From the NCBI GenBank assembly GCA_031291995.1, contig JARLHZ010000039.1, forward strand, positions 18,380 to 82,379: a stretch of DNA of 64,000 bases. The letters are read 5' to 3'. The notes below the pieces were generated by a model that searched no databases, was not told where the DNA came from, and was given only the letters and a program-made list of their open reading frames with translations. Shown in pieces: positions 1 to 64,000 of the stretch (positions within the stretch are counted from its first letter, which is position 1; every line of letters begins with the position of its first letter). The DNA is from Candidatus Doudnabacteria bacterium (GTDB lineage: Bacteria > Patescibacteriota > Doudnabacteria > UBA920). The translations under genes and the position numbers were made by a program.

Positions 1-366
1 TTCCCGTTAATGGGATCAGAAATTGTTCCTACAACAATAATATCTCCAACATTGACTTCCTGTAATTTAGCATCGGACAGAGTGTCCTGGTAATCAACTT
101 CCACGCTCTGACCCTTTTCCGCACCGTCAAGCAGGGTCACTTGCAAAGTCTCGGTAATTTGCGACAGATGTTTATTCTGTTCCTCATTCTTATCCTTGAC
201 CTCGGTGACTTTTCCTTTGGCCAGTTCATTAAAAGACGTGTTGCCAGCCTCAGCGGCATCGGCGGCAAAACTTTGAGTATTGGTAGTAGGCGACTTTTCT
301 ATTTTATACCAGCCAAAGGCTAGGGCGGCGGCAACCACCAGTATGAAAATTGTGAGATATCTTTTC
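1..366 (-). CDS. hypothetical secreted/membrane-anchored protein (3'-truncated by window start; start codon at 366)
   Basis: Reverse-complement of 1..366 opens with ATG and encodes MKRYLTIFILVVAAALAFGW... (N-terminal hydrophobic signal/anchor) and continues in frame to the window edge. Not in the ORF track because there is no stop inside the window. Confidence 0.5.
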
Positions 367-405
367 ATTCTGTAATTTTATCACCCTTTGGCCTAGCCGG
401 CCATT

Positions 406-1242
406 TTAAGTATGGTGATGGGTTAGCTCCGGCAACTTATGCGGCACTATCCTATGGACAAGGCCGACCGTGATAAAGTAAGTTAAACCAGCCAGGCTGG
501 CTATATAGAAGCTGATGGGAAAAAGGGTGGCCAAAGCGAGTAGCAAGCCGCCCCAGGTGAAAACCAATCCCAATACTACTGAAAACAAAATCCCGTAAAG
601 CGGCCGTTTGGTTAAATGCTGAGCCGTGGCCGCAGGTGCGATTAACAGGGCGAAGACTAAAAGCACTCCTATAACCTGAATTGATTCAGCGACTGTGACA
701 GCCAAGATTAACATAAAAATAATCCCGAGCAGTTTTACCGGCACACCCCGGGCTTCGGCGACTTCGGGGTCTATGGACATAAACAACAACGGCCGGAACA
801 AAAACGACAATATGGCTAAAATTACGGCACTAAAAATTAAAGTAAGCCAGACATCGACCCTGGTCACGCTTAAAATAGAACCAAATAAGACTCCAACAGC
901 CTCCGTGGCTCCTCTGGTATAAAGGCGCAAAAAAAGCACTCCTAGACCTAAAGCAAAAGACAACACCATGCCTATTTCCACGTCACGGCCTTTTAGCCTG
1001 CCCTCCAAAGCGCCTATGCCTAATGCCGCCAATACAGTAAACCCAACCATCCCCAGTAAAGAGCTGATACCTAATAAAGCCGCGCCCGTGGCTCCTGCAA
1101 AGCCGATACAAGACAGCGACTCTGCGGCAAATGCCTGCGCGCGCAAAACGACAAAATATCCAACCACGCCGGTAATAATGGCAATAACCGTACCAGCCAA
1201 GAATGCATTTTGAATAAAAGGCTGCTGAAATAATTCAATCAT
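406..1242 (-). CDS. metal (Zn/Mn) ABC transporter permease, ABC-3 family
   Basis: 278-aa polytopic membrane protein with ZnuB/MntD-like profile. 4-bp ATGA overlap with the second permease. C-terminal HHHT. Confidence 0.8.
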   Translation of the reverse strand: MIELFQQPFIQNAFLAGTVIAIITGVVGYFVVLRAQAFAAESLSCIGFAGATGAALLGISSLLGMVGFTVLAALGIGALEGRLKGRDVEIGMVLSFALGLGVLFLRLYTRGATEAVGVLFGSILSVTRVDVWLTLIFSAVILAILSFLFRPLLFMSIDPEVAEARGVPVKLLGIIFMLILAVTVAESIQVIGVLLVFALLIAPAATAQHLTKRPLYGILFSVVLGLVFTWGGLLLALATLFPISFYIASLAGLTYFITVGLVHRIVPHKLPELTHHHT

Positions 1243-2078
1243 ACAACAGCCCTTTCCGCCCGTTGTTTTTGGGTTGAAAATAATCTTACCGGCAAATAAA
1301 CCGCAAACGATAAAGCGGCAATATAAAAACTTACCGGCCAGCTTCCGTTGGCGGCCAATAGTATACCAAGCCAGCTATAAATTAAACCCAAAACGATGGC
1401 CACGGCGATGGCTTTTTTAGGATCCTGCGCCAGACGCATGGCGGTAGCGGCCGGACCAACCAATAAAGTAAAAATTAAGAGTACGCCAACTACCTGCACA
1501 GCCATAGAAACCGTGATAGCCACAAGAATTAGAAAAATCAAGCCTAGCGTACGTACCGGAACACCGCGCGCTTGTGCCACTTCAGGGTCGAAAGAAGAAA
1601 ATAATAACGGTCGGTAGATTGCAGTCATCCCTGCCAAGGTAATCGCACTAAATATGGCAGTAATAAGAATATCCATTCTGCTGATTCCCAAAATCGTGCC
1701 AAACAAAATACTGTAAGCGCGCTCCGCGTACCCTGTGTAAAGGGAAATGAATAAGGCCCCAAGCCCTAAAATAAAAGCTAAAAAAATACCAATAGTCACA
1801 TCCCGCTCATTAAGTCTGCGTCCAAAGATTGCAATTCCAACAGCGCCTAAAATTGTAAATACCAGAAGACCAAATACCGGATCTACACCCGTTACCAGAG
1901 CGGCGGCGGCTCCGGCGAAGCCGACGTGTGACAAGGCATGTCCGGCGAACGTTAAGCCCCGAGCCAGCAAGAAATAACCGACCACGGCGGCAACAATAGC
2001 CACTAACGAAGCGGCAAATAAAGCATTTTGTAAAAACTGATAATGGAATAACAGAAACATAGGTTTAAGTCTCCGCAC
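1239..2078 (-). CDS. metal ABC transporter permease, ABC-3 family (second permease)
   Basis: 279-aa paralogue of the downstream permease. Overlaps the ATPase gene end, so operonic. Confidence 0.8.
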   Translation of the reverse strand: MRRLKPMFLLFHYQFLQNALFAASLVAIVAAVVGYFLLARGLTFAGHALSHVGFAGAAAALVTGVDPVFGLLVFTILGAVGIAIFGRRLNERDVTIGIFLAFILGLGALFISLYTGYAERAYSILFGTILGISRMDILITAIFSAITLAGMTAIYRPLLFSSFDPEVAQARGVPVRTLGLIFLILVAITVSMAVQVVGVLLIFTLLVGPAATAMRLAQDPKKAIAVAIVLGLIYSWLGILLAANGSWPVSFYIAALSFAVYLPVRLFSTQKQRAERAVV

Positions 2079-2838
2079 CTACGATAAAGACTCTATTGCC
2101 GCTTTTAACTACTTCTACCGAAGTCCCATAGAGCTTGCTTAGTGATTCGTTAGTTATAACTTCATCGGGTTTGCCCATAGCGCCATGACCCCGCGCCAAA
2201 AACAGCACGCGGTCAATGAAAGGCAAGAGCGGGTTAACATCATGTGTCACCAGCAAGATGGTAATATGTTTTTCCCGCGTCAGCTTAACAGCCAGAGCCA
2301 CAATGTCTTGGCTGTGCTGAATATCCAGATTTGAAAGCGGTTCGTCTAAGAGTAGAATTTTAGGGTTGGTAATCATAGCCTGGGCTATAAGCAAGCGCTG
2401 TTGCTCGCCGCCTGATAGTTGGCCCATGGATGAATCGGCCAAATGTAAGGCGTCAACTTCTTTTAAGGCTTGATTGATAATCTCAGTTCGGCGCTGGCTT
2501 GGCCAGCCAACGCCCCACTTGTTGCCATCTAAACCAAAACCCACCACGTCCCTGGCGCGCAGGGCCACATCGGTTTCCAGCACCCGGTGCTGTGGCGCGT
2601 AGCCAATTTGCGAATTGCCGCGTCGCGGAACATTACCCAAGACTCTGACATCGCCACAATCGGGTTTGAGCAATCCTAATAAAATCTTAAATAAAGTGCT
2701 TTTGCCGGCTCCATTTGGGCCAAGGACTGCCACGAATTCTCCGTTATTAACCGAAACGTTTATGTCGTGCAAAATCGTGCGACCGCCCAGGCTGACGCAA
2801 ATATTATCTAATGAAATTACAGGTTCGTTTATATCCAT
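2065..2838 (-). CDS. metal ABC transporter ATP-binding protein
   Basis: Walker A GPNGAGKST, ABC signature LSGGEQQR, Walker B LLLDEP. Confidence 0.88.
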   Translation of the reverse strand: MDINEPVISLDNICVSLGGRTILHDINVSVNNGEFVAVLGPNGAGKSTLFKILLGLLKPDCGDVRVLGNVPRRGNSQIGYAPQHRVLETDVALRARDVVGFGLDGNKWGVGWPSQRRTEIINQALKEVDALHLADSSMGQLSGGEQQRLLIAQAMITNPKILLLDEPLSNLDIQHSQDIVALAVKLTREKHITILLVTHDVNPLLPFIDRVLFLARGHGAMGKPDEVITNESLSKLYGTSVEVVKSGNRVFIVGAET

Positions 2839-2842
2839 ATTG

Positions 2843-3787
2843 TTATTTTACCACTTGCTGTAAACTTTGTTCCAAGTCATTTAACTGCCCAAGCATCCAG
2901 CTTTGGTAAGTCTTGTCTTGCGGCATAGTTTCGGAAACCTGAACCACAGGAATACCCAACTGCTTGGCCATGTTTTGTAGGTTAGTGGTTATGGGAGTGA
3001 CAGTTTGGTTGTTATAGATCAAAACTTTAATCTGCTTATTTTGCACCTGCTGGTTGGTGGTTTTAACATCCGCCACGGATGGATCGTTGCCTTCGGCCAG
3101 AGCCTTTTCAAAGTTATAAGGGGTAAGTACATTTAAACTCATCGCTTGAGTCTGATAAAGATAGATGGTTTCCGTAAGCCCCACTGGCGTGTTTTGGTAT
3201 TTGGATTTTATTTCGTCTATTTTTTGCAATAATGGACTCAAGGAATTGTTAAATGTTTGGAGGTTGTTGTTAAAAGTTGACAAGTCGGCTGGATCAGCTT
3301 TCTTTAGCGCAGAGGTAATTGCATTGGCAATGCTGGCCATATTATCTATTCCATACCAAATGTGTGGGTTATCCGGCAAAGGATGAGCCGCGATTTGCCC
3401 TGCTATCAAGACCTGCCGGCTGCTGTTTGGCGAGGCTGACAATAATTTATCCATCCAAGTATCGTATTCAAGCCCGTTTTCCAGAACAATATCGGCCTGA
3501 CTGACTGCCACCGCGTCCGGCACGCTGGATTCATACTCATGTGGGTCAGCGTTCGGATCGGAGAGTATGCTGGTAACGGAAACATGCTCGCCGCCTAATT
3601 GTTTAACCACGTCACCGTAAAAGTTTTCAGCAGCTACGACTTTTACCACAGACGAACTTTTGGCTTGGTTATTAGCGTTAGTAGATTGCTGCGGAGTATT
3701 AGAATGTATATTAACTTTAATTATATAACCGAGAACCGCAATAAAAATTATGCCTAAAATGAAACCTAAAATCTTTTTATTATTCAT
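2843..3787 (-). CDS. metal-binding periplasmic-type substrate-binding protein (ZnuA/TroA cluster A-I), N-terminally membrane anchored
   Basis: N-terminal TM anchor. NPHIWY and DPHEYE His-containing motifs typical of the TroA/ZnuA family. 4-bp gap to the ATPase gene. Confidence 0.8.
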   Translation of the reverse strand: MNNKKILGFILGIIFIAVLGYIIKVNIHSNTPQQSTNANNQAKSSSVVKVVAAENFYGDVVKQLGGEHVSVTSILSDPNADPHEYESSVPDAVAVSQADIVLENGLEYDTWMDKLLSASPNSSRQVLIAGQIAAHPLPDNPHIWYGIDNMASIANAITSALKKADPADLSTFNNNLQTFNNSLSPLLQKIDEIKSKYQNTPVGLTETIYLYQTQAMSLNVLTPYNFEKALAEGNDPSVADVKTTNQQVQNKQIKVLIYNNQTVTPITTNLQNMAKQLGIPVVQVSETMPQDKTYQSWMLGQLNDLEQSLQQVVK

Positions 3788-3790
3788 ATT

Positions 3791-5089
3791 TTAATTGTTA
3801 ATTGTTAAATTATTTAAAGTTGATGAAGCACTGCTGGATGTGTCCGGAGTTATCGTTATCAAAGCAGGAGGCATTGTTGTGGGGTCGACTGCTGGCGGAG
3901 TAGAACTGGAAACATCTGATGCTGCGGGCAAATCTTCAACGGTTGTAGTGGAATTATTAGTTTGTGGTGTCTGAGCAGGAACGGTTGCTGGCTGTCTTTG
4001 GCTAACAGCCATTACATCGGGACACTTGCCGGGCTGCGACTGCAAAACATTGTTGGCCGAGAAAATACAAACCGGTAGCTTGGTTACGGTATCATAGATA
4101 GTGATACCTGCTGGCTGGTCAAGCGATCCAACCTCTAGCTGCTTAGTTTGAACCATATCGGCAATCAAACTCTCGACCTTTATAAAACCCTGCGCAATAC
4201 TTACTCCCAAACTTTTTAAGCCATCCAATATCCATGAAATATCGAGCATTGCGGATATTTTGGCATCCAGTCCCTGAATACCGGCCAGCGCCACACCAGC
4301 GGGGTCTATCGTAGAAATAGAACTACTACTGTTGCCAAGGCCGAAGGCTGTATAAAAATCTTCTGCAACCGGACCTATATGCACAATGTCCGAATTCTCT
4401 GTTTTATAATTCCAAGTATAGATGGGCAAACTATCAATCTTGGTTAAAATATTATCTGGGGTTATGGTGGCAAAATTTTCTTTTAATTCTTTACTGGAAG
4501 CATTCGTCCAGCTATAACCGTCAAAGTTTGCGATTGAAACCGGGGATTCTATGGTGGCAACGTTTAAGTTAGCCATAGTAGTGGAAGCGGTAAAATTTGC
4601 GTTGCCAGAAAATGATGCGCTGCCTTCGTTTGTAAATGCTCCGGTGCTGTCCAAGTCCCCGGTGTTAACGCTATTGACCGTGATGTTGTCGCCGGAAAGG
4701 TTGGTAGCAGCCAAAAAAGTTTGTTGGTTTGCGGCCGATACTGCTCCCGGAATGTAGACCTGCTGGAAGTCGGAAGAGTTGGGGTCGACTGAGGCCAGGG
4801 TTGGAAAAGAAGAAGTGTCTCCTTTGTCGCCCTTTTCTCCTTTTAGCAAACCCTGTGATACCATTTTATTTACCATATCTGTTACTAAGCTGGTAATGTA
4901 GGCATCGCTGACGGTGTAACTGCCTAAAACCTGTGGTTTTGTCAGACTGACTACCAGAGCCTTTTTATTACCATAAGCTAAGTAACGGTTGTTACTAAAA
5001 GCTAAGGCTCGGCTGGTATTTAGCGCAAAGATTAAAAACGCCAAAAAAACTGTAACTATTGGTATTTGCTTTGAAGGAGGCTTCGCCAT
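3791..5089 (-). CDS. membrane-anchored fibre-like protein with a short collagen-like Gly-X-Y stretch and a peptidase-S74 / intramolecular-chaperone (tail-fibre/endosialidase C-terminal) domain
   Basis: N-terminal TM. GEKGDKGDT triplets. SSKELKENF...DSLPIYTWNYKTE..DIVHIGPVAEDF...DPAGVALAGIQGL matches the SDxRLKxNI...auto-chaperone module of phage tail fibres. S/T/P-rich C-terminus. Stop is 3 bp from the SBP gene start. Confidence 0.7.
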   Translation of the reverse strand: MAKPPSKQIPIVTVFLAFLIFALNTSRALAFSNNRYLAYGNKKALVVSLTKPQVLGSYTVSDAYITSLVTDMVNKMVSQGLLKGEKGDKGDTSSFPTLASVDPNSSDFQQVYIPGAVSAANQQTFLAATNLSGDNITVNSVNTGDLDSTGAFTNEGSASFSGNANFTASTTMANLNVATIESPVSIANFDGYSWTNASSKELKENFATITPDNILTKIDSLPIYTWNYKTENSDIVHIGPVAEDFYTAFGLGNSSSSISTIDPAGVALAGIQGLDAKISAMLDISWILDGLKSLGVSIAQGFIKVESLIADMVQTKQLEVGSLDQPAGITIYDTVTKLPVCIFSANNVLQSQPGKCPDVMAVSQRQPATVPAQTPQTNNSTTTVEDLPAASDVSSSTPPAVDPTTMPPALITITPDTSSSASSTLNNLTINN

Positions 5090-5240
5090 GTTGTTAATAG
5101 TTAATTATCTGTTGAGTTTTAGGAAAGGCGTTTGGCCTGAAAGCAATAAGAACCAAACGCCTTATAACTGGATATTAATGCAAGTCGTTTGCGTTTGTCA
5201 AGTTATTGCAAATAGATTGCGTTTATGCTAATATGCGCTT

Positions 5241-5666
5241 ATGAATAAACCCTGTAACCAGCATATTGCCGAATCCAAAGAACAGCTAAAGGCCGGCAGT
5301 TTAAAAATAACCTCCGCTCGTTTAACTTTGCTCGATATACTAAAGCACGCCAAAAAACCTCTCAGCATAAAAGAGATCTCCCTACGTTTGGGGGAGGTAG
5401 ATTTAGTTACTTTATATAGGAATGTGGAGTCTCTTCAGAATTTAGGAATAGTAAAACAGATTAACTTAAAAGACCGCCAGGCTTATTACGAGCTGTCGGG
5501 CGGCGAGCACCATCACCACCTTATTTGCACCAACTGCGGCAAGCTGGAAGACGTGCAGGTGGAGGAAATAAAGTTAAACAAAACTTTTCTTAAAAACCAC
5601 GGCTTTGCCAAGGTCACGGATCATAGTTTGGAGTTTTTCGGTATCTGTAAAAATTGCGACCGATAA
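5241..5666 (+). CDS. zur: Fur-family metalloregulator (probably Zur)
   Basis: 141 aa with HHHHLICTNCG...CKNCD metal-binding motifs and an N-terminal winged helix. Divergent from the znu-like operon. Confidence 0.75.
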   Translation: MNKPCNQHIAESKEQLKAGSLKITSARLTLLDILKHAKKPLSIKEISLRLGEVDLVTLYRNVESLQNLGIVKQINLKDRQAYYELSGGEHHHHLICTNCGKLEDVQVEEIKLNKTFLKNHGFAKVTDHSLEFFGICKNCDR

Positions 5667-5690
5667 TTAACTTAGCTTTAGGAGTTAATT

Positions 5691-6179
5691 TTGAATAATC
5701 TGATCATTTTTTCTACTCAATACTTGTACTTGCTGGTGGTTGTTCTAGCCACAGCGTATTTTTTTACCATCCCGAAAGACCAAAAGAGAAACTTTGGACT
5801 TTTGCTGATTATCGCCCTGCCCTGCATTTACCTAGTTTCAAGGGTAGCGGCTAACTTCTATTTCGATCCCCGTCCGTTTGTGATGGGGCACTTCACTCCA
5901 TTGATTCCCCATGCACCTGATAACGGCTTCCCTTCTGATCACGCCTTGATTACAAGCGCCATAGCTTCAGTAGTTTTTGTGTACAACAAAAAAGTAAGCG
6001 CTGTGCTTTGGGTGCTCACAATTATTGTAGGTCTGGCCAGAGTCCTTGCCGGCGTTCATCATCTCATTGATATTGCCGGAGCAATCACTATTTCTATTCT
6101 GGCAACCGCCGTTATAGATTACGTCCTAAAAAAAGCAAAAAGTTTTTACTTACAGAGACAAAATCTTCAGGTAGAGTAG
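5691..6179 (+). CDS. PAP2-family membrane phosphatase
   Basis: Motifs FDPRPF, PSDHA and ARVLAGVHHLIDI match the KxxxxxxRP / PSGH / SRxxxxxHxxxD PAP2 signature. 24 bp downstream of zur. Confidence 0.75.
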   Translation: MNNLIIFSTQYLYLLVVVLATAYFFTIPKDQKRNFGLLLIIALPCIYLVSRVAANFYFDPRPFVMGHFTPLIPHAPDNGFPSDHALITSAIASVVFVYNKKVSAVLWVLTIIVGLARVLAGVHHLIDIAGAITISILATAVIDYVLKKAKSFYLQRQNLQVE

Positions 6180-6270
6180 AGTATACGCTAGATATAATAA
6201 GGAGCATGCTTAGGAATACCAGCTATATAGTTAAATTATTAACTAACCGTTTAGTTGAATAATAAAAAAT

Positions 6271-6579
6271 ATGCGTACCGATAAACAAATAATTCAAATT
6301 CGCAAAGAGCTTAAAGACGGTACTGAACAAAGAGTAATTTTTAAGATCCTCGCCGACACTAACCGTTACCGTATTTTTGAAATGTTGGGCAAACAGCCCC
6401 AACTTACCGTCAGCGACATGGCCAGAGTTCTTAAAATATCCCTACCCCTTGCCTCCCAGCACCTTAAGACTTTAGAGCGCGGTGGCCTCCTGCAAAAAGA
6501 AAAACGAGGCCAAAAAGTTTACTACGGACTCAGAACCGATAACCGGATTGCCCAGGCTATTACTAAAACCATTATATGA
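6271..6579 (+). CDS. ArsR/SmtB-family metal-responsive transcriptional regulator
   Basis: RIFEMLGKQPQLTVSDMARVLKISLPLASQHLKTLERGGLL is a canonical ArsR HTH. Confidence 0.8.
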   Translation: MRTDKQIIQIRKELKDGTEQRVIFKILADTNRYRIFEMLGKQPQLTVSDMARVLKISLPLASQHLKTLERGGLLQKEKRGQKVYYGLRTDNRIAQAITKTII

Positions 6580-7199
6580 AAAAAATCATTATTGTTTTAT
6601 CGGCAATATTCTCACTGGCCGCCGGCTGCCAGAGCGCTATTGTCACTCAAACTCCGCCGGCAAAACCAGGAGCCTGCACCCTGGAAGCCAAACAGTGCCC
6701 GGATGGCTCTTATGTTGGCCGCAGCGGCCCTAACTGCGAGTTTGCGGCCTGTCCTGAACCGAAAGCGACAACTACTCCTACTCAACCACCGTCTCCGGTA
6801 GTCTGCCCACAAATTGCCTTGGCCTGCCCGGACGGCAGCTATGTTAAACCGGAAGGACCAAATTGCAAAATCCCTGACTGCCCGACCCTAACCAGCGGCA
6901 TAGAGGGAAAAATTACCCTAGGCCCGACTTGCCCAGTAGAACGAATGCCGCCAGATCCTAACTGTGCAGACAAACCTTATCAGGCTATGGTAATAGTTAA
7001 AACCGCAGACGGGCAAAAAGAAATTACGCGCTTTACTTCCCAAACCGATGGTACGTTCAAACAAGCCTTAAAGCCAGGCACGTATTTGCTGGTGTCGGTA
7101 AGCGCTCAAGTCTATCCACGGGGCGTACAGCAAACCGTGATAGTGAACGCAAATACCTTCAGCCAGGTTACAATTAGCTATGATACTGGGATAAGGTAA
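6576..7199 (+). CDS. Cys-rich lipoprotein
   Basis: Lipobox LAAGC. Three repeats CPDGSYV..GPNC..(A/D)CP. 14 Cys in ~120 aa, then a beta-rich C-terminal domain. ATGA overlap with the ArsR gene. Confidence 0.7.
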   Translation: MKKIIIVLSAIFSLAAGCQSAIVTQTPPAKPGACTLEAKQCPDGSYVGRSGPNCEFAACPEPKATTTPTQPPSPVVCPQIALACPDGSYVKPEGPNCKIPDCPTLTSGIEGKITLGPTCPVERMPPDPNCADKPYQAMVIVKTADGQKEITRFTSQTDGTFKQALKPGTYLLVSVSAQVYPRGVQQTVIVNANTFSQVTISYDTGIR

Positions 7200-7200
7200 C

Positions 7201-7312
7201 CCCTACAAGCCGTTTCTTACAACAACCCTACAAGCTATTTCAAGCGTTTCCTGCCCGAGTCGACATCTGGAGCCATCGGCAAATTCACGCGGCGTTTTAC
7301 GTGTAGGGTAGG
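7201..7312. repeat. ~100-nt structured direct repeat, copy A (CCCTACA...TGTAGGG long imperfect hairpin)
   Basis: About 80% identical to 8761..8863. Outer arms CCCTACA/TGTAGGG and inner arms GCGTTTCC/GCAAATTCACGC are complementary. Confidence 0.75.
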
Positions 7313-7329
7313 CTAAGAAGGGAAGGAAG

Positions 7330-8694
7330 TTAAAATGGTATCCCGATTGTATCAGTAGCCTCGGCGATATCCGCCTTTTTCGGCTGTTTAACAAGCTCCT
7401 TTTGCATTTCAGTTTTTTGTTCGGCGCTTAGCTGATCAAACTCCTCTAAGTCCTGGCGGGACTTTACCTGTAAGTGTTTGTCCATTTTTATAACTTTTTC
7501 GCTAACCTTCAATGCCATTTCATTAAATCCAAGCAGTTTGATGCCTGCCAGGGAGCGGACGCGGGACAGGGCCACGTAGCCCATACCATATTCAAAGGTC
7601 TTGCTTAAATCGATTTCCGCACAGTCCAAGCTCATCCCTTGGCTTTTATGAACAGTAATGGCCCAAGCCAGTCGTAGCGGCACTTGGCTGATTGAGGCTA
7701 ATATTTTCCTGCCGTCTTCAATCTTCCATTTTTCAGGATAGGCGATAATCACCTTGCCGTGAACAGTTTTAATAATTGGGTAGCCGCTGTCTTTGTCAAA
7801 ACCTGTTACCGTACCCAGCGTACCGTTAACATAGCCCAAATCAAAATTATTCTTTACGAACATAACCACGGTACCGGTTTTTAATACCAGCCGTTCAGGT
7901 GCCAGGCAGCTTTCTCTCAGCGTTTCCACCAAGTGTGGAATGCCTTCAGAGTACATTTGGTAAACTGATTCCTTGCCTTTTAATTTAGCCAGCTCAAACT
8001 GGTTATAAGCGTCTACGTTGCTGTTGTGGGTATGCAACTTAGTGGGCTTAATCTTAAAACTTACCGGCTGATTGATCCGTTCAGCGAGTACGGCTTTGGT
8101 ATCCATTGTAGTTCCGTTACGGCGAATGTCGTTTAATACCCGTAAAAATCTTTTATCATCTTGGCGGTATTGCTCTTCCAGATAGCAAATTTTGATGTCC
8201 ATATTTTGCCAGATTCCAGACTCAGTCACAAATCTGCCGTCCTCCCTGGCAGTCCTTGTTACGGGCGGCAGTTGGAAAAAATCCCCGCATAGGATAGTCT
8301 GGATGCCGCCAAAGGGCGCGGCGCTTTCCTTAAATTCTTTGCAGATTCTGTCCACCAGATCCAGCCGACTGGCATTGAGCATGGAGATTTCGTCGATTAT
8401 TAAAACCTTGGCGTATTTTATCCGTTCCCACAGGTGCTCTTTTTCCGTCAGTCTCTCTATCTGCTCATCGGACAGGTTCTGCTCAATGCCCATGCCGCAC
8501 CAGGAATGAATGGTGCGACCGTTGATATGCGTTGCCGCGATGCCGGTAGAGGCCGTTATCCCCGGATCAACATCATTGTGTTTCAGGTAATTTATATATT
8601 GGTTCAGCAAAAAAGTCTTGCCGCAGCCGGCGGGGCCGGTGAGGAAGACGTTATATCCAGACTTTAACATTTCTAAGGCTTGGGGTTGGGTCAT
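7330..8694 (-). CDS. PIF1/RecD-like SF1 DNA helicase
   Basis: Walker A GPAGCGKTFLL, Walker B LIIDEISML, motif ITVHKSQGMSLD. Confidence 0.8.
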   Translation of the reverse strand: MTQPQALEMLKSGYNVFLTGPAGCGKTFLLNQYINYLKHNDVDPGITASTGIAATHINGRTIHSWCGMGIEQNLSDEQIERLTEKEHLWERIKYAKVLIIDEISMLNASRLDLVDRICKEFKESAAPFGGIQTILCGDFFQLPPVTRTAREDGRFVTESGIWQNMDIKICYLEEQYRQDDKRFLRVLNDIRRNGTTMDTKAVLAERINQPVSFKIKPTKLHTHNSNVDAYNQFELAKLKGKESVYQMYSEGIPHLVETLRESCLAPERLVLKTGTVVMFVKNNFDLGYVNGTLGTVTGFDKDSGYPIIKTVHGKVIIAYPEKWKIEDGRKILASISQVPLRLAWAITVHKSQGMSLDCAEIDLSKTFEYGMGYVALSRVRSLAGIKLLGFNEMALKVSEKVIKMDKHLQVKSRQDLEEFDQLSAEQKTEMQKELVKQPKKADIAEATDTIGIPF

Positions 8695-8760
8695 AAATTG
8701 GTTGTCTTTGTCTGTGTGGAATTAATTATATCGTTTTAAGGATGGAGGATTTTTATACTG

Positions 8761-8863
8761 GCCTACAAGCAATCACCCTACATAGGATTTCAAACGTTTC
8801 CTGCCCAGGCGATATATGGAGCCACCAGCAAATTCACGCAGCGATTTGTATGTAGGGTGGGAG
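8761..8863. repeat. ~100-nt structured direct repeat, copy B
   Basis: Same-orientation copy of 7201..7312. The two copies bracket the helicase gene. Confidence 0.75.
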
Positions 8864-8994
8864 TAAACAAGGTGTTAATATTACTTGGAAATTCCTACAA
8901 AGCGAGTCTTTGAAATTTTGGCTGGTTATGATAGTCTTATAGTATAGATTTTCGTCGAAGGCCCGTCCTTTTTGGCGGAGAAATGGTTTCAGAG

Positions 8995-9037
8995 CAATCT
9001 GAAATAGGCGAAAACGCGGACCCCTTAACAGGGGTCT
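8995..9037 (+). terminator. Rho-independent terminator module (ATAGGCGAAAACGC + GACCCCTTAACAGGGGTC + T-run)
   Basis: 9-bp GC stem followed by TGTTTTTTG. About 80% identical to the module at 10473..10517. Confidence 0.65.
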
Positions 9038-9245
9038 GTTTTTTGTGAGAGTGCTGGTGTTGGTGTCACTGAGTGAAGTATCCTACCCTGCTCATTACGG
9101 GCTACAATCGTCCGCTCATAGCGGGGAGGTGGTAATTCGATTACAAAATGGAAAGGAATCAGTTTTACAGGGGTGTCAGCGGAAAAATATCGGGTAGAGT
9201 CCTGGCTATGCCGATTGTCTGTTTTGTACCAGGCATAATTTAAAG

Positions 9246-10382
9246 TTAATGTTTTTTTTCCGGTTTCATGAACCCGGAGAAGTTTTGCGAGTTCACGCCA
9301 CCCAATTCTTTCCGGCCATTTAAATCTTTAACGAAAATATTTTTTATTTTATCGGTCAAAGAGCGTTCTTTCCATTTGAATTCAAACCCGTCCACAAGCC
9401 CATCGGAAACTTCAATAAGGTCTATTTCTTCGCCCTTGTAAGAGCGCCAGAAATAGTGTTCGGCAAAGGCTCCCAGCGCCTCATTTCGCTTCTTCCTTTC
9501 CACGACGCAGAAGTTTTCCCAGAGCTGGCCCAGGTCCTGACGTCTGTCCAACTGAGTGAAATCGTTTATAATGGCATTGCGGATGCCGAGATCGTAAAAA
9601 TAATATTTTTTTTGTTTGATAATGGATTTTCTTTTGTTGGTAAAGTAGGGCTTTAAGGAAAAAATGATGTACAGTTTTTCCAGAATATCTAAATAGCTGG
9701 TCACGGTTTTGGTGTCAAGTCCCACAATGGTTGCCAGCTCGTTCATAGATACCTGGCCGCCCAATTGCAGAGCCAGGGCTTTTAAGATATGTTCCAGCGA
9801 GCGGGGGTTCTTTATATATTCAATGTTCAGCACGTCTTTAAACAGGTAATTGGTTGCAATATTTTGGATGATATTTCGGCGCGTTTCATCGGTATGAGCC
9901 GTTACAACTTCCGGGTACGAACCATATACCATGAAGTTGTTTAATTCAAATAAGCCTACGGCCCCGGCTTCGCCAAACGAGATGGGGTACATATTATAAG
10001 AAAAGTACCTGCCGGTTAAAGGTTCGTTGACGGTATTGGAAAGTTCAAAAGCAGAAGAACCCGTGGCAATGATTTTCAGTTTGGGCAGCTCGTCAAAAAT
10101 TACTTTCAGCTTGATGCCGATGTCTTCTATTCTCTGGGCCTCGTCAACAACCAGCAAATCAATATCCGCAAATTGCTTAACCATGTCGCGGGAAGGCCGG
10201 TTAAGTTTTTCCTGGTCGTCGATAAAATCTCCGTTTATATAGGTGCTCTTGGCGAAGCGGTCTAAAAAGTGTTTGACTAAAGTTGTTTTCCCTACCTGCC
10301 TGGGCCCGTAAATTATTAAAATTTTGCGATCCCGAAGGTTTTGTGAAATTTTTTCCTCTAAATATCGCTTTATTTCAGGCAT
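9246..10382 (-). CDS. AAA+ ATPase of the DUF4143 (COG1373-like) family
   Basis: Walker A GPRQVGKTTL, Walker B LLVVDEAQRI. About 378 aa, the typical size for the family. Confidence 0.75.
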   Translation of the reverse strand: MPEIKRYLEEKISQNLRDRKILIIYGPRQVGKTTLVKHFLDRFAKSTYINGDFIDDQEKLNRPSRDMVKQFADIDLLVVDEAQRIEDIGIKLKVIFDELPKLKIIATGSSAFELSNTVNEPLTGRYFSYNMYPISFGEAGAVGLFELNNFMVYGSYPEVVTAHTDETRRNIIQNIATNYLFKDVLNIEYIKNPRSLEHILKALALQLGGQVSMNELATIVGLDTKTVTSYLDILEKLYIIFSLKPYFTNKRKSIIKQKKYYFYDLGIRNAIINDFTQLDRRQDLGQLWENFCVVERKKRNEALGAFAEHYFWRSYKGEEIDLIEVSDGLVDGFEFKWKERSLTDKIKNIFVKDLNGRKELGGVNSQNFSGFMKPEKKH

Positions 10383-10472
10383 ATTTTTAATAAAAGTAAA
10401 TTTTTGGAATACACCCCATATTTTATATTTAAATAGAATTTAAGTCAAATTGGGTTTTTGGGCCTAAACGGG

Positions 10473-10517
10473 ATAGGCGAGAACGCAAACCCCAAAATTT
10501 GGGGTTTGTTTTTTTAG
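10473..10517 (+). terminator. Rho-independent terminator module, second copy (ATAGGCGAGAACGC + AAACCCCAAAATTTGGGGTTT + T-run)
   Basis: Near-perfect palindrome followed by GTTTTTTT. Shares the ATAGGCGARAACGC leader with 8995..9037. Confidence 0.65.
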
Positions 10518-10915
10518 CCATCAAAAAAATCGGCCATGCCCTATAGGGGCTAACCGATTTTTCTGTCCTAAGCTGTCTTTATGACTTAGTGATCCAACAT
10601 TGCAATAAGAGGTTGGCTGTTCCTATTCCGCAGATACGCTACGGACACCAGCCATACGGTCAGTATTCGGACTGGCCTTCGGCTATTTTAGCAAGTCGGC
10701 ATGCCTTCTTGCTAAACCAATCTCTGCCAAAAAAGGGCAGGCCTTCGCCGAGACCTTGTGGAGCCGAAGGGCTGGTTATGCTCCGCCGTCGACTGTTTAC
10801 AAAACAGTTGCTCTGCTATTGAACTACTTCGGCATGGGGTGAGGGACGGGTAATGCTCCCGCTTCTCCCGATTCACAGTCGGGTATAATTACTTTTATAC
10901 GACCCTCAACATAAG

Positions 10916-10989
10916 TGGCGCCGGCTGAAGGAACTGAACCCTCACTAACGGGTTTGGAATCCGTCGTCTTACCGTTAGACGAAGCCGAC
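10916..10989 (-). tRNA. candidate tRNA-Trp (anticodon CCA)
   Basis: Hand-folded cloverleaf: 7-bp acceptor with one G-U, U8, 4-bp D-stem with A14 and G18G19, anticodon loop UUCCAAA with U33 and A37, 4-nt variable loop, T-arm GAGGG/UUCAGUU/CCUUC, discriminator G, encoded CCA. Weak points are an A-C closing the anticodon stem and G at position 58. Confidence 0.55.
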
Positions 10990-11177
10990 AAACAAAAAAG
11001 CACCCAGCTATGGTTGCAATCCAATTTATGTTTAAAAGTTTATCTTATGCAAAAACATAAAGCAAATTACCCATAGCAAAATCCGTGGAATCTTTCCACG
11101 TGGTGGTATGATGTGTTGTTTGGGTAACTATTTGCTTCATAATAAATAAGACGAAAGCACTTATAGTTTTGTTACAG

Positions 11178-11603
11178 TTATTTTCTTTCCTTTAGTTCAA
11201 TTGATTCTTTTGTTAGATCAAATTTAATTACAAAAATTTCAAAAAATCCTTTTTGCCCCAAGATGCCATAACTGTCCTCGGAAATCTCTTCGGAAAACCC
11301 GACTGTGGTGTTATATTTCCAGCCACCGATGACCAAAGTAATTTTGTGCAGGTATGCGGCCGCTGCTTCAGTTTTTTGAACTCCACCAAAGGTTAGCTTT
11401 TCACCGGCGGTAATGTCCAAGCCTAAGGCCTCGCCGACTTCGGTATGGAATATAGAAAAATCGGCACCGGAATCAACTAGCGCCCTGTATTGCAAAGACT
11501 TATCGCCGTTAGCAATCCTGATGTCAATAATTGGCTTTAAAATAGAACTGCCGAAAAAGTTAGACCTTTCTGGCAGAGTAATTTTGGAGTAGTCAAATTT
11601 CAT
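11178..11603 (-). CDS. retropepsin-like (clan AA) aspartic protease
   Basis: ALVDSGADFSIF matches the D-S/T-G-A active-site motif. Likely start is MKFDYSKI; the in-frame upstream extension overlaps the next gene. Confidence 0.7.
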   Translation of the reverse strand: MKFDYSKITLPERSNFFGSSILKPIIDIRIANGDKSLQYRALVDSGADFSIFHTEVGEALGLDITAGEKLTFGGVQKTEAAAAYLHKITLVIGGWKYNTTVGFSEEISEDSYGILGQKGFFEIFVIKFDLTKESIELKERK

Positions 11604-11622
11604 TTTGTTTTTGGGTCGAAGT

Positions 11623-11817
11623 TTAAATAGCTCCGATCTGGGGAATAATGCGGGTGGGGACTTTAAAGAGGATGGGGTCATTAAAACCTTTGGTATTGGC
11701 CTCGTTTAAAACCTCTTTTACTGTTTTGCCGGCAGCAACAACCGTGATCTTATCTTCTTTTAAGGCTACCCATAGACCCTTATATTTTTGATAGATTTTA
11801 GTTAAATCAATGGCCAT
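11623..11817 (-). CDS. small protein (DUF5678-like) paired with the retropepsin-like protease
   Basis: 64 aa, KGLWVAL..DKITVVAAGKTVKEVLNEANTKGF..PILFKVP. Same strand, immediately upstream of the protease. Confidence 0.55.
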   Translation of the reverse strand: MAIDLTKIYQKYKGLWVALKEDKITVVAAGKTVKEVLNEANTKGFNDPILFKVPTRIIPQIGAI

Positions 11818-12310
11818 AAAATGAAAGTTTAATGATAATTTATATAACGAATTAGCAAACCGTTTGATACACTAATTTTACCTCAAGCGACCTAGCCGGT
11901 CAAACAGGGGAGGGTTCGGGAACAGAGTGAACAATTTTGCCCCGACTGTCACGCTCTACAATTTTCCGCGCGTAATGGGGCGGGGGCATTTTTACGGTAA
12001 AGGAAAAGGGGATAAATTTTGCGTCATCCCGCAAAGACGTATGCCCTTCGACAGGCTCAGGACTATGGGCGGTTGCGCTCAAGCTATGCCGATTTGAAAT
12101 GAAATAAAATTGAATTATAAATTAGAAATTATGAATGTAGCGCAGGCCAGTGGCCTGCTTTTACAGTTCACCCAATAGTATAAGCCAGACGGGCGCTTTA
12201 GCCAAGAGATTGACGGAATTAAATATTTGGCATACCATATTTTCTGTAGAAGCACACCATGCTCGTCGTAGACAGGGTGTGCGTTTTTATTTGTAGGAGG
12301 ATTCCGTAAA

Positions 12311-12676
12311 ATGTCGGTTACGATAGTCAGCAGGCTGAGCAATCCGAGGCCCACCGTGCGTCATACGAAGTTGTTTCCGTTACAAGGCATCAGGCCCGTG
12401 TGCCAGGTAGCGAATGAAGAACACGAGGTGTCCTTCATGATTTTGGCGGCGCACGCCGTTAAAATGGGGATGACTCCGGAAATCAAGCTGGAATATGCAG
12501 TCATGCAACTGAATAGGGCGGCTATTAAACTGCCCGAAGACACGCAACTCATCCGGTGCAACCAGCACGCCGATGGCATCCGCCTGACGCTACAGCAGGG
12601 TGATGTTTTTTCCCGGTTTGAGGATACCGTCGAAGTTTTTCTCCAACGCTTCTACCACTTCGACAACGCAGCCTAG
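12311..12676 (+). CDS. hypothetical protein in GC-rich segment
   Basis: ORF followed by a Rho-independent terminator at 12691..12730. No recognisable domain. The flanking DNA is markedly more GC-rich. Confidence 0.4.
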   Translation: MSVTIVSRLSNPRPTVRHTKLFPLQGIRPVCQVANEEHEVSFMILAAHAVKMGMTPEIKLEYAVMQLNRAAIKLPEDTQLIRCNQHADGIRLTLQQGDVFSRFEDTVEVFLQRFYHFDNAA

Positions 12677-12690
12677 CTGACATTCACCCT

Positions 12691-12730
12691 CGCGGGCGGC
12701 CGCCTTCCAGTCGCCCGCGAATCCTTTTTG
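12691..12730 (+). terminator. Rho-independent terminator
   Basis: Stem CGCGGGCG...CGCCCGCG followed by AATCCTTTTTG. Confidence 0.6.
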
Positions 12731-12756
12731 GGAGGGTTTTTATTTTGGTAAAATTG

Positions 12757-12785
12757 TTGACATAGTTTAGTTCATGACGTAGTAT
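12757..12785 (+). promoter_or_regulatory. sigma-70-like promoter (TTGACA-17-TAGTAT)
   Basis: Consensus -35 hexamer, 17-nt spacer and near-consensus -10, about 70 nt upstream of the ORF at 12856. Confidence 0.55.
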
Positions 12786-12855
12786 ATGTCTTAAGATTCA
12801 GCGTTGCCGATGTAATCTCGGTGCGTTGTTTTCTTAAATCTAGATTGGGGGTTTC

Positions 12856-13338
12856 ATGAAGAGTTTTTCGTTGGTCGGGTACACGCCGATATTCCAGCGG
12901 CCTATTGCCGTTGGTTTGGCCAGCCAGAATGCTGGTGGTGTAAGATATATCGATGTTAAGCGGGAGCACTTAGGTCGCCAAGCCGCCGTATGCGAGATTC
13001 TCGCGAGGCAGAAGATTCAGCCCAAGCGGCTGAGGGACTCTGCCGAGCCGCCCGCGGCTCCCGTGGTGCTGCTTGCCAATAATAGGCATCGTATGCATTT
13101 TGCCATGTTGGCGAGTGTCTCTGGTATCACCAGGACAACTAGCCCGGAAAAGGCCGTAGGCTTGATTGCGGTTGTCTCATCGTGTCTGCCGAAAGGCATC
13201 GTTCTGCACCGGAGGACCTTCGGGCGTCACATCATTCGCCTGACGCTGGCTAGTACCGCCGGACATTCCCGCTTTGAGGGTACGCCAGGACAGTTGATCC
13301 AATCCTTCCTTACCTCTGATCCGCAGCGGTCATCCTAG
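12856..13338 (+). CDS. hypothetical protein in GC-rich segment
   Basis: 160-aa ORF downstream of a consensus promoter. No recognisable domain. Confidence 0.4.
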   Translation: MKSFSLVGYTPIFQRPIAVGLASQNAGGVRYIDVKREHLGRQAAVCEILARQKIQPKRLRDSAEPPAAPVVLLANNRHRMHFAMLASVSGITRTTSPEKAVGLIAVVSSCLPKGIVLHRRTFGRHIIRLTLASTAGHSRFEGTPGQLIQSFLTSDPQRSS

Positions 13339-13475
13339 TTTTATATTTCTGCTCCGCTCCCGCAAGCAGAACAAGGGCGCATCGCAGGCTTTTCTCCAAA
13401 GCTTCGGCGCCCTTTAATTTTGTGCTAAACTGAAACTAGCCGATAATTTTATCGATTTAGTAATTAGCAATCTTT

Positions 13476-14273
13476 ATGAAAATTACCAATCCAACTAAAA
13501 TCAAAAATAAGTCTTTAATTGTTTTTGACCTGGACGGTACGCTGGCGCCGAGCAAGACGCCTATGGATGGGGAGATGTGCGGGTTGATGGAAAAATTGCT
13601 GGAAGCCAAAAAGGTGGCGGTTATTGGCGGGGGAAAATATGATTTGTTTAAGGAACAGCTTTTGGCGCCGCTAAAAATTTCCAAAGATTTATTTAAAAGA
13701 CTTTATTTATTCCCCACAACTTCCACATCTTTTTATAAATACGAAAAATCCTGGAAAAACATTTATGCCCACCAGCTAAGCCAGGCCGAACGGGCAAAAA
13801 TAAAAAAGACTTTTGCCAAGGTGTTAAAGGAAATTAATTACCAGGCTCCGCCAAAAACATACGGAAGAGTTATAGAAGACCGCGGCACCCAGGTAACGTT
13901 TAGCGCGCTCGGGCAGGACGTGGTCAAAATTTTGGGCCGGGACAAGGGCGTGGCCATGAAAGACAAATGGCGCGACGAAAACACGCCGGTTAAACTGAAA
14001 ATCGCCAAATTAATGTCCAAGTATCTGCCCGATTTGGAAATCCGCGCGGCCGGGCACACCTCGGTGGACGTGACCAAGAAGGGGATAGACAAGGCCTACG
14101 GCTTAAAGCAGATAGAAAAATATTTGGGCGTAAAAATTAAAGACATGCTGTTTATAGGCGACGCCATTTTCCCCGGCGGCAACGACTACGCCATTACCAA
14201 AACCAAAGTCGACTACATGCCCGTTAAAGGACCGGAAGAGACAAAAAAAATTATCAAAGCAATATTAAACTAA
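13476..14273 (+). CDS. eukaryote-type phosphomannomutase (HAD-IIB, PMM family)
   Basis: LIVFDLDGTLAPSKTP (HAD motif I), VIGGGKYDLFKEQL and FIGDA...GGNDY align with PMM1/2-type enzymes. Terminator follows. Confidence 0.75.
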   Translation: MKITNPTKIKNKSLIVFDLDGTLAPSKTPMDGEMCGLMEKLLEAKKVAVIGGGKYDLFKEQLLAPLKISKDLFKRLYLFPTTSTSFYKYEKSWKNIYAHQLSQAERAKIKKTFAKVLKEINYQAPPKTYGRVIEDRGTQVTFSALGQDVVKILGRDKGVAMKDKWRDENTPVKLKIAKLMSKYLPDLEIRAAGHTSVDVTKKGIDKAYGLKQIEKYLGVKIKDMLFIGDAIFPGGNDYAITKTKVDYMPVKGPEETKKIIKAILN

Positions 14274-14276
14274 TAC

Positions 14277-14303
14277 AAACGCCCTTGACGGGCGTTTTTA
14301 TTT
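14277..14303 (+). terminator. Rho-independent terminator
   Basis: Stem AAACGCCCTTGACGGGCGTTT followed by TTTATT. Confidence 0.7.
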
Positions 14304-14359
14304 ACTTGGAAATAGTGGCGGCAGCGGACATCGGGTTGATGCGCGCTGCCGTGTGTGCT

Positions 14360-14596
14360 TCATGCGGTCGCTCCTTTTGAAAGCGGAACCAGGCGGATGG
14401 GTTTAATGGTTTTTACGCCATCAAGTCCTTGCGGAAGATCGTTCGCTTGGTGTTCATCAACAGCTGTGATGGTAATTACCAGGGTTTCCCGGTTGTATTC
14501 CATCGGCCATTTTGCCAGTGCTTTCCAAGCTGTGAAGTTGAACCAGGCTGTTCTCATCCTTGAAAGATCCTCAAAACAGTACTCTACTGATATCAC
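14360..14596 (-). CDS. hypothetical small protein
   Basis: 78-aa ORF co-directional with trpS and the upstream 122-aa ORF. The plus-strand alternative (14355..14600) looks low-complexity. Confidence 0.4.
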   Translation of the reverse strand: MISVEYCFEDLSRMRTAWFNFTAWKALAKWPMEYNRETLVITITAVDEHQANDLPQGLDGVKTIKPIRLVPLSKGATA

Positions 14597-14611
14597 ATAA
14601 CCCCCATGGGA

Positions 14612-14980
14612 TTAGACATTTGATAACATCCGATGAGACTTTTTTGCGATGTGGTGGTGCGACCTCCTTAAAAACAATACATTAGGGCCGTATAAACTTA
14701 GGATTTCGATTGCCTGCTCCAGCGGCAGACGGACAATGAACATCTTTTCTATCAGATCTTCATGGTCTTGAAAAGTACCCTGCTCGGGTGATCTAATTTC
14801 GATCAGCGCTGCGAAGGTGGTCTTGGACTCATGTTCGGCTCCTTTTATTTCATACGTATCATCCAGAACCGGCCGAAAACCAAACACGGACTTTTTATTC
14901 ACGGACGTAATAAATCCGCGTCCCAATGAGTTGAGATCTCTAAAATATATTACCAAGGTATAAGATATTGTGTCCTGCAT
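14612..14980 (-). CDS. hypothetical protein
   Basis: 122 aa. Strong SD AAGGAGG 6 nt upstream of the ATG. Lies downstream of trpS on the same strand. Confidence 0.6.
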   Translation of the reverse strand: MQDTISYTLVIYFRDLNSLGRGFITSVNKKSVFGFRPVLDDTYEIKGAEHESKTTFAALIEIRSPEQGTFQDHEDLIEKMFIVRLPLEQAIEILSLYGPNVLFLRRSHHHIAKKSHRMLSNV

Positions 14981-15022
14981 GGAAACCTCCTTGGGAATCC
15001 AACAAAAAATCGGACAGCTATG

Positions 15023-16066
15023 CTATAGCAGTCCGATTTTTTGTTTGACTTCCAAAAGTGTTTGACCGGCGACTTTACGGGCACGACTGGCACCGTCGCC
15101 GAGGATTTCGGCCAGGTAGTCCGGCTTGTTTAAGAGTTCTTTTTTCTTTTCGCGAAATTCGGCAAAGAAATTATAAATGTCGTCCGCCAGGGTTTGTTTG
15201 AGCTCGCTGTATTGTAATAATCCTTCGGTTTGTTTGTCCGCGAAATATTTTTTGGTCTTTTCCGGACTAAAGCTGTTCATCAAGAGGAATAAATTATCTA
15301 CCCCGGCGCTGGCTTTACCACTGGCATCCGAAGCCGTTACGGCTTTTTTGAGCTTACGCTGAATTTCTTCCCGGGTATCATCCAAAAGCAACGCTTCGTC
15401 GCCCGTCTTGCTCATTTTTTTGGTCGGGTCCTGCAGGCTCATTATACGCAAAGGCTTTCTAAGATAAGTTTGCGGCTCGGGGAAAATTTTTCCGAATTTG
15501 CCATTGAATTTTTTGGCAATCAACCGCGCCAATTCCACATGCTGGACCTGGTCTTCGCCCACCGGCACGGCCGAAGGTTTGTAGAGCAAAATATCCGCGG
15601 CCATGAGGCACGGGTAGGTGAGCAGGCCGGCATTGGCCACTTCCTTGTTTTGGCTAATCTGGATGCCGATTTTGCCGGCCATGGAAACTTTTTTCCCGCC
15701 GCCCGAGGTTTGTTGTTCCACTTTATCCTTAAACTGCGTCATCCGGTAGAGTTCGCCCAAAGGCGTAATGCAGTTAAATATCCAGGCCAACGTGGCGTGT
15801 TCCAAAACGTGATTTTGTAAAAAGAATGTGGTTTTGTTAGGGTCAATCCCCAAAGACAAATAGGTGGCGGCAATATCCAAAGTATTTTGTGAAAGTTCCT
15901 TGGATTCAAACGGCGTGGTAATCCCGTGCAAATCCGCAATAAAATAAAAGCAGCGGTTATTGGGATCGGCCTGGGTGTCCAATAGCTGTTTAATAAGCCC
16001 CAAATAATGCCCAATATGCAATTTCCCGCTGGCCCGTATCCCGGCTACCAATGTTTGCTGTGTCAT
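15023..16066 (-). CDS. trpS: tryptophanyl-tRNA synthetase
   Basis: HIGH motif (KLHIGHYLG) and KMSKT(GD). ITPFESKEL...GIDPNKTTFFLQNHV...MTQFKDK aligns with bacterial TrpRS. 347 aa. Confidence 0.85.
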   Translation of the reverse strand: MTQQTLVAGIRASGKLHIGHYLGLIKQLLDTQADPNNRCFYFIADLHGITTPFESKELSQNTLDIAATYLSLGIDPNKTTFFLQNHVLEHATLAWIFNCITPLGELYRMTQFKDKVEQQTSGGGKKVSMAGKIGIQISQNKEVANAGLLTYPCLMAADILLYKPSAVPVGEDQVQHVELARLIAKKFNGKFGKIFPEPQTYLRKPLRIMSLQDPTKKMSKTGDEALLLDDTREEIQRKLKKAVTASDASGKASAGVDNLFLLMNSFSPEKTKKYFADKQTEGLLQYSELKQTLADDIYNFFAEFREKKKELLNKPDYLAEILGDGASRARKVAGQTLLEVKQKIGLL

Positions 16067-16150
16067 AAAGAGATTATACCAAAAAACTCCCCAAAAGGGG
16101 AGGTGCTTGCGTAGTTGCCCGATTTATCGAGCCTGTAGCAACAATCACGG

Positions 16151-16411
16151 CTAACCGTAAAGTTCAGAGTGGGTATCAATATTAACAAATTTTACATAAT
16201 TTTCTTCTTGCTTAAAAATTGCCCGATAATCACCGCTTACGTTTATGCTTCGGCAGCCTGGGTAAGCTTTGTGAACATCATGATTATGAAGTATGGAGTT
16301 AAAGGGGTTTTCCAAAAATAAAATCAGCCGTTCTTTAAAAGCCATCTGAATGGTTTTTGGCATCTGCGAGTATTTTTTCTGGAAATGCTTGTGATAAAAA
16401 ACACTTGTCAT
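16151..16411 (-). CDS. RelE/ParE-family toxin (type II TA)
   Basis: 86 aa, ...HKAYPGCRSINVSGDYRAIF. 4-bp ATGA overlap with the upstream antitoxin gene. Confidence 0.7.
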   Translation of the reverse strand: MTSVFYHKHFQKKYSQMPKTIQMAFKERLILFLENPFNSILHNHDVHKAYPGCRSINVSGDYRAIFKQEENYVKFVNIDTHSELYG

Positions 16412-16689
16412 GTTAGAGTATCCAAGTACTCTATGGCATCTTTGGCGTTAGTAAAACCCGGGGACAGGTTTTTACCTTTCTTAATGTCTCTTAAGGCTTG
16501 TTTAACTTCTTTGTCAGTTTTGTAATTAAATTTAGGTTCCGCAACCACGGTCACATCCATTTTGCGGTTGGCATAGGCCTGTGTGGCCATCTTAAGCACA
16601 AAAGCCAAAGGCACACCCTCCTCTTTTGCCCGTTTCATGGCCTTTTGTTTTAAGGCTTTATCGATTTTAAAAATAACTTGGGAGTTCAT
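16408..16689 (-). CDS. antitoxin (RelB/DinJ or RHH-like) partner
   Basis: 93-aa charged protein immediately upstream of and overlapping the toxin gene. Confidence 0.6.
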   Translation of the reverse strand: MNSQVIFKIDKALKQKAMKRAKEEGVPLAFVLKMATQAYANRKMDVTVVAEPKFNYKTDKEVKQALRDIKKGKNLSPGFTNAKDAIEYLDTLT

Positions 16690-16728
16690 ACATAAATTTT
16701 AATAGTATAACCAAAGTATAGCTTATAG

Positions 16729-17004
16729 TTATATAAGTGTCAAAAAAAATGAGCGCCGCAGAGTGACAAGTGCGGCGCTCGGAGAGGTTACGATCTGTAG
16801 CCTTCCGCCGATTGATCTTCGGCCATAATCCGGGCCAAGTCGGGCGGGGGAACGACTTGTTCCCATAGCCGGTTGCGCCCAACGGCAATCCTCGCGCCAG
16901 TAGGTGTTAGGCGTGGGCTGCTTTTTGGGTGCAACCACTGTTGGCTGGAGTTCAGTGTTGTCTCGATAAGGTGAGCAGGAACCGATGCTACATTGCTTAG
17001 TCAT
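16729..17004 (-). CDS. questionable small ORF in a GC-rich, hairpin-rich segment
   Basis: AGGAGGA is 5 nt upstream of ATG(MTKQ...). The ORF reads through a strong hairpin followed by T-run at its 3' end. Odd composition. Could instead be a structured RNA. Confidence 0.3.
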   Translation of the reverse strand: MTKQCSIGSCSPYRDNTELQPTVVAPKKQPTPNTYWREDCRWAQPAMGTSRSPARLGPDYGRRSIGGRLQIVTSPSAALVTLRRSFFLTLI

Positions 17005-17158
17005 TATCCTCCTAAAAAAAGCCGCCAAGCGTTGCTCGGCGGCATTCGGGTATATTGTAGCGCATCTATGAAAACTGTCAAAAATTTGTTTTATTGCAAA
17101 GTTTGTACTTTTACTTCATAATTAAAGCGTTAATAAGAGAAATTCAATTTAAAAATAT

Positions 17159-17344
17159 TTGTTGTTTGTAAAATATATGGACGCTAAAAATATCGAGAAA
17201 AAGGTTAAAGAGCTACAGACTGTAATGGCCGGTTATAAGCATGAATTGAGTAGTTTGGAAAAAACTTTGTATAGGTCGATTTCGGATTATCAGAAAGCTA
17301 TAGACGAGGAAAAGCTTAAAGATATCAGAAGTAGTCTGTCTTAA
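17159..17344 (+). CDS. small coiled-coil protein, first gene of a 3-gene operon
   Basis: 61 aa. Promoter-like TTGCAA-17-CATAAT upstream. Stop is 1 nt from the next start. Confidence 0.5.
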   Translation: MLFVKYMDAKNIEKKVKELQTVMAGYKHELSSLEKTLYRSISDYQKAIDEEKLKDIRSSLS

Positions 17345-17345
17345 T

Positions 17346-20300
17346 ATGCCATCAACTTTGTTACAATCAGAAAGTTCTCTTGAGGGTCATAGGGAATCAG
17401 CTCAAATGCCGGAGGCGCAAAGTCCAGAAATATCGGACCACGACGAGGCAAGTTTGCGGAGAATGGTTGATCAGGCAACAGCAGAAATCTCCTCGGTCCA
17501 GGCAAGAATAGATGCTATCTCTGAGGATCGTTTGCAGAAAGCCTCATCGGGCCTGGCCCCGGAAAGGGCGGGCCGTATATTTTCGACCGGTGGTTTTGCT
17601 GACCGGATAAGTAAAGTCAAAAAGGAAATTTCGGATTTAATAAATCGTACAAAGAGCCAAATTGGTGTATTGCTTAAGCCTTCATCGGAAATTGAAACCC
17701 GACAATCAAAAAATGAACCAGACTCCGACTCTGAACATAAAGCCGCGTCTCCCCAAAGTTTGGAGCATTATATGGAAGCAAACAAGCTTGGCGGAATGGA
17801 AACGGTGAAGGAAAAAGCCCGTCTCGCGCAGTTGCGCTTACAAAGGATAAAGAATCCGGAAAAGGTTTTGGCTTTGGCTCATTATTTGGAACAATTCTCT
17901 GTAAACACGGAATTTAAAAATCTCAAGATTTCAAAGAATGAACGAAAAAAAATCGAAGAAGAGGAGGGGAAGTTAAAAAAACAAGGATTTAATATCAGGG
18001 GTCGGTATACTGATGATGAAGAAGAAGACAAGGTGAAACTATGGGCAACCAAGGAATCTCCATATTCATTTAACACCCACGATTCAAAATTTCTTGCCAA
18101 AGACCTTGCTGAAATGGTTAGCTCGCCAAACGATCCGGTTAGGATGTTTGAATCCTTGCGCAATCTCGGATACCACCTTGAGATTATTAAAAACTGGACG
18201 TTCCATGACAACGATAAGCTGAAAGAGTTTTTTAAAAATCCCGGTGCGTTGGCATTTTTGGAAAAGGTAAAAACGTTCGGGGGAGAGGGGCTTAAGAAGG
18301 ATCTTTTTAAGGGCTATGACCCAATACTCAGACTTTCGGAATTGGCTACTAAAGATTCTGCCGAGCATATTTTTACTCCGGAGTCGGAAAAAAATTTGGA
18401 GAAGGTCTCCGCAATATTGGGTAAGCCCGTGGAATTTGCCGATGTCGAAGATTGGATTGAACTCTCCCGGGGAGACACCCTAATGGAAATTTTTTCCACG
18501 TTGAAAAAGATGCCGGGCAGTGACATTTCCACTAGTGACTGGTTAAATAAACTGCACATAATTAAGGAGAGAGGTGTGGAAAATGAGGTTGTGGAGCTTT
18601 TGAAAAAAGGGTTTTCCGAACGAATGCTTGGGAAATTTTATGGCTATGGTCCGGTTGAAGGCGAAAAGGCCACCGAATCTCTAAAGCAAGCCCTAGAAGT
18701 TTTTAAATCCAACCCGCAATTACAAAAATTCGTGCTTGGGGCGGCAAAAATCTTTGGAATTGAAGATCCGTTAGGGAAAGAGAATCTGGAAAAATTTTGC
18801 AAATTGGAAGAACAAGTTCCGGAAGCCGGGCTGGCATTTGAGTTTTTGTTGGGGATTGGGTTAAAAGGCCAGCCATATGAGTTGCGTGAATTTTTTGGTG
18901 AGCCGGAAATTTTCTTCAGAAATAGGAAATTATTTCAGCGGATGGAGCAACCGCAGGTTAGGCAAGTTATTACTTTGCTGGCAGAATCCGGGCATGAGTT
19001 AAAAATGGATACCTTGTCAGCCGACTTTTATAAAGTGGATATTATTATCGCCGGTGGATTAACTGAGGCTGTGGCGCGATGTAAAGATTTTCCGGGAATG
19101 GCTGATTTTATTATCGGTCACGCGGAGCTTATTAAGGATATTACCAAAAAAGAACTTGCGGAATATCTAAATCAAATTTTATCAGGCAGTGAATCGAAAT
19201 CTATCAGGGACAGGCAGATGGTCCGCGGGGAAATGATGGGTACAGTTTTATCTCAAGGCAGATATGACGTGCTTGCTAAAGTCCTATCAGCCAAGGGAGA
19301 GCTTACCCCAGAGCATACGGAAATAGCTGAACGTGTGGAAAAATTTGTCGATACTTACAAAATTGGAAACAAAGGCCGTACCATAGTCACATTGCTGGCA
19401 ATGAGGGAATATCGCGAAGGTGAAAATTTGGGTGGTTTATTGGAAAGAATCGGTAAAACCTTGGTGGGTTATCAAAAATTATTGGAACAAAAATCGGCGC
19501 ATCATATTCCAGCGGGGCTTCGGGCCTCTATTGGAATGGAATATGAAATAACCAACAGCACAGCTCAAGCGTATTTAAACTCCAATAAGAATTTTTTGGA
19601 GAATGATATGCAGGATGTTTCCCGTTTTGCCGGCGTGGGAAAAGGCAAGGATGCGGTTTTTGAAATCGCAACAAAATCCACTGATAACCCCTACGCAATG
19701 CTTTTGGAGTTGCAGTTGTTGCAGGATTTGGAGTTTATTGATTTTAATTTTAGACGGGAAGGCTATGAAAAAGGTAGCCGCGGTTGTCATATAACAGTTG
19801 GAGGTGAACATGGGCTCAAAACAAATAATAATGCCAATTTTTTACAAAACACTTTAATGATGAGCGGCTGGGGCGGTATTAATGCTGGCCGAAAGGTAGA
19901 GCAGCTGAGCAAAGCGAGAAATGCAAATATTCGCCAGCGCGATACATACAGCACCCAAAAGGTATTTGAAAATTGCCGGCCAGCGGTGGAATTTAGGTCT
20001 TTATCCCTGGACACGTGGGAGCCCTTTGAGCGGACAGTGGAAACTTCCTATTACGGTGCGATAGCGGTTCAGGCTATGGATAAATATTTGTCGGGCTTAA
20101 AGCCGGCGGTGTTTTTCCAAAATTTTGAGACGCAATTTCCGAGGGGCGCGGAAGGCTTGGTCTCAATGCTAAAGGATGCAGGGATGGTTTCTCCCGATTT
20201 AAAGGACGAAAAAACGAAACAAATTATTTTTTTGTGGATGAAGCTGCAGGCAGGAGTATATGGCGCTTTGCAGGATCATAATGAGAATTTTTTGAACAAC

Positions 20301-20756
20301 GAAACGGGCGGTTATTTTGACGAAGATGGAAAATGGATAGATCCGAATGATTTTGGCGGTAATACGAATAAGGAGCGGTTTTTGGCGGTCAGCGGAGGCG
20401 AACAGGGGCTGCAGTCTTATAGTGAAAGTGTTAAAATTTCCCCCGCTGACCTTTTTGAGACCGCGACCGAGGGGCTGGCAAATCGTTGCACAGCCATAAC
20501 CAATCTTTTCATAAAACCGTCCTTAGAATCCGGCGGTGACGTAACAAATGCTACGGCTAGTTTTGATACGACTAAAATCGGTCGAACCATTGAAAGTAGT
20601 GACACTCGGGCCAAATACCAATCTGTTTTTGAGGCCAAAGGGCAGACGAGGGAAGGGTATTATTATATTCAAGGGGGGAGTCAGAAAATGCTCCTTCATC
20701 GAATTCAGATAGAACTTTTGGAGTTTAATAAAGCTATGCAAAAAATAATAGAATAA
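17346..20756 (+). CDS. large (1136 aa) cytoplasmic protein of unknown function; C-terminal third may have an amidoligase/GS-like fold
   Basis: No signal peptide and an acidic, coiled-coil N-terminus. Motifs SIGMEYEIT ... VFEIATKST ... RGCHITVGGEHG resemble the E-x-E / H-x-H-containing strands of COOH-NH2 ligases. This is weak and unverified. Confidence 0.6.
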   Translation: MPSTLLQSESSLEGHRESAQMPEAQSPEISDHDEASLRRMVDQATAEISSVQARIDAISEDRLQKASSGLAPERAGRIFSTGGFADRISKVKKEISDLINRTKSQIGVLLKPSSEIETRQSKNEPDSDSEHKAASPQSLEHYMEANKLGGMETVKEKARLAQLRLQRIKNPEKVLALAHYLEQFSVNTEFKNLKISKNERKKIEEEEGKLKKQGFNIRGRYTDDEEEDKVKLWATKESPYSFNTHDSKFLAKDLAEMVSSPNDPVRMFESLRNLGYHLEIIKNWTFHDNDKLKEFFKNPGALAFLEKVKTFGGEGLKKDLFKGYDPILRLSELATKDSAEHIFTPESEKNLEKVSAILGKPVEFADVEDWIELSRGDTLMEIFSTLKKMPGSDISTSDWLNKLHIIKERGVENEVVELLKKGFSERMLGKFYGYGPVEGEKATESLKQALEVFKSNPQLQKFVLGAAKIFGIEDPLGKENLEKFCKLEEQVPEAGLAFEFLLGIGLKGQPYELREFFGEPEIFFRNRKLFQRMEQPQVRQVITLLAESGHELKMDTLSADFYKVDIIIAGGLTEAVARCKDFPGMADFIIGHAELIKDITKKELAEYLNQILSGSESKSIRDRQMVRGEMMGTVLSQGRYDVLAKVLSAKGELTPEHTEIAERVEKFVDTYKIGNKGRTIVTLLAMREYREGENLGGLLERIGKTLVGYQKLLEQKSAHHIPAGLRASIGMEYEITNSTAQAYLNSNKNFLENDMQDVSRFAGVGKGKDAVFEIATKSTDNPYAMLLELQLLQDLEFIDFNFRREGYEKGSRGCHITVGGEHGLKTNNNANFLQNTLMMSGWGGINAGRKVEQLSKARNANIRQRDTYSTQKVFENCRPAVEFRSLSLDTWEPFERTVETSYYGAIAVQAMDKYLSGLKPAVFFQNFETQFPRGAEGLVSMLKDAGMVSPDLKDEKTKQIIFLWMKLQAGVYGALQDHNENFLNNETGGYFDEDGKWIDPNDFGGNTNKERFLAVSGGEQGLQSYSESVKISPADLFETATEGLANRCTAITNLFIKPSLESGGDVTNATASFDTTKIGRTIESSDTRAKYQSVFEAKGQTREGYYYIQGGSQKMLLHRIQIELLEFNKAMQKIIE

Positions 20757-20761
20757 ACTAT

Positions 20762-21196
20762 ATGGTAAACAATAATCCCGGACATCGATTATATGGAGAA
20801 ACGTTCACTCAGGAAGCGCCTAAGCCAAATGCCGCGGCCTATGAGGTTTTATTGCGCCATTTAAAAAAGCAAGATAGCTTTGAAGGTGAATCGCACGAAA
20901 TTTTAAATGATATTTATAAAGCCTTGTGGGATAGTGAAGCGGAAGCGGATGCTGCTTTAGTCACGATGGAACAAAAGGGGTTGGTTAGCCGCGAAGATAC
21001 TCTGATGTTAATTGTGTTACTCGCCATTTCCCGGACTTTGGGACCCGATTTGGATTTTTTACGGAGGGCAATTATAACTGGTAATTTTAGAGCATCTACC
21101 GTCAACGAAATGATTAAAGCTTCCGGGTTGGATGATTCCTTAGTGAGTTATTTGCAAACAATCACCGATAAGTTTACCGCAGAAATAAAAGAGTAA
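20762..21196 (+). CDS. hypothetical protein, third gene of the operon
   Basis: 144 aa, 5 nt downstream of the large ORF. Confidence 0.5.
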   Translation: MVNNNPGHRLYGETFTQEAPKPNAAAYEVLLRHLKKQDSFEGESHEILNDIYKALWDSEAEADAALVTMEQKGLVSREDTLMLIVLLAISRTLGPDLDFLRRAIITGNFRASTVNEMIKASGLDDSLVSYLQTITDKFTAEIKE

Positions 21197-21332
21197 GCAT
21201 ATAAAAACAGCCCATTAAATTTGGGCTGTAATTATATTTGGTTATACTTCTATGACTACCGGCAATACCATCCACCTTCGCCAAGGCTTCGGCGGACAAG
21301 TGGGCGCCTATGGTGGTGGAGTTATTATCGCC

Positions 21333-23174
21333 TTAAACTTCAATCACGACTGGTAATACCATGGGTCGGCGCTCTGTTTTTTGGTAGAGGTATTCGCCGA
21401 CTTCGTCGCGGACGATGTTGCGGAGGTAGGCGTAGTTGGGCTCGAGTTTTTCTTTGCCTTTGTTTTCCACCAGCTTGCGGACTTCGTGTTTGACTTCGCG
21501 GATGAGGTCGTCGTTGCCCTTCATGTAAATGAAACCGCGGGAAATAATGTCGGGCTGGTTGACCAGTTTGCCGCTGCGGCGGTCGAGAGTCAAAATTATG
21601 ACGAACATCCCGTCCTGGGCCATAACCTGGCGGTCGCGGATAACCACTTCGCCGACATCGCCGACGCCGAGTCCGTCAATAAAGACGTAGCCGGAAGTAA
21701 TTTTGCTGTCTTCCGTGGCGCGGGCTTCTTTGGCGGAATTGATTTCCAAAATTTGGCCGTTGTCGAGCGCGAAAATATTGGCTTCCGGAATACCCATGGT
21801 CCTGGCCAGTTCGGCGTGGGCCACAATCATGTGGTGCTCACCGTGAATAGGCATAAAGAACTTGGGCTTTGTTAGCGCCATCATCAACTTTAATTCTTCC
21901 TGGTGCGCGTGTCCCGAAGTGTGGATGTCCAGCGTTTTGTTGTAAATAACGTGGCTGCCTAAGCGGGTCAGGTTGGAAAGCATGGCGGAAATCGCCCGCT
22001 CATTGCCGGGAATAGGGGAGGCGGAGACAATGGTCGTATCGCCTTTTTTAATTTTTACGGTTTTGTGGTCGCCGCGGGCAATGCGGGCCAAACCAGCCGC
22101 GTCCTCGCCCTGGGCGCCGGTAGTCAGAATAAGAATTTGGTTGTCGGGATATTTTTTAGCCTGTTCGGATTTGATAATAATCTTGGGCTGGATTTTTAAG
22201 TAGCCCAAAGACAGGGCGATTTCTATGTTGTTGACCAGCGAGCGGCCGGTAACAATAACCTTGCGGTTAAATTTTGCCGAGCTGTCAAAGACCTGCTGGA
22301 TACGGGAAATGTTGGTGGAAAAGTTGGCAAAAATAATTCGGCCTTTAATATCCGCAAAAGCGCGGTCTATGGTCAGGCCGATTTCCCGTTCCGAGGCGCA
22401 ATAGCCGGGTTTGGTAGCGTTAGTGGAGTCGGACATCAGCAAAATGACGCCTTCGGCGCCGAACTTGGCGATTTTATCGAACTCCGTGGGCTTGCCGTCG
22501 GCGGGAGTGTGGTCGAATTTCCAGTCGGTGGCGTAAACAATCTGGCCGACCGGCGTGGTAATGCACAAGCCGGTGCTGTCCGGGATGCTGTGGTTAATTC
22601 GGAAAAATCGGACTTTAAAATTTCCCAACGACAATACGTCGTCTTTGGTTAACACGTTAATTTTGGAACGGCCAAGCAAACCGAATTCTTCCAAACGTTT
22701 TTTGATGAAGGCCGCGGTAAGCGCCATGGTGTAAACCGGCGGGTCGCCCAGTTTTGGTAAAATATATGGCACGGCGCCAATGTGGTCCAAATGGCCGTGG
22801 GTAATAATGACTCCGCGGATGCGGCGCTTATTTTCTTCCAGCCATTTGGTGTCGGGAATAATATAGTCTATGCCCGGCATGGTGTCGTCGGGGAAAGCCA
22901 AGCCCATGTCGATTATAATCAGATCATCACCGTATTCCAGTACGGTCATGTTTTCTCCGACTTCTTCCACGCCCCCCATGGGGATAATCCTTAAATTCTG
23001 CCGCGACTGGGTGTAGCGGCTGGTGGCCATTCCGGGAACGAGGGATGTGGCCTTGTTGATTAGCGCGTCTAGCCTGTCGGGCTGTTTTTGCGCTTGCGGC
23101 GCCTGTTGCGGCGCGCCAAAATTGCCGCTTCTGTGCTGTTGCGGGCGCTGATGTTGATGTCTTTTCTGCATCAT
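21333..23174 (-). CDS. rnj: ribonuclease J (metallo-beta-lactamase / beta-CASP)
   Basis: GGVEEVGENMTVLEYGD...IITHGHLDHIGAVPYIL (HxHxDH). Has a basic Gln-rich N-terminal extension. Confidence 0.85.
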   Translation of the reverse strand: MMQKRHQHQRPQQHRSGNFGAPQQAPQAQKQPDRLDALINKATSLVPGMATSRYTQSRQNLRIIPMGGVEEVGENMTVLEYGDDLIIIDMGLAFPDDTMPGIDYIIPDTKWLEENKRRIRGVIITHGHLDHIGAVPYILPKLGDPPVYTMALTAAFIKKRLEEFGLLGRSKINVLTKDDVLSLGNFKVRFFRINHSIPDSTGLCITTPVGQIVYATDWKFDHTPADGKPTEFDKIAKFGAEGVILLMSDSTNATKPGYCASEREIGLTIDRAFADIKGRIIFANFSTNISRIQQVFDSSAKFNRKVIVTGRSLVNNIEIALSLGYLKIQPKIIIKSEQAKKYPDNQILILTTGAQGEDAAGLARIARGDHKTVKIKKGDTTIVSASPIPGNERAISAMLSNLTRLGSHVIYNKTLDIHTSGHAHQEELKLMMALTKPKFFMPIHGEHHMIVAHAELARTMGIPEANIFALDNGQILEINSAKEARATEDSKITSGYVFIDGLGVGDVGEVVIRDRQVMAQDGMFVIILTLDRRSGKLVNQPDIISRGFIYMKGNDDLIREVKHEVRKLVENKGKEKLEPNYAYLRNIVRDEVGEYLYQKTERRPMVLPVVIEV

Positions 23175-23458
23175 TTTGTTAGTGTGTAGTGGTTAGTGTG
23201 TAGTGTGTAGGTGACTAAACCTAACCAAAGCTATTCTGTCCAGGCAAAATGCTTGGACTTATTTATTAAGTTTTGTTATTTAACCCGCTCCAAGTGGTTT
23301 GTAACCGACCCGGACCGGATTCCAAATTAACAAATGACAACCAAAAAGGGGATTTTTAACTGTCATCTGGCAATTGATTTTTGCTTTATTTCAGAGGGAT
23401 TTTTAACAAGTAGTTTAATTATATCACGTCGTGATTTTTTTGTCAATTTTTTTTGTAA

Positions 23459-24877
23459 GCATGTCATTTAAAATTCAAAAGTGCACTAGTTTAAAGCCCA
23501 AAACTGCACTTTTTTGCTAAATATGCCCCCGCAGGCTTAGGATATACGGTTAACCTTAATTAAAGAGAAAGGATAATCATATGCCCCAAGTCCACAAACG
23601 TTTGGAAGATGAAGCCGTCAGAAGAATTTTTAGCCAGTATGATTCTAAACAATTAACCCTGGAGCCTGCCTTAGCTCAACTTGGAATTAAGCGCCGCCGC
23701 TTTTTTGACTTACTAAAAGCCTACCGCGACAATCCTGCCGACTTTTCCGTGGCCTATGAACGTACCGCGCGGAAATTAATTTCAGACTCGGCCGAACAAA
23801 AAATTAAGGATGAATTGTTAAAAGAAAAAACTATGATCGACGACAAGTCTTTACCGATTAACTGGTACAACTATTCGGCCGTTCGAGATACGCTGAAAGA
23901 AAAACACAACATTACGGTATCAGTGCCAAGCATTATCAGCAGAGCCAAGGAACAAGGCTTTTACATACCTAAGCCGGAAAAGAAAAAACATAATCATGAA
24001 GTTATTACCAATTACCCCGGGGAGTTAGTCCAGCACGATGCTTCCCACCATCGCTGGAACCCCTATGTGCAGGCTACTTGGTCTGCCATTACCAGTATTG
24101 ACGACTATAGCCGCGTGCTTTTGTTCGGCGACCTGTTTGAACATGAAAGTAGCTGGGCGCATATTTCTTCAATGGAATCAATATGTTTAACCTATGGGGT
24201 TCCTTTAAAATACTACCTTGACCAACACCGGATATTTAGGTTTGTAAGGAACAGGGACATTAAGAGCAGATTTTTTAATTATCAGAAGTTTACCGATGAG
24301 GTTGACCCGCAGTTTAAACAGGTGCAGAAAGAATTAAATATTGATTCAACATACGCGCTCTCGCCTCAAGCTAAAGGAAAAATTGAGAGGCCATATCAGT
24401 GGTTGCAGGATAGAGTGGTTCGGCATTCTTCTAAAGACCACGTTACCAAGTTTACCGAGGTTCGGGATATTTTTAGAGACGAGGTTTTAAGGTACAACAA
24501 CCGACAAGTGCATTCCACCACCAAGGAAATTCCCATGATGAGACTGGAAGCGGCGCTTAACCAGAACAGGACAATGTTCAGGCCATTTAAAATTCCAAAA
24601 CCTTATGAGTCAACCAAGGACATTTTTTGTTTAAGAACTACCAGGACAGTTAATCATTACCAGAAAATAGCCTTACACAATTTAATGTTTGACGTCCCGG
24701 ATGTCAGACCAGGGCAGGAAGTTGATATACGTATCCGCCCGGAGCCGGAATCCGGCCAGGCTGAAATCAGAATTTGGCACAGCGGCAACCTTACGGCGAC
24801 CAAGACAATTCTGCTTAAAGATCTACCCGCAGTGCATCTTTGAATTTTAAAGAGTGCAGTTTTGAATTTTTCCTAAC
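23459..24877 (+). mobile_element. insertion sequence (~1.4 kb) with imperfect terminal inverted repeats and a 13-bp target-site duplication
   Basis: IRs AAAATTCAAAAGTGCACT (23470..) and AGTGCAGTTTTGAATTTT (..24869). Identical ATTTTTTTTGTAA at 23446..23458 and 24878..24890. Single transposase ORF inside. Confidence 0.75.
23581..24843 (+). CDS. DDE transposase (rve/integrase-core type; IS481/ISNCY-like)
   Basis: 420 aa. N-terminal HTH region, D (VQHDASHH), D (SIDDYSR) and E (AKGKIER) spaced as in the rve catalytic core. Confidence 0.7.
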   Translation: MPQVHKRLEDEAVRRIFSQYDSKQLTLEPALAQLGIKRRRFFDLLKAYRDNPADFSVAYERTARKLISDSAEQKIKDELLKEKTMIDDKSLPINWYNYSAVRDTLKEKHNITVSVPSIISRAKEQGFYIPKPEKKKHNHEVITNYPGELVQHDASHHRWNPYVQATWSAITSIDDYSRVLLFGDLFEHESSWAHISSMESICLTYGVPLKYYLDQHRIFRFVRNRDIKSRFFNYQKFTDEVDPQFKQVQKELNIDSTYALSPQAKGKIERPYQWLQDRVVRHSSKDHVTKFTEVRDIFRDEVLRYNNRQVHSTTKEIPMMRLEAALNQNRTMFRPFKIPKPYESTKDIFCLRTTRTVNHYQKIALHNLMFDVPDVRPGQEVDIRIRPEPESGQAEIRIWHSGNLTATKTILLKDLPAVHL

Positions 24878-24895
24878 ATTTTTTTTGTAAACAAT

Positions 24896-24982
24896 TGGTG
24901 GCCGAGGAGGGACTTGAACCCTCACGACCTTGCGGTCATACGCACCTGAAGCGTACGTGTATGCCAATTCCACCACTCGGCC
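24896..24982 (-). tRNA. tRNA-Leu (anticodon CAG), long variable arm
   Basis: GGCCGAG acceptor pairs with CTCGGCC. D-loop AATTGG. Anticodon stem TACGC/GCGTA with loop TTCAGGT. T-arm GAGGG/TTCAAGT/CCCTC. Closely resembles E. coli tRNA-Leu. Encoded CCA. Confidence 0.85.
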
Positions 24983-25108
24983 TTCAATTGTTTATAAAGC
25001 GTGCGTTTATTTTAGCATTGGAACATCTAAAGAATCAAATGAACAAATTTCATGAAAAAGGATGACCGTTCCGCGTCATCTGTATTTTAATCTGCGTATC
25101 CGCGGTAT

Positions 25109-26860
25109 CTATTTCCACACCCGCCTGGTGTCCATATACCAGCTTTCCACCCCGTCAAAGCGCTGGCTGGAATCGTAGAGAGAATTTATTGAGACATTCT
25201 TGACGTCCGCATCCTGGATATACTGGTATACGGCCTGGTCCAAAAATAATACCGGGGTTTTTGCTAAAATCAGGCCGCTGATTTGCTGGTAATCCTGGGC
25301 GCGCAGTTGGTAGTTGGTAGTGGTTTCGGCGTCTACAATCAGCTGGTCAACAGTCGGGTCGGAAAAACCGGTGAGGTTTAACCCCGGGTCTTTTATCTGG
25401 CTGCTGTGCCAAAAATGAAAAGGGTCGGGGTCGGCGCCGAATTTTTGCGGGTAAAGTAAAACGTCAAAATTTCGGGGTTTGATGGTATTATCGGTTAAAA
25501 GTTGGTTGGGCAAAATTGCCAGGGAAACTTTTATTCCCAGCTGGCTCCACTGGCTGGCCAGAAGCTGGGCGGTTGAGCTGTTTACCGAAGAATCGCTTGT
25601 CGACAGGGTTAAGCTGAGAGGCTGGCCTTTTTTGGCCCGCAGGCCGGTTTTGGGGTCAACTATCCAGCCGGCCTGGTCGAGCAGGCTTTTGGCCTGGCTG
25701 AGGTCGGTATCGGACGGCAAGACCTGGCGGCTCGACGGGTCGTTAAATACAAACGGCGATACCGGCAAAATGGCCTGTCCTTTAAAAATTTGATCGATAA
25801 TTGCTTTGCGGTCGGTAGCCAGTGCCAGAGCTTGACGGATAGTCTGGTCGGATAAGATTGCATTGTTCAAGTTAAAGAATACCGCCTGGTATTGCTGTAA
25901 GGGAATACTGAGGCTTTTGCTTTGCGGCAGGTTGTTTTGCGTATCCAGTCCGCTGGTTAAAGGACTGAAACCAAACCCCAAAATTTCCCGGCTATGGTAC
26001 GCATTGGGCAGGTCGGTATCGTTATCATAAAATTTAATGTCAATTTCATTAATGCCGGGACGGCCGCCGTAATAATCGCCGTATGCCTGGAGGCTGATTT
26101 GTTCCACTTTGCCGCTCGGTAGTTTTTTGATTTGCTTGACGCTGTAAGGGCCGCTGCCGACGGCTTCGAGATTGTATTTGGATTGCAGGAAGTTTTGGCC
26201 TTCAATGCCGCCCCAAATGCCTTTGGGCAGAATACCGACCGTCAGTTTTTGCAGGAAAGGGCCGGAAATATCCTGAGTTGTAAACTGAACCGAATAATCG
26301 GAAAGTTTGCTCACACTGTCCGATTGCCAGGCCGCGCGAAGAGGGCTTTTAAAATCGGGATCCTGCAAGGTCTGGATGGTAAATACGACATCGTCGGCAG
26401 TTACCGGCTTGCCATTTTGCCATTTGGCGTTATGTTTTAGGTTGATTGTATATTGTTTTTGGTCGGCTGAAATTACCGGCATGCCATCGGCCAGGTCCGG
26501 TACCAGCTGCCCGTTTGAATCATATTTATAGAGGCCGGAAAATATGAGATTGGTCAGCGACAGGTCGGGTTCCTGGCTGGCCAGGAGGGGATTTAAATAA
26601 GTTGGCTGTCCGAGTATTCCTTCGCTGTATGTTCCGCCCTGCGACGGTACGGAAACCGTGTGGCTGTAATAAAAATTAGCCGCCGAAATCCCCAGGCTGA
26701 CAATGGCCAGAGCGGCCAAGATTGCGAGGGTAATTTTTTCGCCTTTCCCCAATAAAGAAAAAACTTTCCTCAGTCGGGAAAGGCTTAAGTCGGGGAGCTC
26801 CTTAAAGCCTAACATCAGGCTTTTGGCAAAAGAGGTTTGGTTGTGGGGGAAACCGTTCAT
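25109..26860 (-). CDS. family-5 (OppA/DppA-like) ABC substrate-binding protein, membrane anchored, orphan (no permease or ATPase adjacent)
   Basis: 583 aa. N-terminal TM. DPDPFHFWHSSQ and overall SBP_bac_5 architecture. Confidence 0.75.
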   Translation of the reverse strand: MNGFPHNQTSFAKSLMLGFKELPDLSLSRLRKVFSLLGKGEKITLAILAALAIVSLGISAANFYYSHTVSVPSQGGTYSEGILGQPTYLNPLLASQEPDLSLTNLIFSGLYKYDSNGQLVPDLADGMPVISADQKQYTINLKHNAKWQNGKPVTADDVVFTIQTLQDPDFKSPLRAAWQSDSVSKLSDYSVQFTTQDISGPFLQKLTVGILPKGIWGGIEGQNFLQSKYNLEAVGSGPYSVKQIKKLPSGKVEQISLQAYGDYYGGRPGINEIDIKFYDNDTDLPNAYHSREILGFGFSPLTSGLDTQNNLPQSKSLSIPLQQYQAVFFNLNNAILSDQTIRQALALATDRKAIIDQIFKGQAILPVSPFVFNDPSSRQVLPSDTDLSQAKSLLDQAGWIVDPKTGLRAKKGQPLSLTLSTSDSSVNSSTAQLLASQWSQLGIKVSLAILPNQLLTDNTIKPRNFDVLLYPQKFGADPDPFHFWHSSQIKDPGLNLTGFSDPTVDQLIVDAETTTNYQLRAQDYQQISGLILAKTPVLFLDQAVYQYIQDADVKNVSINSLYDSSQRFDGVESWYMDTRRVWK

Positions 26861-26865
26861 GGGGT

Positions 26866-26940
26866 CATTAAGTAAAATTAAATATGATTGACCAAAATTA
26901 AGTAAAATTTTACTTAATTTTATTTAATTTTACTTAATTA
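26866..26940. promoter_or_regulatory. nested palindromic operator candidate (four TTAAGTAAAAT half-sites, including a perfect 24-bp palindrome at 26896..26919)
   Basis: Half-site occurs twice forward and twice reverse in the 90 bp upstream of the SBP start codon. Confidence 0.5.
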
Positions 26941-26951
26941 TGTCAATGAAG

Positions 26952-27176
26952 TTATTTGGTAAACAGGAAACCGATGTTAATTAAAATAAATAAAATTCCC
27001 AAGACAATGGTGGCGTAAAATAGCCATTTTTCAAAGCCGCGGCGGGTCTGGACAATGTTGCCGGCGCCGCCGAAGACGTTGGACAGTCCGGAAGACTTGT
27101 TTTGCAGGGCGACGACAATGACCAGCAATAACATGACTAAAATGTTCAAAAACTTAAAAATCGGGCTGGAAAACAT
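26952..27176 (-). CDS. secG: preprotein translocase subunit SecG
   Basis: Two TM helices flanking GLSNVFGGAG...QTRRGFEK, the SecG signature loop. Confidence 0.75.
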   Translation of the reverse strand: MFSSPIFKFLNILVMLLLVIVVALQNKSSGLSNVFGGAGNIVQTRRGFEKWLFYATIVLGILFILINIGFLFTK

Positions 27177-27400
27177 AAGGTTTATGTATTTGGCTGTTAA
27201 AATAAATTGCCCGCTTATTATACTAAGAAAGGGGTATGGGTGTCAATGTCGCGCGGGGGTAGGCAATAGTTGTAGGTTATGGAAGTTAGACTAGGCATAA
27301 GGTGTAGAAAGTAGGCCGTTAGCGCTCATAGCCCTACAACCAACAACCTTTTTCCTTACCACTTTCTATAACTGACAACCATAACCATAGTCATAACCCA

Positions 27401-29386
27401 CTATAAGTATTTTTTGATTCTCTCAGCGGCGGCTTTGCCGACAGCGGCGGTCAGCTCCTCCAAAGACGCCTGACGAATGACGGCAACGGTGCCGAATTTT
27501 GCTTTAAGAATTTTTTTGGTTTTGGGACCGATGCCGGGGATTTCGTCGAGCGCCGATTTTACCGCCTGCTTGCTGCGCAGGTCGCGGTGGAAGGTAATGC
27601 CAAAACGATGGGCTTCGTCGCGCAACCTTTGGAGCATTTGGAGCGCCGGATCATCATGCGATAAAATAATCGGCTCGGGTTTGTCGGGCAGGAATATTTC
27701 CTCAATGCGTTTTGCAAGCCCGATAACGTTAATTGATAATTGTGAATTGTGAATTGTTTCCAGCGCAGCGCTGAGCTGGCCTTTGCCGCCATCAATCACT
27801 ATTAAATCAGGAAGCGGCCAACCGCGGAGCCTCTCTTCCTGCAATGGGAGAGTGCCCCGAGCGTTGTCGAGGGGGGGAGGGTTTGGAGTTTTATCGATGC
27901 TTTCTCCAACCACCCCGTTGCCTGACGGCGACACCCCTCCTTGCCAGGAGGGGAGGCTCCGCGCCAAGCGCCTGCTAAGCATTTCTTTCATCATGGCAAA
28001 ATCGTCGGGCGTGGATTTGCCGCGGATTTTAAATTTGCGGTATTGGCTTTTGGCGGGCAGGCCGTTTGTAAACACCACCATACTGCCAACCGGGTTGGTC
28101 CCCTGGATATTGGAAATGTCGTAACATTCAATGCGCCGCGGAATATCGGCAAGCTTTACCGTATCCCTTAACCTTTCCAAAGCCTTATTAATTTTGTCCA
28201 AATGTCCGGCCTGGTCCGACAGCCACTTGCTCAAATATTCCCGGGCATTGACCGAACCCAGGTTGGTTAGCTCCCTGGCTTTACCTTTTTGGGGAGAGAT
28301 GATTGTAATGCCGCGACCGATGCGCGACTTAACCAATTTTATGATCAAGTTAGCATCAGCCGCCGCGTATTGGGTATAAATAATTTTTGGCACACTTGAC
28401 GTCTCAGCATAGTACTGTTCCAAAAATTTTTGCACAATCTCCGTTCCGTAGTTTTCCGTAGTTCCGGATAGGTTCCGTAGTTCCGCATTGGAGATTTCGT
28501 ATACAAAATTTTCCTTGTCCTGCAATTTCCCCCCGCGGACTTTAAATAAGTTTACGCAGGTATAGCCGTCGGAAGACGCCAGGGACACAATATCCCAGTC
28601 CACTTTTTTGGCCAAAATTACGGTTTGCCGCTCATCCAAAAGTTTGATGGAGTTAAGCTGGTCGCGAAGTCGGGCGGCTTTTTCGAATAACTTATGGGCC
28701 GCGGCCAATTTCATTTCGCTTTGCAGCTGGCGGCTGATTTTCCCGGTATTGCCGGCCAGAAAATCTTCGATTTTTTTTAGGTATAACCGGTAATCATCGA
28801 GGCTGATTTTTCCAATGCACACGCCAGGACAGCGGTGCAGGTGGTAATGGAAACAGGGTTTGCCCGAGACTTTTTCGGCCGAGCAATAAGGAAAAATTTT
28901 GCGCATTAAGTGAAGGGTGTTGCGGATTTTGTAGGCGGCTGTGTAGGGGCCGAAGTACTTAGGGGGCAGGGGTGAGGGGTGAGGGGTGAGGGGAGATTTC
29001 TGTACCCTGTACCCTGTACCCTCAACCCTTCTTGAATAGCCGATTTGCGGAATTTCGGTGGAATAATCGATTTTAATGAAGGCGTAATTTTTGTCGTCGC
29101 GCAGTAAAATATTGTATTTGGGCAAATACTGTTTAATAACGGTATTTTCCAAAAACAGGCTTTCCAGTTCGTTATTAACCACGGTATAACTAAAATCCGC
29201 CGCCTCTTTCATCAGATGCGGAATTTGCGGCCGTTCGTCGTGCCCGGAAAAATACTGCCCCACCCGGCTCCTCAAATTTTTGGCTTTCCCAACATACAAA
29301 ACCTTCCCATCTTTATCCAAAAACTGGTAAACACCGGGCGATTTGGGAACATCTTTAAGTTTTTCACGAAGTGGATTCATCGGCAT
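27401..29386 (-). CDS. uvrC: excinuclease ABC subunit C (UvrC) with in-frame low-complexity insertions
   Basis: N-terminal GIY-YIG (GVYQFLDKDGKVLYVGKAKNLRSRV), UvrBC-interacting region, C-terminal (HhH)2 (IPGIGPKTKKIL). Also contains tandem-repeat-encoded segments. Confidence 0.9.
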   Translation of the reverse strand: MPMNPLREKLKDVPKSPGVYQFLDKDGKVLYVGKAKNLRSRVGQYFSGHDERPQIPHLMKEAADFSYTVVNNELESLFLENTVIKQYLPKYNILLRDDKNYAFIKIDYSTEIPQIGYSRRVEGTGYRVQKSPLTPHPSPLPPKYFGPYTAAYKIRNTLHLMRKIFPYCSAEKVSGKPCFHYHLHRCPGVCIGKISLDDYRLYLKKIEDFLAGNTGKISRQLQSEMKLAAAHKLFEKAARLRDQLNSIKLLDERQTVILAKKVDWDIVSLASSDGYTCVNLFKVRGGKLQDKENFVYEISNAELRNLSGTTENYGTEIVQKFLEQYYAETSSVPKIIYTQYAAADANLIIKLVKSRIGRGITIISPQKGKARELTNLGSVNAREYLSKWLSDQAGHLDKINKALERLRDTVKLADIPRRIECYDISNIQGTNPVGSMVVFTNGLPAKSQYRKFKIRGKSTPDDFAMMKEMLSRRLARSLPSWQGGVSPSGNGVVGESIDKTPNPPPLDNARGTLPLQEERLRGWPLPDLIVIDGGKGQLSAALETIHNSQLSINVIGLAKRIEEIFLPDKPEPIILSHDDPALQMLQRLRDEAHRFGITFHRDLRSKQAVKSALDEIPGIGPKTKKILKAKFGTVAVIRQASLEELTAAVGKAAAERIKKYL

Positions 29387-29449
29387 TTATTATATCGCGG
29401 GCTGGACAGAGTGTCGAGGATTTAATAAGATTTGTCCTAAGGAGGCAGT

Positions 29450-29818
29450 ATGTATTTTACGGGTCCCGAAGAGCCGACTCATCTGTGGCTACAGATTTTA
29501 CTCGCTTTGATTATCTGGACGGTTTTTTTGTTGAGCGTCGCGTGTTATTTGTGGTATAGACGTACGCATATCAGGTCGGGCAAAGTCCGCGTGCGTCTCA
29601 CGGAGGAGGAAGTGGAAACGGAATATCGGATGCTTTCGTGGAATAAAACCGGTCAAACTTTTGTCGAACCGATTCAGTTGAAGCTTCTCATCCTGTACCG
29701 AAAAAGCATCGGCGCTTGGTTAAAAAATCGGGCTCGGAGAAAAAAGGTGCTCGGCAGAGTCCGATCGCTCCGGATGCTGGCTAGTTCCGACGAGCCTAAG
29801 GAGGACGGATACCGATGA
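29450..29818 (+). CDS. small membrane protein
   Basis: SD AAGGAGG before the ATG. One TM. 122 aa. Confidence 0.6.
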   Translation: MYFTGPEEPTHLWLQILLALIIWTVFLLSVACYLWYRRTHIRSGKVRVRLTEEEVETEYRMLSWNKTGQTFVEPIQLKLLILYRKSIGAWLKNRARRKKVLGRVRSLRMLASSDEPKEDGYR

Positions 29819-29957
29819 TAATCATTCATTGGCAAAAGGGCAAATGGAACGGACGACAGCTCCATATTTACCAAGCGCTCTCAACCGTGATTTATCTTTT
29901 GGCCTTGTGCGGCCTGGTCAGTGTGGCTTTATTTTTTTACAGGCTACTTGGTTAACC
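29817..29957 (+). CDS. 46-aa membrane peptide (translationally coupled, ATGA overlap)
   Basis: Read manually: MIIIHWQKGKWNGRQLHIYQALSTVIYLLALCGLVSVALFFYRLLG. Below the ORF-track size cut-off. Confidence 0.4.
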
Positions 29958-30051
29958 CGCCGCCGACGTTGTTTGTTCGGCCGCGGGTTTTTGTTTTGTC
30001 TTGACAGTGGTACGTATTTCGGGCAATATTTATCCACCTCGGGAGGAATAA

Positions 30052-30240
30052 ATGAAATTGTCGCAGAACTTTCCACAAATGACCATACACGAGTTCTTGA
30101 TTGAATTTTTGGTGGCCATAATGATCATCGTGGTGCCGGTGCCCGTTATCATCGTCGGATGGATTTGGGATCGCCTTGGCGATCTGATAAGTTTAATCCC
30201 GGCTGAACTGCGTGAGAGGGCAAATCGCAGTAACCAATAA
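30052..30240 (+). CDS. small membrane protein
   Basis: SD GGGAGGA before the ATG. One TM. Terminator follows at 30241..30274. Confidence 0.55.
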   Translation: MKLSQNFPQMTIHEFLIEFLVAIMIIVVPVPVIIVGWIWDRLGDLISLIPAELRERANRSNQ

Positions 30241-30274
30241 CCCGGACCGTCGCGATTGACAGGCCGGGTTTTTT
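30241..30274 (+). terminator. Rho-independent terminator
   Basis: Stem CCCGGACC...GGCCGGG followed by TTTTTTATTT. Confidence 0.6.
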
Positions 30275-30458
30275 ATTTCTTGAAGAAAAATGCAATTATC
30301 GGAATATTATCTCTATTGAACAAATTTTCTAATAAACAGCCCATAAATGGGCTAACTACGTAAAGTTAAGGTTTAAGAATATCCAGCCCTTAGTCCCTTG
30401 CCATCTCTTGACTTAGGTGGTAGAATTGTTACTAGTTTGTGGCTACGGATATTAGAAG

Positions 30459-30566
30459 AATACACTGCAGAAAACTACGGAATTTACGGAATTTGATAAA
30501 CCGTACTTCTGAATTCTGTAGTTCCGCAGTTTTCCGTAGTGAGATTAATTTAAATTCCGCAGTTGT
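30459..30566 (+). promoter_or_regulatory. uvrA upstream region with multiple TTCCG(T/C)AG(T) half-sites in direct and inverted arrangement (candidate operator, possibly DNA-damage regulon)
   Basis: AAAACTACGGAA...TTCCGTAGT inverted pair plus ACGGAATTT x2 and TTCCGCAG x2 directly before the uvrA ATG. The same motif is repeated inside uvrC. Confidence 0.45.
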
Positions 30567-33449
30567 ATGCAAGACAAAATAAGTGTCCGGGGAGCCCGGA
30601 TGCACAATTTAAAAAATCTGGACGTGGATTTGCCAAGGAATAAGCTGGTGGTACTAACCGGCTTGTCCGGAAGCGGCAAGTCGTCTTTGGCGTTTGATAC
30701 AATTTACGCCGAAGGCCAGCGCAGGTACGTGGAATCGCTTTCGGCTTATGCCCGACAGTTCATTGGCCTAATGGATAAGCCGGATGTGGACAAAATAGAA
30801 GGGCTGAGCCCGGCCATATCCATCGACCAAAAATCAGCTTCCCATAACCCGCGCTCGACCGTGGGCACGGTTACGGAAATTTACGACTATTTGCGCTTGC
30901 TGTACGCGCGTATTGGCATTCCCCACTGTCCGGTTTGCGGTAAAAAAATTACCGGACAGACTTTGCAGGCTATGGTGGAGCAATTGTTGAATTTGCCAGA
31001 GGGAACCAAGCTGATGCTTTTGGCGCCTTTTGTGCGCGACCAAAAAGGGGAACACAAACATATTTTTGAACAGGTAAAAAAAGCCGGTTTTGCACGCGTT
31101 CGCGTTGACGGCACGGTTATGGATTTAAACGAAGCGCAATCGCTAAACCTCGACAAGCAGAAAAAACATTATATTGACGTAGTGGTAGACCGCATTGCCG
31201 TATCTAAAAACGACCGTTCCCGGATATCGGAAAGTTTGGAAAAAGCTTTGGACTTGGGAGACGGCTTAGTCGTGGTATTGCGGGCTGACGCGGAATCACG
31301 CGGAAATACTGCAACGCGGAACCACGCGGAAAATAATCAAAAAGAAATTACCATGTCGCAGAACTTTGCCTGTCCCGACGGGCATATGTCCTTAAACCAA
31401 CTGGATCCGAGGGATTTTAGTTTTAACAGTCCGCACGGCGCCTGCCCGGAATGCAAGGGCCTGGGCACCAAACTGACAGTGGAGCCCGACCTGGTAATAC
31501 CCAACCAAAGGCTGACTTTGGCCGAAGGAGCCGTGCGCCCCTGGAGCAAAACCACTTCGCGGCTGTCGTGGTATTCCCGCATTATGGAGGCCGTGGCCAA
31601 AGAATACGGTTTTTCCACCAATACCCCGGTTAAAGACCTGCCCAAAAAATTTGTCGATATAATTTTATATGGCACCGGCGACAAAAAAGTCCGCGTCTCG
31701 GGCGAGTTTCGCGGCGGCGAAGGCGAATTTGAAATGAATACCGCATTTGAAGGCGTTATCCCGAACCTCCAGCGCCGCTACCGCGAAACCGATTCCGAAT
31801 ATATGCGCAGTGAAATAGAAAATTACATGCGTGTCCGCCAATGCCAGGTCTGTCTGGGCAAGCGGCTAAAGCCCGAAGTTTTGGCCGTAACCGTGGGCGG
31901 CCGGGGGATTGTGGACGTATCCAACATGCCCATAGATTTAACCGCGGAATTTTTTAAAAATCTGCCCAAAGAGTTGAACGCCAGGGACACGGCCATTGCC
32001 CGGCAAATTTTAAAGGAAATTAACGCGCGCCTGTCGTTTTTATTAAATGTGGGATTGGCTTATTTATCGCTCGACCGTACGGCCGACACGCTTAGCGGCG
32101 GGGAAGCGCAGCGTATCCGACTGGCCACGCAAATCGGGTCCGGTTTGACCGGAGTCCTCTATATATTAGACGAGCCGTCCATTGGCCTACACCAGCGCGA
32201 CAACCGCAAACTCCTCCAGACGCTTAAGGATTTGCGCGATTTGGGCAATACGGTAATTGTGGTGGAGCACGACGAGGAAACCATCCGCGAAGCCGACTGG
32301 GTGGTGGATATTGGCCCGGGCGCGGGCAAGCACGGCGGCGAACTGGTGGCCGAAGGCACTCCCAAAGACATCGAAAAAAATCCCAAGAGCATAACCGGGC
32401 AATATTTGGCCGGCAAGGAATTTATAGAGGTTAGCAAGCGCCGCCGCCCGGGCAACGGGCGCAAGCTGACCATTGTGGGCGCCGAGGAATTTAATTTAAA
32501 AGATATTACTGTGGACATTCCGCTCGGGAAGTTTGTCTGCGTTACCGGCGTGTCGGGCAGCGGTAAATCCACTTTGCTTAACGAAATTCTGGCCAAAGCC
32601 CTGAATCATTATTTTTTTAACAGCAAAGACGAACCGGGCAAGCATAAAAAAATTCTAGGACTGGAACATTTGGACAAAATTATCAACATTGACCAATCGC
32701 CAATCGGGCGGACGCCCCGCAGCAATCCGGCCACTTACACCGGATTGTTTACCCCGATTCGCGATTTGTTTGCCGATACCAAAGAGGCCCGCATGCGCGG
32801 CTATAAATCCGGACGGTTCAGTTTTAACGTTAAAGGCGGCCGGTGCGAAAAATGTTCGGGCGACGGCGTTATTCAGGTGGAAATGAATTTTTTGCCGGAT
32901 GTCTATATTACCTGCGACGAATGCCACGGCAAGCGCTACAACCAGCAGGCGCTGGAAATCCACTATAAAGACAAAACCATTTCCGATGTTTTGGAAATGA
33001 CCGTGGACGAAGCCAAAATCTTTTTTGCCAACTTGCCGCAAATCCACAAAAAACTGGAAACGCTTTCGCAGGTCGGTTTGGGCTATATGAGGCTCGGCCA
33101 AAACGCCACCACTTTGAGCGGCGGGGAAGCGCAACGGATTAAACTGGCTACGGAATTGTCGCGCGCGTCCACCGGGCGGACTTTATATTTGCTGGATGAG
33201 CCGACTACGGGATTGCACTTTGCCGATATTAAACGGCTAGTCCAGGTACTGAATAAATTGGTGGACAAAGGCAATACGGTGGTGGTCATTGAACATAATT
33301 TGGACATGATTAAAACCGCGGACTGGCTAATAGACTTAGGCCCCGAAGGCGGCAACAAAGGCGGCACGCTGGTAGCCGCGGGCACGCCGGAAGATGTGGT
33401 TAAAGTAAAAGCCAGTTACACCGGGCAGTATTTAAAAAAAATGCTGTAA
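30567..33449 (+). CDS. uvrA: excinuclease ABC subunit A (UvrA)
   Basis: 960 aa. Two ABC ATPase modules ([23 protein letters not shown]; [10 protein letters not shown]), Zn-finger cysteines and LSGGEAQRI signatures. Confidence 0.95.
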
Positions 33450-33460
33450 AGATTTACAAA

Positions 33461-33486
33461 AAAATCCCATGTTGGGATTTTTTTGT
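33461..33486 (+). terminator. Rho-independent terminator of uvrA
   Basis: Stem AATCCCA TGT TGGGATT followed by TTTTTG. Confidence 0.7.
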
Positions 33487-34242
33487 TTGCTTCAACTTAT
33501 TATCCTCAGTTTATTCACCATCGATCCACTTTTTTGCCAGAAATAAGCTTATTCGCGTGCAATATGAGGGTATTGCGTAAATTTTACTGAGTGATATAAT
33601 TTCTTTACCTATTGATTTGCCGGATTTTTGAAACACTTGCTCAATTTGGAGCGATTACAATGCTGAGCCCGATTAATTCCTGAAATTAAATTACAATTTA
33701 ATCAACAAGAGCCTGCGGCCGTAATAGCCGCTAAGATGTACGAAGATGCACAAAGGCCACTTTAAAAGCGCGGTACAAAAAGTCTGTTTTTGTATTCCGG
33801 AGTACCGCAATAAGAGGGAAACAGAAGCCCAGAGCTAAAGCAATTTAGCTATGGGCTTTTGTTTTTGTATAAAAGGTCGACCCCTCGCCAAAAAAGGGAA
33901 TACAAAATACAAAGCCCTGTTTTTGAGAACAGGGCGCGAGCCAAAACAGTAAATTTTACGGACTCACTCTTTAGCTGCTTTTGTATTGGAAAGCGAGGCT
34001 TTCCATTAATTTATACGCAAAAAGCGGTCATAAAGATTCAGTTTTGGCCGGTAATTCCGCCAAAAATTCTTCCCGAATTTTTGGCATAAATCCGCGCTAA
34101 GCCCCCAGCAAGGGGCCGGAAAAAGTTCTTGCTCCTGATTGGGGGCGTATAAAAACGTCCCCTAACCAATTCCGCAATTTTAAGGCGGAATTGAAATAAT
34201 CAAATAACCTTGATTATGGAGGGAGGCTAAAAGCGGGTTTAA

Positions 34243-34372
34243 CATCATTGTCATTGCGAGACACGTACCGGACGGTACTGTGGCAAGGGAGTGTCCGCCG
34301 GAGGCGCATCTGCCTCAGGCACGACACCAGACGAAGCAATCTATCGATTGAAGATTTAATAAGATTGCTTCC
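34243..34372. repeat. dispersed palindromic repeat (CATTGCGAG...CGAAGCAATCT / AGATTGCTTCC family), copy 1
   Basis: Shares the GTCATTGCGAG and GAAGCAATCT modules with copies at 37615.., 43020.. and an intragenic fragment at 40795... Terminal hairpin GAAGCAATCT...AGATTGCTTC. Confidence 0.65.
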
Positions 34373-34494
34373 AATTATGCCGAAACTGCGGCGGTCCGGT
34401 CGGATGTTCCTACAACGACAAAAAATCAGTAAATTAGCATAAACCGCACAGGATAAATCTAAACCTTTTTGGTTTATGTTAGAGAAAGTAATAT

Positions 34495-36579
34495 ATGATA
34501 AAAAAATTATTAACCAGACTTGGCATAGCGGGCGGAACTTTGGCGATTATTATTGCCGGGGCCGCGGCCTTTAGCGCGTTTGAGGCGCACGTAGTCAATG
34601 TGACGGCGTCCATCAACAACGCTTTAACGGTGCCGCAGGAGGCAAGCGGTATAAGCTTTGGGGCAATTTTTCCCGAAGAAGTCGCGCACCAGCCGCTGAA
34701 CGTCTCTTTGAGCACTTCGTTTTTGAACGAGTCGCGCGTGGACGACGTTTCGTACATGATTCGCCAAAAGCCGAAATGCGTGAGCGACACCGACCCGAGC
34801 GTGCATCCGCAGGTTACCGAACAAGGGGTGACTTTTGTTTGTCCGGCCGGCTCGCACCAAATGCCCCTGCTCTGCCCGTATTTGTCCAAGCATTTGGTAA
34901 CGGGAAATTGTAATCCCGACCTGCCGGTGGGCACCGAAGGCTCCTGCACCGGCATAGACGCGTTCCATGGCACGGCCAGCTCCACTTTGTGGACGGAAAC
35001 CGTAACCGAAGCCACCCAGGTAAACGGCCACCTTGTAAAAGGAGGCAATACCACCGACAACTGGGACATAGATTTGCACGCGCCCTGCTTTAAAGGAATG
35101 TGCGCCCAGGACAACGTAATTCCTGCCGACTTCCAACCCGACCCCAGCTTAGAAGGCCAAACCTTCGGCTGTGACCTTTGGGTGGAAGTTAACGGCATTA
35201 GCACAACAACGGAAACCGGGACCGGAACTTTAACCGTTACTAAAGTGGTTGTCGGCGGAACCAAAGTAGTTTCCGATTTTCCGCTGTTTGTTGACGGCGC
35301 ATCGGTGACATCCGGAGTTACCGCTACCACAACCGCGACTACCCATCAGGTCTCGGAAACTTCCGACCCCGATTACGTAGGCACCTTTAGCGGCGACTGC
35401 GGCTCAACCGGTCTAGTCACCGTCCCCCCCAACGGAAGTGCCTCGTGTACATTAACCAACACCTTTGACCCACGACCGGGAACTTTGACTATCGTCAAAA
35501 ATACAACCGGTGGCAACGGCACGTTTGACTTTACCGTCACGGGTGCTTCCTCATCGTCTCCAAGCATTACTACGGTAGGCGGTACCGGCACGACGGGTTC
35601 CATGACAGTTGGTTCCGGCACTTATACCGTATCGGAAACTGTACCGGACGGCTGGGCACTGGGCACGGCTACTTGTGATGATGGTACATCCTCATTAACG
35701 GATAATACCATCTCAAACATCAAGATTGCTCCAGCCAGCAATGTTACTTGTACGTTTAACGATAGTAAAAATACGGGAACTATTACAGTTTATAAAGTTG
35801 TAAACAACAATGGCTTAGGTACTTCCACGCCAGCGGATTTCCAGATGCAAATCGACGGTTCCAGTGTGGCGCAAGGAGCAACTACAACCGAAGCCACCGG
35901 CCTGCATACTGTTTCAGAAGCCAATGCCGGTCCCTACGTTACTTCCTTTAGTGGTGACTGTAACACCAGCGGCCAAATAACTTTGGCCACTAAGCAAGCC
36001 GCGGTTTGTGTTGTTACGAATACGTTTCCCATAGCAAGTTTAAAGATCGTTAAAACGGTGAATAATATTCACGGTGGCACCGCAGCCATTTCAAGCTTTA
36101 CCTATTTTGTAGGTTCAACCCAAGTACAAAATAATACAGTAACGAACTTCATCCCTGGAACTTATAATATTTCCGAAGGTGGGGTAAGGGGTTATAGTGC
36201 CACATTTAGTGGGGCGTGTAATGGTGTTAATTCCGTAACTTTGCACGCCGGAGATAACGTCGAATGTGACATAACAAATACCGATATTGCGCCGGTAATC
36301 AGTTTGAATCTCAATATAACCGGTACTGGAACAGCCACAACCAGTGACTTTAATATGTTCATTGATGGGACTTTCGTTCCGCAGAATAGTTCACAATCGG
36401 TGACTTCTAATGCCAGTCACTCTATTACTATTACCGGCAATAACCATACATCAGGCTATACAAATTCCGGAGTCACTGGTACATCAGCATTTGGCGTAAG
36501 TTGTCCCGCATCTCTGCCAGGTAATGTAACTTTGACTCCTGGTGATTCAATCTCGTGTACTATAACGGAAACCCATTAG
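34495..36579 (+). CDS. secreted surface protein, paralogue 1 of the SAFEAHVVNVTA family; conserved Cys-containing N-domain plus prealbumin-like/Cna-B-type repeats
   Basis: N-terminal K-rich start, hydrophobic core and AAAFSAFEAHVVNVTA junction resembling SipW-cognate signals. Conserved blocks FGxxFP(E/Q)E, CPAG..MPLLCPYLSK, WDIDLH.PCFKG.CAQD, GCDLW.EV.GI. C-terminal repeats with GxYTVSE..P.GW.L...C. Confidence 0.8.
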   Translation: MIKKLLTRLGIAGGTLAIIIAGAAAFSAFEAHVVNVTASINNALTVPQEASGISFGAIFPEEVAHQPLNVSLSTSFLNESRVDDVSYMIRQKPKCVSDTDPSVHPQVTEQGVTFVCPAGSHQMPLLCPYLSKHLVTGNCNPDLPVGTEGSCTGIDAFHGTASSTLWTETVTEATQVNGHLVKGGNTTDNWDIDLHAPCFKGMCAQDNVIPADFQPDPSLEGQTFGCDLWVEVNGISTTTETGTGTLTVTKVVVGGTKVVSDFPLFVDGASVTSGVTATTTATTHQVSETSDPDYVGTFSGDCGSTGLVTVPPNGSASCTLTNTFDPRPGTLTIVKNTTGGNGTFDFTVTGASSSSPSITTVGGTGTTGSMTVGSGTYTVSETVPDGWALGTATCDDGTSSLTDNTISNIKIAPASNVTCTFNDSKNTGTITVYKVVNNNGLGTSTPADFQMQIDGSSVAQGATTTEATGLHTVSEANAGPYVTSFSGDCNTSGQITLATKQAAVCVVTNTFPIASLKIVKTVNNIHGGTAAISSFTYFVGSTQVQNNTVTNFIPGTYNISEGGVRGYSATFSGACNGVNSVTLHAGDNVECDITNTDIAPVISLNLNITGTGTATTSDFNMFIDGTFVPQNSSQSVTSNASHSITITGNNHTSGYTNSGVTGTSAFGVSCPASLPGNVTLTPGDSISCTITETH

Positions 36580-36643
36580 AAATAAACCAAAATAGTTTCC
36601 GCTTTAATCGGAAACCAATAAATAAAAGTAATTAAGTAATCCT

Positions 36644-37393
36644 ATGAAAAAATTATTTATGCGCGCGGGGTTGGCGGCTGGGACTTTGGGGCTGATTATT
36701 GCCGGCGCCGCGGCGTTCAGCGCTTTTGAAGCGCATGTGGTCAACGTGACCGCGACCATCAGCAATGCCACGGATATTTCCACCTCGGAAATAACTTTTG
36801 GCAATGTATTCCCGCAGGAAATCCTGCACAATCCCATAACCCTTTCCTTGTCCTCGTCATTCTTGAGCGCTTCCAATACCAGGGCTTCGATTGTAGACTA
36901 CGTTCTTAAACAGAAGCCGAAGTGTATGGCTACCGATCCTGCTAACGCGGTTCAGTTCGCCCAGGTTGTTGATGTTCCCGGCGCAGAAGGCGGTCCGGTA
37001 ACCTTTACCTGCCCCGCAGGCTATACGGAAATGCCCCTGCTTTGCCCGTACTTATCTAAAACCAGCCCGACCCAGGGAGACACCAGCGTGCCATCCTTTC
37101 ACGGAACGACCGATTTAGCTTCCTGGACCGACGCGGTTAGCATGGCCACGGAAGCCAGCGGACAGTTAAGCACAACCGGCGCCACCAGCACCACCTGGGA
37201 TATAGATTTGCACACGCCATGCTTTAAAGGTGAATGTGCCCAGGACTGGGACAGCTTTGTAACTACGGCCAATCCGGCTGTAAACGAGAACGCCTCCATT
37301 ACCCCGGAGTACTACGAGGCAGACCCGGCCGACCAGAATGTGCCAATGGGCTGCGACTTATGGTATGAAGTCAGCGGAATTGGCCAACCATAA
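36644..37393 (+). CDS. secreted surface protein, paralogue 2 (N-domain only)
   Basis: Same signal and all conserved blocks as paralogue 1. 249 aa. Confidence 0.8.
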   Translation: MKKLFMRAGLAAGTLGLIIAGAAAFSAFEAHVVNVTATISNATDISTSEITFGNVFPQEILHNPITLSLSSSFLSASNTRASIVDYVLKQKPKCMATDPANAVQFAQVVDVPGAEGGPVTFTCPAGYTEMPLLCPYLSKTSPTQGDTSVPSFHGTTDLASWTDAVSMATEASGQLSTTGATSTTWDIDLHTPCFKGECAQDWDSFVTTANPAVNENASITPEYYEADPADQNVPMGCDLWYEVSGIGQP

Positions 37394-37484
37394 TTATAAA
37401 CTGATAAATTTTAATTAAGCAGTTTCAACTAAATTCCCCCCTGCTCTTTACCCGGTTCATTATGGGATGAACCGAAAAAGGGCG

Positions 37485-37531
37485 GGGGAGGGTCTGCTTG
37501 TTAATTAATTTTAATGAGCAGGCCCTCCCCC
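37485..37531. terminator. strong GC hairpin (GGGGGAGGGTCTGCT...AGCAGGCCCTCCCCC), terminator-like on the minus strand
   Basis: 15-bp near-perfect stem with an A-run upstream and none downstream on plus. Confidence 0.4.
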
Positions 37532-37614
37532 AAAGGATATAAACCACAATAGACAAAATTGACCCCTCCTTCGCTAAAGCTACGGAGGGTAAGCAAAAAT
37601 TAACGAACAAACTG

Positions 37615-37692
37615 TGCCATTGCGAGGGAGTGCATCCGACCGAAGCAATCTTTATCCTCGATAAGATCGCTTCGGCTGCACTCGCGATGACA
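37615..37692. repeat. dispersed palindromic repeat, copy 2 (complete ~80-nt hairpin)
   Basis: 5' arm CATTGCGAGGGAGTGCATCCGACCGAAGCAATCT is complementary to 3' arm AGATCGCTTCGGCTGCACTCGCGATG. Sits in the 5' leader of paralogue 3. Confidence 0.7.
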
Positions 37693-37712
37693 CCCAGGAA
37701 GGAAAATAAATT

Positions 37713-39143
37713 ATGAAAAAATTATTTATGCGCGCGGGATTGGCGACTGGGACTTTGGGGTTGATTATCGCTGGCGCCGCGGCGTTCAGCGCGTTTGAAG
37801 CGCATGTGGTCAATGTGACCGCGACTATAAGTAATGCCACGGATATTACTACATCGGCAATAACTTTTGGCAACGTGTTCCCGCAGGAAATTCTGCATAA
37901 CCCCGTGACGCTTGCCCTCTCCAGCTCATTTTTGAGCCAAAGCAATACCCGGGCCACCAGCGTGGACTATGTAATCAAACAAAAGCCAAAGTGCGCGTTA
38001 ATCCCCGGGATAACCGGAGACTTGCCGCCATACGCCGAAGTTGCCGATAACTCGGACGGGACTTTTGTCTGCCCCACTGGATACCAAGCTATGCCTCTGC
38101 TTTGCCCGTATCTTTCCAAGACTAGCCCGACAGAAGGCGACACCAGCGTCCCGTCTTTCCATGGCCCGACCGATTTAGCTTCGTGGACCGACGCGGTTAG
38201 CGTCGCGACAGAAGCTACCGGCCATTTGACCGCGGCAAACCCCAGCACCACTTGGGATATTGACTTGCACACCCCCTGTTTTTCCGGAGAATGCGCCCAG
38301 GACTGGAACAGCTTTGTAACCGGCGCTAACCCGGCGGTAACAACTACTTCGCAGCCTTATAACACGGCTTATTACCAGGCCTCCTCTACATATCAGGGTC
38401 TGCCCATGGGCTGCGACCTGTGGTACGAAGTCAGCGGAATTGGTACATCCACGGCTCCGAGCCAAAATATTGTTATGGTCGGCGCGGGGGATCTTGCGAC
38501 GAGCACTGTCGACGCCATCGCAAATCCTACAAAGTGGTTTATGTATAATGATGACAATAACACCATAGACAACACAATCGGATCCTTTGTCTCAGGACCG
38601 GCAACGCCGCCATACGGGACCGGAAGCGTCGAGTTTACATTAGGCGCAAATCCGCTTTCCCGCAAAAATATTGCGACCTATCAGTTCTCCGGTACTTCGC
38701 TTTCCGCCATCACGCAAATGTCTTTTGGGGCTTACTCGCATAGCGGAGTGGCCAGCTCAACCGAATCGCCGTTCTTTAATTTTAACGTCGATTTAGTCAA
38801 TTCAAATACTTTCCAGGGTCGATTGGTTTATGTGCCAAGCACCAATAGCGTAACTGTGCCTCAAGACGCATGGAACAGTTTCGATACCATTAACGGCGGC
38901 AACGCACTGTGGACCTGGTCGCATTTTGCCAGCAATGGCAACAAATGGCCCGATAACAATACCAACCAGTACCGCACATGGAATGATATTAAGACCGCAT
39001 TCCCAACCGCAAAGGTTTTGGTTTCAGATCCTTGGTTAGGCGTTCGCGTAGGCGAACCGGGACCGACAAACTATACCGGCGATGTCAATTTCTTTAGCAT
39101 CGCTACCGGCGGAACGCCGACGGTTTATGAATTCCACAATTAG
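37713..39143 (+). CDS. secreted surface protein, paralogue 3
   Basis: Nearly identical N-terminal 60 aa to paralogue 2, the same conserved Cys blocks, and a 250-aa unique C-terminal domain. Confidence 0.8.
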   Translation: MKKLFMRAGLATGTLGLIIAGAAAFSAFEAHVVNVTATISNATDITTSAITFGNVFPQEILHNPVTLALSSSFLSQSNTRATSVDYVIKQKPKCALIPGITGDLPPYAEVADNSDGTFVCPTGYQAMPLLCPYLSKTSPTEGDTSVPSFHGPTDLASWTDAVSVATEATGHLTAANPSTTWDIDLHTPCFSGECAQDWNSFVTGANPAVTTTSQPYNTAYYQASSTYQGLPMGCDLWYEVSGIGTSTAPSQNIVMVGAGDLATSTVDAIANPTKWFMYNDDNNTIDNTIGSFVSGPATPPYGTGSVEFTLGANPLSRKNIATYQFSGTSLSAITQMSFGAYSHSGVASSTESPFFNFNVDLVNSNTFQGRLVYVPSTNSVTVPQDAWNSFDTINGGNALWTWSHFASNGNKWPDNNTNQYRTWNDIKTAFPTAKVLVSDPWLGVRVGEPGPTNYTGDVNFFSIATGGTPTVYEFHN

Positions 39144-39249
39144 AAGACTCTGTAAAGTGGGCATTTACCGGCCCGTTTTACCGGGGTCAATCTTTCACGA
39201 ATCCTTCGTCTCCGAGAGGGGAGGCGGGGGAGGGTGAGGGATAAATTGT

Positions 39250-39330
39250 GAAAATAAATTGCAAATTAAAAATATCAAATTTCAAACCAAACCAAAATTT
39301 CAAAAGTGATTTTATAAGACTATTAAATAT
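39250..39330. repeat. AT-rich intergenic module R1 (AAATTAAAAAT..TCAAAT..CAAAAT family)
   Basis: Partial copy of the modules at 39876..39960 and 40490..40590. Confidence 0.5.
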
Positions 39331-39336
39331 AAAAGT

Positions 39337-39867
39337 ATGACCGAGCCAATGCCGAATTTTATAAATAAGATGCCTCCGGATTTAAGGCCGGGGATTCAAC
39401 CGAATATAAAGCCCAAACAAAGCCTGGGTATTCAGATGCAGGTTATGGAACCGGTAAAAAAGAGATCCGTGGGCAAAATTATTGCCTGGATAATAATTTT
39501 AATAATTGCCATTATCGCGCTTGTCCAATATCTTAACGCCGCCAAATATCCGGCTTTGGTCCAGGTAATAGACCAGGACCGCATTGGCGTAAACCCCACC
39601 GGTAATGCTTTGGACTTTGGCGATTTGCCACGGGACAAAAGCGCCGTGCGCACCGTAAATTTGGTCAGCAAAGGCAATACCGGCAGTTATATAATTGTCC
39701 TAAAAACGGGCGCTGTGGCGGACCTGCTTACCGTAGATAAAAATTATTTTACCCTAAAGCCCCACACTACTGAGCAACTGCAATTTACCGCCTACATCCC
39801 GAACTCGGCCGCTTATAAATATTATCGGGGAGAAGTATTGATATTCCAGATACCGAAGATATGGTAA
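39337..39867 (+). CDS. membrane-anchored protein of unknown function within the sipW cluster
   Basis: 176 aa with one TM (IIAWIIILIIAIIALV) and a beta-rich extracytoplasmic domain. Confidence 0.6.
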   Translation: MTEPMPNFINKMPPDLRPGIQPNIKPKQSLGIQMQVMEPVKKRSVGKIIAWIIILIIAIIALVQYLNAAKYPALVQVIDQDRIGVNPTGNALDFGDLPRDKSAVRTVNLVSKGNTGSYIIVLKTGAVADLLTVDKNYFTLKPHTTEQLQFTAYIPNSAAYKYYRGEVLIFQIPKIW

Positions 39868-39875
39868 AAGTAATG

Positions 39876-39960
39876 ACAAATTAAAAATTTTAAATATCAA
39901 ATCAAAATCAAATTTTAAAATTAAAACTTTGACTTGATTTGTAATTTGATATTTGATATT
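39876..39960. repeat. AT-rich palindromic intergenic module R2
   Basis: Arms AAATATCAAATCAAAATCAAA and TTTGATTTGTAATTTGATATTT are complementary. About 85% identical to R3. Confidence 0.65.
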
Positions 39961-39969
39961 CAGCAACTT

Positions 39970-40482
39970 ATGCCCACAATTGAATCTAAAATAATGTATA
40001 TGGAGCCGAAAGTAACGCCAAGGCCGGTGGCTATGCGGGTGTTTATTGGCATTGCAAAAGTTGCTTTGTATATCGCTTTTGTCGCGGCCGCGGTTTACTA
40101 CACCCCAAAAATTTTATCGCGAACCCTGCATACCCAGTACCCGCTGGCCACCATTACCTCCGGTTCCATGTGGCCGGTTCTAAAAGTTAACGATTTGATA
40201 TTAATGAAAGGCATAACCGCGGACCAGGCGCAAATTGGCCAGATTATTGTTTACCAAAGCGGCAAGGGCTATGTTATTCACCGGCTAATTCGCTTGCAGG
40301 ACGGAAAATTAATTACCCAGGGAGATGCCAACGACGTGGAAGACGCGCCGGTCAGCCCGAGCCAGGTGGTGGGACGGATTGTCTATGTTTTTGGCAGCCA
40401 TCCGTTCAGGATTCCATATTTGGGAATTGTGGCCCGGAGTTTGGGTCCGACGGTGCAGGAATTGGAGAAGGGGAGGAGTTAA
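39970..40482 (+). CDS. sipW: SipW-type (S26B, Ser/His) signal peptidase I
   Basis: N-terminal TM, catalytic-Ser box SGSMWPVL, then GDLILM and His box YVIHRLI. The ORF-track start at 39934 lies inside the palindromic repeat, so ATG 39970 (MPTIESK) is preferred; the start is uncertain. Confidence 0.8.
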   Translation: MPTIESKIMYMEPKVTPRPVAMRVFIGIAKVALYIAFVAAAVYYTPKILSRTLHTQYPLATITSGSMWPVLKVNDLILMKGITADQAQIGQIIVYQSGKGYVIHRLIRLQDGKLITQGDANDVEDAPVSPSQVVGRIVYVFGSHPFRIPYLGIVARSLGPTVQELEKGRS

Positions 40483-40489
40483 AATTACA

Positions 40490-40590
40490 AATTAAAAATT
40501 TTAAATTTCAAGTCAAAATCCAATTCCAAATTTTTAAATTCAAAACTTTGGCATTGATTTGAAATTTGACATTTGACATTTAGCGCCGGG
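40490..40590. repeat. AT-rich palindromic intergenic module R3
   Basis: Arms AAATTTCAAGTCAAAATCCAA and TTGATTTGAAATTTGACATTTGACATTT are complementary. Paralogue of R2. Confidence 0.65.
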
Positions 40591-40612
40591 TCTTTAGCAA
40601 ATCCACTTTATA

Positions 40613-43009
40613 ATGAACCAAAAACACCCGAAAATTAAAAAAGGATTGGATATCGGGGAGCCGAAAATCGGACGGTTGGTTTTAGCCGTGCCGAAACCTA
40701 AATCTAAGGCCAAAAAATTTGTGGCCATGGAAGACATCAGGGCTTCATTTTTAAACTCAGATAGAGATAAAAAGAAAATAGTAAAAATTACTGGTGTCAT
40801 TCCGAGCGCGGCCGGGGAATCCCTTATACCAAAAAAATTATCAAGCGTCGCGAAAACCCCCGAATTAATTCCGGAAATTGACACGGTAAAACCGGAAACT
40901 AAGCCATTAGTTACGACCCAGCCGTTTATTAGCAGTCTGATTATCCGGCAGAAATCGCGGATTAAACTTTTGCCAAAAACATTTACGGCTTTTAAGCTGG
41001 CCGCCTTGACTGTGTTATGCCTAATTGTGAGCATCCCGGCCATGTCGGCTTTTGAAGCGCATGTGGTAAACGTTACCGCCCAGTTAAAAGAAATTACCCC
41101 GCCAACATTAACGCCGCCCGGGAGTTCCGTGGCCTGGGACGACCATAACGGCGGCACTAATTTGTCCGGAAATATTAATGTGGTAATGAGTGATGGTTAC
41201 ATAGACGCGTCGGATATTTATTATACTTTCGGCACCGGCACCATTGACCCGGGCACAGTGCCCAATCCCGTTTGCGGCCAGACCGGGCCAAACGGCGGCG
41301 GGGGAGACAAAACCCTGCCCCAGCAATTAAGCATAAATGCCGATACCGTAATAAAAGCCATTGCCTGCGATGGGATAACCGGTACTGCTCACAGCAGTTA
41401 CGTAAACACCAAAATTTATTCCTTCGGCCAGCCGGTGCAAAATCTGGTCATTAATGAATTCCTGCCAAATCCGACCGGAACCGCGGCGGGCAACCAGGGC
41501 GTATCGGGCGGGCATAATACCGGCAACGGCGGCGAGTGGGTGGAACTCTACAACAACGGCACCTCCACCATAGATACCGACGGCTTCGTGCTGTATGACG
41601 ATTTTGTTCCCACAACCACTCCAGCCAGCCAAACCTGGACCACCAACAGCGATTTTAATTCCGTGCCTCCGCCCATAGAGGGCAGTACAACCGTAAGCGG
41701 AGGCAGTGTGTTATTGACTGCCGGTTCTTTGAGCGGGACATTTGAAAAAGTTTTTGACATCGGCACCAATAAAAAAGCTTCCTGGGGCAATGTTACTATG
41801 GCCAATACCATTACCGATCCGGCCGCTTTGGTTTGCCTGTCCGCGGCTACGTCCGACGACGGCGTTAATTTTACGCCTTACGTCAGCTTGGGCTTGAATT
41901 CGTGCGCCACTGCTTCCTCAACCTCCATCTCCTTGTCCCTGGCCTCCCTGCCCCAGTCGCGCTTTATTAAATGGCAGGCCGCTTTTAGCCGAAACGATGC
42001 GACCAAGGCGCTAAGTTTGAATTCATTGAGCATCAATTACAGTTTTGTTGATTACAATACTTATCACGAATTGGTTATTACGACCGACAACACCAATAAC
42101 ACGTTGGCGCCGGGGACAACTATTATGGATCCGGGCGACTTTTTGGTGGTGTACCGCGACGGCAATCCCAATTTTGATTTGGACTCGCAGGTTAATGCGG
42201 CATCTTTGTATGACGGCCATTTGTATTTGGGCGCGGGACTAATAGACAGCCATGCCTATGACCTGGGCGGGTCCGTGCCGGTTGGTAATTCCATAGCCCG
42301 CATTCCGAACGGCAGCAGCAACTGGGTCGACCCATGCCCCACGCCCGGCGCGCCCAATACGGCGGACTGTTTAATTCCGGCTAATGTTTCCACCACCACG
42401 CCGGACAGCCTGGCAGACGCCACCTCAACGCCCGATTCAACCTCAACGATTATCAGCGATACCGGCGCGACTTCAACTCCGGACACCGCAACTTCCACGG
42501 ATATTAGTGCTGGCGGCAGCAGCGTCACGGCAACTTCAACTGATGCCACCTCGACGCCCGAAGCTGACGGTGCGTCCGATACTACCATTTCCACTTCCAC
42601 GGACGCATCCGCACAAATCCCGCCGCCGGATAATTCCACAACCACGACTGTTTCAACTACTTCTCCCGATTTATCTACAATTACCACTCCGACGCCAACA
42701 CCAGGGACAACGGTACCCGGCAATAATATAGATCAGGCTCCGGCTGATAATTCTTCCGGTGTTTCCACGCCGCCTGTTTCTCCGCCGCCTGTTTCTCCGC
42801 CGCCTTCATCGGATCAAAGCGCACCGGCCAATCCGCCGGTTGACAATTCCGACTCCTCCAAACAGCCCGATGCCATAACCCCGCCGCAGCAAAACCAACA
42901 GCCCGCGGTTACCCCCGCCCCCACCTCCTCCGGCGGCGATGGCTCGCCTCCGCCTCCTCCGCCTGCCGATCCGACACCAGCCACCGCGGATTCATCTTCA
43001 GGCAGTTAA
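40613..43009 (+). CDS. surface protein, paralogue 4: cytoplasmic N-extension, TM with SAFEAHVVNVTA motif, lamin-tail-like domain, P/T/S-rich tail
   Basis: MSAFEAHVVNVTAQLKEI follows a 120-aa N-region that contains a repeat-derived segment (GVIPSAAGESLIP). LVINEFLPNP...EWVELYNNG matches the LTD fold. Confidence 0.75.
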   Translation: MNQKHPKIKKGLDIGEPKIGRLVLAVPKPKSKAKKFVAMEDIRASFLNSDRDKKKIVKITGVIPSAAGESLIPKKLSSVAKTPELIPEIDTVKPETKPLVTTQPFISSLIIRQKSRIKLLPKTFTAFKLAALTVLCLIVSIPAMSAFEAHVVNVTAQLKEITPPTLTPPGSSVAWDDHNGGTNLSGNINVVMSDGYIDASDIYYTFGTGTIDPGTVPNPVCGQTGPNGGGGDKTLPQQLSINADTVIKAIACDGITGTAHSSYVNTKIYSFGQPVQNLVINEFLPNPTGTAAGNQGVSGGHNTGNGGEWVELYNNGTSTIDTDGFVLYDDFVPTTTPASQTWTTNSDFNSVPPPIEGSTTVSGGSVLLTAGSLSGTFEKVFDIGTNKKASWGNVTMANTITDPAALVCLSAATSDDGVNFTPYVSLGLNSCATASSTSISLSLASLPQSRFIKWQAAFSRNDATKALSLNSLSINYSFVDYNTYHELVITTDNTNNTLAPGTTIMDPGDFLVVYRDGNPNFDLDSQVNAASLYDGHLYLGAGLIDSHAYDLGGSVPVGNSIARIPNGSSNWVDPCPTPGAPNTADCLIPANVSTTTPDSLADATSTPDSTSTIISDTGATSTPDTATSTDISAGGSSVTATSTDATSTPEADGASDTTISTSTDASAQIPPPDNSTTTTVSTTSPDLSTITTPTPTPGTTVPGNNIDQAPADNSSGVSTPPVSPPPVSPPPSSDQSAPANPPVDNSDSSKQPDAITPPQQNQQPAVTPAPTSSGGDGSPPPPPPADPTPATADSSSGS

Positions 43010-43019
43010 CAAACCAGTA

Positions 43020-43125
43020 TCATTCCGAGCGACCCTGAGGGAGCCGCCATCGGCGGCGAGCCGAAGGGGAGCCGAGGAATCCCTTAACTCTGATAATAAG
43101 TTTAATGTTAAGGGATCCCTCCGCT
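43020..43125. repeat. dispersed palindromic repeat, copy 3 (CATTCCGAGCG...GAGGAATCCCTTAAC / GTTAAGGGATCCCTC)
   Basis: Variant of the CATTGCGAG family with a 15-bp terminal hairpin. Confidence 0.6.
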
Positions 43126-44616
43126 CCTCAACAATTCCACTACAGAAGGAATTGTCTCGTCGGTCGGGATGACAGAGAATATAATCAAATGATACCTTTG
43201 TTCAAACATCATCAATTGCTAAAAAAAATCGGCCTGACCGCCCTTACAATTTTGCTCGTGGCCGGCGGCAGTATTTGGCAGCAGCGGGTCTTGCAGGTCA
43301 ACGCCGCGGTTCAGGTTTTGCTGGTCAGCCGCACGGCCATTGCGTTTGGTAATGTCTTTCCGGGGCAGGATCCTTCGGAAACCTACACCGTGCAGCTGGA
43401 TACGTCGAGCAATGGCGCAACATATACAACCGGCCTGACGCCGTTGCCCGGTTTGCAAAATTTATGTCCGTTTTTAAACATCAGCAGTATAGATTCGCCG
43501 GCCGAACCGGACACTTTGGGAGCAGCCACGCTCAAACGTCCCGGTGACACTGTAGACAATTGGCAGGTCCAGTTAAGCGTTCCTGGCATAAAAGGCGAAC
43601 TGTCGCAGGACCACGCCGGCGGCATAATTGTCCAGGGCGGAAATTTCGGCTGTAAAATTACCATTACCACAACTACCGATCCGGGAACGATTATAATTTG
43701 CAAAAACAGCGTGGGCGGCACCGGTACTTTTAACTTTACCGGCGATTTGGGAAAATTTTCCATCCAGACTTCTTTGCCGGCTAAAAATAACGGAGTCAGT
43801 TCAAATGGCCAGCAAACCGACCCCTGCAGCCAACCTCCCTGCCCGGCATCCGATGACCATACCACGGGGAGTAACAGCGGCATTGATGATAAAACCAAAT
43901 GCATTACTAATACCACCGTCACCAACTACAACAGCTCAACAATCATAAACGTGCAAAATACCGGCGCTGGCAGCGGCGGCAATGTTATTGGCACCAATTC
44001 CGGCGACGTCAACGGCGGCAAAAATACCAGCGGCAGCGCCACCAGCAACAGCTCGGTGACCACTTACGGAAATTCCATTAATTCCTCGGTGACAACCGGC
44101 GGCAGTAACGGCAGCGGCAACCAAATTTTTGCCAATCTCCAGTCCGGCAGTTATACCGTTTCGGAAAGCTCAAGTACAAATTGGAGCCTGTCTTCATTGA
44201 CCTGCAAAGATCCGGCCAACAATTCCATGGTGTCAGCCAGTTCCGCGAAAATACAGCTGGATTCCGGCGAAACGGTAATTTGTACTTTTGTAAACGAGCA
44301 AAATACCGGAAAAATTATTATCCGAAAAAAAACTGACGGGGGCAACGGCAGTTTTGGATTTACCGGCAATTTGGGTCAGTTTAATATTACGACCGCCTCC
44401 GGCCTGGGCAGCAAGACCTTTTCCGGACTAACACCCGGCGTTTATACCGTTACCGAACCGGCCGACCAAAAAGGCTGGAGTTTGACTGGTTTGACCTGCA
44501 GCGATCCGGGCGGAAACAGCCAAGCCAACAACCGCAGCGCCATTATCCGCCTGGCGCCGGGGGAGACCGTGACTTGCACGTTTACCAATTCAAAAAAAGG
44601 TAAATTGGGCTCGTAA
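43105..44616 (+). CDS. secreted surface protein, paralogue 5 (degenerate N-domain, SGGN-GDVN-TSG module, prealbumin-like repeats)
   Basis: Retains AIAFGNVFPGQDP and CPFLNIS...DNWQVQLSVPGIKGE blocks. C-terminal repeats GVYTVTEPADQKGWSLTGLTCSD. Confidence 0.7.
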   Translation: MLRDPSAPQQFHYRRNCLVGRDDREYNQMIPLFKHHQLLKKIGLTALTILLVAGGSIWQQRVLQVNAAVQVLLVSRTAIAFGNVFPGQDPSETYTVQLDTSSNGATYTTGLTPLPGLQNLCPFLNISSIDSPAEPDTLGAATLKRPGDTVDNWQVQLSVPGIKGELSQDHAGGIIVQGGNFGCKITITTTTDPGTIIICKNSVGGTGTFNFTGDLGKFSIQTSLPAKNNGVSSNGQQTDPCSQPPCPASDDHTTGSNSGIDDKTKCITNTTVTNYNSSTIINVQNTGAGSGGNVIGTNSGDVNGGKNTSGSATSNSSVTTYGNSINSSVTTGGSNGSGNQIFANLQSGSYTVSESSSTNWSLSSLTCKDPANNSMVSASSAKIQLDSGETVICTFVNEQNTGKIIIRKKTDGGNGSFGFTGNLGQFNITTASGLGSKTFSGLTPGVYTVTEPADQKGWSLTGLTCSDPGGNSQANNRSAIIRLAPGETVTCTFTNSKKGKLGS

Positions 44617-44692
44617 AACAGCTCTTTTTTCGCATTTATGGCCTGTTTTTGGGAATTGTAAAAAAATTATTTGAAAATATGGGAAAAATTGC

Positions 44693-44720
44693 TTGACAAA
44701 GGACGCAATAGGACTAGAAT
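44693..44720 (+). promoter_or_regulatory. sigma-70-like promoter (TTGACA-16-TAGAAT)
   Basis: Consensus hexamers about 210 nt upstream of the adhesin ATG, followed by a terminator-like hairpin. Confidence 0.5.
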
Positions 44721-44842
44721 GAAGAAAAGAAAAAATAGAAAAAAGTCATCTTGGTGCGTGTGAGGGGATGGCTTTTTACTTTTGATTGTCCCGGTAAATA
44801 ATCCCGGGAAAATATTTCGCCATTACTATAGTGCACGTGAGG

Positions 44843-44880
44843 CCCCAAAAGAGACCCAGCGTCTTTTTTGGGTTTTTTTA
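44843..44880 (+). terminator. terminator or attenuator hairpin in the adhesin leader
   Basis: Stem CCAAAAGAGAC...GTCTTTTTTGG followed by GTTTTTTTA, 50 nt before the ATG at 44930. Confidence 0.5.
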
Positions 44881-44929
44881 TTTATTAACAATTTAATTAA
44901 CGCGTAAGAAATTACGCAAGAAAAAATAT

Positions 44930-47900
44930 ATGAGAAAAAAAATTAAATCAATGAAGGCCAGTCTCTTCTTTTCCCTCGCCCTCTCCGCCGTCCTGGCGGC
45001 GGGAAGTTTGTTTGTCCCGGTTTCTCGGGCAATTGCCGCAATTCCGGTTGATGCGGTGCTGGGTGTAACGCAAATTACCGCGGTGCAAACTTACGCAACC
45101 GCGGACGGGAGTTATCAGGACGGATGGAGATGGGTTTTTGATGTCACTGTTCCGGACAGCCAGACGATTTTAAAAATGAAGTTTGCCGATTGGGTAAATG
45201 GCGCAAATACCATTCCTGCCGCCGGCAATATTCGTTTTTATTCAGAACAATCTACAAATGCCTTCGCTTCAACCAGTGCTATTTCCATTAGCGGCGCCGG
45301 TGTGTATAGCGATCTTATGTATTTGAATGGAGGTACAGATCTGAATGTAAATTTGGGTGGGAGACAGATCCAAATTACAGTGGAAGCCCGTATCCCGACA
45401 GGCTCAGCCGGCGGATCTTATTCCACTAGCTACGGTATAAACACTACGGCTCCAGCCACGGTTGTTATAGATACAAATAGCTTGGCGCAAACTTACGACT
45501 CCACGGCAAAAATTGTCAGTGCAACGACCAATCCGTTCGGCCTTGCTACAAGTATTACTTATAACGGATCATTAACGCCGCCAACTCATGTAGGCAGTTA
45601 TGCGGTTTTGGCAACCGTTACTGACCCCGGTTATACAGGTTCTTCACTGGCCACTTTGGTTGTCAGCCCCGCCTCGGTATCGGTCACAGCGGATCCCAAA
45701 ACTAAAGTCTACGACGGATTAACAGCGACAGACCCCACATTGACTTACACGGTCCTCCCGCCTTTGTTTGGCAGTGATACCTTTACCGGCGCGTTAACGA
45801 GGATCTCAGGTGAAATTGTCGGGGTATATCCGATAACACAAGGTACACTCTCTTTGAGCGTGGATTATAATTTTAATTTTATCCCCTCGACTTTTGTTAT
45901 TACCCAAGCTTCAGCTTCGGTTACTTTAAACGAAAGTGACTTGAACCAAACTTATGACAAGACAGGCAAAGTAGTAAGGGTTACGACCAATCCACCCGGT
46001 TTGCCCGTAACTGTCACATATAACGGTTCTGCCGACTTGCCGATTAATGCCGGTACATATGCTGTTGTGGCAACTATCGCGGATCCGAACTATACCGGAT
46101 CAGCGAGCGGCAGTTTGATAATTAATCCGGTGCCTCTGACTGTTACAGCCGTTATCGCCACCAAAGCTTACGACGGGACGACGGACTCCGCTGGGCTGGC
46201 TTCTATAACATCCGGAGCGCTTATTAATGAGGACACCGCGACTTGGACGCAGACATTTGGCGGTAAAGACGTAGGGAGTAATATAACCATAACTCCTTCA
46301 GGAACCATAATTGATGGCAATAGTGGAAAGAACTATATTGTAACCTTTGATAATGCGACCGGTTCAATTACCCCAGCGTCAGCGACAGTTTCAGCTGTCG
46401 GCCACGACAAAGTTTATGATGGCACCACTTCGGCGACAGCTAAGCTAAATGTTACCGGTTCGGTTGGTAACGATGTATTAACAGCATCCGGCACTGCTGT
46501 TTTTGACACTAAGGATGTTGGCAGCAATAAGGTAGTCACTGTTACAGGAATAACTCTTTCGGGAGCGACCGTTGGTGATTATACTTTTAATACGACAGCT
46601 AATACGACTGCCTCTATAAATCCTGCCACTCTGGCCATTACTGCAAACGATGCCGACAAGATCTATGGCGACATTAAGACATTCTTGGGGACTGAATTTA
46701 CAACAAGTGGATTGGTAAACGGAGACGGCGTTACGGCGGTCACATTAATAAGCGCCGGCGCGGCCACAACGGCTCAAGTTACGGGGTCGCCTTATGACAT
46801 TGTGCCAAGCAACGCGCAAGGGATCGGATTAAATAATTACACCATTAATTACACAAAAGGCAACCTGACTGTAACCAAGAAAAATTTGACAGCCACCATC
46901 ACCGCAGACGATAAGCCATACGATGGCAACAATACAGCAAGCATCAGCAATTGTTCTCTCAACAGCCTGGTAAACGGGGACGGGGTAACCTGCGCCGCTT
47001 CCGGCGGGACATTTATTAACGGAAATGCCGGCACCGGCATAATTGTCAGTGCTAGCGTGGATCTGGTCGGCGATAGTGGAAATTATACCGTTACTTCTCC
47101 GGTAACAACGGCAGCCAACATAACCGCGTTGCCGATTACGGTAACTGCCGTAACCGATACCAAAGTTTACGATGGTACAACCGCAGCCTCGGCGGCAACA
47201 GTCGTGCCGACGATAACAGGGTCGCTTGTTGATGGAGACGTTGCGAATTTTACCCAATCTTTTGCTGATAGGAATGTCGGAACTACAAAGACTTTAATTC
47301 CCGCTGGTACGGTGAATGATAAAAATGGTGGTAATAATTATGCGGTGACATTTGTTAACAATACAAACGGCGTAATTAAAGCCAAAGACTTAACAGTAAG
47401 TGCTACAGGTGTGGACAAACCTTATGACGGTACAATGGCCGCCACGGTTACTCTTACCGACAATAGAATCTCAGGGGATGTCTTTACCGATATTTATACC
47501 GGCGCAGTTTTCAGTGATTCTGGCGTAGGTGATGGTAAAACGGTTAGCGTATCAGGCATTTCTATTAGCGGCACCGATGCCGGAAACTACAATTTTACTA
47601 ATACTTCTGCAGCCACAACTGCTAATATTACCCCGGCTACTTTAACCATTACGGCAAATAGTACATCTAAGGTTTATGGCGTTCTGGCAACATTTGGTGG
47701 GAGTGAATTCACTCACAGCGCTTTGTTCGGAAGTGACGACGTTACATCCGTAACTTTAACAAGCGCCGGTATGGATGCCACAGCACCAGTTTTAGGATCA
47801 CCATATACGATTGCCGCAAGCAATGCAGTCGGTACGGGATTAAGCAATTATACAATAACGTATAAAAACGGAAATCTGACAGTGAATCCAAAAGTACTTC

Positions 47901-49138
47901 TAGGGACAATTTCCATGCCAGGCAAGGTATATGACGGAACCTTGACCGCCAATGGAACCGTTTGTTCAGTAACTGATGGCGGCGTTATTAATGGCGATAA
48001 AGTAAATTGTGATGTTTCTAATGCGAATTTTAATACCAAAAATGCCGGTAATGATTTGGTTACCGCCAGTTTGGTATTGTCCGGTGAGAACGCCAGCAAT
48101 TACTCAATTAATCCAACGGCAACAGTAAGCGCAGCTATTAGCCAGTTAGCCATTACTGTCACAGCCCAGCCAAACATCAAAATTTACGACGGAACAACGA
48201 ATGCGTCCGCAGTCCCAACAGTTTCTCCGAACGTCGCGCCGGGAGATACCGCCAATTTTATAGAAACCTATGACAACGCAAACGTCGGTATTGCAAAAAC
48301 TTTACTGGCGAGCGGCAGTGTGAGTGATGGCAACAGCGGACACAATTACGATTACAACTTTATAAGCGACACAACAGGGGTTATTACTAAAGCCAACCAG
48401 TCGGTTTCGTTTGTGACATATCCGAACGGACCAGTGACGGGAAACTCCTTTAGTGTAACCGCAAGTTCAACATCCGGACTTACCGTAACCTTTACCGGAG
48501 GCGCGCCAGGCATTTGTTCGGTTGAAGTAAATGGCACGGTTGATATTCAGGGTTCGGGCCAATGTCCGGTAACGGCAACGCAGGCCGGCGACAATAACTA
48601 CAATGCGGCACAAAACGTCACCAAAACTTTCACAGTGGTATACAATGTTACGGCAAATTTGCTGACTTCCACCAGTATCACCAGCAACGGTGTAGTTATT
48701 GGTCCGCTTGGAGGAGCTACGCTGACAGTTACCAATTCCGGTTCTTGTGATGGTCTGAATAGCGGCAGCTCCGATTGCCACACATTGAATGTTTCCGAAG
48801 TACAAACAACAAATGGTTTTTTGCCTGCGGAATCAGATGCATTTGTCCTTGTGCAAAGTACGGCTGATTTAACAGGATACTTTGCCGGTAAGACAGGCTG
48901 GGATCCTTCAATGTTAGCCCAAATTGATGCAGAAATTTCCCGTAGCGCACCGTTCTTTTTCTTTGTCTCTGATGGTAAAGGTGGTTACAGTCTGGCTGAC
49001 GGATTCACATACGGAATAAGTTCGGGAAAAATCAATAACGCTCCTGTTGTTATTGACGACAATTACCCCGCTGGCACTTACACCTTCTCGGGCAATGTTA
49101 ACGGAAGTCCGGTTACCGTGACTTTGACAGTCCAATAA
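44930..49138 (+). CDS. giant secreted adhesin-like protein with >=10 MBG (YDG-motif) repeats
   Basis: Signal peptide. Repeated KVYDGTT...NYxxxYxxGxLTIxxA units (e.g. NYTINYTKGNLTVTKKNLTAT). 1402 aa. Confidence 0.85.
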   Translation: MRKKIKSMKASLFFSLALSAVLAAGSLFVPVSRAIAAIPVDAVLGVTQITAVQTYATADGSYQDGWRWVFDVTVPDSQTILKMKFADWVNGANTIPAAGNIRFYSEQSTNAFASTSAISISGAGVYSDLMYLNGGTDLNVNLGGRQIQITVEARIPTGSAGGSYSTSYGINTTAPATVVIDTNSLAQTYDSTAKIVSATTNPFGLATSITYNGSLTPPTHVGSYAVLATVTDPGYTGSSLATLVVSPASVSVTADPKTKVYDGLTATDPTLTYTVLPPLFGSDTFTGALTRISGEIVGVYPITQGTLSLSVDYNFNFIPSTFVITQASASVTLNESDLNQTYDKTGKVVRVTTNPPGLPVTVTYNGSADLPINAGTYAVVATIADPNYTGSASGSLIINPVPLTVTAVIATKAYDGTTDSAGLASITSGALINEDTATWTQTFGGKDVGSNITITPSGTIIDGNSGKNYIVTFDNATGSITPASATVSAVGHDKVYDGTTSATAKLNVTGSVGNDVLTASGTAVFDTKDVGSNKVVTVTGITLSGATVGDYTFNTTANTTASINPATLAITANDADKIYGDIKTFLGTEFTTSGLVNGDGVTAVTLISAGAATTAQVTGSPYDIVPSNAQGIGLNNYTINYTKGNLTVTKKNLTATITADDKPYDGNNTASISNCSLNSLVNGDGVTCAASGGTFINGNAGTGIIVSASVDLVGDSGNYTVTSPVTTAANITALPITVTAVTDTKVYDGTTAASAATVVPTITGSLVDGDVANFTQSFADRNVGTTKTLIPAGTVNDKNGGNNYAVTFVNNTNGVIKAKDLTVSATGVDKPYDGTMAATVTLTDNRISGDVFTDIYTGAVFSDSGVGDGKTVSVSGISISGTDAGNYNFTNTSAATTANITPATLTITANSTSKVYGVLATFGGSEFTHSALFGSDDVTSVTLTSAGMDATAPVLGSPYTIAASNAVGTGLSNYTITYKNGNLTVNPKVLLGTISMPGKVYDGTLTANGTVCSVTDGGVINGDKVNCDVSNANFNTKNAGNDLVTASLVLSGENASNYSINPTATVSAAISQLAITVTAQPNIKIYDGTTNASAVPTVSPNVAPGDTANFIETYDNANVGIAKTLLASGSVSDGNSGHNYDYNFISDTTGVITKANQSVSFVTYPNGPVTGNSFSVTASSTSGLTVTFTGGAPGICSVEVNGTVDIQGSGQCPVTATQAGDNNYNAAQNVTKTFTVVYNVTANLLTSTSITSNGVVIGPLGGATLTVTNSGSCDGLNSGSSDCHTLNVSEVQTTNGFLPAESDAFVLVQSTADLTGYFAGKTGWDPSMLAQIDAEISRSAPFFFFVSDGKGGYSLADGFTYGISSGKINNAPVVIDDNYPAGTYTFSGNVNGSPVTVTLTVQ

Positions 49139-49158
49139 TTATTAACCCCCGAACGATT

Positions 49159-50577
49159 ATGAAAATTTTCAGAATAAAATTATTGCTTGCGACGGCGTTC
49201 CTGTTTTTGGGAATGGGAATTAAGGCGGTATTGGCTGACGAGGTGACGGGAAATTTATCTACCGGGCTCAATAGTACTGTCGGGACCACGGTTAACGGTG
49301 TTGTTATTTCCCCGCCTACGGCAAATCCCGCGGCCGGTACTTATAAAGGAACTCAGACTGTCACTTTGACCGCGGACGGATCTACGAGCATCTACTACAC
49401 TACCGACAACAGCGCGCCGACATGTTCAGCCGGCTTACCATATAACGGTGCTATATCTGTAACAGCATCAGTGACTATTCAGGCTATATCCTGTTATCCG
49501 GGTAGCGTATCATCGACCGTGGCTTCTTACGGTTATACAATCAACTCGTCTCAGTCACTTGCAACATCTGGCGGCGGCGGCGGGGGAGGGGCTTATTACA
49601 GTGTAATTATAGCCAAAAGCGGCGACGGAACAGGCAATGTAACCGCAAATGGTTCTTTGTGCAGCGGTTCCTGCGCTTTTATTGCGGGGACTTCTGTAAC
49701 TTTAACAGCCGCCTCGGAATCCGGTTCAAGTTTTGGCGGCTGGACAGGTGACTGTACCGGTTCAACAAAAACGTGCGCCCTGGTTTTAAACGGTAACAAA
49801 AATGTTGAGACGTCTTTTATTAAAGGGCAGGTCTTGGGGGAAAGCATTAGTACAGCTCACCCCAACGGTACCTTGGTAATAGATGGTAAGACGGTGTCCT
49901 TAATTGCCGGCGGGCAAATCCATGGTTTCCGCGATCCGCAGGAGTTTGCTTCTTACGGATATAAGTTCAGCCAAACGGTACCAATTAACGAGGCCGATAA
50001 ATTATTGCCCGCGGGCGATATTATGAAGGCTATGACCGGCACGCTGGCTCTGGACACTTCCGACAACCGTACCATTTATATGGTGGGCCAACAGTACAGC
50101 AAGCGGGGATTTGTTTCTATGCAGGTTTTTGCCGACTTGGGATATACCAAAGTCTCATCCTTAGTCCGCGGAATGTTTAAAATAAACCTGAGCGACTACC
50201 CGGCAGGGGATCCGGTGGCTTCGTCCACCGCGGCCCATCCGGAAGGCGCTTTGGTTTTGGATGGAACGGGAACGGTCTGGTGGGTTTTAGACGGCCAAAG
50301 AAGCGGCTTTGAATCGCTAACGGTGTTTAATACCTACGGTTTTACTTTTGACCGCGTGGTACCTGCCAACTCCGCCGACATGGCATTGCCTGTAGGACCA
50401 ACCGTTAAACTGCGTGACGGTACCCTTGTTTCAGACGGTGTCATAACTTACATAATTTCCGACGGCCAAAAATTGCCGTTTGCCGACTCTGCCGCAATGG
50501 TAAGCCGGGGTTACGATGTGAAGAACGCGGTTTCGGCCGACCTTGCCGGATACACCGCCGGACCAAATCTCAATTAA
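49159..50577 (+). CDS. secreted protein with CHB_HEX_C-like domain, divergent InlB B-repeat, Gly8 linker and three ~80-aa C-terminal repeats
   Basis: Signal peptide. ADGSTSIYYTTDNSAPT. GWTGDC...C...NGNKNVETSF. Repeated AHPNGTLVIDGKTV / AHPEGALVLDGTGTV units. Confidence 0.7.
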   Translation: MKIFRIKLLLATAFLFLGMGIKAVLADEVTGNLSTGLNSTVGTTVNGVVISPPTANPAAGTYKGTQTVTLTADGSTSIYYTTDNSAPTCSAGLPYNGAISVTASVTIQAISCYPGSVSSTVASYGYTINSSQSLATSGGGGGGGAYYSVIIAKSGDGTGNVTANGSLCSGSCAFIAGTSVTLTAASESGSSFGGWTGDCTGSTKTCALVLNGNKNVETSFIKGQVLGESISTAHPNGTLVIDGKTVSLIAGGQIHGFRDPQEFASYGYKFSQTVPINEADKLLPAGDIMKAMTGTLALDTSDNRTIYMVGQQYSKRGFVSMQVFADLGYTKVSSLVRGMFKINLSDYPAGDPVASSTAAHPEGALVLDGTGTVWWVLDGQRSGFESLTVFNTYGFTFDRVVPANSADMALPVGPTVKLRDGTLVSDGVITYIISDGQKLPFADSAAMVSRGYDVKNAVSADLAGYTAGPNLN

Positions 50578-50631
50578 ATTTATCAAAATAAGTAAAGCCA
50601 GGACGTCTCTCGTGGTCGTCCTGGCTTTTGT

Positions 50632-51462
50632 TTAAATGCCTGCTTTAAGCGCTTTCTTTTTGGCGATGCCGAGTAAGAGCAGCGCCGTGCCGCCGAGTCC
50701 CCAGGTTGCCGGCTCCGGGGTTGACCCGAGTGTGCTCGCATTGAGATTATCAATGTTGAGCGTCGGTGCGCCGTTCTGGGCGACCGCGAACCACACAAAT
50801 CCCGTGCCGCTAAGGTTTGCGCTGGTCAGGGTTTCTCCGTCGGAGTTGCCCAGTACCGCAGCGGTGCCAATCAGATTTGTTCCAGACAGGATATTCATGT
50901 TGGTCTGAACCAGGTCACCTGGATGGCTTCCTTTGGCGAAAGTCGCCTGGAAGGTATACCATCCCGGATTGTTGAGCACGGACATTGTGCCGCCCCCGTC
51001 AACCGCGACGCTTACCGAACTTCCATCATACGCCAGGCGGAAATTGTGCTCGTCGCCACAGGCGCTGTTGCCGCAACCGACGCCGTCCGGAATAGAGGTT
51101 CCGGGTGTGAAGTCAATCCAATAGTTGGTTCCGGCGCTGCTGGGATCAATATAGACGCTGATTGACTCGCTAAACGCACTGCCGGGGTAAACAGTCGGGT
51201 CGCCGCCGGCGCCAAAATAGGAAAATCCGTAATCGCCATACCCGCTCATGTAATCGTTAGGGGAGTTGGTGATTTGCGCGTAGAATCCACCGCTGGCAGC
51301 AGTGATTCCACCCGTTCCGGAGGCGACGCGGGTGATTGTCCCAACGGGAGACCCGCCATTTGACGGCGTCCAACCGCTGGTATTGGATTCGAACCCTTGA
51401 TTGAATATGGTTCCAGCCTGAGAAAGGCCGGCGAACATCAGGAAACATACAAACGTTTTCAT
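50632..51462 (-). CDS. secreted protein with C-terminal PEP-CTERM-type sorting signal
   Basis: Signal peptide MKTFVCFLMFAGLSQA. C-terminus ...TPEPATWGLGGTALLLLGIAKKKALKAGI (PEP + TM + basic tail). GAGAGG 6 nt upstream of ATG(MKTF). Confidence 0.7.
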   Translation of the reverse strand: MKTFVCFLMFAGLSQAGTIFNQGFESNTSGWTPSNGGSPVGTITRVASGTGGITAASGGFYAQITNSPNDYMSGYGDYGFSYFGAGGDPTVYPGSAFSESISVYIDPSSAGTNYWIDFTPGTSIPDGVGCGNSACGDEHNFRLAYDGSSVSVAVDGGGTMSVLNNPGWYTFQATFAKGSHPGDLVQTNMNILSGTNLIGTAAVLGNSDGETLTSANLSGTGFVWFAVAQNGAPTLNIDNLNASTLGSTPEPATWGLGGTALLLLGIAKKKALKAGI

Positions 51463-51804
51463 TCTGCCTCTCGATTTTTTGTAAACAACTCTTCGGTTTA
51501 GGCTCCGCTTAAAGTTCAAACGAAACCAAAAAAGCAGGCTTCAATATTCCTCCTGCCAAGTGTACATTTTACCAATAACATCGGGTTTTGGCAAGACTGC
51601 CTAACTAACCATTACAACCGGACATAAAAAAGTTGTGACAGAGCGCACAGGTCATAAGGCGAGACACTCTGAATGATAGTTAAAGTTGGAATAATATACT
51701 TTTATTATGTCCAAGCCGCGACGTGGAAGAATTTTTCAGTCAGCAGTTCCCTTACTTGCAAAAAATCCCCGGGGGTGTATATTATTCGTGAAAGGATTTT
51801 ACCT

Positions 51805-52110
51805 ATGTCACAAGCATATTTTGACGAGGGGACCAAAATCCAAACAAAAAAGTGCGTGGCGAATTTATTTAAAGTTTTGACAAAATTGCCGCCCCGGGCG
51901 GCCATGAGTTTGTACGGGGATTTGCTGACCGAAAGCGAAGCGGTCATGCTGGCCAAGCGTTTGGAAATCGCGGTCAGTCTGCTTTCGGGACAAACTTACC
52001 GAAACATCCAGCTTCGGCTGAACGTTACTCCTGGTACAGTGGCGCAAATAGCCAGAGTATTAAAAATTTCGGGCGAAGGTTTTAAAACGGCCCAGCAATT
52101 ATTTTTATAG
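51805..52110 (+). CDS. TrpR-like (YerC/YecD family) DNA-binding protein
   Basis: LYGDLLTESEAVMLAKRLEIAVSLLSGQTYRNIQLRLNVTPGTVAQIAR. RBS GAAAGGA before ATG(MSQAY). Confidence 0.65.
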   Translation: MSQAYFDEGTKIQTKKCVANLFKVLTKLPPRAAMSLYGDLLTESEAVMLAKRLEIAVSLLSGQTYRNIQLRLNVTPGTVAQIARVLKISGEGFKTAQQLFL

Positions 52111-52462
52111 GCCGTGTCGCTGCCTTCGGGAGAATCGGTACAACAGGAAACTTACGGTAAATTATAGATTGCTATCATTCGACGTAGCATTAAATATTCA
52201 TTGTCATCGGGTATTATTCGGAGAGATTGTCTACAGGTTGTCCACAGAAAGAAACTTAAATGGTTAAATTCCCAATGAATCGCGGGTTATCTCCCGGTCT
52301 TAAAATTTGCATTTTTTTTGGTTTCCTTTTACAATTGCTATACGTTGAGTTTTAATCACGCTTCCATTCGCAGGGTTTAATGGTTAAGTAAATATTAAAA
52401 CTGACCGGGAATTTTGAAACTATAGTTCTTTTTCCGGACAGAAAGCCCTTGAGCTTCGCCAT

Positions 52463-52792
52463 ATGTTCGAAAATAAAATGACACATTGCCCCAAGTGCCA
52501 CAAGCCGGTATTAAACGCCGGACAATTTTGGGGCTGCGCGCAATTTACCATTAAGTGTCCGTGGTGCCAGGCGGTTTTGACCCTGAGCGTTCAGCAGCAG
52601 GTTTCCGCCAAACTCAAAATTCCGGAGCAACCCGGCGGCTATCAGCAACAGCCGGAGTATGCCGCGGCGGCTCACGACGATTCGGGTTTTGAAACCCCGA
52701 TGCCATCGTCTTCGCGCAACGCCGGCTCCGACCAGGACGGCTTTAAAGTTGTCGGTTATATTTACCCCCAGGGGGACAAGCCCCCGGGTTAA
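52463..52792 (+). CDS. small zinc-ribbon protein
   Basis: CPKCHK...CPWCQ pair of CxxC motifs, then a low-complexity tail. Confidence 0.5.
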   Translation: MFENKMTHCPKCHKPVLNAGQFWGCAQFTIKCPWCQAVLTLSVQQQVSAKLKIPEQPGGYQQQPEYAAAAHDDSGFETPMPSSSRNAGSDQDGFKVVGYIYPQGDKPPG

Positions 52793-52971
52793 AAAAGATT
52801 AAAATTTAGTGCGGACTAAGTGAGCCGCGGGACTATGAGCGCCCACCTTGAACAGTTTCGATATTTATCGAAGCTAAGCAAGGTGGGCTCTTATTTTTTA
52901 AACAGAGCCGTGTAATATAAAGGTCGAACACAACAGAAAAAATAATTAAAGTTAGATAAGGAAATAAATTT

Positions 52972-53565
52972 ATGAAAAAAGTTATAGCATCTTTAGGCGC
53001 CGCCGCTATGGTCCTGACCTTTGCCGGAACAGCGTTTGCTTCTTCCAGCACCGGCAGCCACAGCCCGGTAAAGACAAAGGTCATTACCATCACCGGCACC
53101 ACCGTCACCAACACCAATGAACTGTCCATTGAAAATATGCAGAGCTCCGCTGCCTTTACCGGCGGCAACGTGATTGCCACCCACACCGGCGACGTTAACG
53201 GCGGCAGCAACACCAGCGGTAACGCCACTGCCACCGCCGCCGTCAATAACAGCGGCAACGGCATTCAGAGCACCGTGACCACGAACAGCAGCGAAGCCAC
53301 TCCGGCATCGCCCAGCGATTCGTCCAACGGCAGCAACAGCAAAGTAACCAGCACCGTTGTCACCAAGGACGGCGCGACCGTTACCAACGGCAACTTAGCC
53401 GAAGTCTCAAATGGCCAGTCGGCCATTTCCGGCACCGGTCTGAACGCGGTTACCAGCTGGACCGGCGACCTTAACGGCGCCAGCAACGCGTCCGGCACAG
53501 CCATGGGAGCCACATCGGTTGTTAATATGTTCAATCCGATAGTTTCCGTCGTGACCCGCAACTAG
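52972..53565 (+). CDS. secreted protein carrying the SGGN-GDVN-TSG repeat module
   Basis: Signal peptide. FTGGNVIATHTGDVNGGSNTSGNATATAAV and TSWTGDLNGASNASGTAMGA repeats. Terminator-like hairpin downstream. Confidence 0.7.
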   Translation: MKKVIASLGAAAMVLTFAGTAFASSSTGSHSPVKTKVITITGTTVTNTNELSIENMQSSAAFTGGNVIATHTGDVNGGSNTSGNATATAAVNNSGNGIQSTVTTNSSEATPASPSDSSNGSNSKVTSTVVTKDGATVTNGNLAEVSNGQSAISGTGLNAVTSWTGDLNGASNASGTAMGATSVVNMFNPIVSVVTRN

Positions 53566-53789
53566 TTTTAACCGATTTTGCCGAAACGTTTTTGGCGAGC
53601 CGGTTAAAAAAACGCGGCGGACATTACGATATACCGTAGTGTCCGCCGCGGACAGCATTTTTCCAACTAAACTCAAGACTACTTTTATCCGCAACTTATG
53701 GCGGCTAAAAGCGGTTTTAGGTTTAACCCGCGGTTTTTTCGGGATTAAAACCAAGGCCGTTAATCTAGTAATCTTAAAATAATAATTTT

Positions 53790-56700
53790 ATGTTTAATTT
53801 ATTTAAAAAAACTTCAGCCAATAAGAGGTCATCATGTTTTGGTATCGGCATGTTGCGGGTTTTCGCGATTGTGGTTTTAACTGTCTTGGTTATCCAGCCA
53901 TTAGCGGTTTTGGCCGATAGCCCCACGACCACTACTATTACTGACGCTAACAATAACCAAAATCCTGCCCAGCAGCAGGTGACCGGCGGCAGTCCGGACG
54001 CCTCAACCACGCCCGTCACCCAGGTAATATACACGGTCACGACCAGCACGCCGGACCAAATCGCGCCGGTGAATTCCACCACCACCCCGGCAGACGCGGG
54101 AACCGCGGCCAGCTCCACGGACCCGAGCCTGCAAAATGCTACCTCCACTCCCGATACATCCACCACCACGCCGGATACCTCCGCTACCACCACCCCGGAC
54201 TCAACTTCTACCACGACTCCGGGCGGCACGATTGCGCCCTGCACGGATACCGGCGCTTCAACTTCCACTCCGGACACAACCAGCACCACCACGCCGGACT
54301 CCCAAACTGCGTCCGGCTCCAACCAGCCCTGCGGCCAGACCGCGACCACCACCGACAGCTCCGCTCTGTCCGATCCCAACGCGGCGACCACCACTTTGGA
54401 TTCGACCACCACTTTGGATCTTTTAAATTCCAATAATTTGGACGCCACCACCACGGCAACCACCACGGCCAACAGCGGTTTAAACGATACCGTGTCCAAT
54501 AACGGCGATATAAATTACGCGACCACCACCACCGGAGACGTTAACGTTTACGCCAATGTTTTGACAGTCGCGAACATTAATTTGGTGAATTCCCAGATTG
54601 TGCAGATGAATGACAGTTTTAACAACCTGGCCGCTGACTTGTATTTAAACCAGCAGGAGCTTTCGCCGGGTCAGCGCACCCAGGATTTGGTTAATCCGAT
54701 TTGCAGCAGCGGAGGAGTGAGCTGCCAGAGCATTACCACTTTTAAGCTGACAAACCAGAATTCGGCTAACGTGAGCAATAACATCGCCGCCTCGGGCAAC
54801 AGCGGCGGCAACGCGATTGCCGCGAGCGGCGACGTAAACCACAGTTCCATAACTACCGGTAACGTTAACGCGGTGGTCAACATTCTTAACATTGTCAATG
54901 CCAATGCCGTAAATTCCACCTGGACGATTGTAACCTTTAACGTGTTCGGCAACTGGACCGGCGATTTGGTTATGCCTTCGGAATTATATTTTACCGATGC
55001 CATGTCCGTGGGTGCCAACAGCAACAGCGACATTTCCCAGGTGCAAAAAGTTATATTAGACGTCAACAACAGCAATTCATCCAAAATTACCAATAATGTT
55101 TCGGTTCAGACCGATACCGGAAATAATACGGTTCAGGGGATTTCCGACATTAAGGGGAACTCCGGGGATATTAATGACGCCCAGGTCAGCACCGGAACCA
55201 GTACCGCGACTTCCGCCGTCACCAACTTAAGCAACCTGACCGCGTATAACAGTTCCTGGTTTTTAGGCTTGATTAATATTTTAGGGCAGTGGTCGGGAAA
55301 AGTATATTCATTGCCCAGTAACGTGCAGGCCAATTATAATCCCACCGGCTTTACTTTTGTTTCCGCTTCAAATCCGCCATCCGCGGGAATTCCCAGCCAA
55401 TTATTGGCGCAGTTATCCGAGCCTAACGCGACCACCACCACGGCCCAGGACAACAGTTCGCTCCAGCCCACCGGTACCAGCACGCTGGACAGTACCGCTA
55501 CCGTACAAATGGATAACAGCAACCAGGCGACAATAAATAACAATGTGACCGTGGATGCTACCACCGGCCAAAACGCCATCGCCGCCGGCGGGGACAGCAA
55601 TCATACCGCCATTACCACCGGCAATGCCACGGCGCTGGCCAATATTTTAAATTTTGCCAACGCCAACCTTATAAATTCCGATTTATATGTTGGCCTGGTG
55701 AATATTTTTGGAAATTGGCAGGGCAATATAGTGTTCGGTTATCCCGATTTGTCCGTTAGCCAGAGCTCCGTTCAAAACCAGATTGCGGGCGGCGCTGGCG
55801 CTCCGTTAACGGTTAACGCCGCGTTTGCCAACCAGGGTAACGGTTCCATGGCCGATACCCAATTGGAGTGGAAGTTTGACCCGACGCTGTTTACGCTGGC
55901 AAATGTTCAGGCTTCCTCTACCGACCCGAATAACGGGGCGGTACAAGCGACTTCAACATACCAAACTATCGCCCCGGGTGATATTCGAGTCGATTTGGGC
56001 GGGCTGGAACCGAACCAAAATGGCAACGCGGTATTCCAGCTGCAAAGCCTGGGGGATCAGACCAACGATCCGGCCGACAATTTTTTTGCCAACATTTTTG
56101 GAAACGGCCCGGAAATTAATTTGACCAACAACCAGAATAATTTAAGCGTCTTGCCGGCAACCGGCACGCCTGTTTCCGTTACTACAAATAATTCGTCAGA
56201 CTCGGGTACGCAAAACACCCAAACCAATTCAAACAACAGCTCCGCTCCGTCTGGTGGTGGTGGCGGCGGTGGTGGTGGTGGCGGCGGGGGCGGGGGATTT
56301 GTATCCAATAGTTCTTCCGGCCAAATTGGGGTCTACCCGGATGTCCTGAATATTTATAAGACTAATTCCGCTACCGGACCGGTCAATCCGGGCATGACGA
56401 TTAATTTTGTCATTACCGTTGACAACGACGGCAATAATTCCTTAAGTAACCTGGTCGTTTACGATACCATGACCGGGCCGGACGGCAGTACCATCAGTTC
56501 GAAAAATTTTAGCGTTCCGGATATGGCTACCCGCCAGGAGGCTTACGTTAAATATTCCCTGGCAATTTCCCCGAACGCTCCGGCTGGGAATTATACCAAC
56601 TCGGCTTATGTTCAGGGCTTGGACGGTAACTTAATAACGGTGCGCAGCAAAACCACGGCATTAAGCACCTTTACCATTGCCGGGCCGGCCGTTATCAACT

Positions 56701-57368
56701 CCCAAAATCCCGATGGCACCTTGAATTCCTCCACTTCTCCCCTGACTTTGATAAATCCGGACAAATCACCGGACAGCAGTTCAACAACCCCGATTTCCGC
56801 CACGTGGCCTTTGGGATTCTTGAAGATGGAATATGGGCAGGTTTTGGGGGCATCCTGCGTACAGCCAAGTTTTGCCGCAGATTTGCGCTATGGTTTTCAC
56901 TCTAACGATGTAAAAGCTTTGCAGACTTATTTGAATAATAACGGTTATACCCTGGCCGCCAGCGGTCCCGGTTCACCAGGGCACGAAACTTTTTATTTCG
57001 GCCCCCTGCTCAAAGCCGCGCTGTCCCGCTTCCAAAAAAATAACGACATTACAGAGCTTGGGTTTTTTGGCTCCGCCACCCGCTCATTCCTTAACGGTTT
57101 GTTAAATACCACCGGCGCGGCTTTTTGTCCGGCTCCAGTGGCCCCGCCGGCAACGCCAAAAAAGCCGATAGCGGCCGCAAAGCCACATGTGCTTGCTTCA
57201 AAGGGCGGGAAGGCTTCCCCGGTGGTAAAAACCAAGCCGGCCCCAAACGCCAATTTAGGCGCGGCAAAAGTCGAACATAATGCGGGGTTGTCCGGAAAGC
57301 CCGTTGTCAACACTCCCGCAGTAACCGGCATCTGGTCAGGACTGGCGAAATTATTCAGTTTTCAATAG
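53790..57368 (+). CDS. giant secreted T/S/P-rich protein with GDVN modules, DUF11 domain, Gly15 tract and C-terminal peptidoglycan-binding domain
   Basis: Signal/TM. Repeated GDxN-containing units. VYPDVLNIYKTN...MTINFVITVDNDGNNSLSNLVVYD (DUF11). LRYGFHSNDVKALQTYLNNNGY...PLLKAALSRFQKNN (PG_binding_1). Confidence 0.8.
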   Translation: MFNLFKKTSANKRSSCFGIGMLRVFAIVVLTVLVIQPLAVLADSPTTTTITDANNNQNPAQQQVTGGSPDASTTPVTQVIYTVTTSTPDQIAPVNSTTTPADAGTAASSTDPSLQNATSTPDTSTTTPDTSATTTPDSTSTTTPGGTIAPCTDTGASTSTPDTTSTTTPDSQTASGSNQPCGQTATTTDSSALSDPNAATTTLDSTTTLDLLNSNNLDATTTATTTANSGLNDTVSNNGDINYATTTTGDVNVYANVLTVANINLVNSQIVQMNDSFNNLAADLYLNQQELSPGQRTQDLVNPICSSGGVSCQSITTFKLTNQNSANVSNNIAASGNSGGNAIAASGDVNHSSITTGNVNAVVNILNIVNANAVNSTWTIVTFNVFGNWTGDLVMPSELYFTDAMSVGANSNSDISQVQKVILDVNNSNSSKITNNVSVQTDTGNNTVQGISDIKGNSGDINDAQVSTGTSTATSAVTNLSNLTAYNSSWFLGLINILGQWSGKVYSLPSNVQANYNPTGFTFVSASNPPSAGIPSQLLAQLSEPNATTTTAQDNSSLQPTGTSTLDSTATVQMDNSNQATINNNVTVDATTGQNAIAAGGDSNHTAITTGNATALANILNFANANLINSDLYVGLVNIFGNWQGNIVFGYPDLSVSQSSVQNQIAGGAGAPLTVNAAFANQGNGSMADTQLEWKFDPTLFTLANVQASSTDPNNGAVQATSTYQTIAPGDIRVDLGGLEPNQNGNAVFQLQSLGDQTNDPADNFFANIFGNGPEINLTNNQNNLSVLPATGTPVSVTTNNSSDSGTQNTQTNSNNSSAPSGGGGGGGGGGGGGGGFVSNSSSGQIGVYPDVLNIYKTNSATGPVNPGMTINFVITVDNDGNNSLSNLVVYDTMTGPDGSTISSKNFSVPDMATRQEAYVKYSLAISPNAPAGNYTNSAYVQGLDGNLITVRSKTTALSTFTIAGPAVINSQNPDGTLNSSTSPLTLINPDKSPDSSSTTPISATWPLGFLKMEYGQVLGASCVQPSFAADLRYGFHSNDVKALQTYLNNNGYTLAASGPGSPGHETFYFGPLLKAALSRFQKNNDITELGFFGSATRSFLNGLLNTTGAAFCPAPVAPPATPKKPIAAAKPHVLASKGGKASPVVKTKPAPNANLGAAKVEHNAGLSGKPVVNTPAVTGIWSGLAKLFSFQ

Positions 57369-57401
57369 AGATTAATTCGCAGAAAAGTTAAGCATACGGC
57401 C

Positions 57402-58010
57402 ATGGCTATTAAGAGGGCACAGAATTTTTATCGAACTGCCACAGTTTCGGCGGCTGTCACGCTGCTGGCAGTTTGGCTGTTACCGGCTTTGGCTTTTGCC
57501 GATTCGTATGTTAGCGTCTCAACCGGCAACAGCAGCAGCGAGTCGGTAATAAACAATTCGGAGAGCAATTCTTCGTCGCGGACTTATATTTCCGCCACGG
57601 CCAACGGCCAAAACCGGACGGTAATTATTAACGGCGACGGAACTTCCACGGATAATTCGGTTTTTGTCCGCTTAAGATCGCAAAATGGTATCGCGACCAG
57701 CACAATAAGGATTAAAACCCCGGCCGGGAATTACTACCAGTTGATTCCGAACCGAACCCGTAACTCCACTACTACCATCCAAATAAAACCGGACCGGCCG
57801 ATATTTGCCAGTTCAACCGCTCCGGGCCTTAACACCACCAGCCAGGTTTACCTTCCCTGCGCCCCGGAATCGGGTTCCGTCTTTTACCGATTATTCCCGT
57901 TTTTATTCGGACGCCATTGTCCCATGGCCGCCTCGACTTCCGCGGTTTCGGCAGGCGTCCCGGCCAACACCGGCTGGACCGGAAAATTGTTTGGTTGGTT
58001 TAACTGGTAA
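57402..58010 (+). CDS. small secreted protein
   Basis: Signal peptide with ALAFADS. S/N-rich. 202 aa. Confidence 0.55.
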   Translation: MAIKRAQNFYRTATVSAAVTLLAVWLLPALAFADSYVSVSTGNSSSESVINNSESNSSSRTYISATANGQNRTVIINGDGTSTDNSVFVRLRSQNGIATSTIRIKTPAGNYYQLIPNRTRNSTTTIQIKPDRPIFASSTAPGLNTTSQVYLPCAPESGSVFYRLFPFLFGRHCPMAASTSAVSAGVPANTGWTGKLFGWFNW

Positions 58011-58036
58011 GGAGCTTAAAATTAAATTTTGAATTT

Positions 58037-60730
58037 ATGGGTATTCGCGCTACAAAAAAATCAGGGCAATCGGCAACGGTTTTTGGATTGTCTGCGGCGG
58101 CCATAATAGCCGCGCTGTGGCTAAATTTTATCCCCCAGCCGATACAGGCGGCGGGAGCGGCGCTGGCACCGAGCGGTATTGGTAACTATGATCAATGGCA
58201 GGCAAATACCGGAAATAAAATCAGCGCCGTGGCCTCCAACGACGGCGACAGCTCATTTATAACTTCTTCCAGCACTTCGGCCGCCGAGACTTATAGTTTT
58301 CCGGGAGCCGGTTTGCCGGCCGGCGCCACGGTTAATTCCATAACTTTGACCGCGCAGGTAAAAAATGGCGGTTCGATTTTTGTTTGGCCGGCTGTACAGC
58401 TGCTTTTGGAAAACGGCGCGAATTCCGCCAATGACGGTGCCGCGGGACATATTGTAATTGATAATTCGGCATATACGCCGATTTCCTGGACAATGGCCGA
58501 TAATCCCTTAACGAGCGCGCCGTGGACGCTAAGCGATGTTAATGCCTGGACGGTTAATTTTGGCGTCGGCGTGGCCGCGGCAAGCGCCGGTACGGCCATG
58601 GTAACCCAAATTTCCTTAAGCGTTGATTATAATCCGCCGCCGGCGGCCAATCCGCCCCTGCCGGCCCGGACTTGCGGGTTGGATATCGCCCTGGTCCTGG
58701 ATAACTCCGGCAGTATTAACGGCAGTCTGCCGCAAATGAAGAGCGCGGTTAATAATTTTATTTCATCGTTGCTCCCCGGCACACCCACGGATTTTTCCGT
58801 AACATATTTTAACACCGCCGGACATGTCCAGCAGGTATTCACAAACAGCACCACCAGCCTGGCGAGCGCCATAAATAACATTCCGGCTTCCGGCGGAGAC
58901 ACCAACTGGGAAGACGGACTGCTCAAAGCCGCGGGTACATTTGACCCCCGGCCCGGCAGCCTCCATCCAAATTTGATAATTTTTGCCTCTGACGGCGTAC
59001 CGAATAAATATAACGTTTACGGCTCGGGCGGCAGCGTGACCGGCACGCAGGGCAATGGCAGCAACGGCGGCGACCCGCTGGCGCTGTCCGCGGCCGTCAC
59101 GGAAGCCAACGCCATTAAAACTTCCGGCACCAGAATTGTGACGTTGGGCATAGGCAGCAGCATTAATCAAGCCAATATGGTAGCCATTTCCAGCTCGGAC
59201 GCTTACAACAGCGTTTCCGATTTCAGCCATTTGGCTCCGGTTTTGCAATCTTTGGCCGCCGGCATGTGCGGCGGAACAATCACCATAAATAAAAAAATCG
59301 ACGCCGACGGAAATTTGGCGACGACAAACGACCAGACGAACGGCGGTGCGGGCTTTACTTTTGACATTACTCCGGGCTACGGCGGCCAGATTACCGACGC
59401 AAACGGACAGACTCCGGCCGTGGCCGTAACCGCCGGCAGTTACAGCGTGGCCGAAAGCTCCATCCCGGGCGGTTACGCTCCCTTGGGCGGCAGTTGCAGC
59501 GGCGCGACCAATAACGGTTCCCCGAGCGGCACCGCGGTTAGCGGCCTGCAGATTGGGTTAAACGATATTGTCGCCTGTATCTTTTACAATTCGCCAATCG
59601 GCGGGGGCGGGGGCGGTCCGGGTACCACCACCCCGACGAGTACGGATATCAGTATTTTAAAATCCGTTGATAAGCCCGCGGTTAATGCGGGTAATAAGGT
59701 TAATTTTACTTTAGCGGTTACCAATTACGGGCCGGCCAACGCGACCGGAGTTATGGCTTCCGATACGCTGCCTTCCGGCCTGGTGTTTGTCTCGTCCACC
59801 TCCACTTTAGGCAGTTATAATGCCACTACCAGCCTGTGGAATATTGGCAACCTCGCCGTGGGAGCCTGGGTCACGACTACCATAACCGCCGCGGTTACCG
59901 CCAGTTCCAGCGGACAAAGTTTAACCAATACCGCCGCGGTCAGTTCTGTCACCCCGGATTTTAATCCCGCCAACAATTCCTCCAGCATTTCGGTTTCAGT
60001 CGGCGGCGGCGGGGGAGGGGGGTGCACCTCAAATTGCGGCGGCGGCACATCCACTCTGCAATCGGATTTGTCGATAACCAAAACCGTGGACCATTCCTCG
60101 CCCAATCCCAATGATGCCATAAATTATATTTTGGTCGTTAAAAATTTGGGACCGGACGGCGCCACCGGCGTTGTTGCCACCGACACGTTGCCTTCCACGG
60201 TGACGTTTGTGTCGTCAACCTCCACCTTGGGCAGTTTTGACTCTACCACCAGTTTGTGGACGATTGGCAATTTGGCTAACGGCGCATCGGCCACTACCAC
60301 CATTACTGCTTCTGTTAACAGTTCCGCGGCCGGGCAAAGTATTGCCAACACCGCTTCAGTAACTTCCGCTATCCAAGATCCAAATTTATCCAACAACAGC
60401 TCTTCCGCCGGCGGCACCGTTGCCGGTTCGGGGTCGGGCGGCGGCACCACCAACGGGGGATGCTCGGGCAGCTGCGGCGGCGGCTCCCCATCCGGCGGCG
60501 GGGGAGGCGGGGGAGGCGGCGGGGCGCCTGGAGCCGGGCTGACATTTGGCGGCGGCCAGGTGTTGAGTACTTCCACCGGGCTATCTATGATATTGCCCGC
60601 GACGGCGCCACAGGTTTTGGGAGCCTCGACATTATTGCCGCGCACCGGCGAGCCGGTAACCGAACTTGGCCTGCTGTTTTTACTTAGCATTGCGGGCGGC
60701 CAGATTCTGTTAAAAAGGCGGAAAATTTAA
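58037..60730 (+). CDS. LPXTG-anchored surface protein with vWA domain and two DUF11 repeats
   Basis: N-terminal signal. MIDAS motif DIALVLDNSGSI. DUF11 units (LAVTNYGPANATGVMASDTLPSGLVFVSSTSTLGSY; LVVKNLGPDGATGVVATDTLPSTVTFVSSTSTLGSF). C-terminal LLPRTGEP + TM + KRRKI. Confidence 0.85.
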   Translation: MGIRATKKSGQSATVFGLSAAAIIAALWLNFIPQPIQAAGAALAPSGIGNYDQWQANTGNKISAVASNDGDSSFITSSSTSAAETYSFPGAGLPAGATVNSITLTAQVKNGGSIFVWPAVQLLLENGANSANDGAAGHIVIDNSAYTPISWTMADNPLTSAPWTLSDVNAWTVNFGVGVAAASAGTAMVTQISLSVDYNPPPAANPPLPARTCGLDIALVLDNSGSINGSLPQMKSAVNNFISSLLPGTPTDFSVTYFNTAGHVQQVFTNSTTSLASAINNIPASGGDTNWEDGLLKAAGTFDPRPGSLHPNLIIFASDGVPNKYNVYGSGGSVTGTQGNGSNGGDPLALSAAVTEANAIKTSGTRIVTLGIGSSINQANMVAISSSDAYNSVSDFSHLAPVLQSLAAGMCGGTITINKKIDADGNLATTNDQTNGGAGFTFDITPGYGGQITDANGQTPAVAVTAGSYSVAESSIPGGYAPLGGSCSGATNNGSPSGTAVSGLQIGLNDIVACIFYNSPIGGGGGGPGTTTPTSTDISILKSVDKPAVNAGNKVNFTLAVTNYGPANATGVMASDTLPSGLVFVSSTSTLGSYNATTSLWNIGNLAVGAWVTTTITAAVTASSSGQSLTNTAAVSSVTPDFNPANNSSSISVSVGGGGGGGCTSNCGGGTSTLQSDLSITKTVDHSSPNPNDAINYILVVKNLGPDGATGVVATDTLPSTVTFVSSTSTLGSFDSTTSLWTIGNLANGASATTTITASVNSSAAGQSIANTASVTSAIQDPNLSNNSSSAGGTVAGSGSGGGTTNGGCSGSCGGGSPSGGGGGGGGGGAPGAGLTFGGGQVLSTSTGLSMILPATAPQVLGASTLLPRTGEPVTELGLLFLLSIAGGQILLKRRKI

Positions 60731-60810
60731 AGACGGCCTGAAAAATTTCGCGGTTTCAGGCCGGGCGTTTTCCTTTGCCCTAAACCCGCAAGCCCCACTA
60801 TAATAAAGGC

Positions 60811-61416
60811 ATGGACAGCAAACAGGCCATAAAAATTTTAAAAACCCTGGCTTTGACCGCCATAATTTTCGCGGGGCTGTTGGTAATATTTAACTATAAT
60901 TATTTTTGGCAGAATATCCGTTATGATTTGTACGGGGTAAAGCAGGCGGCATTCCCCGCGGCGCCGGTACCTTCCGCCGCCGGGGCGCATTCTTATATTT
61001 TAGCCGTTCCGTCCCTGGGAATTTCCGCCCCGGTTATTTACGCCACCGCGACCGGGGAAACGGCCTTTCAGGCCGCCCTGAAAAACGGCGTCGCGCACTA
61101 TCCGGGTACGGCCGATCCCGGCCAGACGGGAAATTGTTATATTTTCGGGCACTCTTCCGATTATATCTGGAGCAGCGGGCATTATAAAAACGTTTTTGCG
61201 ATTTTGCCTAAAATAAAAAAAGGGGCGGATATAATTATCAGCGGCCGGCAAAACCAGTATACCTATACCGTAACGGACAGTCGGATGGTTTCTCCGGGCG
61301 ATTTGTCCGTCTTAAGCCAGCAGACCGGCCAAAAGAAAATTTTAACTTTGCAAACCTCCTATCCCATAGGTACCGCCTTGGCCAGGTGGATTGTTGTCGC
61401 CGAAGTGAGCAGATAA
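60811..61416 (+). CDS. sortase-fold protein with catalytic Cys replaced by Ser
   Basis: N-terminal TM. Aligns with SrtA across the His (YIFGHSS vs LAGHTF), the Cys strand (KILTLQTSYP vs KQLTLITCDD) and the Arg (ARWIVVAEV vs EKRKIFVATEV). The codon at the Cys position is TCC. Confidence 0.7.
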   Translation: MDSKQAIKILKTLALTAIIFAGLLVIFNYNYFWQNIRYDLYGVKQAAFPAAPVPSAAGAHSYILAVPSLGISAPVIYATATGETAFQAALKNGVAHYPGTADPGQTGNCYIFGHSSDYIWSSGHYKNVFAILPKIKKGADIIISGRQNQYTYTVTDSRMVSPGDLSVLSQQTGQKKILTLQTSYPIGTALARWIVVAEVSR

Positions 61417-61535
61417 AATTATTGCTTCGCATGTTGATAACAGATTTTTAAATAGCTCTATTTTAATAGGCAAAATCACAAAATATCCTTTAAATATTGG
61501 CCTTTTATATATTTATTCCTGAATTATAAGTTTTT

Positions 61536-61563
61536 TTGACACCAGGCTTATAGATGATATTAT
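61536..61563 (+). promoter_or_regulatory. sigma-70-like promoter (TTGACA-16-TATTAT)
   Basis: Consensus hexamers, followed about 80 nt later by a terminator-like hairpin and then the pilB-like ATG. Confidence 0.5.
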
Positions 61564-61644
61564 GACTATAAGATTCGGGGCGCGGTGCAGACATATATAT
61601 AGATAGAAATACAAACAAATAATATAACTAACGGAAGCTCGGGA

Positions 61645-61675
61645 AGCTCGCTGTACGGCGAGTTTTTTGTTTTTG
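61645..61675 (+). terminator. terminator or attenuator hairpin in the pilB-like leader
   Basis: Stem CTCGC TGTACG GCGAG followed by TTTTTTGTTTTT, 30 nt before ATG 61704. Confidence 0.5.
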
Positions 61676-61703
61676 CCAGCCGCTGTTTGGCCAGATTGTA
61701 TTT

Positions 61704-62927
61704 ATGATGATTCCACTAAAGGATAAAATCGAAACAGAGCTGGCCAAAGCATCCGGCATTTCCATTATCAGCTTAGTGCACGATTTGATTATTTACGCTC
61801 ATAGCATCCGCTCTTCCGATATACATTTGGACCCCGCGGAGAAGTCGTTGAGATCCCGGTTTCGGGTCGACGGCGTCCTGCGCGATACTTTCAGTTTTCC
61901 CAAACATATCCATTCTGAAATTATTTCCCGGATTAAAATTCTGTCCGGACTGCGGACGGACGAACACCAGGCCGCCCAGGATGGTCGGTTCCGTTTGAAT
62001 GTGGAAGGTCAAAGCCCGCTGGACATCCGCGTGTCCATTGCCCCGACCTATTACGGAGAAAACGCGGTGCTAAGGCTGTTGGCCGACCGGGCGGAAAATT
62101 TTACTTTGGAAACCCTGGGTTTTAGTGAACAAAACCGCAGCATCATCGCTAAAGCCGTCAACAGGCCTTACGGGATGATTTTGGTTACCGGCCCCACGGG
62201 CAGCGGCAAGACCACCACGCTCTATACCATTTTAAAAATGCTGAATACGCCGCAGGTTTCGATTGTGACCATAGAAGACCCGGTGGAATACGCGGTGGAA
62301 GGCGTGGAGCAGATTGGCGTGAACCCGCGCACCGGCCTGACTTTTGCCCATGGCTTGCGCAGCATTTTAAGGCAGGATCCCAACATTATTATGGTCGGGG
62401 AAATCCGCGACGCGGAGACCGCCGGAATCGCCATAAATGTGGCGCTGACCGGGCATCTGCTGTTGTCCACCCTGCACACCAACGACCCGGCCACGACTTT
62501 GCCGAGATTGCTTGACATGAAAATAGAAAGTTATTTGGTGGCGTCCACGGTTAACGTGGCTGTCGGCCAGCGGCTGGTCCGAAAAATTTGCCCGAACTGC
62601 AGGCGGCAGGAAAAAATTACCGCCGCCCAATCCAAAAATCTGGCGGAAATTTTTGGTTTGCAGCCACCGCACGACCGCGCCATGCTTTATTCCGGCAAAG
62701 GCTGTGCCGACTGCAATTATTCGGGCTACCGCGGCCGGATTGCCCTGCACGAAATTATTGAAATTTCAGAACCGATTCGCGAAGCGATTTTGCGAAAAGC
62801 CACGGCGCGCGAAATCAACAGTATTGCCATTGCGCAGGGAATGATAACTATGATGGAGGACGGACTGGAAAAGGCACTGGCGGGCATTACGACTATTGAA
62901 GAGGTACTCAGGGTTGGGCATGAATGA
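61704..62927 (+). CDS. type II secretion / type IV pilus assembly ATPase (GspE/PilB family, short form)
   Basis: Walker A GPTGSGKTTTLYT, Asp box IIMVGEIRD, His box TGHLLLSTLHTND, tetracysteine CPNC...CADC. Confidence 0.85.
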   Translation: MMIPLKDKIETELAKASGISIISLVHDLIIYAHSIRSSDIHLDPAEKSLRSRFRVDGVLRDTFSFPKHIHSEIISRIKILSGLRTDEHQAAQDGRFRLNVEGQSPLDIRVSIAPTYYGENAVLRLLADRAENFTLETLGFSEQNRSIIAKAVNRPYGMILVTGPTGSGKTTTLYTILKMLNTPQVSIVTIEDPVEYAVEGVEQIGVNPRTGLTFAHGLRSILRQDPNIIMVGEIRDAETAGIAINVALTGHLLLSTLHTNDPATTLPRLLDMKIESYLVASTVNVAVGQRLVRKICPNCRRQEKITAAQSKNLAEIFGLQPPHDRAMLYSGKGCADCNYSGYRGRIALHEIIEISEPIREAILRKATAREINSIAIAQGMITMMEDGLEKALAGITTIEEVLRVGHE

Positions 62928-63059
62928 AATTAATTGATATTGATAGATATTTGTTGATATTAAGATATTAGTAGATATTGGGATATTAATTGATATTAAG
63001 AGGTTAGTGCCGCAACGAGTAGGTCCAATTTATTTTTTGCGAATATCGATTTTAATTGT

Positions 63060-64000
63060 ATGTCCAAATTTTCAAGTAAGGAACAAATTTTGTTTGCCAA
63101 GCGCCTGGGTTTTTTGATGCGGGCCGGCGTGCCGGTTTTGGAAAGCTTGGAATTGTTAAAAAGCCAGACGAAGTCCAATTCGAGCCGGCTAATTTTTTCC
63201 AGGATAATTTTTGACGTATCGAATGGGCGGGCTTTATCCTCGGCGCTGGCCGCGCGCAATAATATTTTTGGCGATTTTGCCGTTAATATTATCCGGGTGG
63301 GGGAGCAGAACGGAATTTTATGCGATAACCTGAATTATTTGGCCGAAGAGCTTAGAAAGAAACAGCAAATGAAGCGAAAAATTTTAAGCGCCATGTTTTA
63401 TCCGGCGTTCATAATCTGCGCCACTCTGCTGCTGACGGTCGGCCTGACGATATTTGTTTTTCCCAAAGTCCTGCCGATTTTTTCCAGCGTTAATTTAAGT
63501 TTGCCCTTAAGTACCAAGATACTGATTTTTGCCAGCAATTTCTTAATTAACCGCGGTTTATACTTAACGATTTGTTTAATTGCGGCGGCGGCGGCCGTAA
63601 TTTTTTTATTGAAGCGTCCGAAGTTCAAAATGGCCGCCGAACAAATAGCGTTAAAAACTCCATTAGCCGGAAATATTTCGCAAAATTATTATCTTTCCAA
63701 CTTTTGCCGTACTCTGGGACTTTTACTGAAAGGGGATAGCCGTCTGGATGAAGCTATAAAAATTACCGCGGCTACCACCGAGAATCTTGTTTATCGCCGG
63801 GAGCTTGAGGGCGTTGGCCGGTTTGTGGACAAAGGCGGCAAGATTTCCGTTTACCTGCTCGAACGTCCGGGACTATTTCCCGATATGCTCGGCCATATGG
63901 TGGCTGTTGGCGAAACCGCCGGCAACCTCAGCGAAACTTTTTTATATTTGGCGGATTTGTACGAAGCCGAAGTTGATGATTTAACCAAAAATCTTTCGGG
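63060..64000 (+). CDS. GspF/PilC-like inner-membrane platform protein (3'-truncated by window end)
   Basis: Manual translation from ATG 63060: MSKFSSKEQILFAKRLGFLMRAGVPVLESLELLKSQ... with TM segments and a second GspF-like repeat (TLGLLLKGDSRLDEAIKI). No stop before position 64000. Confidence 0.7.
   Translation, partial: MSKFSSKEQILFAKRLGFLMRAGVPVLESLELLKSQTKSNSSRLIFSRIIFDVSNGRALSSALAARNNIFGDFAVNIIRVGEQNGILCDNLNYLAEELRKKQQMKRKILSAMFYPAFIICATLLLTVGLTIFVFPKVLPIFSSVNLSLPLSTKILIFASNFLINRGLYLTICLIAAAAAVIFLLKRPKFKMAAEQIALKTPLAGNISQNYYLSNFCRTLGLLLKGDSRLDEAIKITAATTENLVYRRELEGVGRFVDKGGKISVYLLERPGLFPDMLGHMVAVGETAGNLSETFLYLADLYEAEVDDLTKNLS

Follow-up and report, generated by a model that had tools for sequence, protein, structure and literature searches.

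Patescibacteria (CPR) are thought to have no outer membrane, which raises the question of why one of them, an ultra-small Doudnabacteria bacterium, would encode a surface protein with a PEP-CTERM-type tail. We addressed this in a 64-kb stretch of Doudnabacteria DNA (hereafter, the window). The gene concerned (50632..51462, minus strand) represents a known kind of protein in an unexpected host: a PEP-CTERM-family member in Patescibacteria. It probably encodes a horizontally acquired surface protein with a concanavalin A (ConA)-like lectin fold, whose tail now serves as a plain C-terminal membrane anchor.

The product is a 276-amino acid PEP-CTERM-family protein identical to the NCBI entry for hypothetical protein P4L74_07420 of a Candidatus Doudnabacteria metagenome-assembled genome (MAG). 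Its ATG lies at 51462 (a mechanical open reading frame [ORF] list begins upstream, at a TTG at 51519), and the reading frame is unbroken through 276 codons. A Shine-Dalgarno (SD)-like GAGAGG 6 nt 5' of the ATG and a promoter-like site approximately 100 nt upstream of it (TTGCCA-17-TAAAAT with a TG extension; 51566..51594, minus strand) are consensus matches only. Between this gene and its convergent neighbor (49159..50577, plus strand) is a GC-rich hairpin (50585..50628, unstranded) with a perfect stem of 10-12 bp and a T-run after it; its predicted RNA fold is -20.2 kcal/mol (z = -5.9; 0 of 200 shuffles as good). The hairpin resembles an intrinsic terminator and is flanked by T-rich sequence on either strand.

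Three segments can be distinguished in the protein. Residues 1-16 (51415..51462, minus strand) read as a Sec-type signal peptide, with predicted cleavage between MKTFVCFLMFAGLSQA and GT; the aligned N-termini of relatives are equivalently hydrophobic and finish in A-x-A, and the AF2 model places a helix at residues 2-11. Residues 17-246 (50725..51414, minus strand) are predicted by AF2 and Foldseek to form a beta-sandwich ectodomain of the ConA-like lectin/glucanase fold. The model is all-beta (pLDDT 79), and its best PDB matches are TtX122A, a GH16 beta-1,3-glucanase, the L-type lectins VIP36/ERGIC-53, and calreticulin (E 3e-5 to 1e-3, TM 0.4-0.5). Direct reading of the protein did not find the GH16 catalytic motif ExDxxE. 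Residues 247-276 (50635..50724, minus strand) constitute the PEP-CTERM-type tail, in which STPEP is followed by a 16-residue hydrophobic span and KKKALKAGI; AF2 models a helix at residues 251-273.

The C-terminus, TPEPATWGLGGTALLLLGIAKKKALKAGI, had been described in an earlier note as a PEP motif, transmembrane (TM) helix, and basic tail that together define exosortase substrates. The ending itself is exactly as given there (...STPEPATWGLGGTALLLLGIAKKKALKAGI), and homology to PEP-CTERM tails stands, but the label "defining PEP-CTERM" is too strong, since the tail scores below the PF07589 gathering threshold (GA; 16.4 bits, E 0.01, versus 20.7) and TIGR02595 gives no match to the protein at E<=1. 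The latter model recognizes 9 of 13 aligned family members but not the window protein. A failed profile search together with a genome free of exosortase-family genes had been proposed as the mark of an ordinary C-terminal TM anchor, and the first of these is what TIGR02595 returned. Using a tail HMM that we built from 79 relatives, the window protein scores 23-24 bits and the runner-up ORF tail in the window 7 bits; ranked among 80 tails, it is 78th (24.1 bits). No other product in the window has a PEP-type tail. Judged from full-length homology with the tail in register and from the margin of our HMM over other ORFs, the resemblance goes beyond chance, and the tail is best read as a homolog of PEP-CTERM tails that fails curated thresholds. 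Its geometry is right, but the tail is weak: the hydrophobic span equals the family median of 16 residues (mean KD 1.56), whereas thresholds are missed and the basic cluster comprises four Lys and no Arg (relatives, 83% Arg). The span is short and Gly-rich, and no 19-residue Kyte-Doolittle window across it scores as high as 1.6; stable anchoring of an unprocessed protein is therefore not guaranteed.

Twelve homologs (E 1e-83 to 3e-7) can be aligned in register through (V/T)PEP, the hydrophobic span, and the basic cluster. Their C-termini are of PEP, IPAPG, or VPLP type, and the tails of full-length homologs pass the Pfam model. The best sampled homolog is 60% identical to the window protein. 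The family is large (2131 clusters among 1.84 billion representatives), and its N-domain variously ends in VPEP, IPAPG, VPLP, VPEGG, or a Cys-containing module (CK.GGW...KNQGQC); some N-domains are embedded in giant multidomain proteins. The NCBIfam model NF038129 (family PEP-CTERM protein) matches 10 of 13 aligned members. In the window protein, residues 163-269 correspond to model positions 82-192 (E 0.0012), but at 18.7 bits the match falls far short of the 65-bit cut-off, and we thus consider the protein related rather than a member.

The best 80 taxon-labeled relatives among 185,579 GTDB species genomes are all non-Patescibacteria and mostly belong to outer-membrane-bearing phyla (Acidobacteriota, Planctomycetota, Hydrogenedentota, Proteobacteria, Verrucomicrobia, Armatimonadota, and a few others). 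The N-domain phylogeny called for by the earlier note, a simple neighbor-joining tree without support values, groups the window protein with P0002, P0003, and P0006 in a clade whose labeled members are Acidobacteriota; the closest homologs are metagenome contigs without a taxon label. At locus L001, a PF09721 exosortase is encoded 1.1 kb away from the sister gene P0003, in the company of a sigma-54 two-component pair and VPDSG-CTERM proteins. Close homologs of this exosortase (84-89% identical) carry the JGI name "exosortase C (VPDSG-CTERM-specific)," and a cluster 72% identical to it includes a member from a Terriglobia MAG. Base composition of the window gene (GC 0.564, GC3 0.635) is like that of acidobacterial orthologs (0.56-0.60 and 0.60-0.67), with the whole window at GC 0.476 and mean ORF GC3 of 0.535, although the gene is no strong outlier among its immediate neighbors (GC 0.50-0.58). 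Moreover, two metagenome contigs with orthologs of the adjacent gene (60-68% identity) have no window-gene homolog beside them. On the strength of the non-Patescibacteria relatives, the Acidobacteriota-labeled clade, the donor-like GC and GC3, and this absence, the gene appears to have been acquired horizontally by Doudnabacteria from outer-membrane-bearing soil bacteria, an origin that had been floated before and is now well supported. We infer that the donor was most likely a Terriglobia-like member of the Acidobacteriota from the same habitat.

A GC content equal to that of Acidobacteriota orthologs would also be expected of an acidobacterial gene wrongly joined or binned to a CPR contig. 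We regard such an artifact as extremely improbable. All named best matches of the tryptophanyl-tRNA synthetase (TrpRS) in the window are from Doudnabacteria or Patescibacteria, which assigns the 93.9-kb contig to this group by sequence, and CPR-type genes occupy both flanks. In per-run Logan assemblies of SRR23300977, 978, 980, and 986, the gene is identical and the gene order the same (>=99.99% DNA identity). Both junctions are reproduced with 0-1 mismatches in these four independent single-run assemblies (contigs of 7.7-29.8 kb), so the gene is not a misjoin. The terminator-like hairpin common to the gene and its convergent neighbor also speaks against an artifact.

A genuine gene could nonetheless be a recently arrived passenger, functionless in its new host and neutral or decaying, with a tail kept for lack of time to erode. 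Donor-like composition with little amelioration, the single copy, its absence at the matching site on related contigs, and a tail score at the bottom of the family range are consistent with this, yet we consider it rather unlikely. The 276-codon frame is intact, and a promoter-like site, an SD-like sequence, and a terminator hairpin are predicted for the gene itself. CPR genomes tend to be streamlined. The best sampled homolog is just 60% identical, meaning that the donor has not been sampled or else that the gene has gone undisrupted for a substantial time. Finally, the basic cluster has changed from mostly Arg to all Lys with its position kept, which suggests that a stop-transfer function was maintained in an AT-richer host. 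Retention of all architectural elements at family spacing could reflect continued recognition instead of recent arrival.

Continued recognition would be expected if a working PEP-CTERM/exosortase (or archaeosortase-like) pathway operated with its enzyme encoded elsewhere in the genome, the tail being cleaved and the protein joined to a surface acceptor. As the earlier note had observed, no exosortase or archaeosortase is visible among the ORFs of the window: no 8-TM exosortase-like ORF occurs in its 64 kb, where only two polytopic ORFs, both ABC-3 permeases, have about that many TM segments (9 and 8 predicted), nor does an exosortase-like ORF occur on Logan contigs that extend the window by 3 kb downstream and 7 kb upstream. 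This search covered a minor part, approximately 74 kb, of a genome whose size is probably about 1 Mb. Together with the tripartite tail retained at family-typical spacing and an intact gene with plausible predicted expression signals, this coverage leaves some room for such a pathway, but we judge it unlikely. The tail misses the Pfam GA and TIGR02595 and is the only one of PEP type in the window. Relatives labeled Thermoleophilaceae or Chloroflexota, groups expected to lack an outer membrane, have C-termini other than PEP-CTERM. Full-text literature searches returned no paper linking exosortases or archaeosortases with CPR/Patescibacteria. PEP-CTERM has been described as confined to outer-membrane-bearing bacteria (PMC3237569; 10.1101/2023.06.07.544157), and single-target sorting enzymes tend to adjoin their targets, as in the rhombosortase/GlyGly-CTERM survey (PMC3237569).

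The only sorting enzymes recognized in the stretch of host genome covered are a sortase and a SipW-type peptidase. The LPXTG system was correctly identified by the earlier note: a VWA protein with two DUF11 domains (58037..60730, plus strand) ends in LPRTGEP, a TM segment, and KRRKI, and the sortase follows at 60811..61416 (plus strand; Pfam Sortase 83.2 bits; TIGR01076 51.9, cut-off 39.35). The enzyme is nearest to class D/E, below those cut-offs, and makes a dedicated pair with the one LPXTG substrate it has, whose gene lies 81 bp upstream. The SipW-type component placed in the same locus is genuine as well. An archaeal/SipW-type signal peptidase I is present (39934..40482, plus strand; TIGR02228 76.5 bits, cut-off 51.85), and three genes (34495..36579, 36644..37393, and 37713..39143, plus strand) whose products share near-identical N-termini (...AGAAAFSAFEAHVVN) are its presumed substrates. 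However, all lie outside 50632-60730, and the SipW-cognate signal model matched nothing, these three proteins included. Processing of the PEP-type tail by a resident non-cognate enzyme, either the sortase 9.3 kb away or another membrane protease, is conceivable in that sortase and PEP-CTERM signals share a tripartite design (PMC3237569), but we give it very little weight. No LPXTG-like motif occurs in the tail (EPATWG contains one residue too many and no Leu), its PEP runs directly into the helix, whereas sortase signals typically have a spacer there (10.1101/2023.06.07.544157), and a canonical LPRTG substrate is already encoded next to the sortase.

Given that no cognate sorting enzyme is encoded in the approximately 74 kb visible, the tail is most likely just a membrane anchor. 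We favor a model in which one copy from a family that is normally PEP-CTERM-tailed, and found mostly in outer-membrane-bearing bacteria with exosortases, would have entered the Doudnabacteria lineage from the Terriglobia-like donor. The gene is intact, and a promoter-like site, a ribosome-binding site, and a terminator hairpin accompany it. The product would be exported by Sec and its signal peptide removed. With no cognate exosortase presumably acting in the new host, the short hydrophobic helix and Lys-rich stop-transfer end would hold it in the membrane, uncleaved and in type-I orientation. Its lectin-like domain would then be exposed at the outer surface of the cytoplasmic membrane, beside the sortase-, SipW-, and pilus-dependent proteins of the 34-64 kb island. 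Its fold similarity (TM 0.4-0.5) suggests a probable glycan-binding or adhesive role.

The PEP-CTERM/exosortase system (PF07589, TIGR02595 with EpsH/XrtA; Haft et al. 2006, summarized in PMC3237569) is found in Gram-negative bacteria, where the tails co-occur strictly with exosortase, often in at least 20 proteins per species (PMC3237569; bioRxiv 10.1101/2023.06.07.544157). The rhombosortase/GlyGly-CTERM survey showed that a single-target ("dedicated") enzyme and its target are usually encoded adjacently (PMC3237569). Single and non-adjacent in the approximately 74 kb covered, the window gene fits neither pattern. It shares with PEP-CTERM proteins the N-terminal signal peptide, a non-enzymatic beta-sandwich passenger, and the tripartite tail, in which PEP leads straight into a short TM helix and a basic cluster follows. 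It differs in its Patescibacteria host, in being the one such protein with no exosortase in the 74 kb seen, and in a tail under the PF07589 cut-off, without a TIGR02595 match, that ends in Lys only rather than being Arg-rich.

The most similar locus is the acidobacterial exosortase C (XrtC)/VPDSG-CTERM locus L001. P0003 shares the clade, size, and signal-peptide/beta-sandwich/tail layout of the window protein, and its N-domain is approximately 60% identical in the trimmed alignment of the tree (56% by BLASTP). However, its tail is VPEGGSG rather than TPEPAT, and the exosortase, sigma-54 pair, and VPDSG-CTERM neighbors are all missing beside the window gene. Such variation recalls suffix-swapping surface-protein families, in which the same passenger domain is found with different C-terminal sorting signals (PMC3237569). 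Likewise, one N-domain bears VPEP, IPAPG, VPLP, VPEGG, or Cys-module ends across this family, although described tails match the enzyme of their host and the window tail matches neither sortase nor SipW-type peptidase. ConA-like lectins and glucanases (VIP36/ERGIC-53, the calreticulin globular domain, GH16, and TtX122A) differ at the level of sequence (8-16% identity, TM 0.4-0.5, no GH16 ExDxxE in the window protein), but share with it a similar size and the predicted two-sheet beta-sandwich.

The gene at 50632..51462 on the minus strand is intact, with 276 codons, and the C-terminus that the earlier note had given for its product (...LGSTPEPATWGLGGTALLLLGIAKKKALKAGI) agrees exactly with the translation. 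NCBI holds an identical sequence from a Candidatus Doudnabacteria MAG, hypothetical protein P4L74_07420, encoded on a 93,897-bp contig. Inspection and alignment with relatives indicate an N-terminal, Sec-type signal peptide (MKTFVCFLMFAGLSQA, followed by GT). Candidate expression signals include a promoter-like match to consensus (TTGCCA-17-TAAAAT) about 100 nt upstream of the ATG and an SD-like GAGAGG 6 nt before it. Just 3' of the stop codon, between this gene and the convergent gene at 49159..50577, lies a GC-rich perfect hairpin followed by a T-run (-20.2 kcal/mol, z = -5.9).

All named proteins among the 120 listed matches to the TrpRS of the window come from Candidatus Doudnabacteria or "Patescibacteria group," and by this marker the contig is assigned to the Patescibacteria. 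The window also encodes a surface toolkit typical of CPR bacteria (a sortase, a SipW-type peptidase and genes for type IV pili, the last continuing into the extension contig L008) and machinery of monoderm type (sortase/LPXTG and a protein with a PG-binding domain). CPR bacteria are generally regarded as lacking an outer membrane. A PEP-CTERM-type gene in such a contig could be an artefact of assembly or binning, but both gene junctions are reproduced in separate single-run Logan assemblies (SRR23300977, 978, 980 and 986), with 0-1 mismatches over 7.7-20.8 kb. These four independent assemblies rule out a chimeric contig and render an artefact extremely improbable. The gene shows 0 differences between the assemblies, all of which are clonal, and so offers no population polymorphism on which selection could be assessed.

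A search of 5.8 billion proteins returned 12 relatives of the window protein (E 1.4e-83 to 3.4e-7). Eleven of the 12 align with it over their full length, tail included; these tails have a (V/T/I)PEP, IPAPG or VPEGG motif, then a short run of hydrophobic residues and, last, basic ones. The twelfth, P0006, is truncated C-terminally. Profile searching with these 13 sequences retrieved 2131 clusters from 1.84 billion representatives, and 200 clusters reach E<=1e-30. In the 276-residue window protein the PEP motif is at residues 249-251 and PEPAT leads directly into the hydrophobic span; 16 residues separate PEP from the first basic one, which is also the family median. The span is of rather low hydrophobicity (mean KD 1.56, between the 5th and 25th percentiles of relatives), and it is missed by a 19-residue KD window at 1.6; AlphaFold2 models a helix at residues 251-273. 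The basic cluster, KKKALK, is all Lys with 0 Arg; relatives have 83% Arg at their basic ends.

Curated models score this tail below their thresholds. PF07589 assigns it 16.4 bits (E 0.01) against a gathering score of 20.7, and TIGR02595, the model that the earlier note had named for the C-terminus, yields no match at E<=1; at the same limit, the two models match 11 and 9, respectively, of the 13 aligned members. The tail scores 10.6 against a cut-off of 35 for NCBIfam PEPxxWA-CTERM, and the whole protein 18.7 bits (E 0.0012) against a 65-bit cut-off for the NF038129 family PEP-CTERM protein. With an HMM that we built from 79 non-redundant PEP tails of relatives, the window tail scored 24.1 bits, ranking 78 of 80 (median 39.7). 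Applied to the tails of all window ORFs, this HMM gave 23 bits for the window protein and <=7 for every other, and a single PEP-type tail was recognized in the window. A chance motif is ruled out by this separation together with the full-length homology, in which the tail is in register. Judged by its sequence, the tail truly belongs to the PEP-CTERM family, but at its periphery, and it fails curated thresholds. The earlier statement that it "defines" an exosortase substrate was too strong: homology to PEP-CTERM tails holds, but the profile scores stop short of such a definition.

Across the family, the same N-domain carries PEP, IPAPG, VPLP or VPEGG tails or a Cys-containing module, or is fused into giant multidomain proteins, and relatives labelled Thermoleophilaceae and Chloroflexota have C-termini other than PEP-CTERM. 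These variable C-termini show the same behavior as the suffix-swapping described for sorting signals (PMC3237569). In locus L001 (9331..12585 and 10001..10909), the relative P0003 has VPEGGSG instead of the PEP motif and lies among VPDSG-CTERM proteins beside exosortase C, so that tail type has evidently switched within one small clade. A conserved Cys-containing C-terminal module (...DCK.GGW..F..PFKNQGQCV.FV...) replaces the PEP-CTERM tail at L044, L052, L056, L058, L059, L061, L062, L072 and L090; these more distant family members are hosted by Acidobacteriota, Binataceae and "delta proteobacterium" MAGs. At L147 (316..4283), the sister-clade homologue P0006 stops resembling the family at its C-terminus exactly where three tandem tyrosine-recombinase (Phage_integrase) genes start, and a mobile element bearing this recombinase trio appears to have inserted into the 3' end of the P0006 gene.

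The relatives of the window protein place its ancestry outside the Patescibacteria. A scan of 185,579 GTDB genomes, one per species, found 84 relatives, of which 80 were kept. They belong to Acidobacteriota (Korobacteraceae, Bryobacterales, Terriglobales and Pyrinomonadaceae), Planctomycetota, Hydrogenedentota, Proteobacteria, Verrucomicrobia, Armatimonadota and Gemmatimonadales, with a few from Chloroflexota and Thermoleophilaceae; none is from Patescibacteria. Identity to the window protein reaches 42% among them, and closer relatives (48-61%) lie on unlabelled metagenome contigs. In a neighbour-joining tree of the N-domain, an analysis the earlier note had proposed, the window protein clusters with the homologues P0002, P0003 and P0006, and the cluster falls within a clade in which the labelled sequences are from Acidobacteriota. 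P0003 is encoded 1.1 kb from a PF09721 exosortase, adjoined by a sigma-54 two-component pair and VPDSG-CTERM proteins. Homologues 84-89% identical to this exosortase carry the JGI name "exosortase C (VPDSG-CTERM-specific)," and a cluster 72% identical to it includes a member from a Terriglobia MAG. Base composition points the same way: the window gene has a GC content of 0.564 and a GC3 of 0.635, in line with acidobacterial orthologues (GC 0.56-0.60, GC3 0.60-0.67, in loci of 58-60% GC), in a window with a GC of 0.476 and a mean ORF GC3 of 0.535 ± 0.076. Horizontal acquisition of the substrate, which the earlier note had raised as one possibility, is upheld by this composition, by the distribution of relatives and by the nesting within an Acidobacteriota-labelled clade. 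Most simply, this Doudnabacteria lineage received the gene once, from a donor resembling Acidobacteriota.

Orthologues of the adjacent gene (49159..50577) occur on two JGI metagenome contigs, L091 and L092 (60% and 68% identity), and neither has a relative of the window gene beside them. As downstream synteny is not conserved in these contigs, the comparison shows only the absence of the gene, not a clean insertion site. On L092 synteny breaks exactly where the window holds the PEP-CTERM gene, and a small ORF downstream of the orthologue (2454..2843) resembles, on reading, an IS200/IS605-type TnpA, next to unrelated genes. A phage or plasmid vector was rejected, with no relatives found in IMG/VR viral contigs or PLSDB plasmids. 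Within the window, an ISNCY-family transposase-like gene (23581..24843, plus strand; NF033594, E 3e-42, below the equivalog cut-off) sits beside tRNA-Leu (24896..24982), and this mobile element is 26 kb from the PEP-CTERM gene.

For the sorting enzyme, window ORFs of at least 130 aa were compared with Pfam and/or NCBIfam, bar a few short ones, and TM segments were counted in all. No exosortase-like gene is present among these ORFs of the 64-kb window, in agreement with the first reading of the sequence; the only polytopic membrane proteins with a comparable number of spans are a pair of ABC-3 permeases, predicted to have 9 and 8 segments. Logan extensions likewise contain none in 3 kb downstream (pilus genes) or 7 kb upstream (YibE_F, YchF and ribosomal protein S6). 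A search with the L001 exosortase was uninformative on CPR exosortases, since all 120 matches listed were close exosortase C relatives. PEP-CTERM is reported to co-occur strictly with a cognate exosortase in the genome (PMC3237569); full-text literature searches found no meaningful published link of exosortase or PEP-CTERM with CPR. We consider an enzyme encoded elsewhere quite unlikely, and the genome as a whole probably lacks one.

An AlphaFold2 model of the window protein (pLDDT 79) shows an all-beta sandwich, of the two-sheet jelly-roll type, followed by the C-terminal helix. Foldseek returned 37 PDB matches at E<=1e-3, with concanavalin-A-like lectin/glucanase folds. The leading ones were TtX122A, a GH16 beta-1,3-glucanase, the L-type lectins VIP36 and ERGIC-53, and calreticulin (E 3e-5 to 1e-3), at TM scores of 0.4-0.5 that make the assignment one of fold level only. 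None of the five Glu residues (25, 107, 139, 215 and 250) sits, on reading the sequence, in the GH16 catalytic ExDxxE motif. The sequence thus gives no support to an enzymatic role, and the reading as a GH16 enzyme was rejected. Our best guess from the model is that the protein may be a glycan-binding or structural surface module.

On balance we favor a course in which the protein would be exported by Sec and its signal peptide removed, after which the C-terminal helix and Lys-rich stop-transfer end would keep it tethered, uncleaved, in the presumed absence of an exosortase. The lectin-like domain would then be displayed at the surface of the cell, together with the numerous adhesin-like proteins encoded in the 34-64 kb island. 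A gene of such foreign ancestry might instead be a recent passenger without function, which we judge unlikely; the switch from Arg to Lys at a kept position suggests, at the level of sequence, that the stop-transfer function of the tail is being maintained in an AT-richer host.

Two further sorting signals had been described alongside the PEP-type tail. The LPXTG/sortase pair is as claimed: the product of 58037..60730 (plus strand), with VWA and DUF11 domains, terminates in LPRTG-TM-KRRKI, and a sortase gene 81 bp downstream (60811..61416) exceeds the Pfam Sortase cut-off (83.2 against 26.6). The two form a dedicated pair. Processing of the PEP-type tail by this nearby sortase, or by another protease, is very improbable; the tail has no LPXTG-like motif, and sortase cross-recognition was rejected as the main reading. 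For the SipW-cognate N-signals the picture is mixed. Three consecutive plus-strand genes (34495..39143) share an almost identical 35-residue N-terminus (MKKLFMRAGLA.GTLGLIIAGAAAFSAFEAHVVNV, with ...AAAFSAFEAHVVN in common) and differ in their mature parts, one having SpaA-like prealbumin-fold domains and two no family match. They are followed by a gene for a SipW-type (archaeal-type) signal peptidase I (39934..40482; TIGR02228 76.5 against 51.85), which scores 31.3, below 190, with the Bacillus SipW equivalog. Peptidase and like N-termini are real, but they lie 10-16 kb outside the place assigned to them, and the NCBIfam SipW-cognate signal model matches none of the three candidate substrates.

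Among other surface proteins, the products of 53790..57368, 58037..60730 and 49159..50577 (plus strand) contain homopolymeric Gly runs, of up to 15 G, as apparent linkers, and the 1192-aa protein has a PG_binding_1 domain at its C-terminus in addition to low-complexity sequence rich in Thr/Pro. A secreted 432-aa protein (3791..5089, minus strand) with Peptidase_S74, the intramolecular chaperone of phage tail-spike/endosialidase proteins, is encoded directly upstream of a ZnuABC-type transporter operon. Rfam identifies three tandem tRNAs on the minus strand at 10762..10989 (10762..10833, 10838..10909 and 10919..10989); ARAGORN gave the last only (tRNA-Trp).

The window protein belongs to a known family in an unexpected host, and its interest is modest, lying mainly in Acidobacteriota-to-CPR gene flow and in a sorting signal orphaned in nature. 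Gene transfer can evidently carry such substrates from one envelope type to another, and this one offers a natural test case for the fate of a sorting tail without its enzyme. The findings point to Terriglobia-like Acidobacteriota as donors of genes to this Doudnabacteria lineage, with which they may thus also be physically associated. Should whole-genome searching reveal an exosortase, the host range given for the system would have to be revised. It is a long shot that this Doudnabacterium, or CPR more widely, processes PEP-CTERM-type tails, whether through a homologue of exosortases/archaeosortases whose gene lies elsewhere or through an enzyme unrelated to them. If so, no sorting pathway of exosortase type would have been described before in an ultra-small episymbiont that lacks an outer membrane, and the pathway might display, for attachment, a lectin copied from an acidobacterial host.

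With the PEP-CTERM domain the window tail shares a PEP motif at the extreme C-terminus that abuts a TM-length hydrophobic segment, in a protein with a signal peptide; the terminal basic cluster is usually Arg there, whereas here it is Lys. PEP-CTERM is found in bacteria with an outer membrane, and a rhombosortase/GlyGly-CTERM survey showed that single-target ("dedicated") systems usually encode the enzyme beside its target (PMC3237569; bioRxiv 10.1101/2023.06.07.544157). Given that its pairing with exosortase is reported as strict and confined to outer-membrane bacteria, a clean PEP-CTERM-family gene in a CPR genome is a small exception. PEP-CTERM systems usually have many paralogous tails per genome, in Gram-negative/outer-membrane hosts, whereas the window has one such tail and a patescibacterial host by TrpRS. 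Single, non-adjacent to an enzyme, sub-threshold and in a CPR genome, the tail fits none of the patterns in the literature.

What the first reader, a model, noticed from the sequence alone, without database searches (positions are those of the whole stretch)
60811..61416. Sortase homologue with serine at the catalytic cysteine position, directly downstream of an LPXTG vWA/DUF11 protein
The protein aligns with SrtA through the His strand (YIFGHSS), the nucleophile strand and the Arg strand (ARWIVVAEV). The TLxTC nucleophile is TLQTS, with a TCC codon. The preceding 897-aa gene ends in a textbook sortase substrate signal (LLPRTGEP + TM + KRRKI). Either this is a serine-nucleophile sortase variant, a catalytically dead pseudo-sortase, or a one-base error (TCC vs TGC). 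A serine-sortase would be mechanistically notable.
Basis: seen in the sequence. Interest (0 to 1): 0.7.

Follow-up and report, generated by a model that had tools for sequence, protein, structure and literature searches.

The report
Sortases with serine replacing catalytic cysteine
This gene belongs to a large, strictly conserved group of cell-surface "sortase" enzymes from ultra-small Patescibacteria in which the universal catalytic cysteine is always a serine, so it is either the first natural serine-based sortase or a conserved inactive look-alike, not a sequencing error.

Summary
ORF 60811..61416 (+) is a sortase-fold protein. His114 and Arg192 are kept, and Ser183 (TCC, 61357..61359) sits exactly where sortases carry the nucleophilic Cys. 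It is not an error: the identical gene was assembled from three separate sequencing runs, and all 229 Ser-type relatives I aligned carry Ser there. Their synonymous codons are saturated (TCT/TCG/TCC/TCA plus AGY). More than half of these proteins contain no cysteine at all.

The nearest Cys-type relatives (Saccharibacteria, Berkelbacteria, Peregrinibacteria; about 42% identical) have [I/M]-T-C. The Ser clade has Q-T-S-[Y/W]-P plus clade-specific Asp117 (GHSSD) and Tyr110.

In at least 67 of 86 cases the Ser-type gene lies directly downstream of a surface protein ending in LP[RVKG]TG + TM + basic tail, mostly LPRTG. Three ORFs fuse substrate and enzyme. Cys-type relatives sit in housekeeping contexts with no such neighbour (0 of 5).

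Best reading (about 0.55): an active, substrate-dedicated serine-nucleophile sortase. Main rival (about 0.3): a conserved, signal-binding pseudo-sortase. I found no description of this in the searchable literature. Chemistry, active-site geometry and co-occurrence with a Cys sortase in the same genome remain untested.

The parts
60811..61416 (+). Ser-type sortase gene (201 aa), identical to NCBI 'MAG: sortase [Candidatus Doudnabacteria bacterium]'
   Evidence: ORF. Pfam Sortase E=1.7e-23. Exact database match P0001. AF2 model pLDDT 90.8 with sortase fold.
60844..60909 (+). N-terminal membrane anchor (about residues 12-33, TLALTAIIFAGLLVIFNYNYFW), giving the N-in/C-out topology of sortases
   Evidence: Hydrophobic segment read from the sequence. 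AF2 predicts helix 3-27 and 29-41. The 'N(F/Y)xYFW' end of the segment is conserved in homologues. The topology is inferred.
61138..61140 (+). Tyr110 codon (TAT), four residues before the catalytic His on strand 4; specific to the Ser clade
   Evidence: Tyr in 207/229 Ser-type (Phe in 20) and in 0/143 Cys-type relatives, which have V/F/A.
61150..61152 (+). His114 codon (CAC), the catalytic His of the sortase triad (GHSS motif)
   Evidence: Invariant in all Ser-type and Cys-type relatives. Aligned to the catalytic GH of solved sortases.
61159..61161 (+). Asp117 codon (GAT), His+3 (GHSSD); candidate third member of a Ser-His-Asp arrangement (hypothesis)
   Evidence: Asp in 96% of Ser-type, 7/30 of the nearest Cys-type and 1/113 of the farther Cys-type relatives. 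Geometry was not measurable because the tools return no coordinates.
61351..61353 (+). Gln181 codon (CAA), the x of TLxTC, two residues before the nucleophile position
   Evidence: Gln in 228/229 Ser-type and 0/143 Cys-type, which have I/M/L/V/F.
61357..61359 (+). Ser183 codon (TCC) at the position of the sortase nucleophilic Cys
   Evidence: Alignments. Ser in 229/229 clade members. Codon usage in 87 genes: TCT 27, TCG 22, TCC 20, TCA 16, AGT 1, AGC 1. TCC is present in three independent run assemblies.
61384..61386 (+). Arg192 codon (AGG), the conserved sortase Arg on strand 8
   Evidence: Arg in 99-100% of Ser-type and Cys-type relatives. Aligned to the conserved Arg of solved sortases.
58037..60730 (+). 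Cognate substrate gene: 897-aa surface protein with VWA and two DUF11 domains and a C-terminal sorting signal
   Evidence: Pfam VWA E=9e-15 and DUF11 E=2.6e-65. The same-strand gene directly upstream of the Ser-sortase carries an LPxTG signal in at least 67/86 related cases.
60635..60727 (+). Cell-wall sorting signal: LPRTG (60635..60649), hydrophobic segment, KRRKI tail; preceded by the clade-typical QVLGAST
   Evidence: Read from the sequence. Consensus over 68 substrates: P-Q-V-L-G-A-x-T-E-L-P-R-T-G-x-P, with L 65, P 68, R 56, T 64 and G 67 of 68.
60731..60810 (+). Intergenic spacer with a 9-bp hairpin plus a T-rich tail, followed by a promoter-like TTGCCC-18-TATAAT (60775..60804) ending 6 nt before the ATG
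   Evidence: Fold -22 kcal/mol, z=-2.45. Promoter-like consensus match. These are consensus matches only; function is not shown.

Best explanation
The gene encodes a membrane-anchored, extracytoplasmic sortase-fold enzyme of a Patescibacteria clade centred on Doudnabacteria. In this clade the nucleophilic Cys has been permanently replaced by Ser (motif L-T-L-Q-T-S-[Y/W]-P), while the catalytic His (GHSSD) and Arg are retained. I think it is catalytically active and dedicated to the surface protein encoded immediately upstream. The proposed steps are all inferred. After secretion, the substrate is held in the membrane by its C-terminal hydrophobic segment and basic tail. The enzyme binds the extended signal (Q)VLGAxT(E)LPRTG. 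Ser183, activated by His114 (possibly oriented by the clade-specific Asp117, with Gln181 and Tyr110 supplying polar contacts), attacks the Thr-Gly bond and forms an acyl-oxyester intermediate. That intermediate is resolved by an amine of the cell-wall precursor, anchoring the protein, or less likely by water, releasing it. What is shown: the fold, the residue identities and their conservation, the derivation from Cys-type Patescibacteria sortases, the gene pairing with LPRTG substrates, and the fusions. What is inferred: catalysis by Ser, the roles of Asp117, Gln181 and Tyr110, and the acceptor.
For: (1) Ser sits at the nucleophile position in 229/229 clade members spanning down to 28% pairwise identity, and synonymous variation is saturated across both Ser codon families. 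(2) His114, Thr182, Pro185 and Arg192 are as conserved as in the Cys-type relatives, and the clade is no more divergent (mean identity 52% within Ser-type against 46% within Cys-type). This gives no sign of relaxed constraint. (3) There is no relocated nucleophile: 143/229 have no Cys in the catalytic domain and 120/229 have none anywhere. (4) The clade-specific changes cluster around the catalytic residues. Gln181 is 228/229 against 0/143, Tyr110 is 207/229 against 0/143, and Asp117 is 96% against 8/143. The nearest Cys-type relatives show intermediate states (GHSSD...TCWP). (5) At least 67 of 86 Ser-type genes lie directly downstream of a protein ending in LP[RVKG]TG + TM + basic tail, with Thr-Gly conserved in 64 and 67 of 68. 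None of 5 Cys-type relatives has such a neighbour. (6) Three representative ORFs less than 50% identical to one another (P0127, P0138, P0140) fuse substrate-LPRTG-TM-basic tail directly to the TM and Ser-sortase domain. This arrangement is topologically consistent and places both parts outside the cell. (7) A 57%-identical passenger carries LPRTG in L003 but a peptidoglycan-binding domain in the window (53790..57368). This suggests the LPRTG route is an alternative means of wall attachment. (8) About 230 Cys-type relatives sampled carry labels from other Patescibacteria lineages, none from Doudnabacteria, and none shares a contig length with the Ser-type contigs.
Against: There is no biochemical evidence. 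In canonical sortases the Cys is essential (established knowledge: SrtA C184A is inactive), and a hydroxyl is a much poorer nucleophile in a site built for a thiolate. Active-site geometry (Ser-His and His-Asp117 distances) could not be measured because no model coordinates are returned. The Gln181-Ser183 and Tyr110-Ser183 associations may reflect a single ancestral event, so they are not independent evidence of coupling. Position x of TLxTC also contacts the substrate in SrtA (my recollection), so Gln181 could concern LPRTG specificity rather than chemistry. I could not test whether the same genomes also carry a Cys-type housekeeping sortase that could do the real work. A signal-binding role could also conserve His, Arg and Ser.
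Confidence: 0.55

Rival explanations
1. The protein is a conserved pseudo-sortase: catalytically dead, still binding the LPRTG signal of its neighbour. It would act as a retention factor, chaperone, substrate trap or regulator, while a Cys-type housekeeping sortase elsewhere in the genome does any anchoring.
For: The nucleophile that defines the family is missing. Cys-to-Ser is the classic substrate-trapping change in thiol enzymes (general knowledge). Closely related Cys-type sortases exist in Patescibacteria in housekeeping contexts near rplJ/rplL, murA-mreB and mraZ. A division of labour between paralogues is therefore conceivable. Binding alone could keep Arg, His and the groove conserved.
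Against: Pseudoenzymes usually lose constraint on catalytic residues. Here His, Ser, Thr182, Pro185 and Arg are 98-100% conserved over more than 200 sequences and the Ser codons are saturated. New polar residues were gained and fixed next to the catalytic residues. Substrate-enzyme fusions are easier to explain by cleavage than by permanent binding. No Cys-type sortase was seen in the 64-kb window, in about 1.1 Mb of Ser-type loci, or on the same contigs, although this sampling is thin.
Confidence: 0.3
2. The enzyme is active through Ser183 but acts mainly as a hydrolase. It would be a dedicated sorting-signal peptidase that cuts LPRT|G and releases or matures the surface protein rather than linking it covalently to peptidoglycan.
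For: Oxyester acyl-enzymes favour hydrolysis over aminolysis compared with thioesters. This is the reason subtiligase was made by a Ser-to-Cys change (general knowledge). The one-enzyme, one-substrate cassette and the fusions would suit a maturation protease.
Against: Serine transpeptidases do exist, for example penicillin-binding proteins (general knowledge). The passenger that carries LPRTG in L003 carries a peptidoglycan-binding domain in the window, which points to wall attachment as the purpose. The substrates are adhesin-like proteins with VWA, DUF11 and SpaA-like domains, which normally stay on the cell.
Confidence: 0.12
3. The Ser is an artefact: a sequencing or assembly error (TGC read as TCC), or a misalignment that hides the true nucleophile.
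For: TCC and TGC differ by one base.
Against: The identical gene appears in three independent run assemblies. Ser is present in 229/229 relatives with six different codons. Sequence-profile and fold evidence are consistent. Most members have no Cys at all.
Confidence: 0.01

Closest known systems
Cys-type Patescibacteria sortases with GHSS ... TL[I/M]TC[T/W/V]PxGT ... R (labelled 'class D' or 'class E sortase' by NCBI; for example P0224, P0240, P0233, P0342 from Berkelbacteria)
   Same: About 42% mean identity over the catalytic domain, up to 57%. They share GHSS, N108, Y152, the T-x-P-x-G-T loop, Arg192, an N-terminal TM anchor and similar size.
   Different: They have Cys at position 183, I/M/L at 181, V/F/A at 110 and mostly G/N at 117. 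They sit in housekeeping neighbourhoods (rplJ-rplL, murA-mreB, mraZ) without an adjacent LPxTG gene in 5 of 5 cases examined.
Class D and class E sortases (NCBIfam NF033746, NF033747; structures 4D70 C. perfringens SrtD, 5GO5 Streptomyces SrtE, 9IOK T. fusca SrtE)
   Same: These are the best-scoring class models and solved structures. They share the eight-strand barrel, the placement of His and Arg, the membrane anchor, and (for class D) the habit of sitting next to the substrate gene.
   Different: Scores are far below the class cut-offs (65.7 against 165, and 61.2 against 160). Ser replaces Cys. There is a 5-7 residue insertion after GH (SSDYxWSKGxYK). The substrate motif is LPRTG, not the LAxTG of class E or the LPxTA(TN) of class D.
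Class A housekeeping sortase SrtA (S. aureus, S. pyogenes)
   Same: Recognises LPxTG followed by a TM segment and a basic tail. Same fold, with His and Arg in equivalent places.
   Different: About 22-25% identity. It uses a Cys nucleophile, is not substrate-linked, and serves many substrates.
Rhombosortase / GlyGly-CTERM system (from my own knowledge)
   Same: A serine peptidase that processes a C-terminal tripartite sorting signal: an existing example of a serine 'sortase' in the functional sense.
   Different: It is unrelated in fold (an intramembrane rhomboid), cleaves within the membrane, and uses a different signal. It is an analogy only.
Natural and engineered Cys/Ser nucleophile exchanges: L,D-transpeptidases (Cys) against penicillin-binding proteins (Ser), 3C-type Cys proteases in the chymotrypsin fold, subtiligase S221C (from my own knowledge)
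   Same: They show that acyl-transfer enzymes can work with either nucleophile, and that such swaps come with a remodelled environment.
   Different: None involves the sortase fold. No natural Ser-for-Cys sortase clade turned up in the searchable literature.

Membership tests
Sortase family (Pfam PF04203 / TIGR01076 / MEROPS C60) | Sequence match to the family model above the curated threshold | tested here: met
   PF04203 83.2 bits against cut-off 26.6. TIGR01076 51.9 bits against 39.35.
Sortase family (Pfam PF04203 / TIGR01076 / MEROPS C60) | Eight-strand sortase beta-barrel fold | tested here: met
   AF2 model pLDDT 90.8, pTM 0.85, strand order as in sortases. The top 50 Foldseek PDB hits are all sortases, with E from 5e-12 to 2e-10 and target-normalised TM-scores of 0.54-0.80.
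Sortase family (Pfam PF04203 / TIGR01076 / MEROPS C60) | Catalytic His after strand 4 and conserved Arg on strand 8 | tested here: met
   His114 and Arg192 align to the catalytic residues of 4D70, 8T28 and 5GO5, and are 99-100% conserved.
Sortase family (Pfam PF04203 / TIGR01076 / MEROPS C60) | Nucleophilic Cys in the TLxTC motif (cysteine transpeptidase) | tested here: not met
   The motif is TLQTS, with Ser183 at the Cys column. Ser is found in 229/229 clade members, and most have no Cys anywhere.
Sortase family (Pfam PF04203 / TIGR01076 / MEROPS C60) | N-terminal membrane anchor with an extracytoplasmic catalytic domain | tested here: met
   A hydrophobic helix lies within residues 3-41 and is conserved across homologues. 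The topology itself is inferred.
Sortase family (Pfam PF04203 / TIGR01076 / MEROPS C60) | Cognate substrate with LPxTG-like motif + hydrophobic segment + basic tail | tested here: met
   The adjacent 897-aa protein ends LPRTG...KRRKI. The same arrangement holds in at least 67/86 related genes.
Sortase family (Pfam PF04203 / TIGR01076 / MEROPS C60) | Transpeptidase activity: cleavage at Thr-Gly and transfer to a cell-wall amine | not testable with these tools
   This requires an enzyme assay or product mass spectrometry.
Defined sortase classes A-F (NCBIfam NF033745-NF033748, NF058671, TIGR03784) | Score above the class model's curated cut-off | tested here: not met
   Best scores: SrtD 68.8 against 140, class D 65.7 against 165, class E 61.2 against 160, class C 45.7 against 160, class F 28.2 against 166, class GN 22.8 against 158.
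Class E sortase | Substrates with an LAxTG signal | tested here: not met
   Position 2 of the motif is Pro in 68/68 linked substrates.
Ser-His-Asp type serine hydrolase (mechanistic class, considered for the proposed mechanism) | Ser hydroxyl within hydrogen-bond distance of His, and His supported by an acidic residue | not testable with these tools
   The candidate residues Ser183, His114 and Asp117 are conserved. However, structure prediction returns no coordinates, so no distances could be measured.

The most novel reading that the evidence does not exclude
These proteins are a natural class of serine-nucleophile sortases. In this reading the sortase barrel has been converted from Cys-His-Arg chemistry to a Ser-His(-Asp) arrangement with Gln181 and Tyr110 support. 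It forms an oxyester acyl-enzyme on LPRT|G and anchors (or, in the fused forms, self-processes) dedicated adhesins on the envelope of Doudnabacteria-type Patescibacteria. It would be the only sortase these organisms have.
Probability: 0.4. Interest if true: 0.85.

Novelty: new variant of a known kind. Interest (0 to 1): 0.72.

Why it matters
Sortases are defined in textbooks and databases as cysteine transpeptidases (MEROPS C60). Every mechanistic model, inhibitor programme and protein-engineering use ("sortagging") rests on the thiolate. A clade with an invariant Ser, present in the 80 best-matching of 389 species-representative genome hits, would matter in several ways if it is active.

- It would show that the fold supports oxyester chemistry.
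- It would provide a natural series of intermediates (GHSS[G/N]..TCTP, then GHSSD..TCWP, then GHSSD..QTS[Y/W]P) for studying how a nucleophile is exchanged in evolution.
- It might yield oxidation-insensitive ligases with LPRTG specificity.

If it is inactive, it would be the first conserved pseudo-sortase, with a strictly linked client protein. Either way it bears on how the largely uncultured Patescibacteria attach adhesins to their envelope. It is also directly testable with a 155-residue soluble domain and a peptide.

Tried and rejected
- **Sequencing error.** Rejected.
- **Misalignment of the nucleophile strand.** Rejected by profile-to-PDB alignment and fold prediction.
- **A relocated catalytic Cys.** Cys109 occurs in only 34% of members. 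It lies an odd number of residues from His114 on strand 4, so probably on the opposite face. 143/229 members have no Cys in the domain at all. Rejected.
- **A second, Cys-type sortase nearby.** None in the window. None in 80 related loci of about 16 kb each; the six loci with two sortase genes have two Ser-type copies.
- **Co-occurrence of Cys-type and Ser-type genes in one genome.** I tried to detect this by matching contig lengths and organism labels in two searches with Cys-type profiles. I found no shared contig and no Doudnabacteria label. Each list shows only 120 of more than 1200-3000 hits, so this is weak negative evidence, not a test.
- **Positional orthology of Ser-type and Cys-type genes.** Not supported. 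Ser-type cassettes lie near hrcA-grpE-dnaK-dnaJ, uvrA or pilin genes. Cys-type genes lie near rplJ/rplL-mraZ or murA-mreB.
- **A single origin of the Ser state.** An NJ tree built without columns 181 and 183 gives a clean Ser|Cys split. Exact-split bootstrap support is only 15/100. The departures are usually small (five or fewer of 258 taxa in 76 of 100 replicates, up to 16) and involve the same Cys-type sequences (P0225, P0240, P0247, P0231) near the base of the Ser clade. A single origin is the simplest reading but is not established. No maximum-likelihood software was available.
- **Active-site geometry.** Not obtainable, because the tools return no model coordinates.
- **Literature.** Searches for 'serine sortase', sortase with Patescibacteria/CPR, catalytic cysteine replaced by serine, pseudo-sortase, C184S, and CPR lineage names found no description of this clade. 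The library omits many subscription papers.
Full report
**1. The observation.** ORF 60811..61416 (+) encodes a 201-aa protein. It matches Pfam Sortase (PF04203) at E=1.7e-23 over residues 64-198, and the generic sortase model TIGR01076 above its cut-off. No class-specific model (A-F, GN) comes near its cut-off; the best are class D at 65.7 against 165 and class E at 61.2 against 160. Comparison with solved structures, by single sequence and by a 120-sequence profile, gives the same alignment each time:
- FGH on the catalytic GH;
- 'LTLQTSYPIG' on 'LTLVTCTPLG' (8T28, class C), 'MTIVTCTNRG' (4D70, class D) and 'LTLTTCEPEW' (5GO5, class E);
- Arg192 on the conserved Arg.

An AlphaFold2 model built on 120 homologues is confident (pLDDT 90.8, pTM 0.85). 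It has the sortase strand order, with Ser183 at the C-terminal end of strand 7, His114 just after strand 4 and Arg192 at the start of strand 8. Its best 50 Foldseek matches in the PDB are all sortases.

The Ser codon TCC is at 61357..61359.

The upstream 897-aa gene (58037..60730) has VWA and DUF11 domains and ends in LPRTG (60635..60649), a hydrophobic segment and KRRKI. The window holds no other sortase homologue and no other clear sorting-signal protein.

**2. It is not an error.** The protein is identical to an NCBI entry, 'MAG: sortase [Candidatus Doudnabacteria bacterium]'. The same 606-nt gene, with zero mismatches and TCC, was assembled independently from three sequencing runs: SRR23300977, SRR23300978 and SRR23300986.

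All 120 best database homologues (45-100% identity) have Ser at this column. So do all 86 homologues found in 80 loci from GTDB species-representative genomes.

Across 87 genes the Ser codon is TCT 27, TCG 22, TCC 20, TCA 16, AGT 1 and AGC 1. Synonymous sites are therefore saturated while the amino acid never changes.

**3. Size and limits of the clade.** I searched the clade profile against 1.84 billion cluster representatives (50% identity clustering). It found 11,354 sortase-like proteins at E<=1e-3 and 818 at E<=1e-30. Among the best 150 hits, the 145 not already retrieved comprised 109 with Ser, 30 with Cys and 6 fragments. The first Cys-type hit appears at 181 bits. This locates the boundary of the clade.

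The genome scan matched 389 stretches in species-representative genomes. The 80 best are all Ser-type. One of the two search patterns (GNx[YF]IFGHS) could also match some Cys-type genes, so 389 is an upper bound.

The organism labels are Doudnabacteria, 'Patescibacteria group' and one Uhrbacteria. There are also automated labels (Saccharibacteria, Gammaproteobacteria, Acidobacteriaceae) on contigs of CPR-like size, which I would not trust.

**4. What distinguishes Ser-type from Cys-type relatives.** I compared 229 Ser-type with 143 Cys-type relatives.

| Position | Ser-type | Cys-type |
|---|---|---|
| 183 | Ser 229/229 | Cys 143/143 |
| 181 | Gln 228/229 | Gln 0/143 (I/M/L/V/F) |
| 110 | Tyr 207/229, Phe 20 | Tyr 0/143 (V/F/A) |
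| 117 | Asp 96% | Asp 8/143 (7 of these among the 30 nearest) |
| 184 | Tyr/Trp 100% | Tyr/Trp 12/30 nearest, 4/113 farther (mostly Thr) |

Both groups share GHSS, Asn108, Tyr152, Thr182, Pro185, Gly187 and Arg192.

The nearest Cys-type proteins (for example P0224: GHSSD ... LMTCWPIGT) look like intermediates. This suggests the order GHSS[G/N]..[I/M]TCTP, then GHSSD..[I/M]TCWP, then GHSSD..QTS[Y/W]P.

Mean identity over the catalytic domain is 52% within the Ser group, 46% within the Cys group and 42% between them, with a maximum of 57%.

A neighbour-joining tree built without columns 181 and 183 separates the two groups cleanly. Bootstrap support for the exact split is only 15/100. The departures are usually small and always involve the same Cys-type sequences near the base of the Ser clade. 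A single Cys-to-Ser change is the simplest reading, but it is not proven. The perfect Gln181/Ser183 association should therefore be read as a fixed synapomorphy, not as repeated independent covariation.

No Cys has moved elsewhere to take over. 143/229 Ser-type proteins have no Cys in the catalytic domain and 120/229 have none at all.

**5. Genomic context.** In at least 67 of 86 cases the gene directly upstream on the same strand ends in a sorting signal. The motif is LPRTG in 59, LPVTG in 5, LPKTG in 2 and LPGTG in 1. Several apparent exceptions come from my ORF-boundary filter.

The signal is extended. The consensus is P-Q-V-L-G-A-x-T-E-L-P-R-T-G-x-P, followed by a median of 27 residues to the C-terminus.

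The passengers are heterogeneous adhesin-like proteins of 188-1684 aa with DUF11, VWA and SpaA-like domains. They form the only neighbour family shared by most loci (63 of 80). All other neighbours are lineage-specific, occurring in 20 loci or fewer: hrcA-grpE-dnaK-dnaJ, uvrA and pilins.

The Cys-type relatives differ. I examined P0224, P0231, P0233, P0241 and P0240. They sit beside rplJ-rplL and mraZ-rsmH, or beside murA-mreB, with no sorting-signal gene nearby. So the Ser-type gene and its substrate form a two-gene cassette, whereas the Cys-type relatives look like housekeeping sortases.

Three representative ORFs less than 50% identical to one another fuse the two partners. The arrangement is passenger, LPRTG, hydrophobic segment, basic residues, then the sortase membrane anchor and the Ser-type domain (P0127, P0138, P0140). 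The predicted helical hairpin would place both passenger and enzyme outside the cell. This is a Rosetta-stone type of link between enzyme and substrate.

The window's 1192-aa protein (53790..57368) is 57% identical over about 830 residues to the LPRTG substrate of locus L003. It ends in a PG_binding_1 domain instead of a sorting signal. The same passenger therefore uses either a non-covalent peptidoglycan-binding module or the LPRTG route. This hints that the LPRTG route also leads to the wall.

**6. Does a Cys-type sortase coexist in the same genomes?** This is the key unknown. I found none in the window and none in about 1.1 Mb of Ser-type loci.

Two searches with Cys-type profiles returned about 230 Cys-type proteins. 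The organism labels that were present are Saccharimonadales, Berkelbacteria, CPR3, Peregrinibacteria, Parcubacteria and 'Patescibacteria group', never Doudnabacteria.

This fits the Ser-type having replaced the Cys-type in its lineage. But the lists show only a small fraction of all hits, so the evidence is weak.

**7. Interpretation.** I judge the following features together more typical of a working enzyme than of a decayed one:
- His, Ser, Thr182, Pro185 and Arg are strictly retained;
- polar residues were gained and then fixed next to the catalytic His (Asp117, Tyr110) and next to the nucleophile (Gln181);
- no overall relaxation of constraint is visible;
- the gene is strictly paired with substrates whose scissile Thr-Gly is conserved;
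- enzyme-substrate fusions exist.

I therefore favour an active serine-nucleophile sortase dedicated to its neighbour (about 0.55). Wall anchoring is the likelier outcome and hydrolytic release is a minor alternative (about 0.12).

A conserved, signal-binding pseudo-sortase remains a serious rival (about 0.3), for three reasons. A Cys-to-Ser change normally cripples thiol enzymes. Binding alone could maintain the groove residues. And I could not exclude a Cys-type partner elsewhere in the genome.

The proposed Ser183-His114-Asp117 arrangement is a hypothesis. No coordinates were available to measure it.

**8. Comparison with what is known.** The protein is a member of the sortase superfamily by sequence model, fold, His/Arg placement, membrane anchor and substrate type. 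It fails the defining cysteine-nucleophile feature, and it belongs to no defined class A-F.

Its closest relatives are unnamed Cys-type Patescibacteria sortases that NCBI labels class D or E.

Full-text searches for a serine sortase, for sortases in CPR/Patescibacteria, for pseudo-sortases and for Cys-to-Ser sortase variants found no description of this clade. Reviews in the library describe sortases as cysteine transpeptidases (PMC8225981, PMC8703055). Méheust et al. note only that a sortase family is widespread in CPR (PMC6744442). The library lacks many subscription papers, so prior mention cannot be fully excluded.

**Verdict.** This is a real, conserved and apparently undescribed variant of a well-known enzyme family. 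It is mechanistically notable whichever way the biochemistry falls, and it can be tested directly.

Noticed in passing
P0127 (517 aa), P0138 (673 aa), P0140 (919 aa), from the representative search: Single ORFs fuse an LPRTG-ending surface protein (motif + hydrophobic segment + basic residues) directly to the membrane anchor and Ser-type sortase domain. In P0127 and P0138 the junction is seamless rather than a simple read-through. These could be self-processing 'substrate-sortase' proteins. I did not check at DNA level whether they are real or products of lost stop codons.
   Followed up: partly
window 53790..57368 (+) compared with L003:5388-7910: The 1192-aa window protein, which ends in a PG_binding_1 domain, is 57% identical over about 830 aa to the LPRTG substrate paired with the Ser-sortase in another Doudnabacteria genome. 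The same passenger carries alternative wall-attachment modules.
   Followed up: partly
Sorting signals of 68 substrates (loci L001-L080 and window 60611..60649): The signal extends upstream of LPRTG. A conserved (P)QVLGAxT(E) block immediately precedes the motif and a Pro lies two residues after the Gly. This may be part of what the Ser-type enzyme recognises.
   Followed up: partly
window 60731..60810: Between substrate and sortase genes there is a stable hairpin (-22 kcal/mol, z=-2.45) with a T-rich tail. It is followed by a promoter-like TTGCCC-18-TATAAT that ends only 6 nt before the ATG. The sortase may be transcribed separately, perhaps as a leaderless or near-leaderless mRNA.
   Followed up: partly
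window about 34495..60730 (+): A long same-strand array of large secreted or surface-protein genes: SpaA-like prealbumin folds, YDG/MBG repeats (1402 aa), a lamin-tail domain, a CHB_HEX/Fn3-associated protein, and several ORFs with no Pfam hit. Only the last gene of the array carries a sorting signal.
   Followed up: partly
window 61704..64000 (+): A type IV pilus gene set follows the sortase directly: a T2SSE ATPase at 61704..62927, then T2SSF and a prepilin-like gene, seen in the longer Logan contig L087. PilC-like and pilin-like genes also lie near the cassette in several related loci.
   Followed up: no
window 56057..56308 and 60124..60690 (-), and the corresponding + strand genes: Long poly-Gly runs (15 Gly in the 1192-aa protein and 10 in the 897-aa substrate, which also has several shorter runs of 5-7) lie in the linker regions of the surface proteins. 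They create spurious poly-Pro ORFs on the opposite strand.
   Followed up: no
window 3791..5089 (-), 7330..8694 (-), 9246..10382 (-): A protein with a Peptidase_S74 (endosialidase chaperone, phage tail-fibre type) domain lies near a PIF1-like helicase and a DUF4143/AAA_14 ATPase. This may be a phage-derived or mobile patch.
   Followed up: no
Cys-type relatives' loci L081, L090, L091 and L085, L086: The Cys-type Patescibacteria sortases show conserved housekeeping synteny. One pattern is rplJ-rplL-sortase-(about 750-aa gene on the opposite strand)-ABC/FtsX-mraZ-rsmH-ftsI. The other is sortase-x-murA-mreB. This may reflect a link between sortase and cell-wall or division genes in these lineages.
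   Followed up: partly
P0144 and similar proteins (P0139, P0142, P0145, P0149, P0151): Some Ser-type members carry a 100-170 residue insert between the membrane anchor and the catalytic domain. In P0144 it contains DxDxDG-type (thrombospondin type 3-like) calcium-binding repeats.
   Followed up: no
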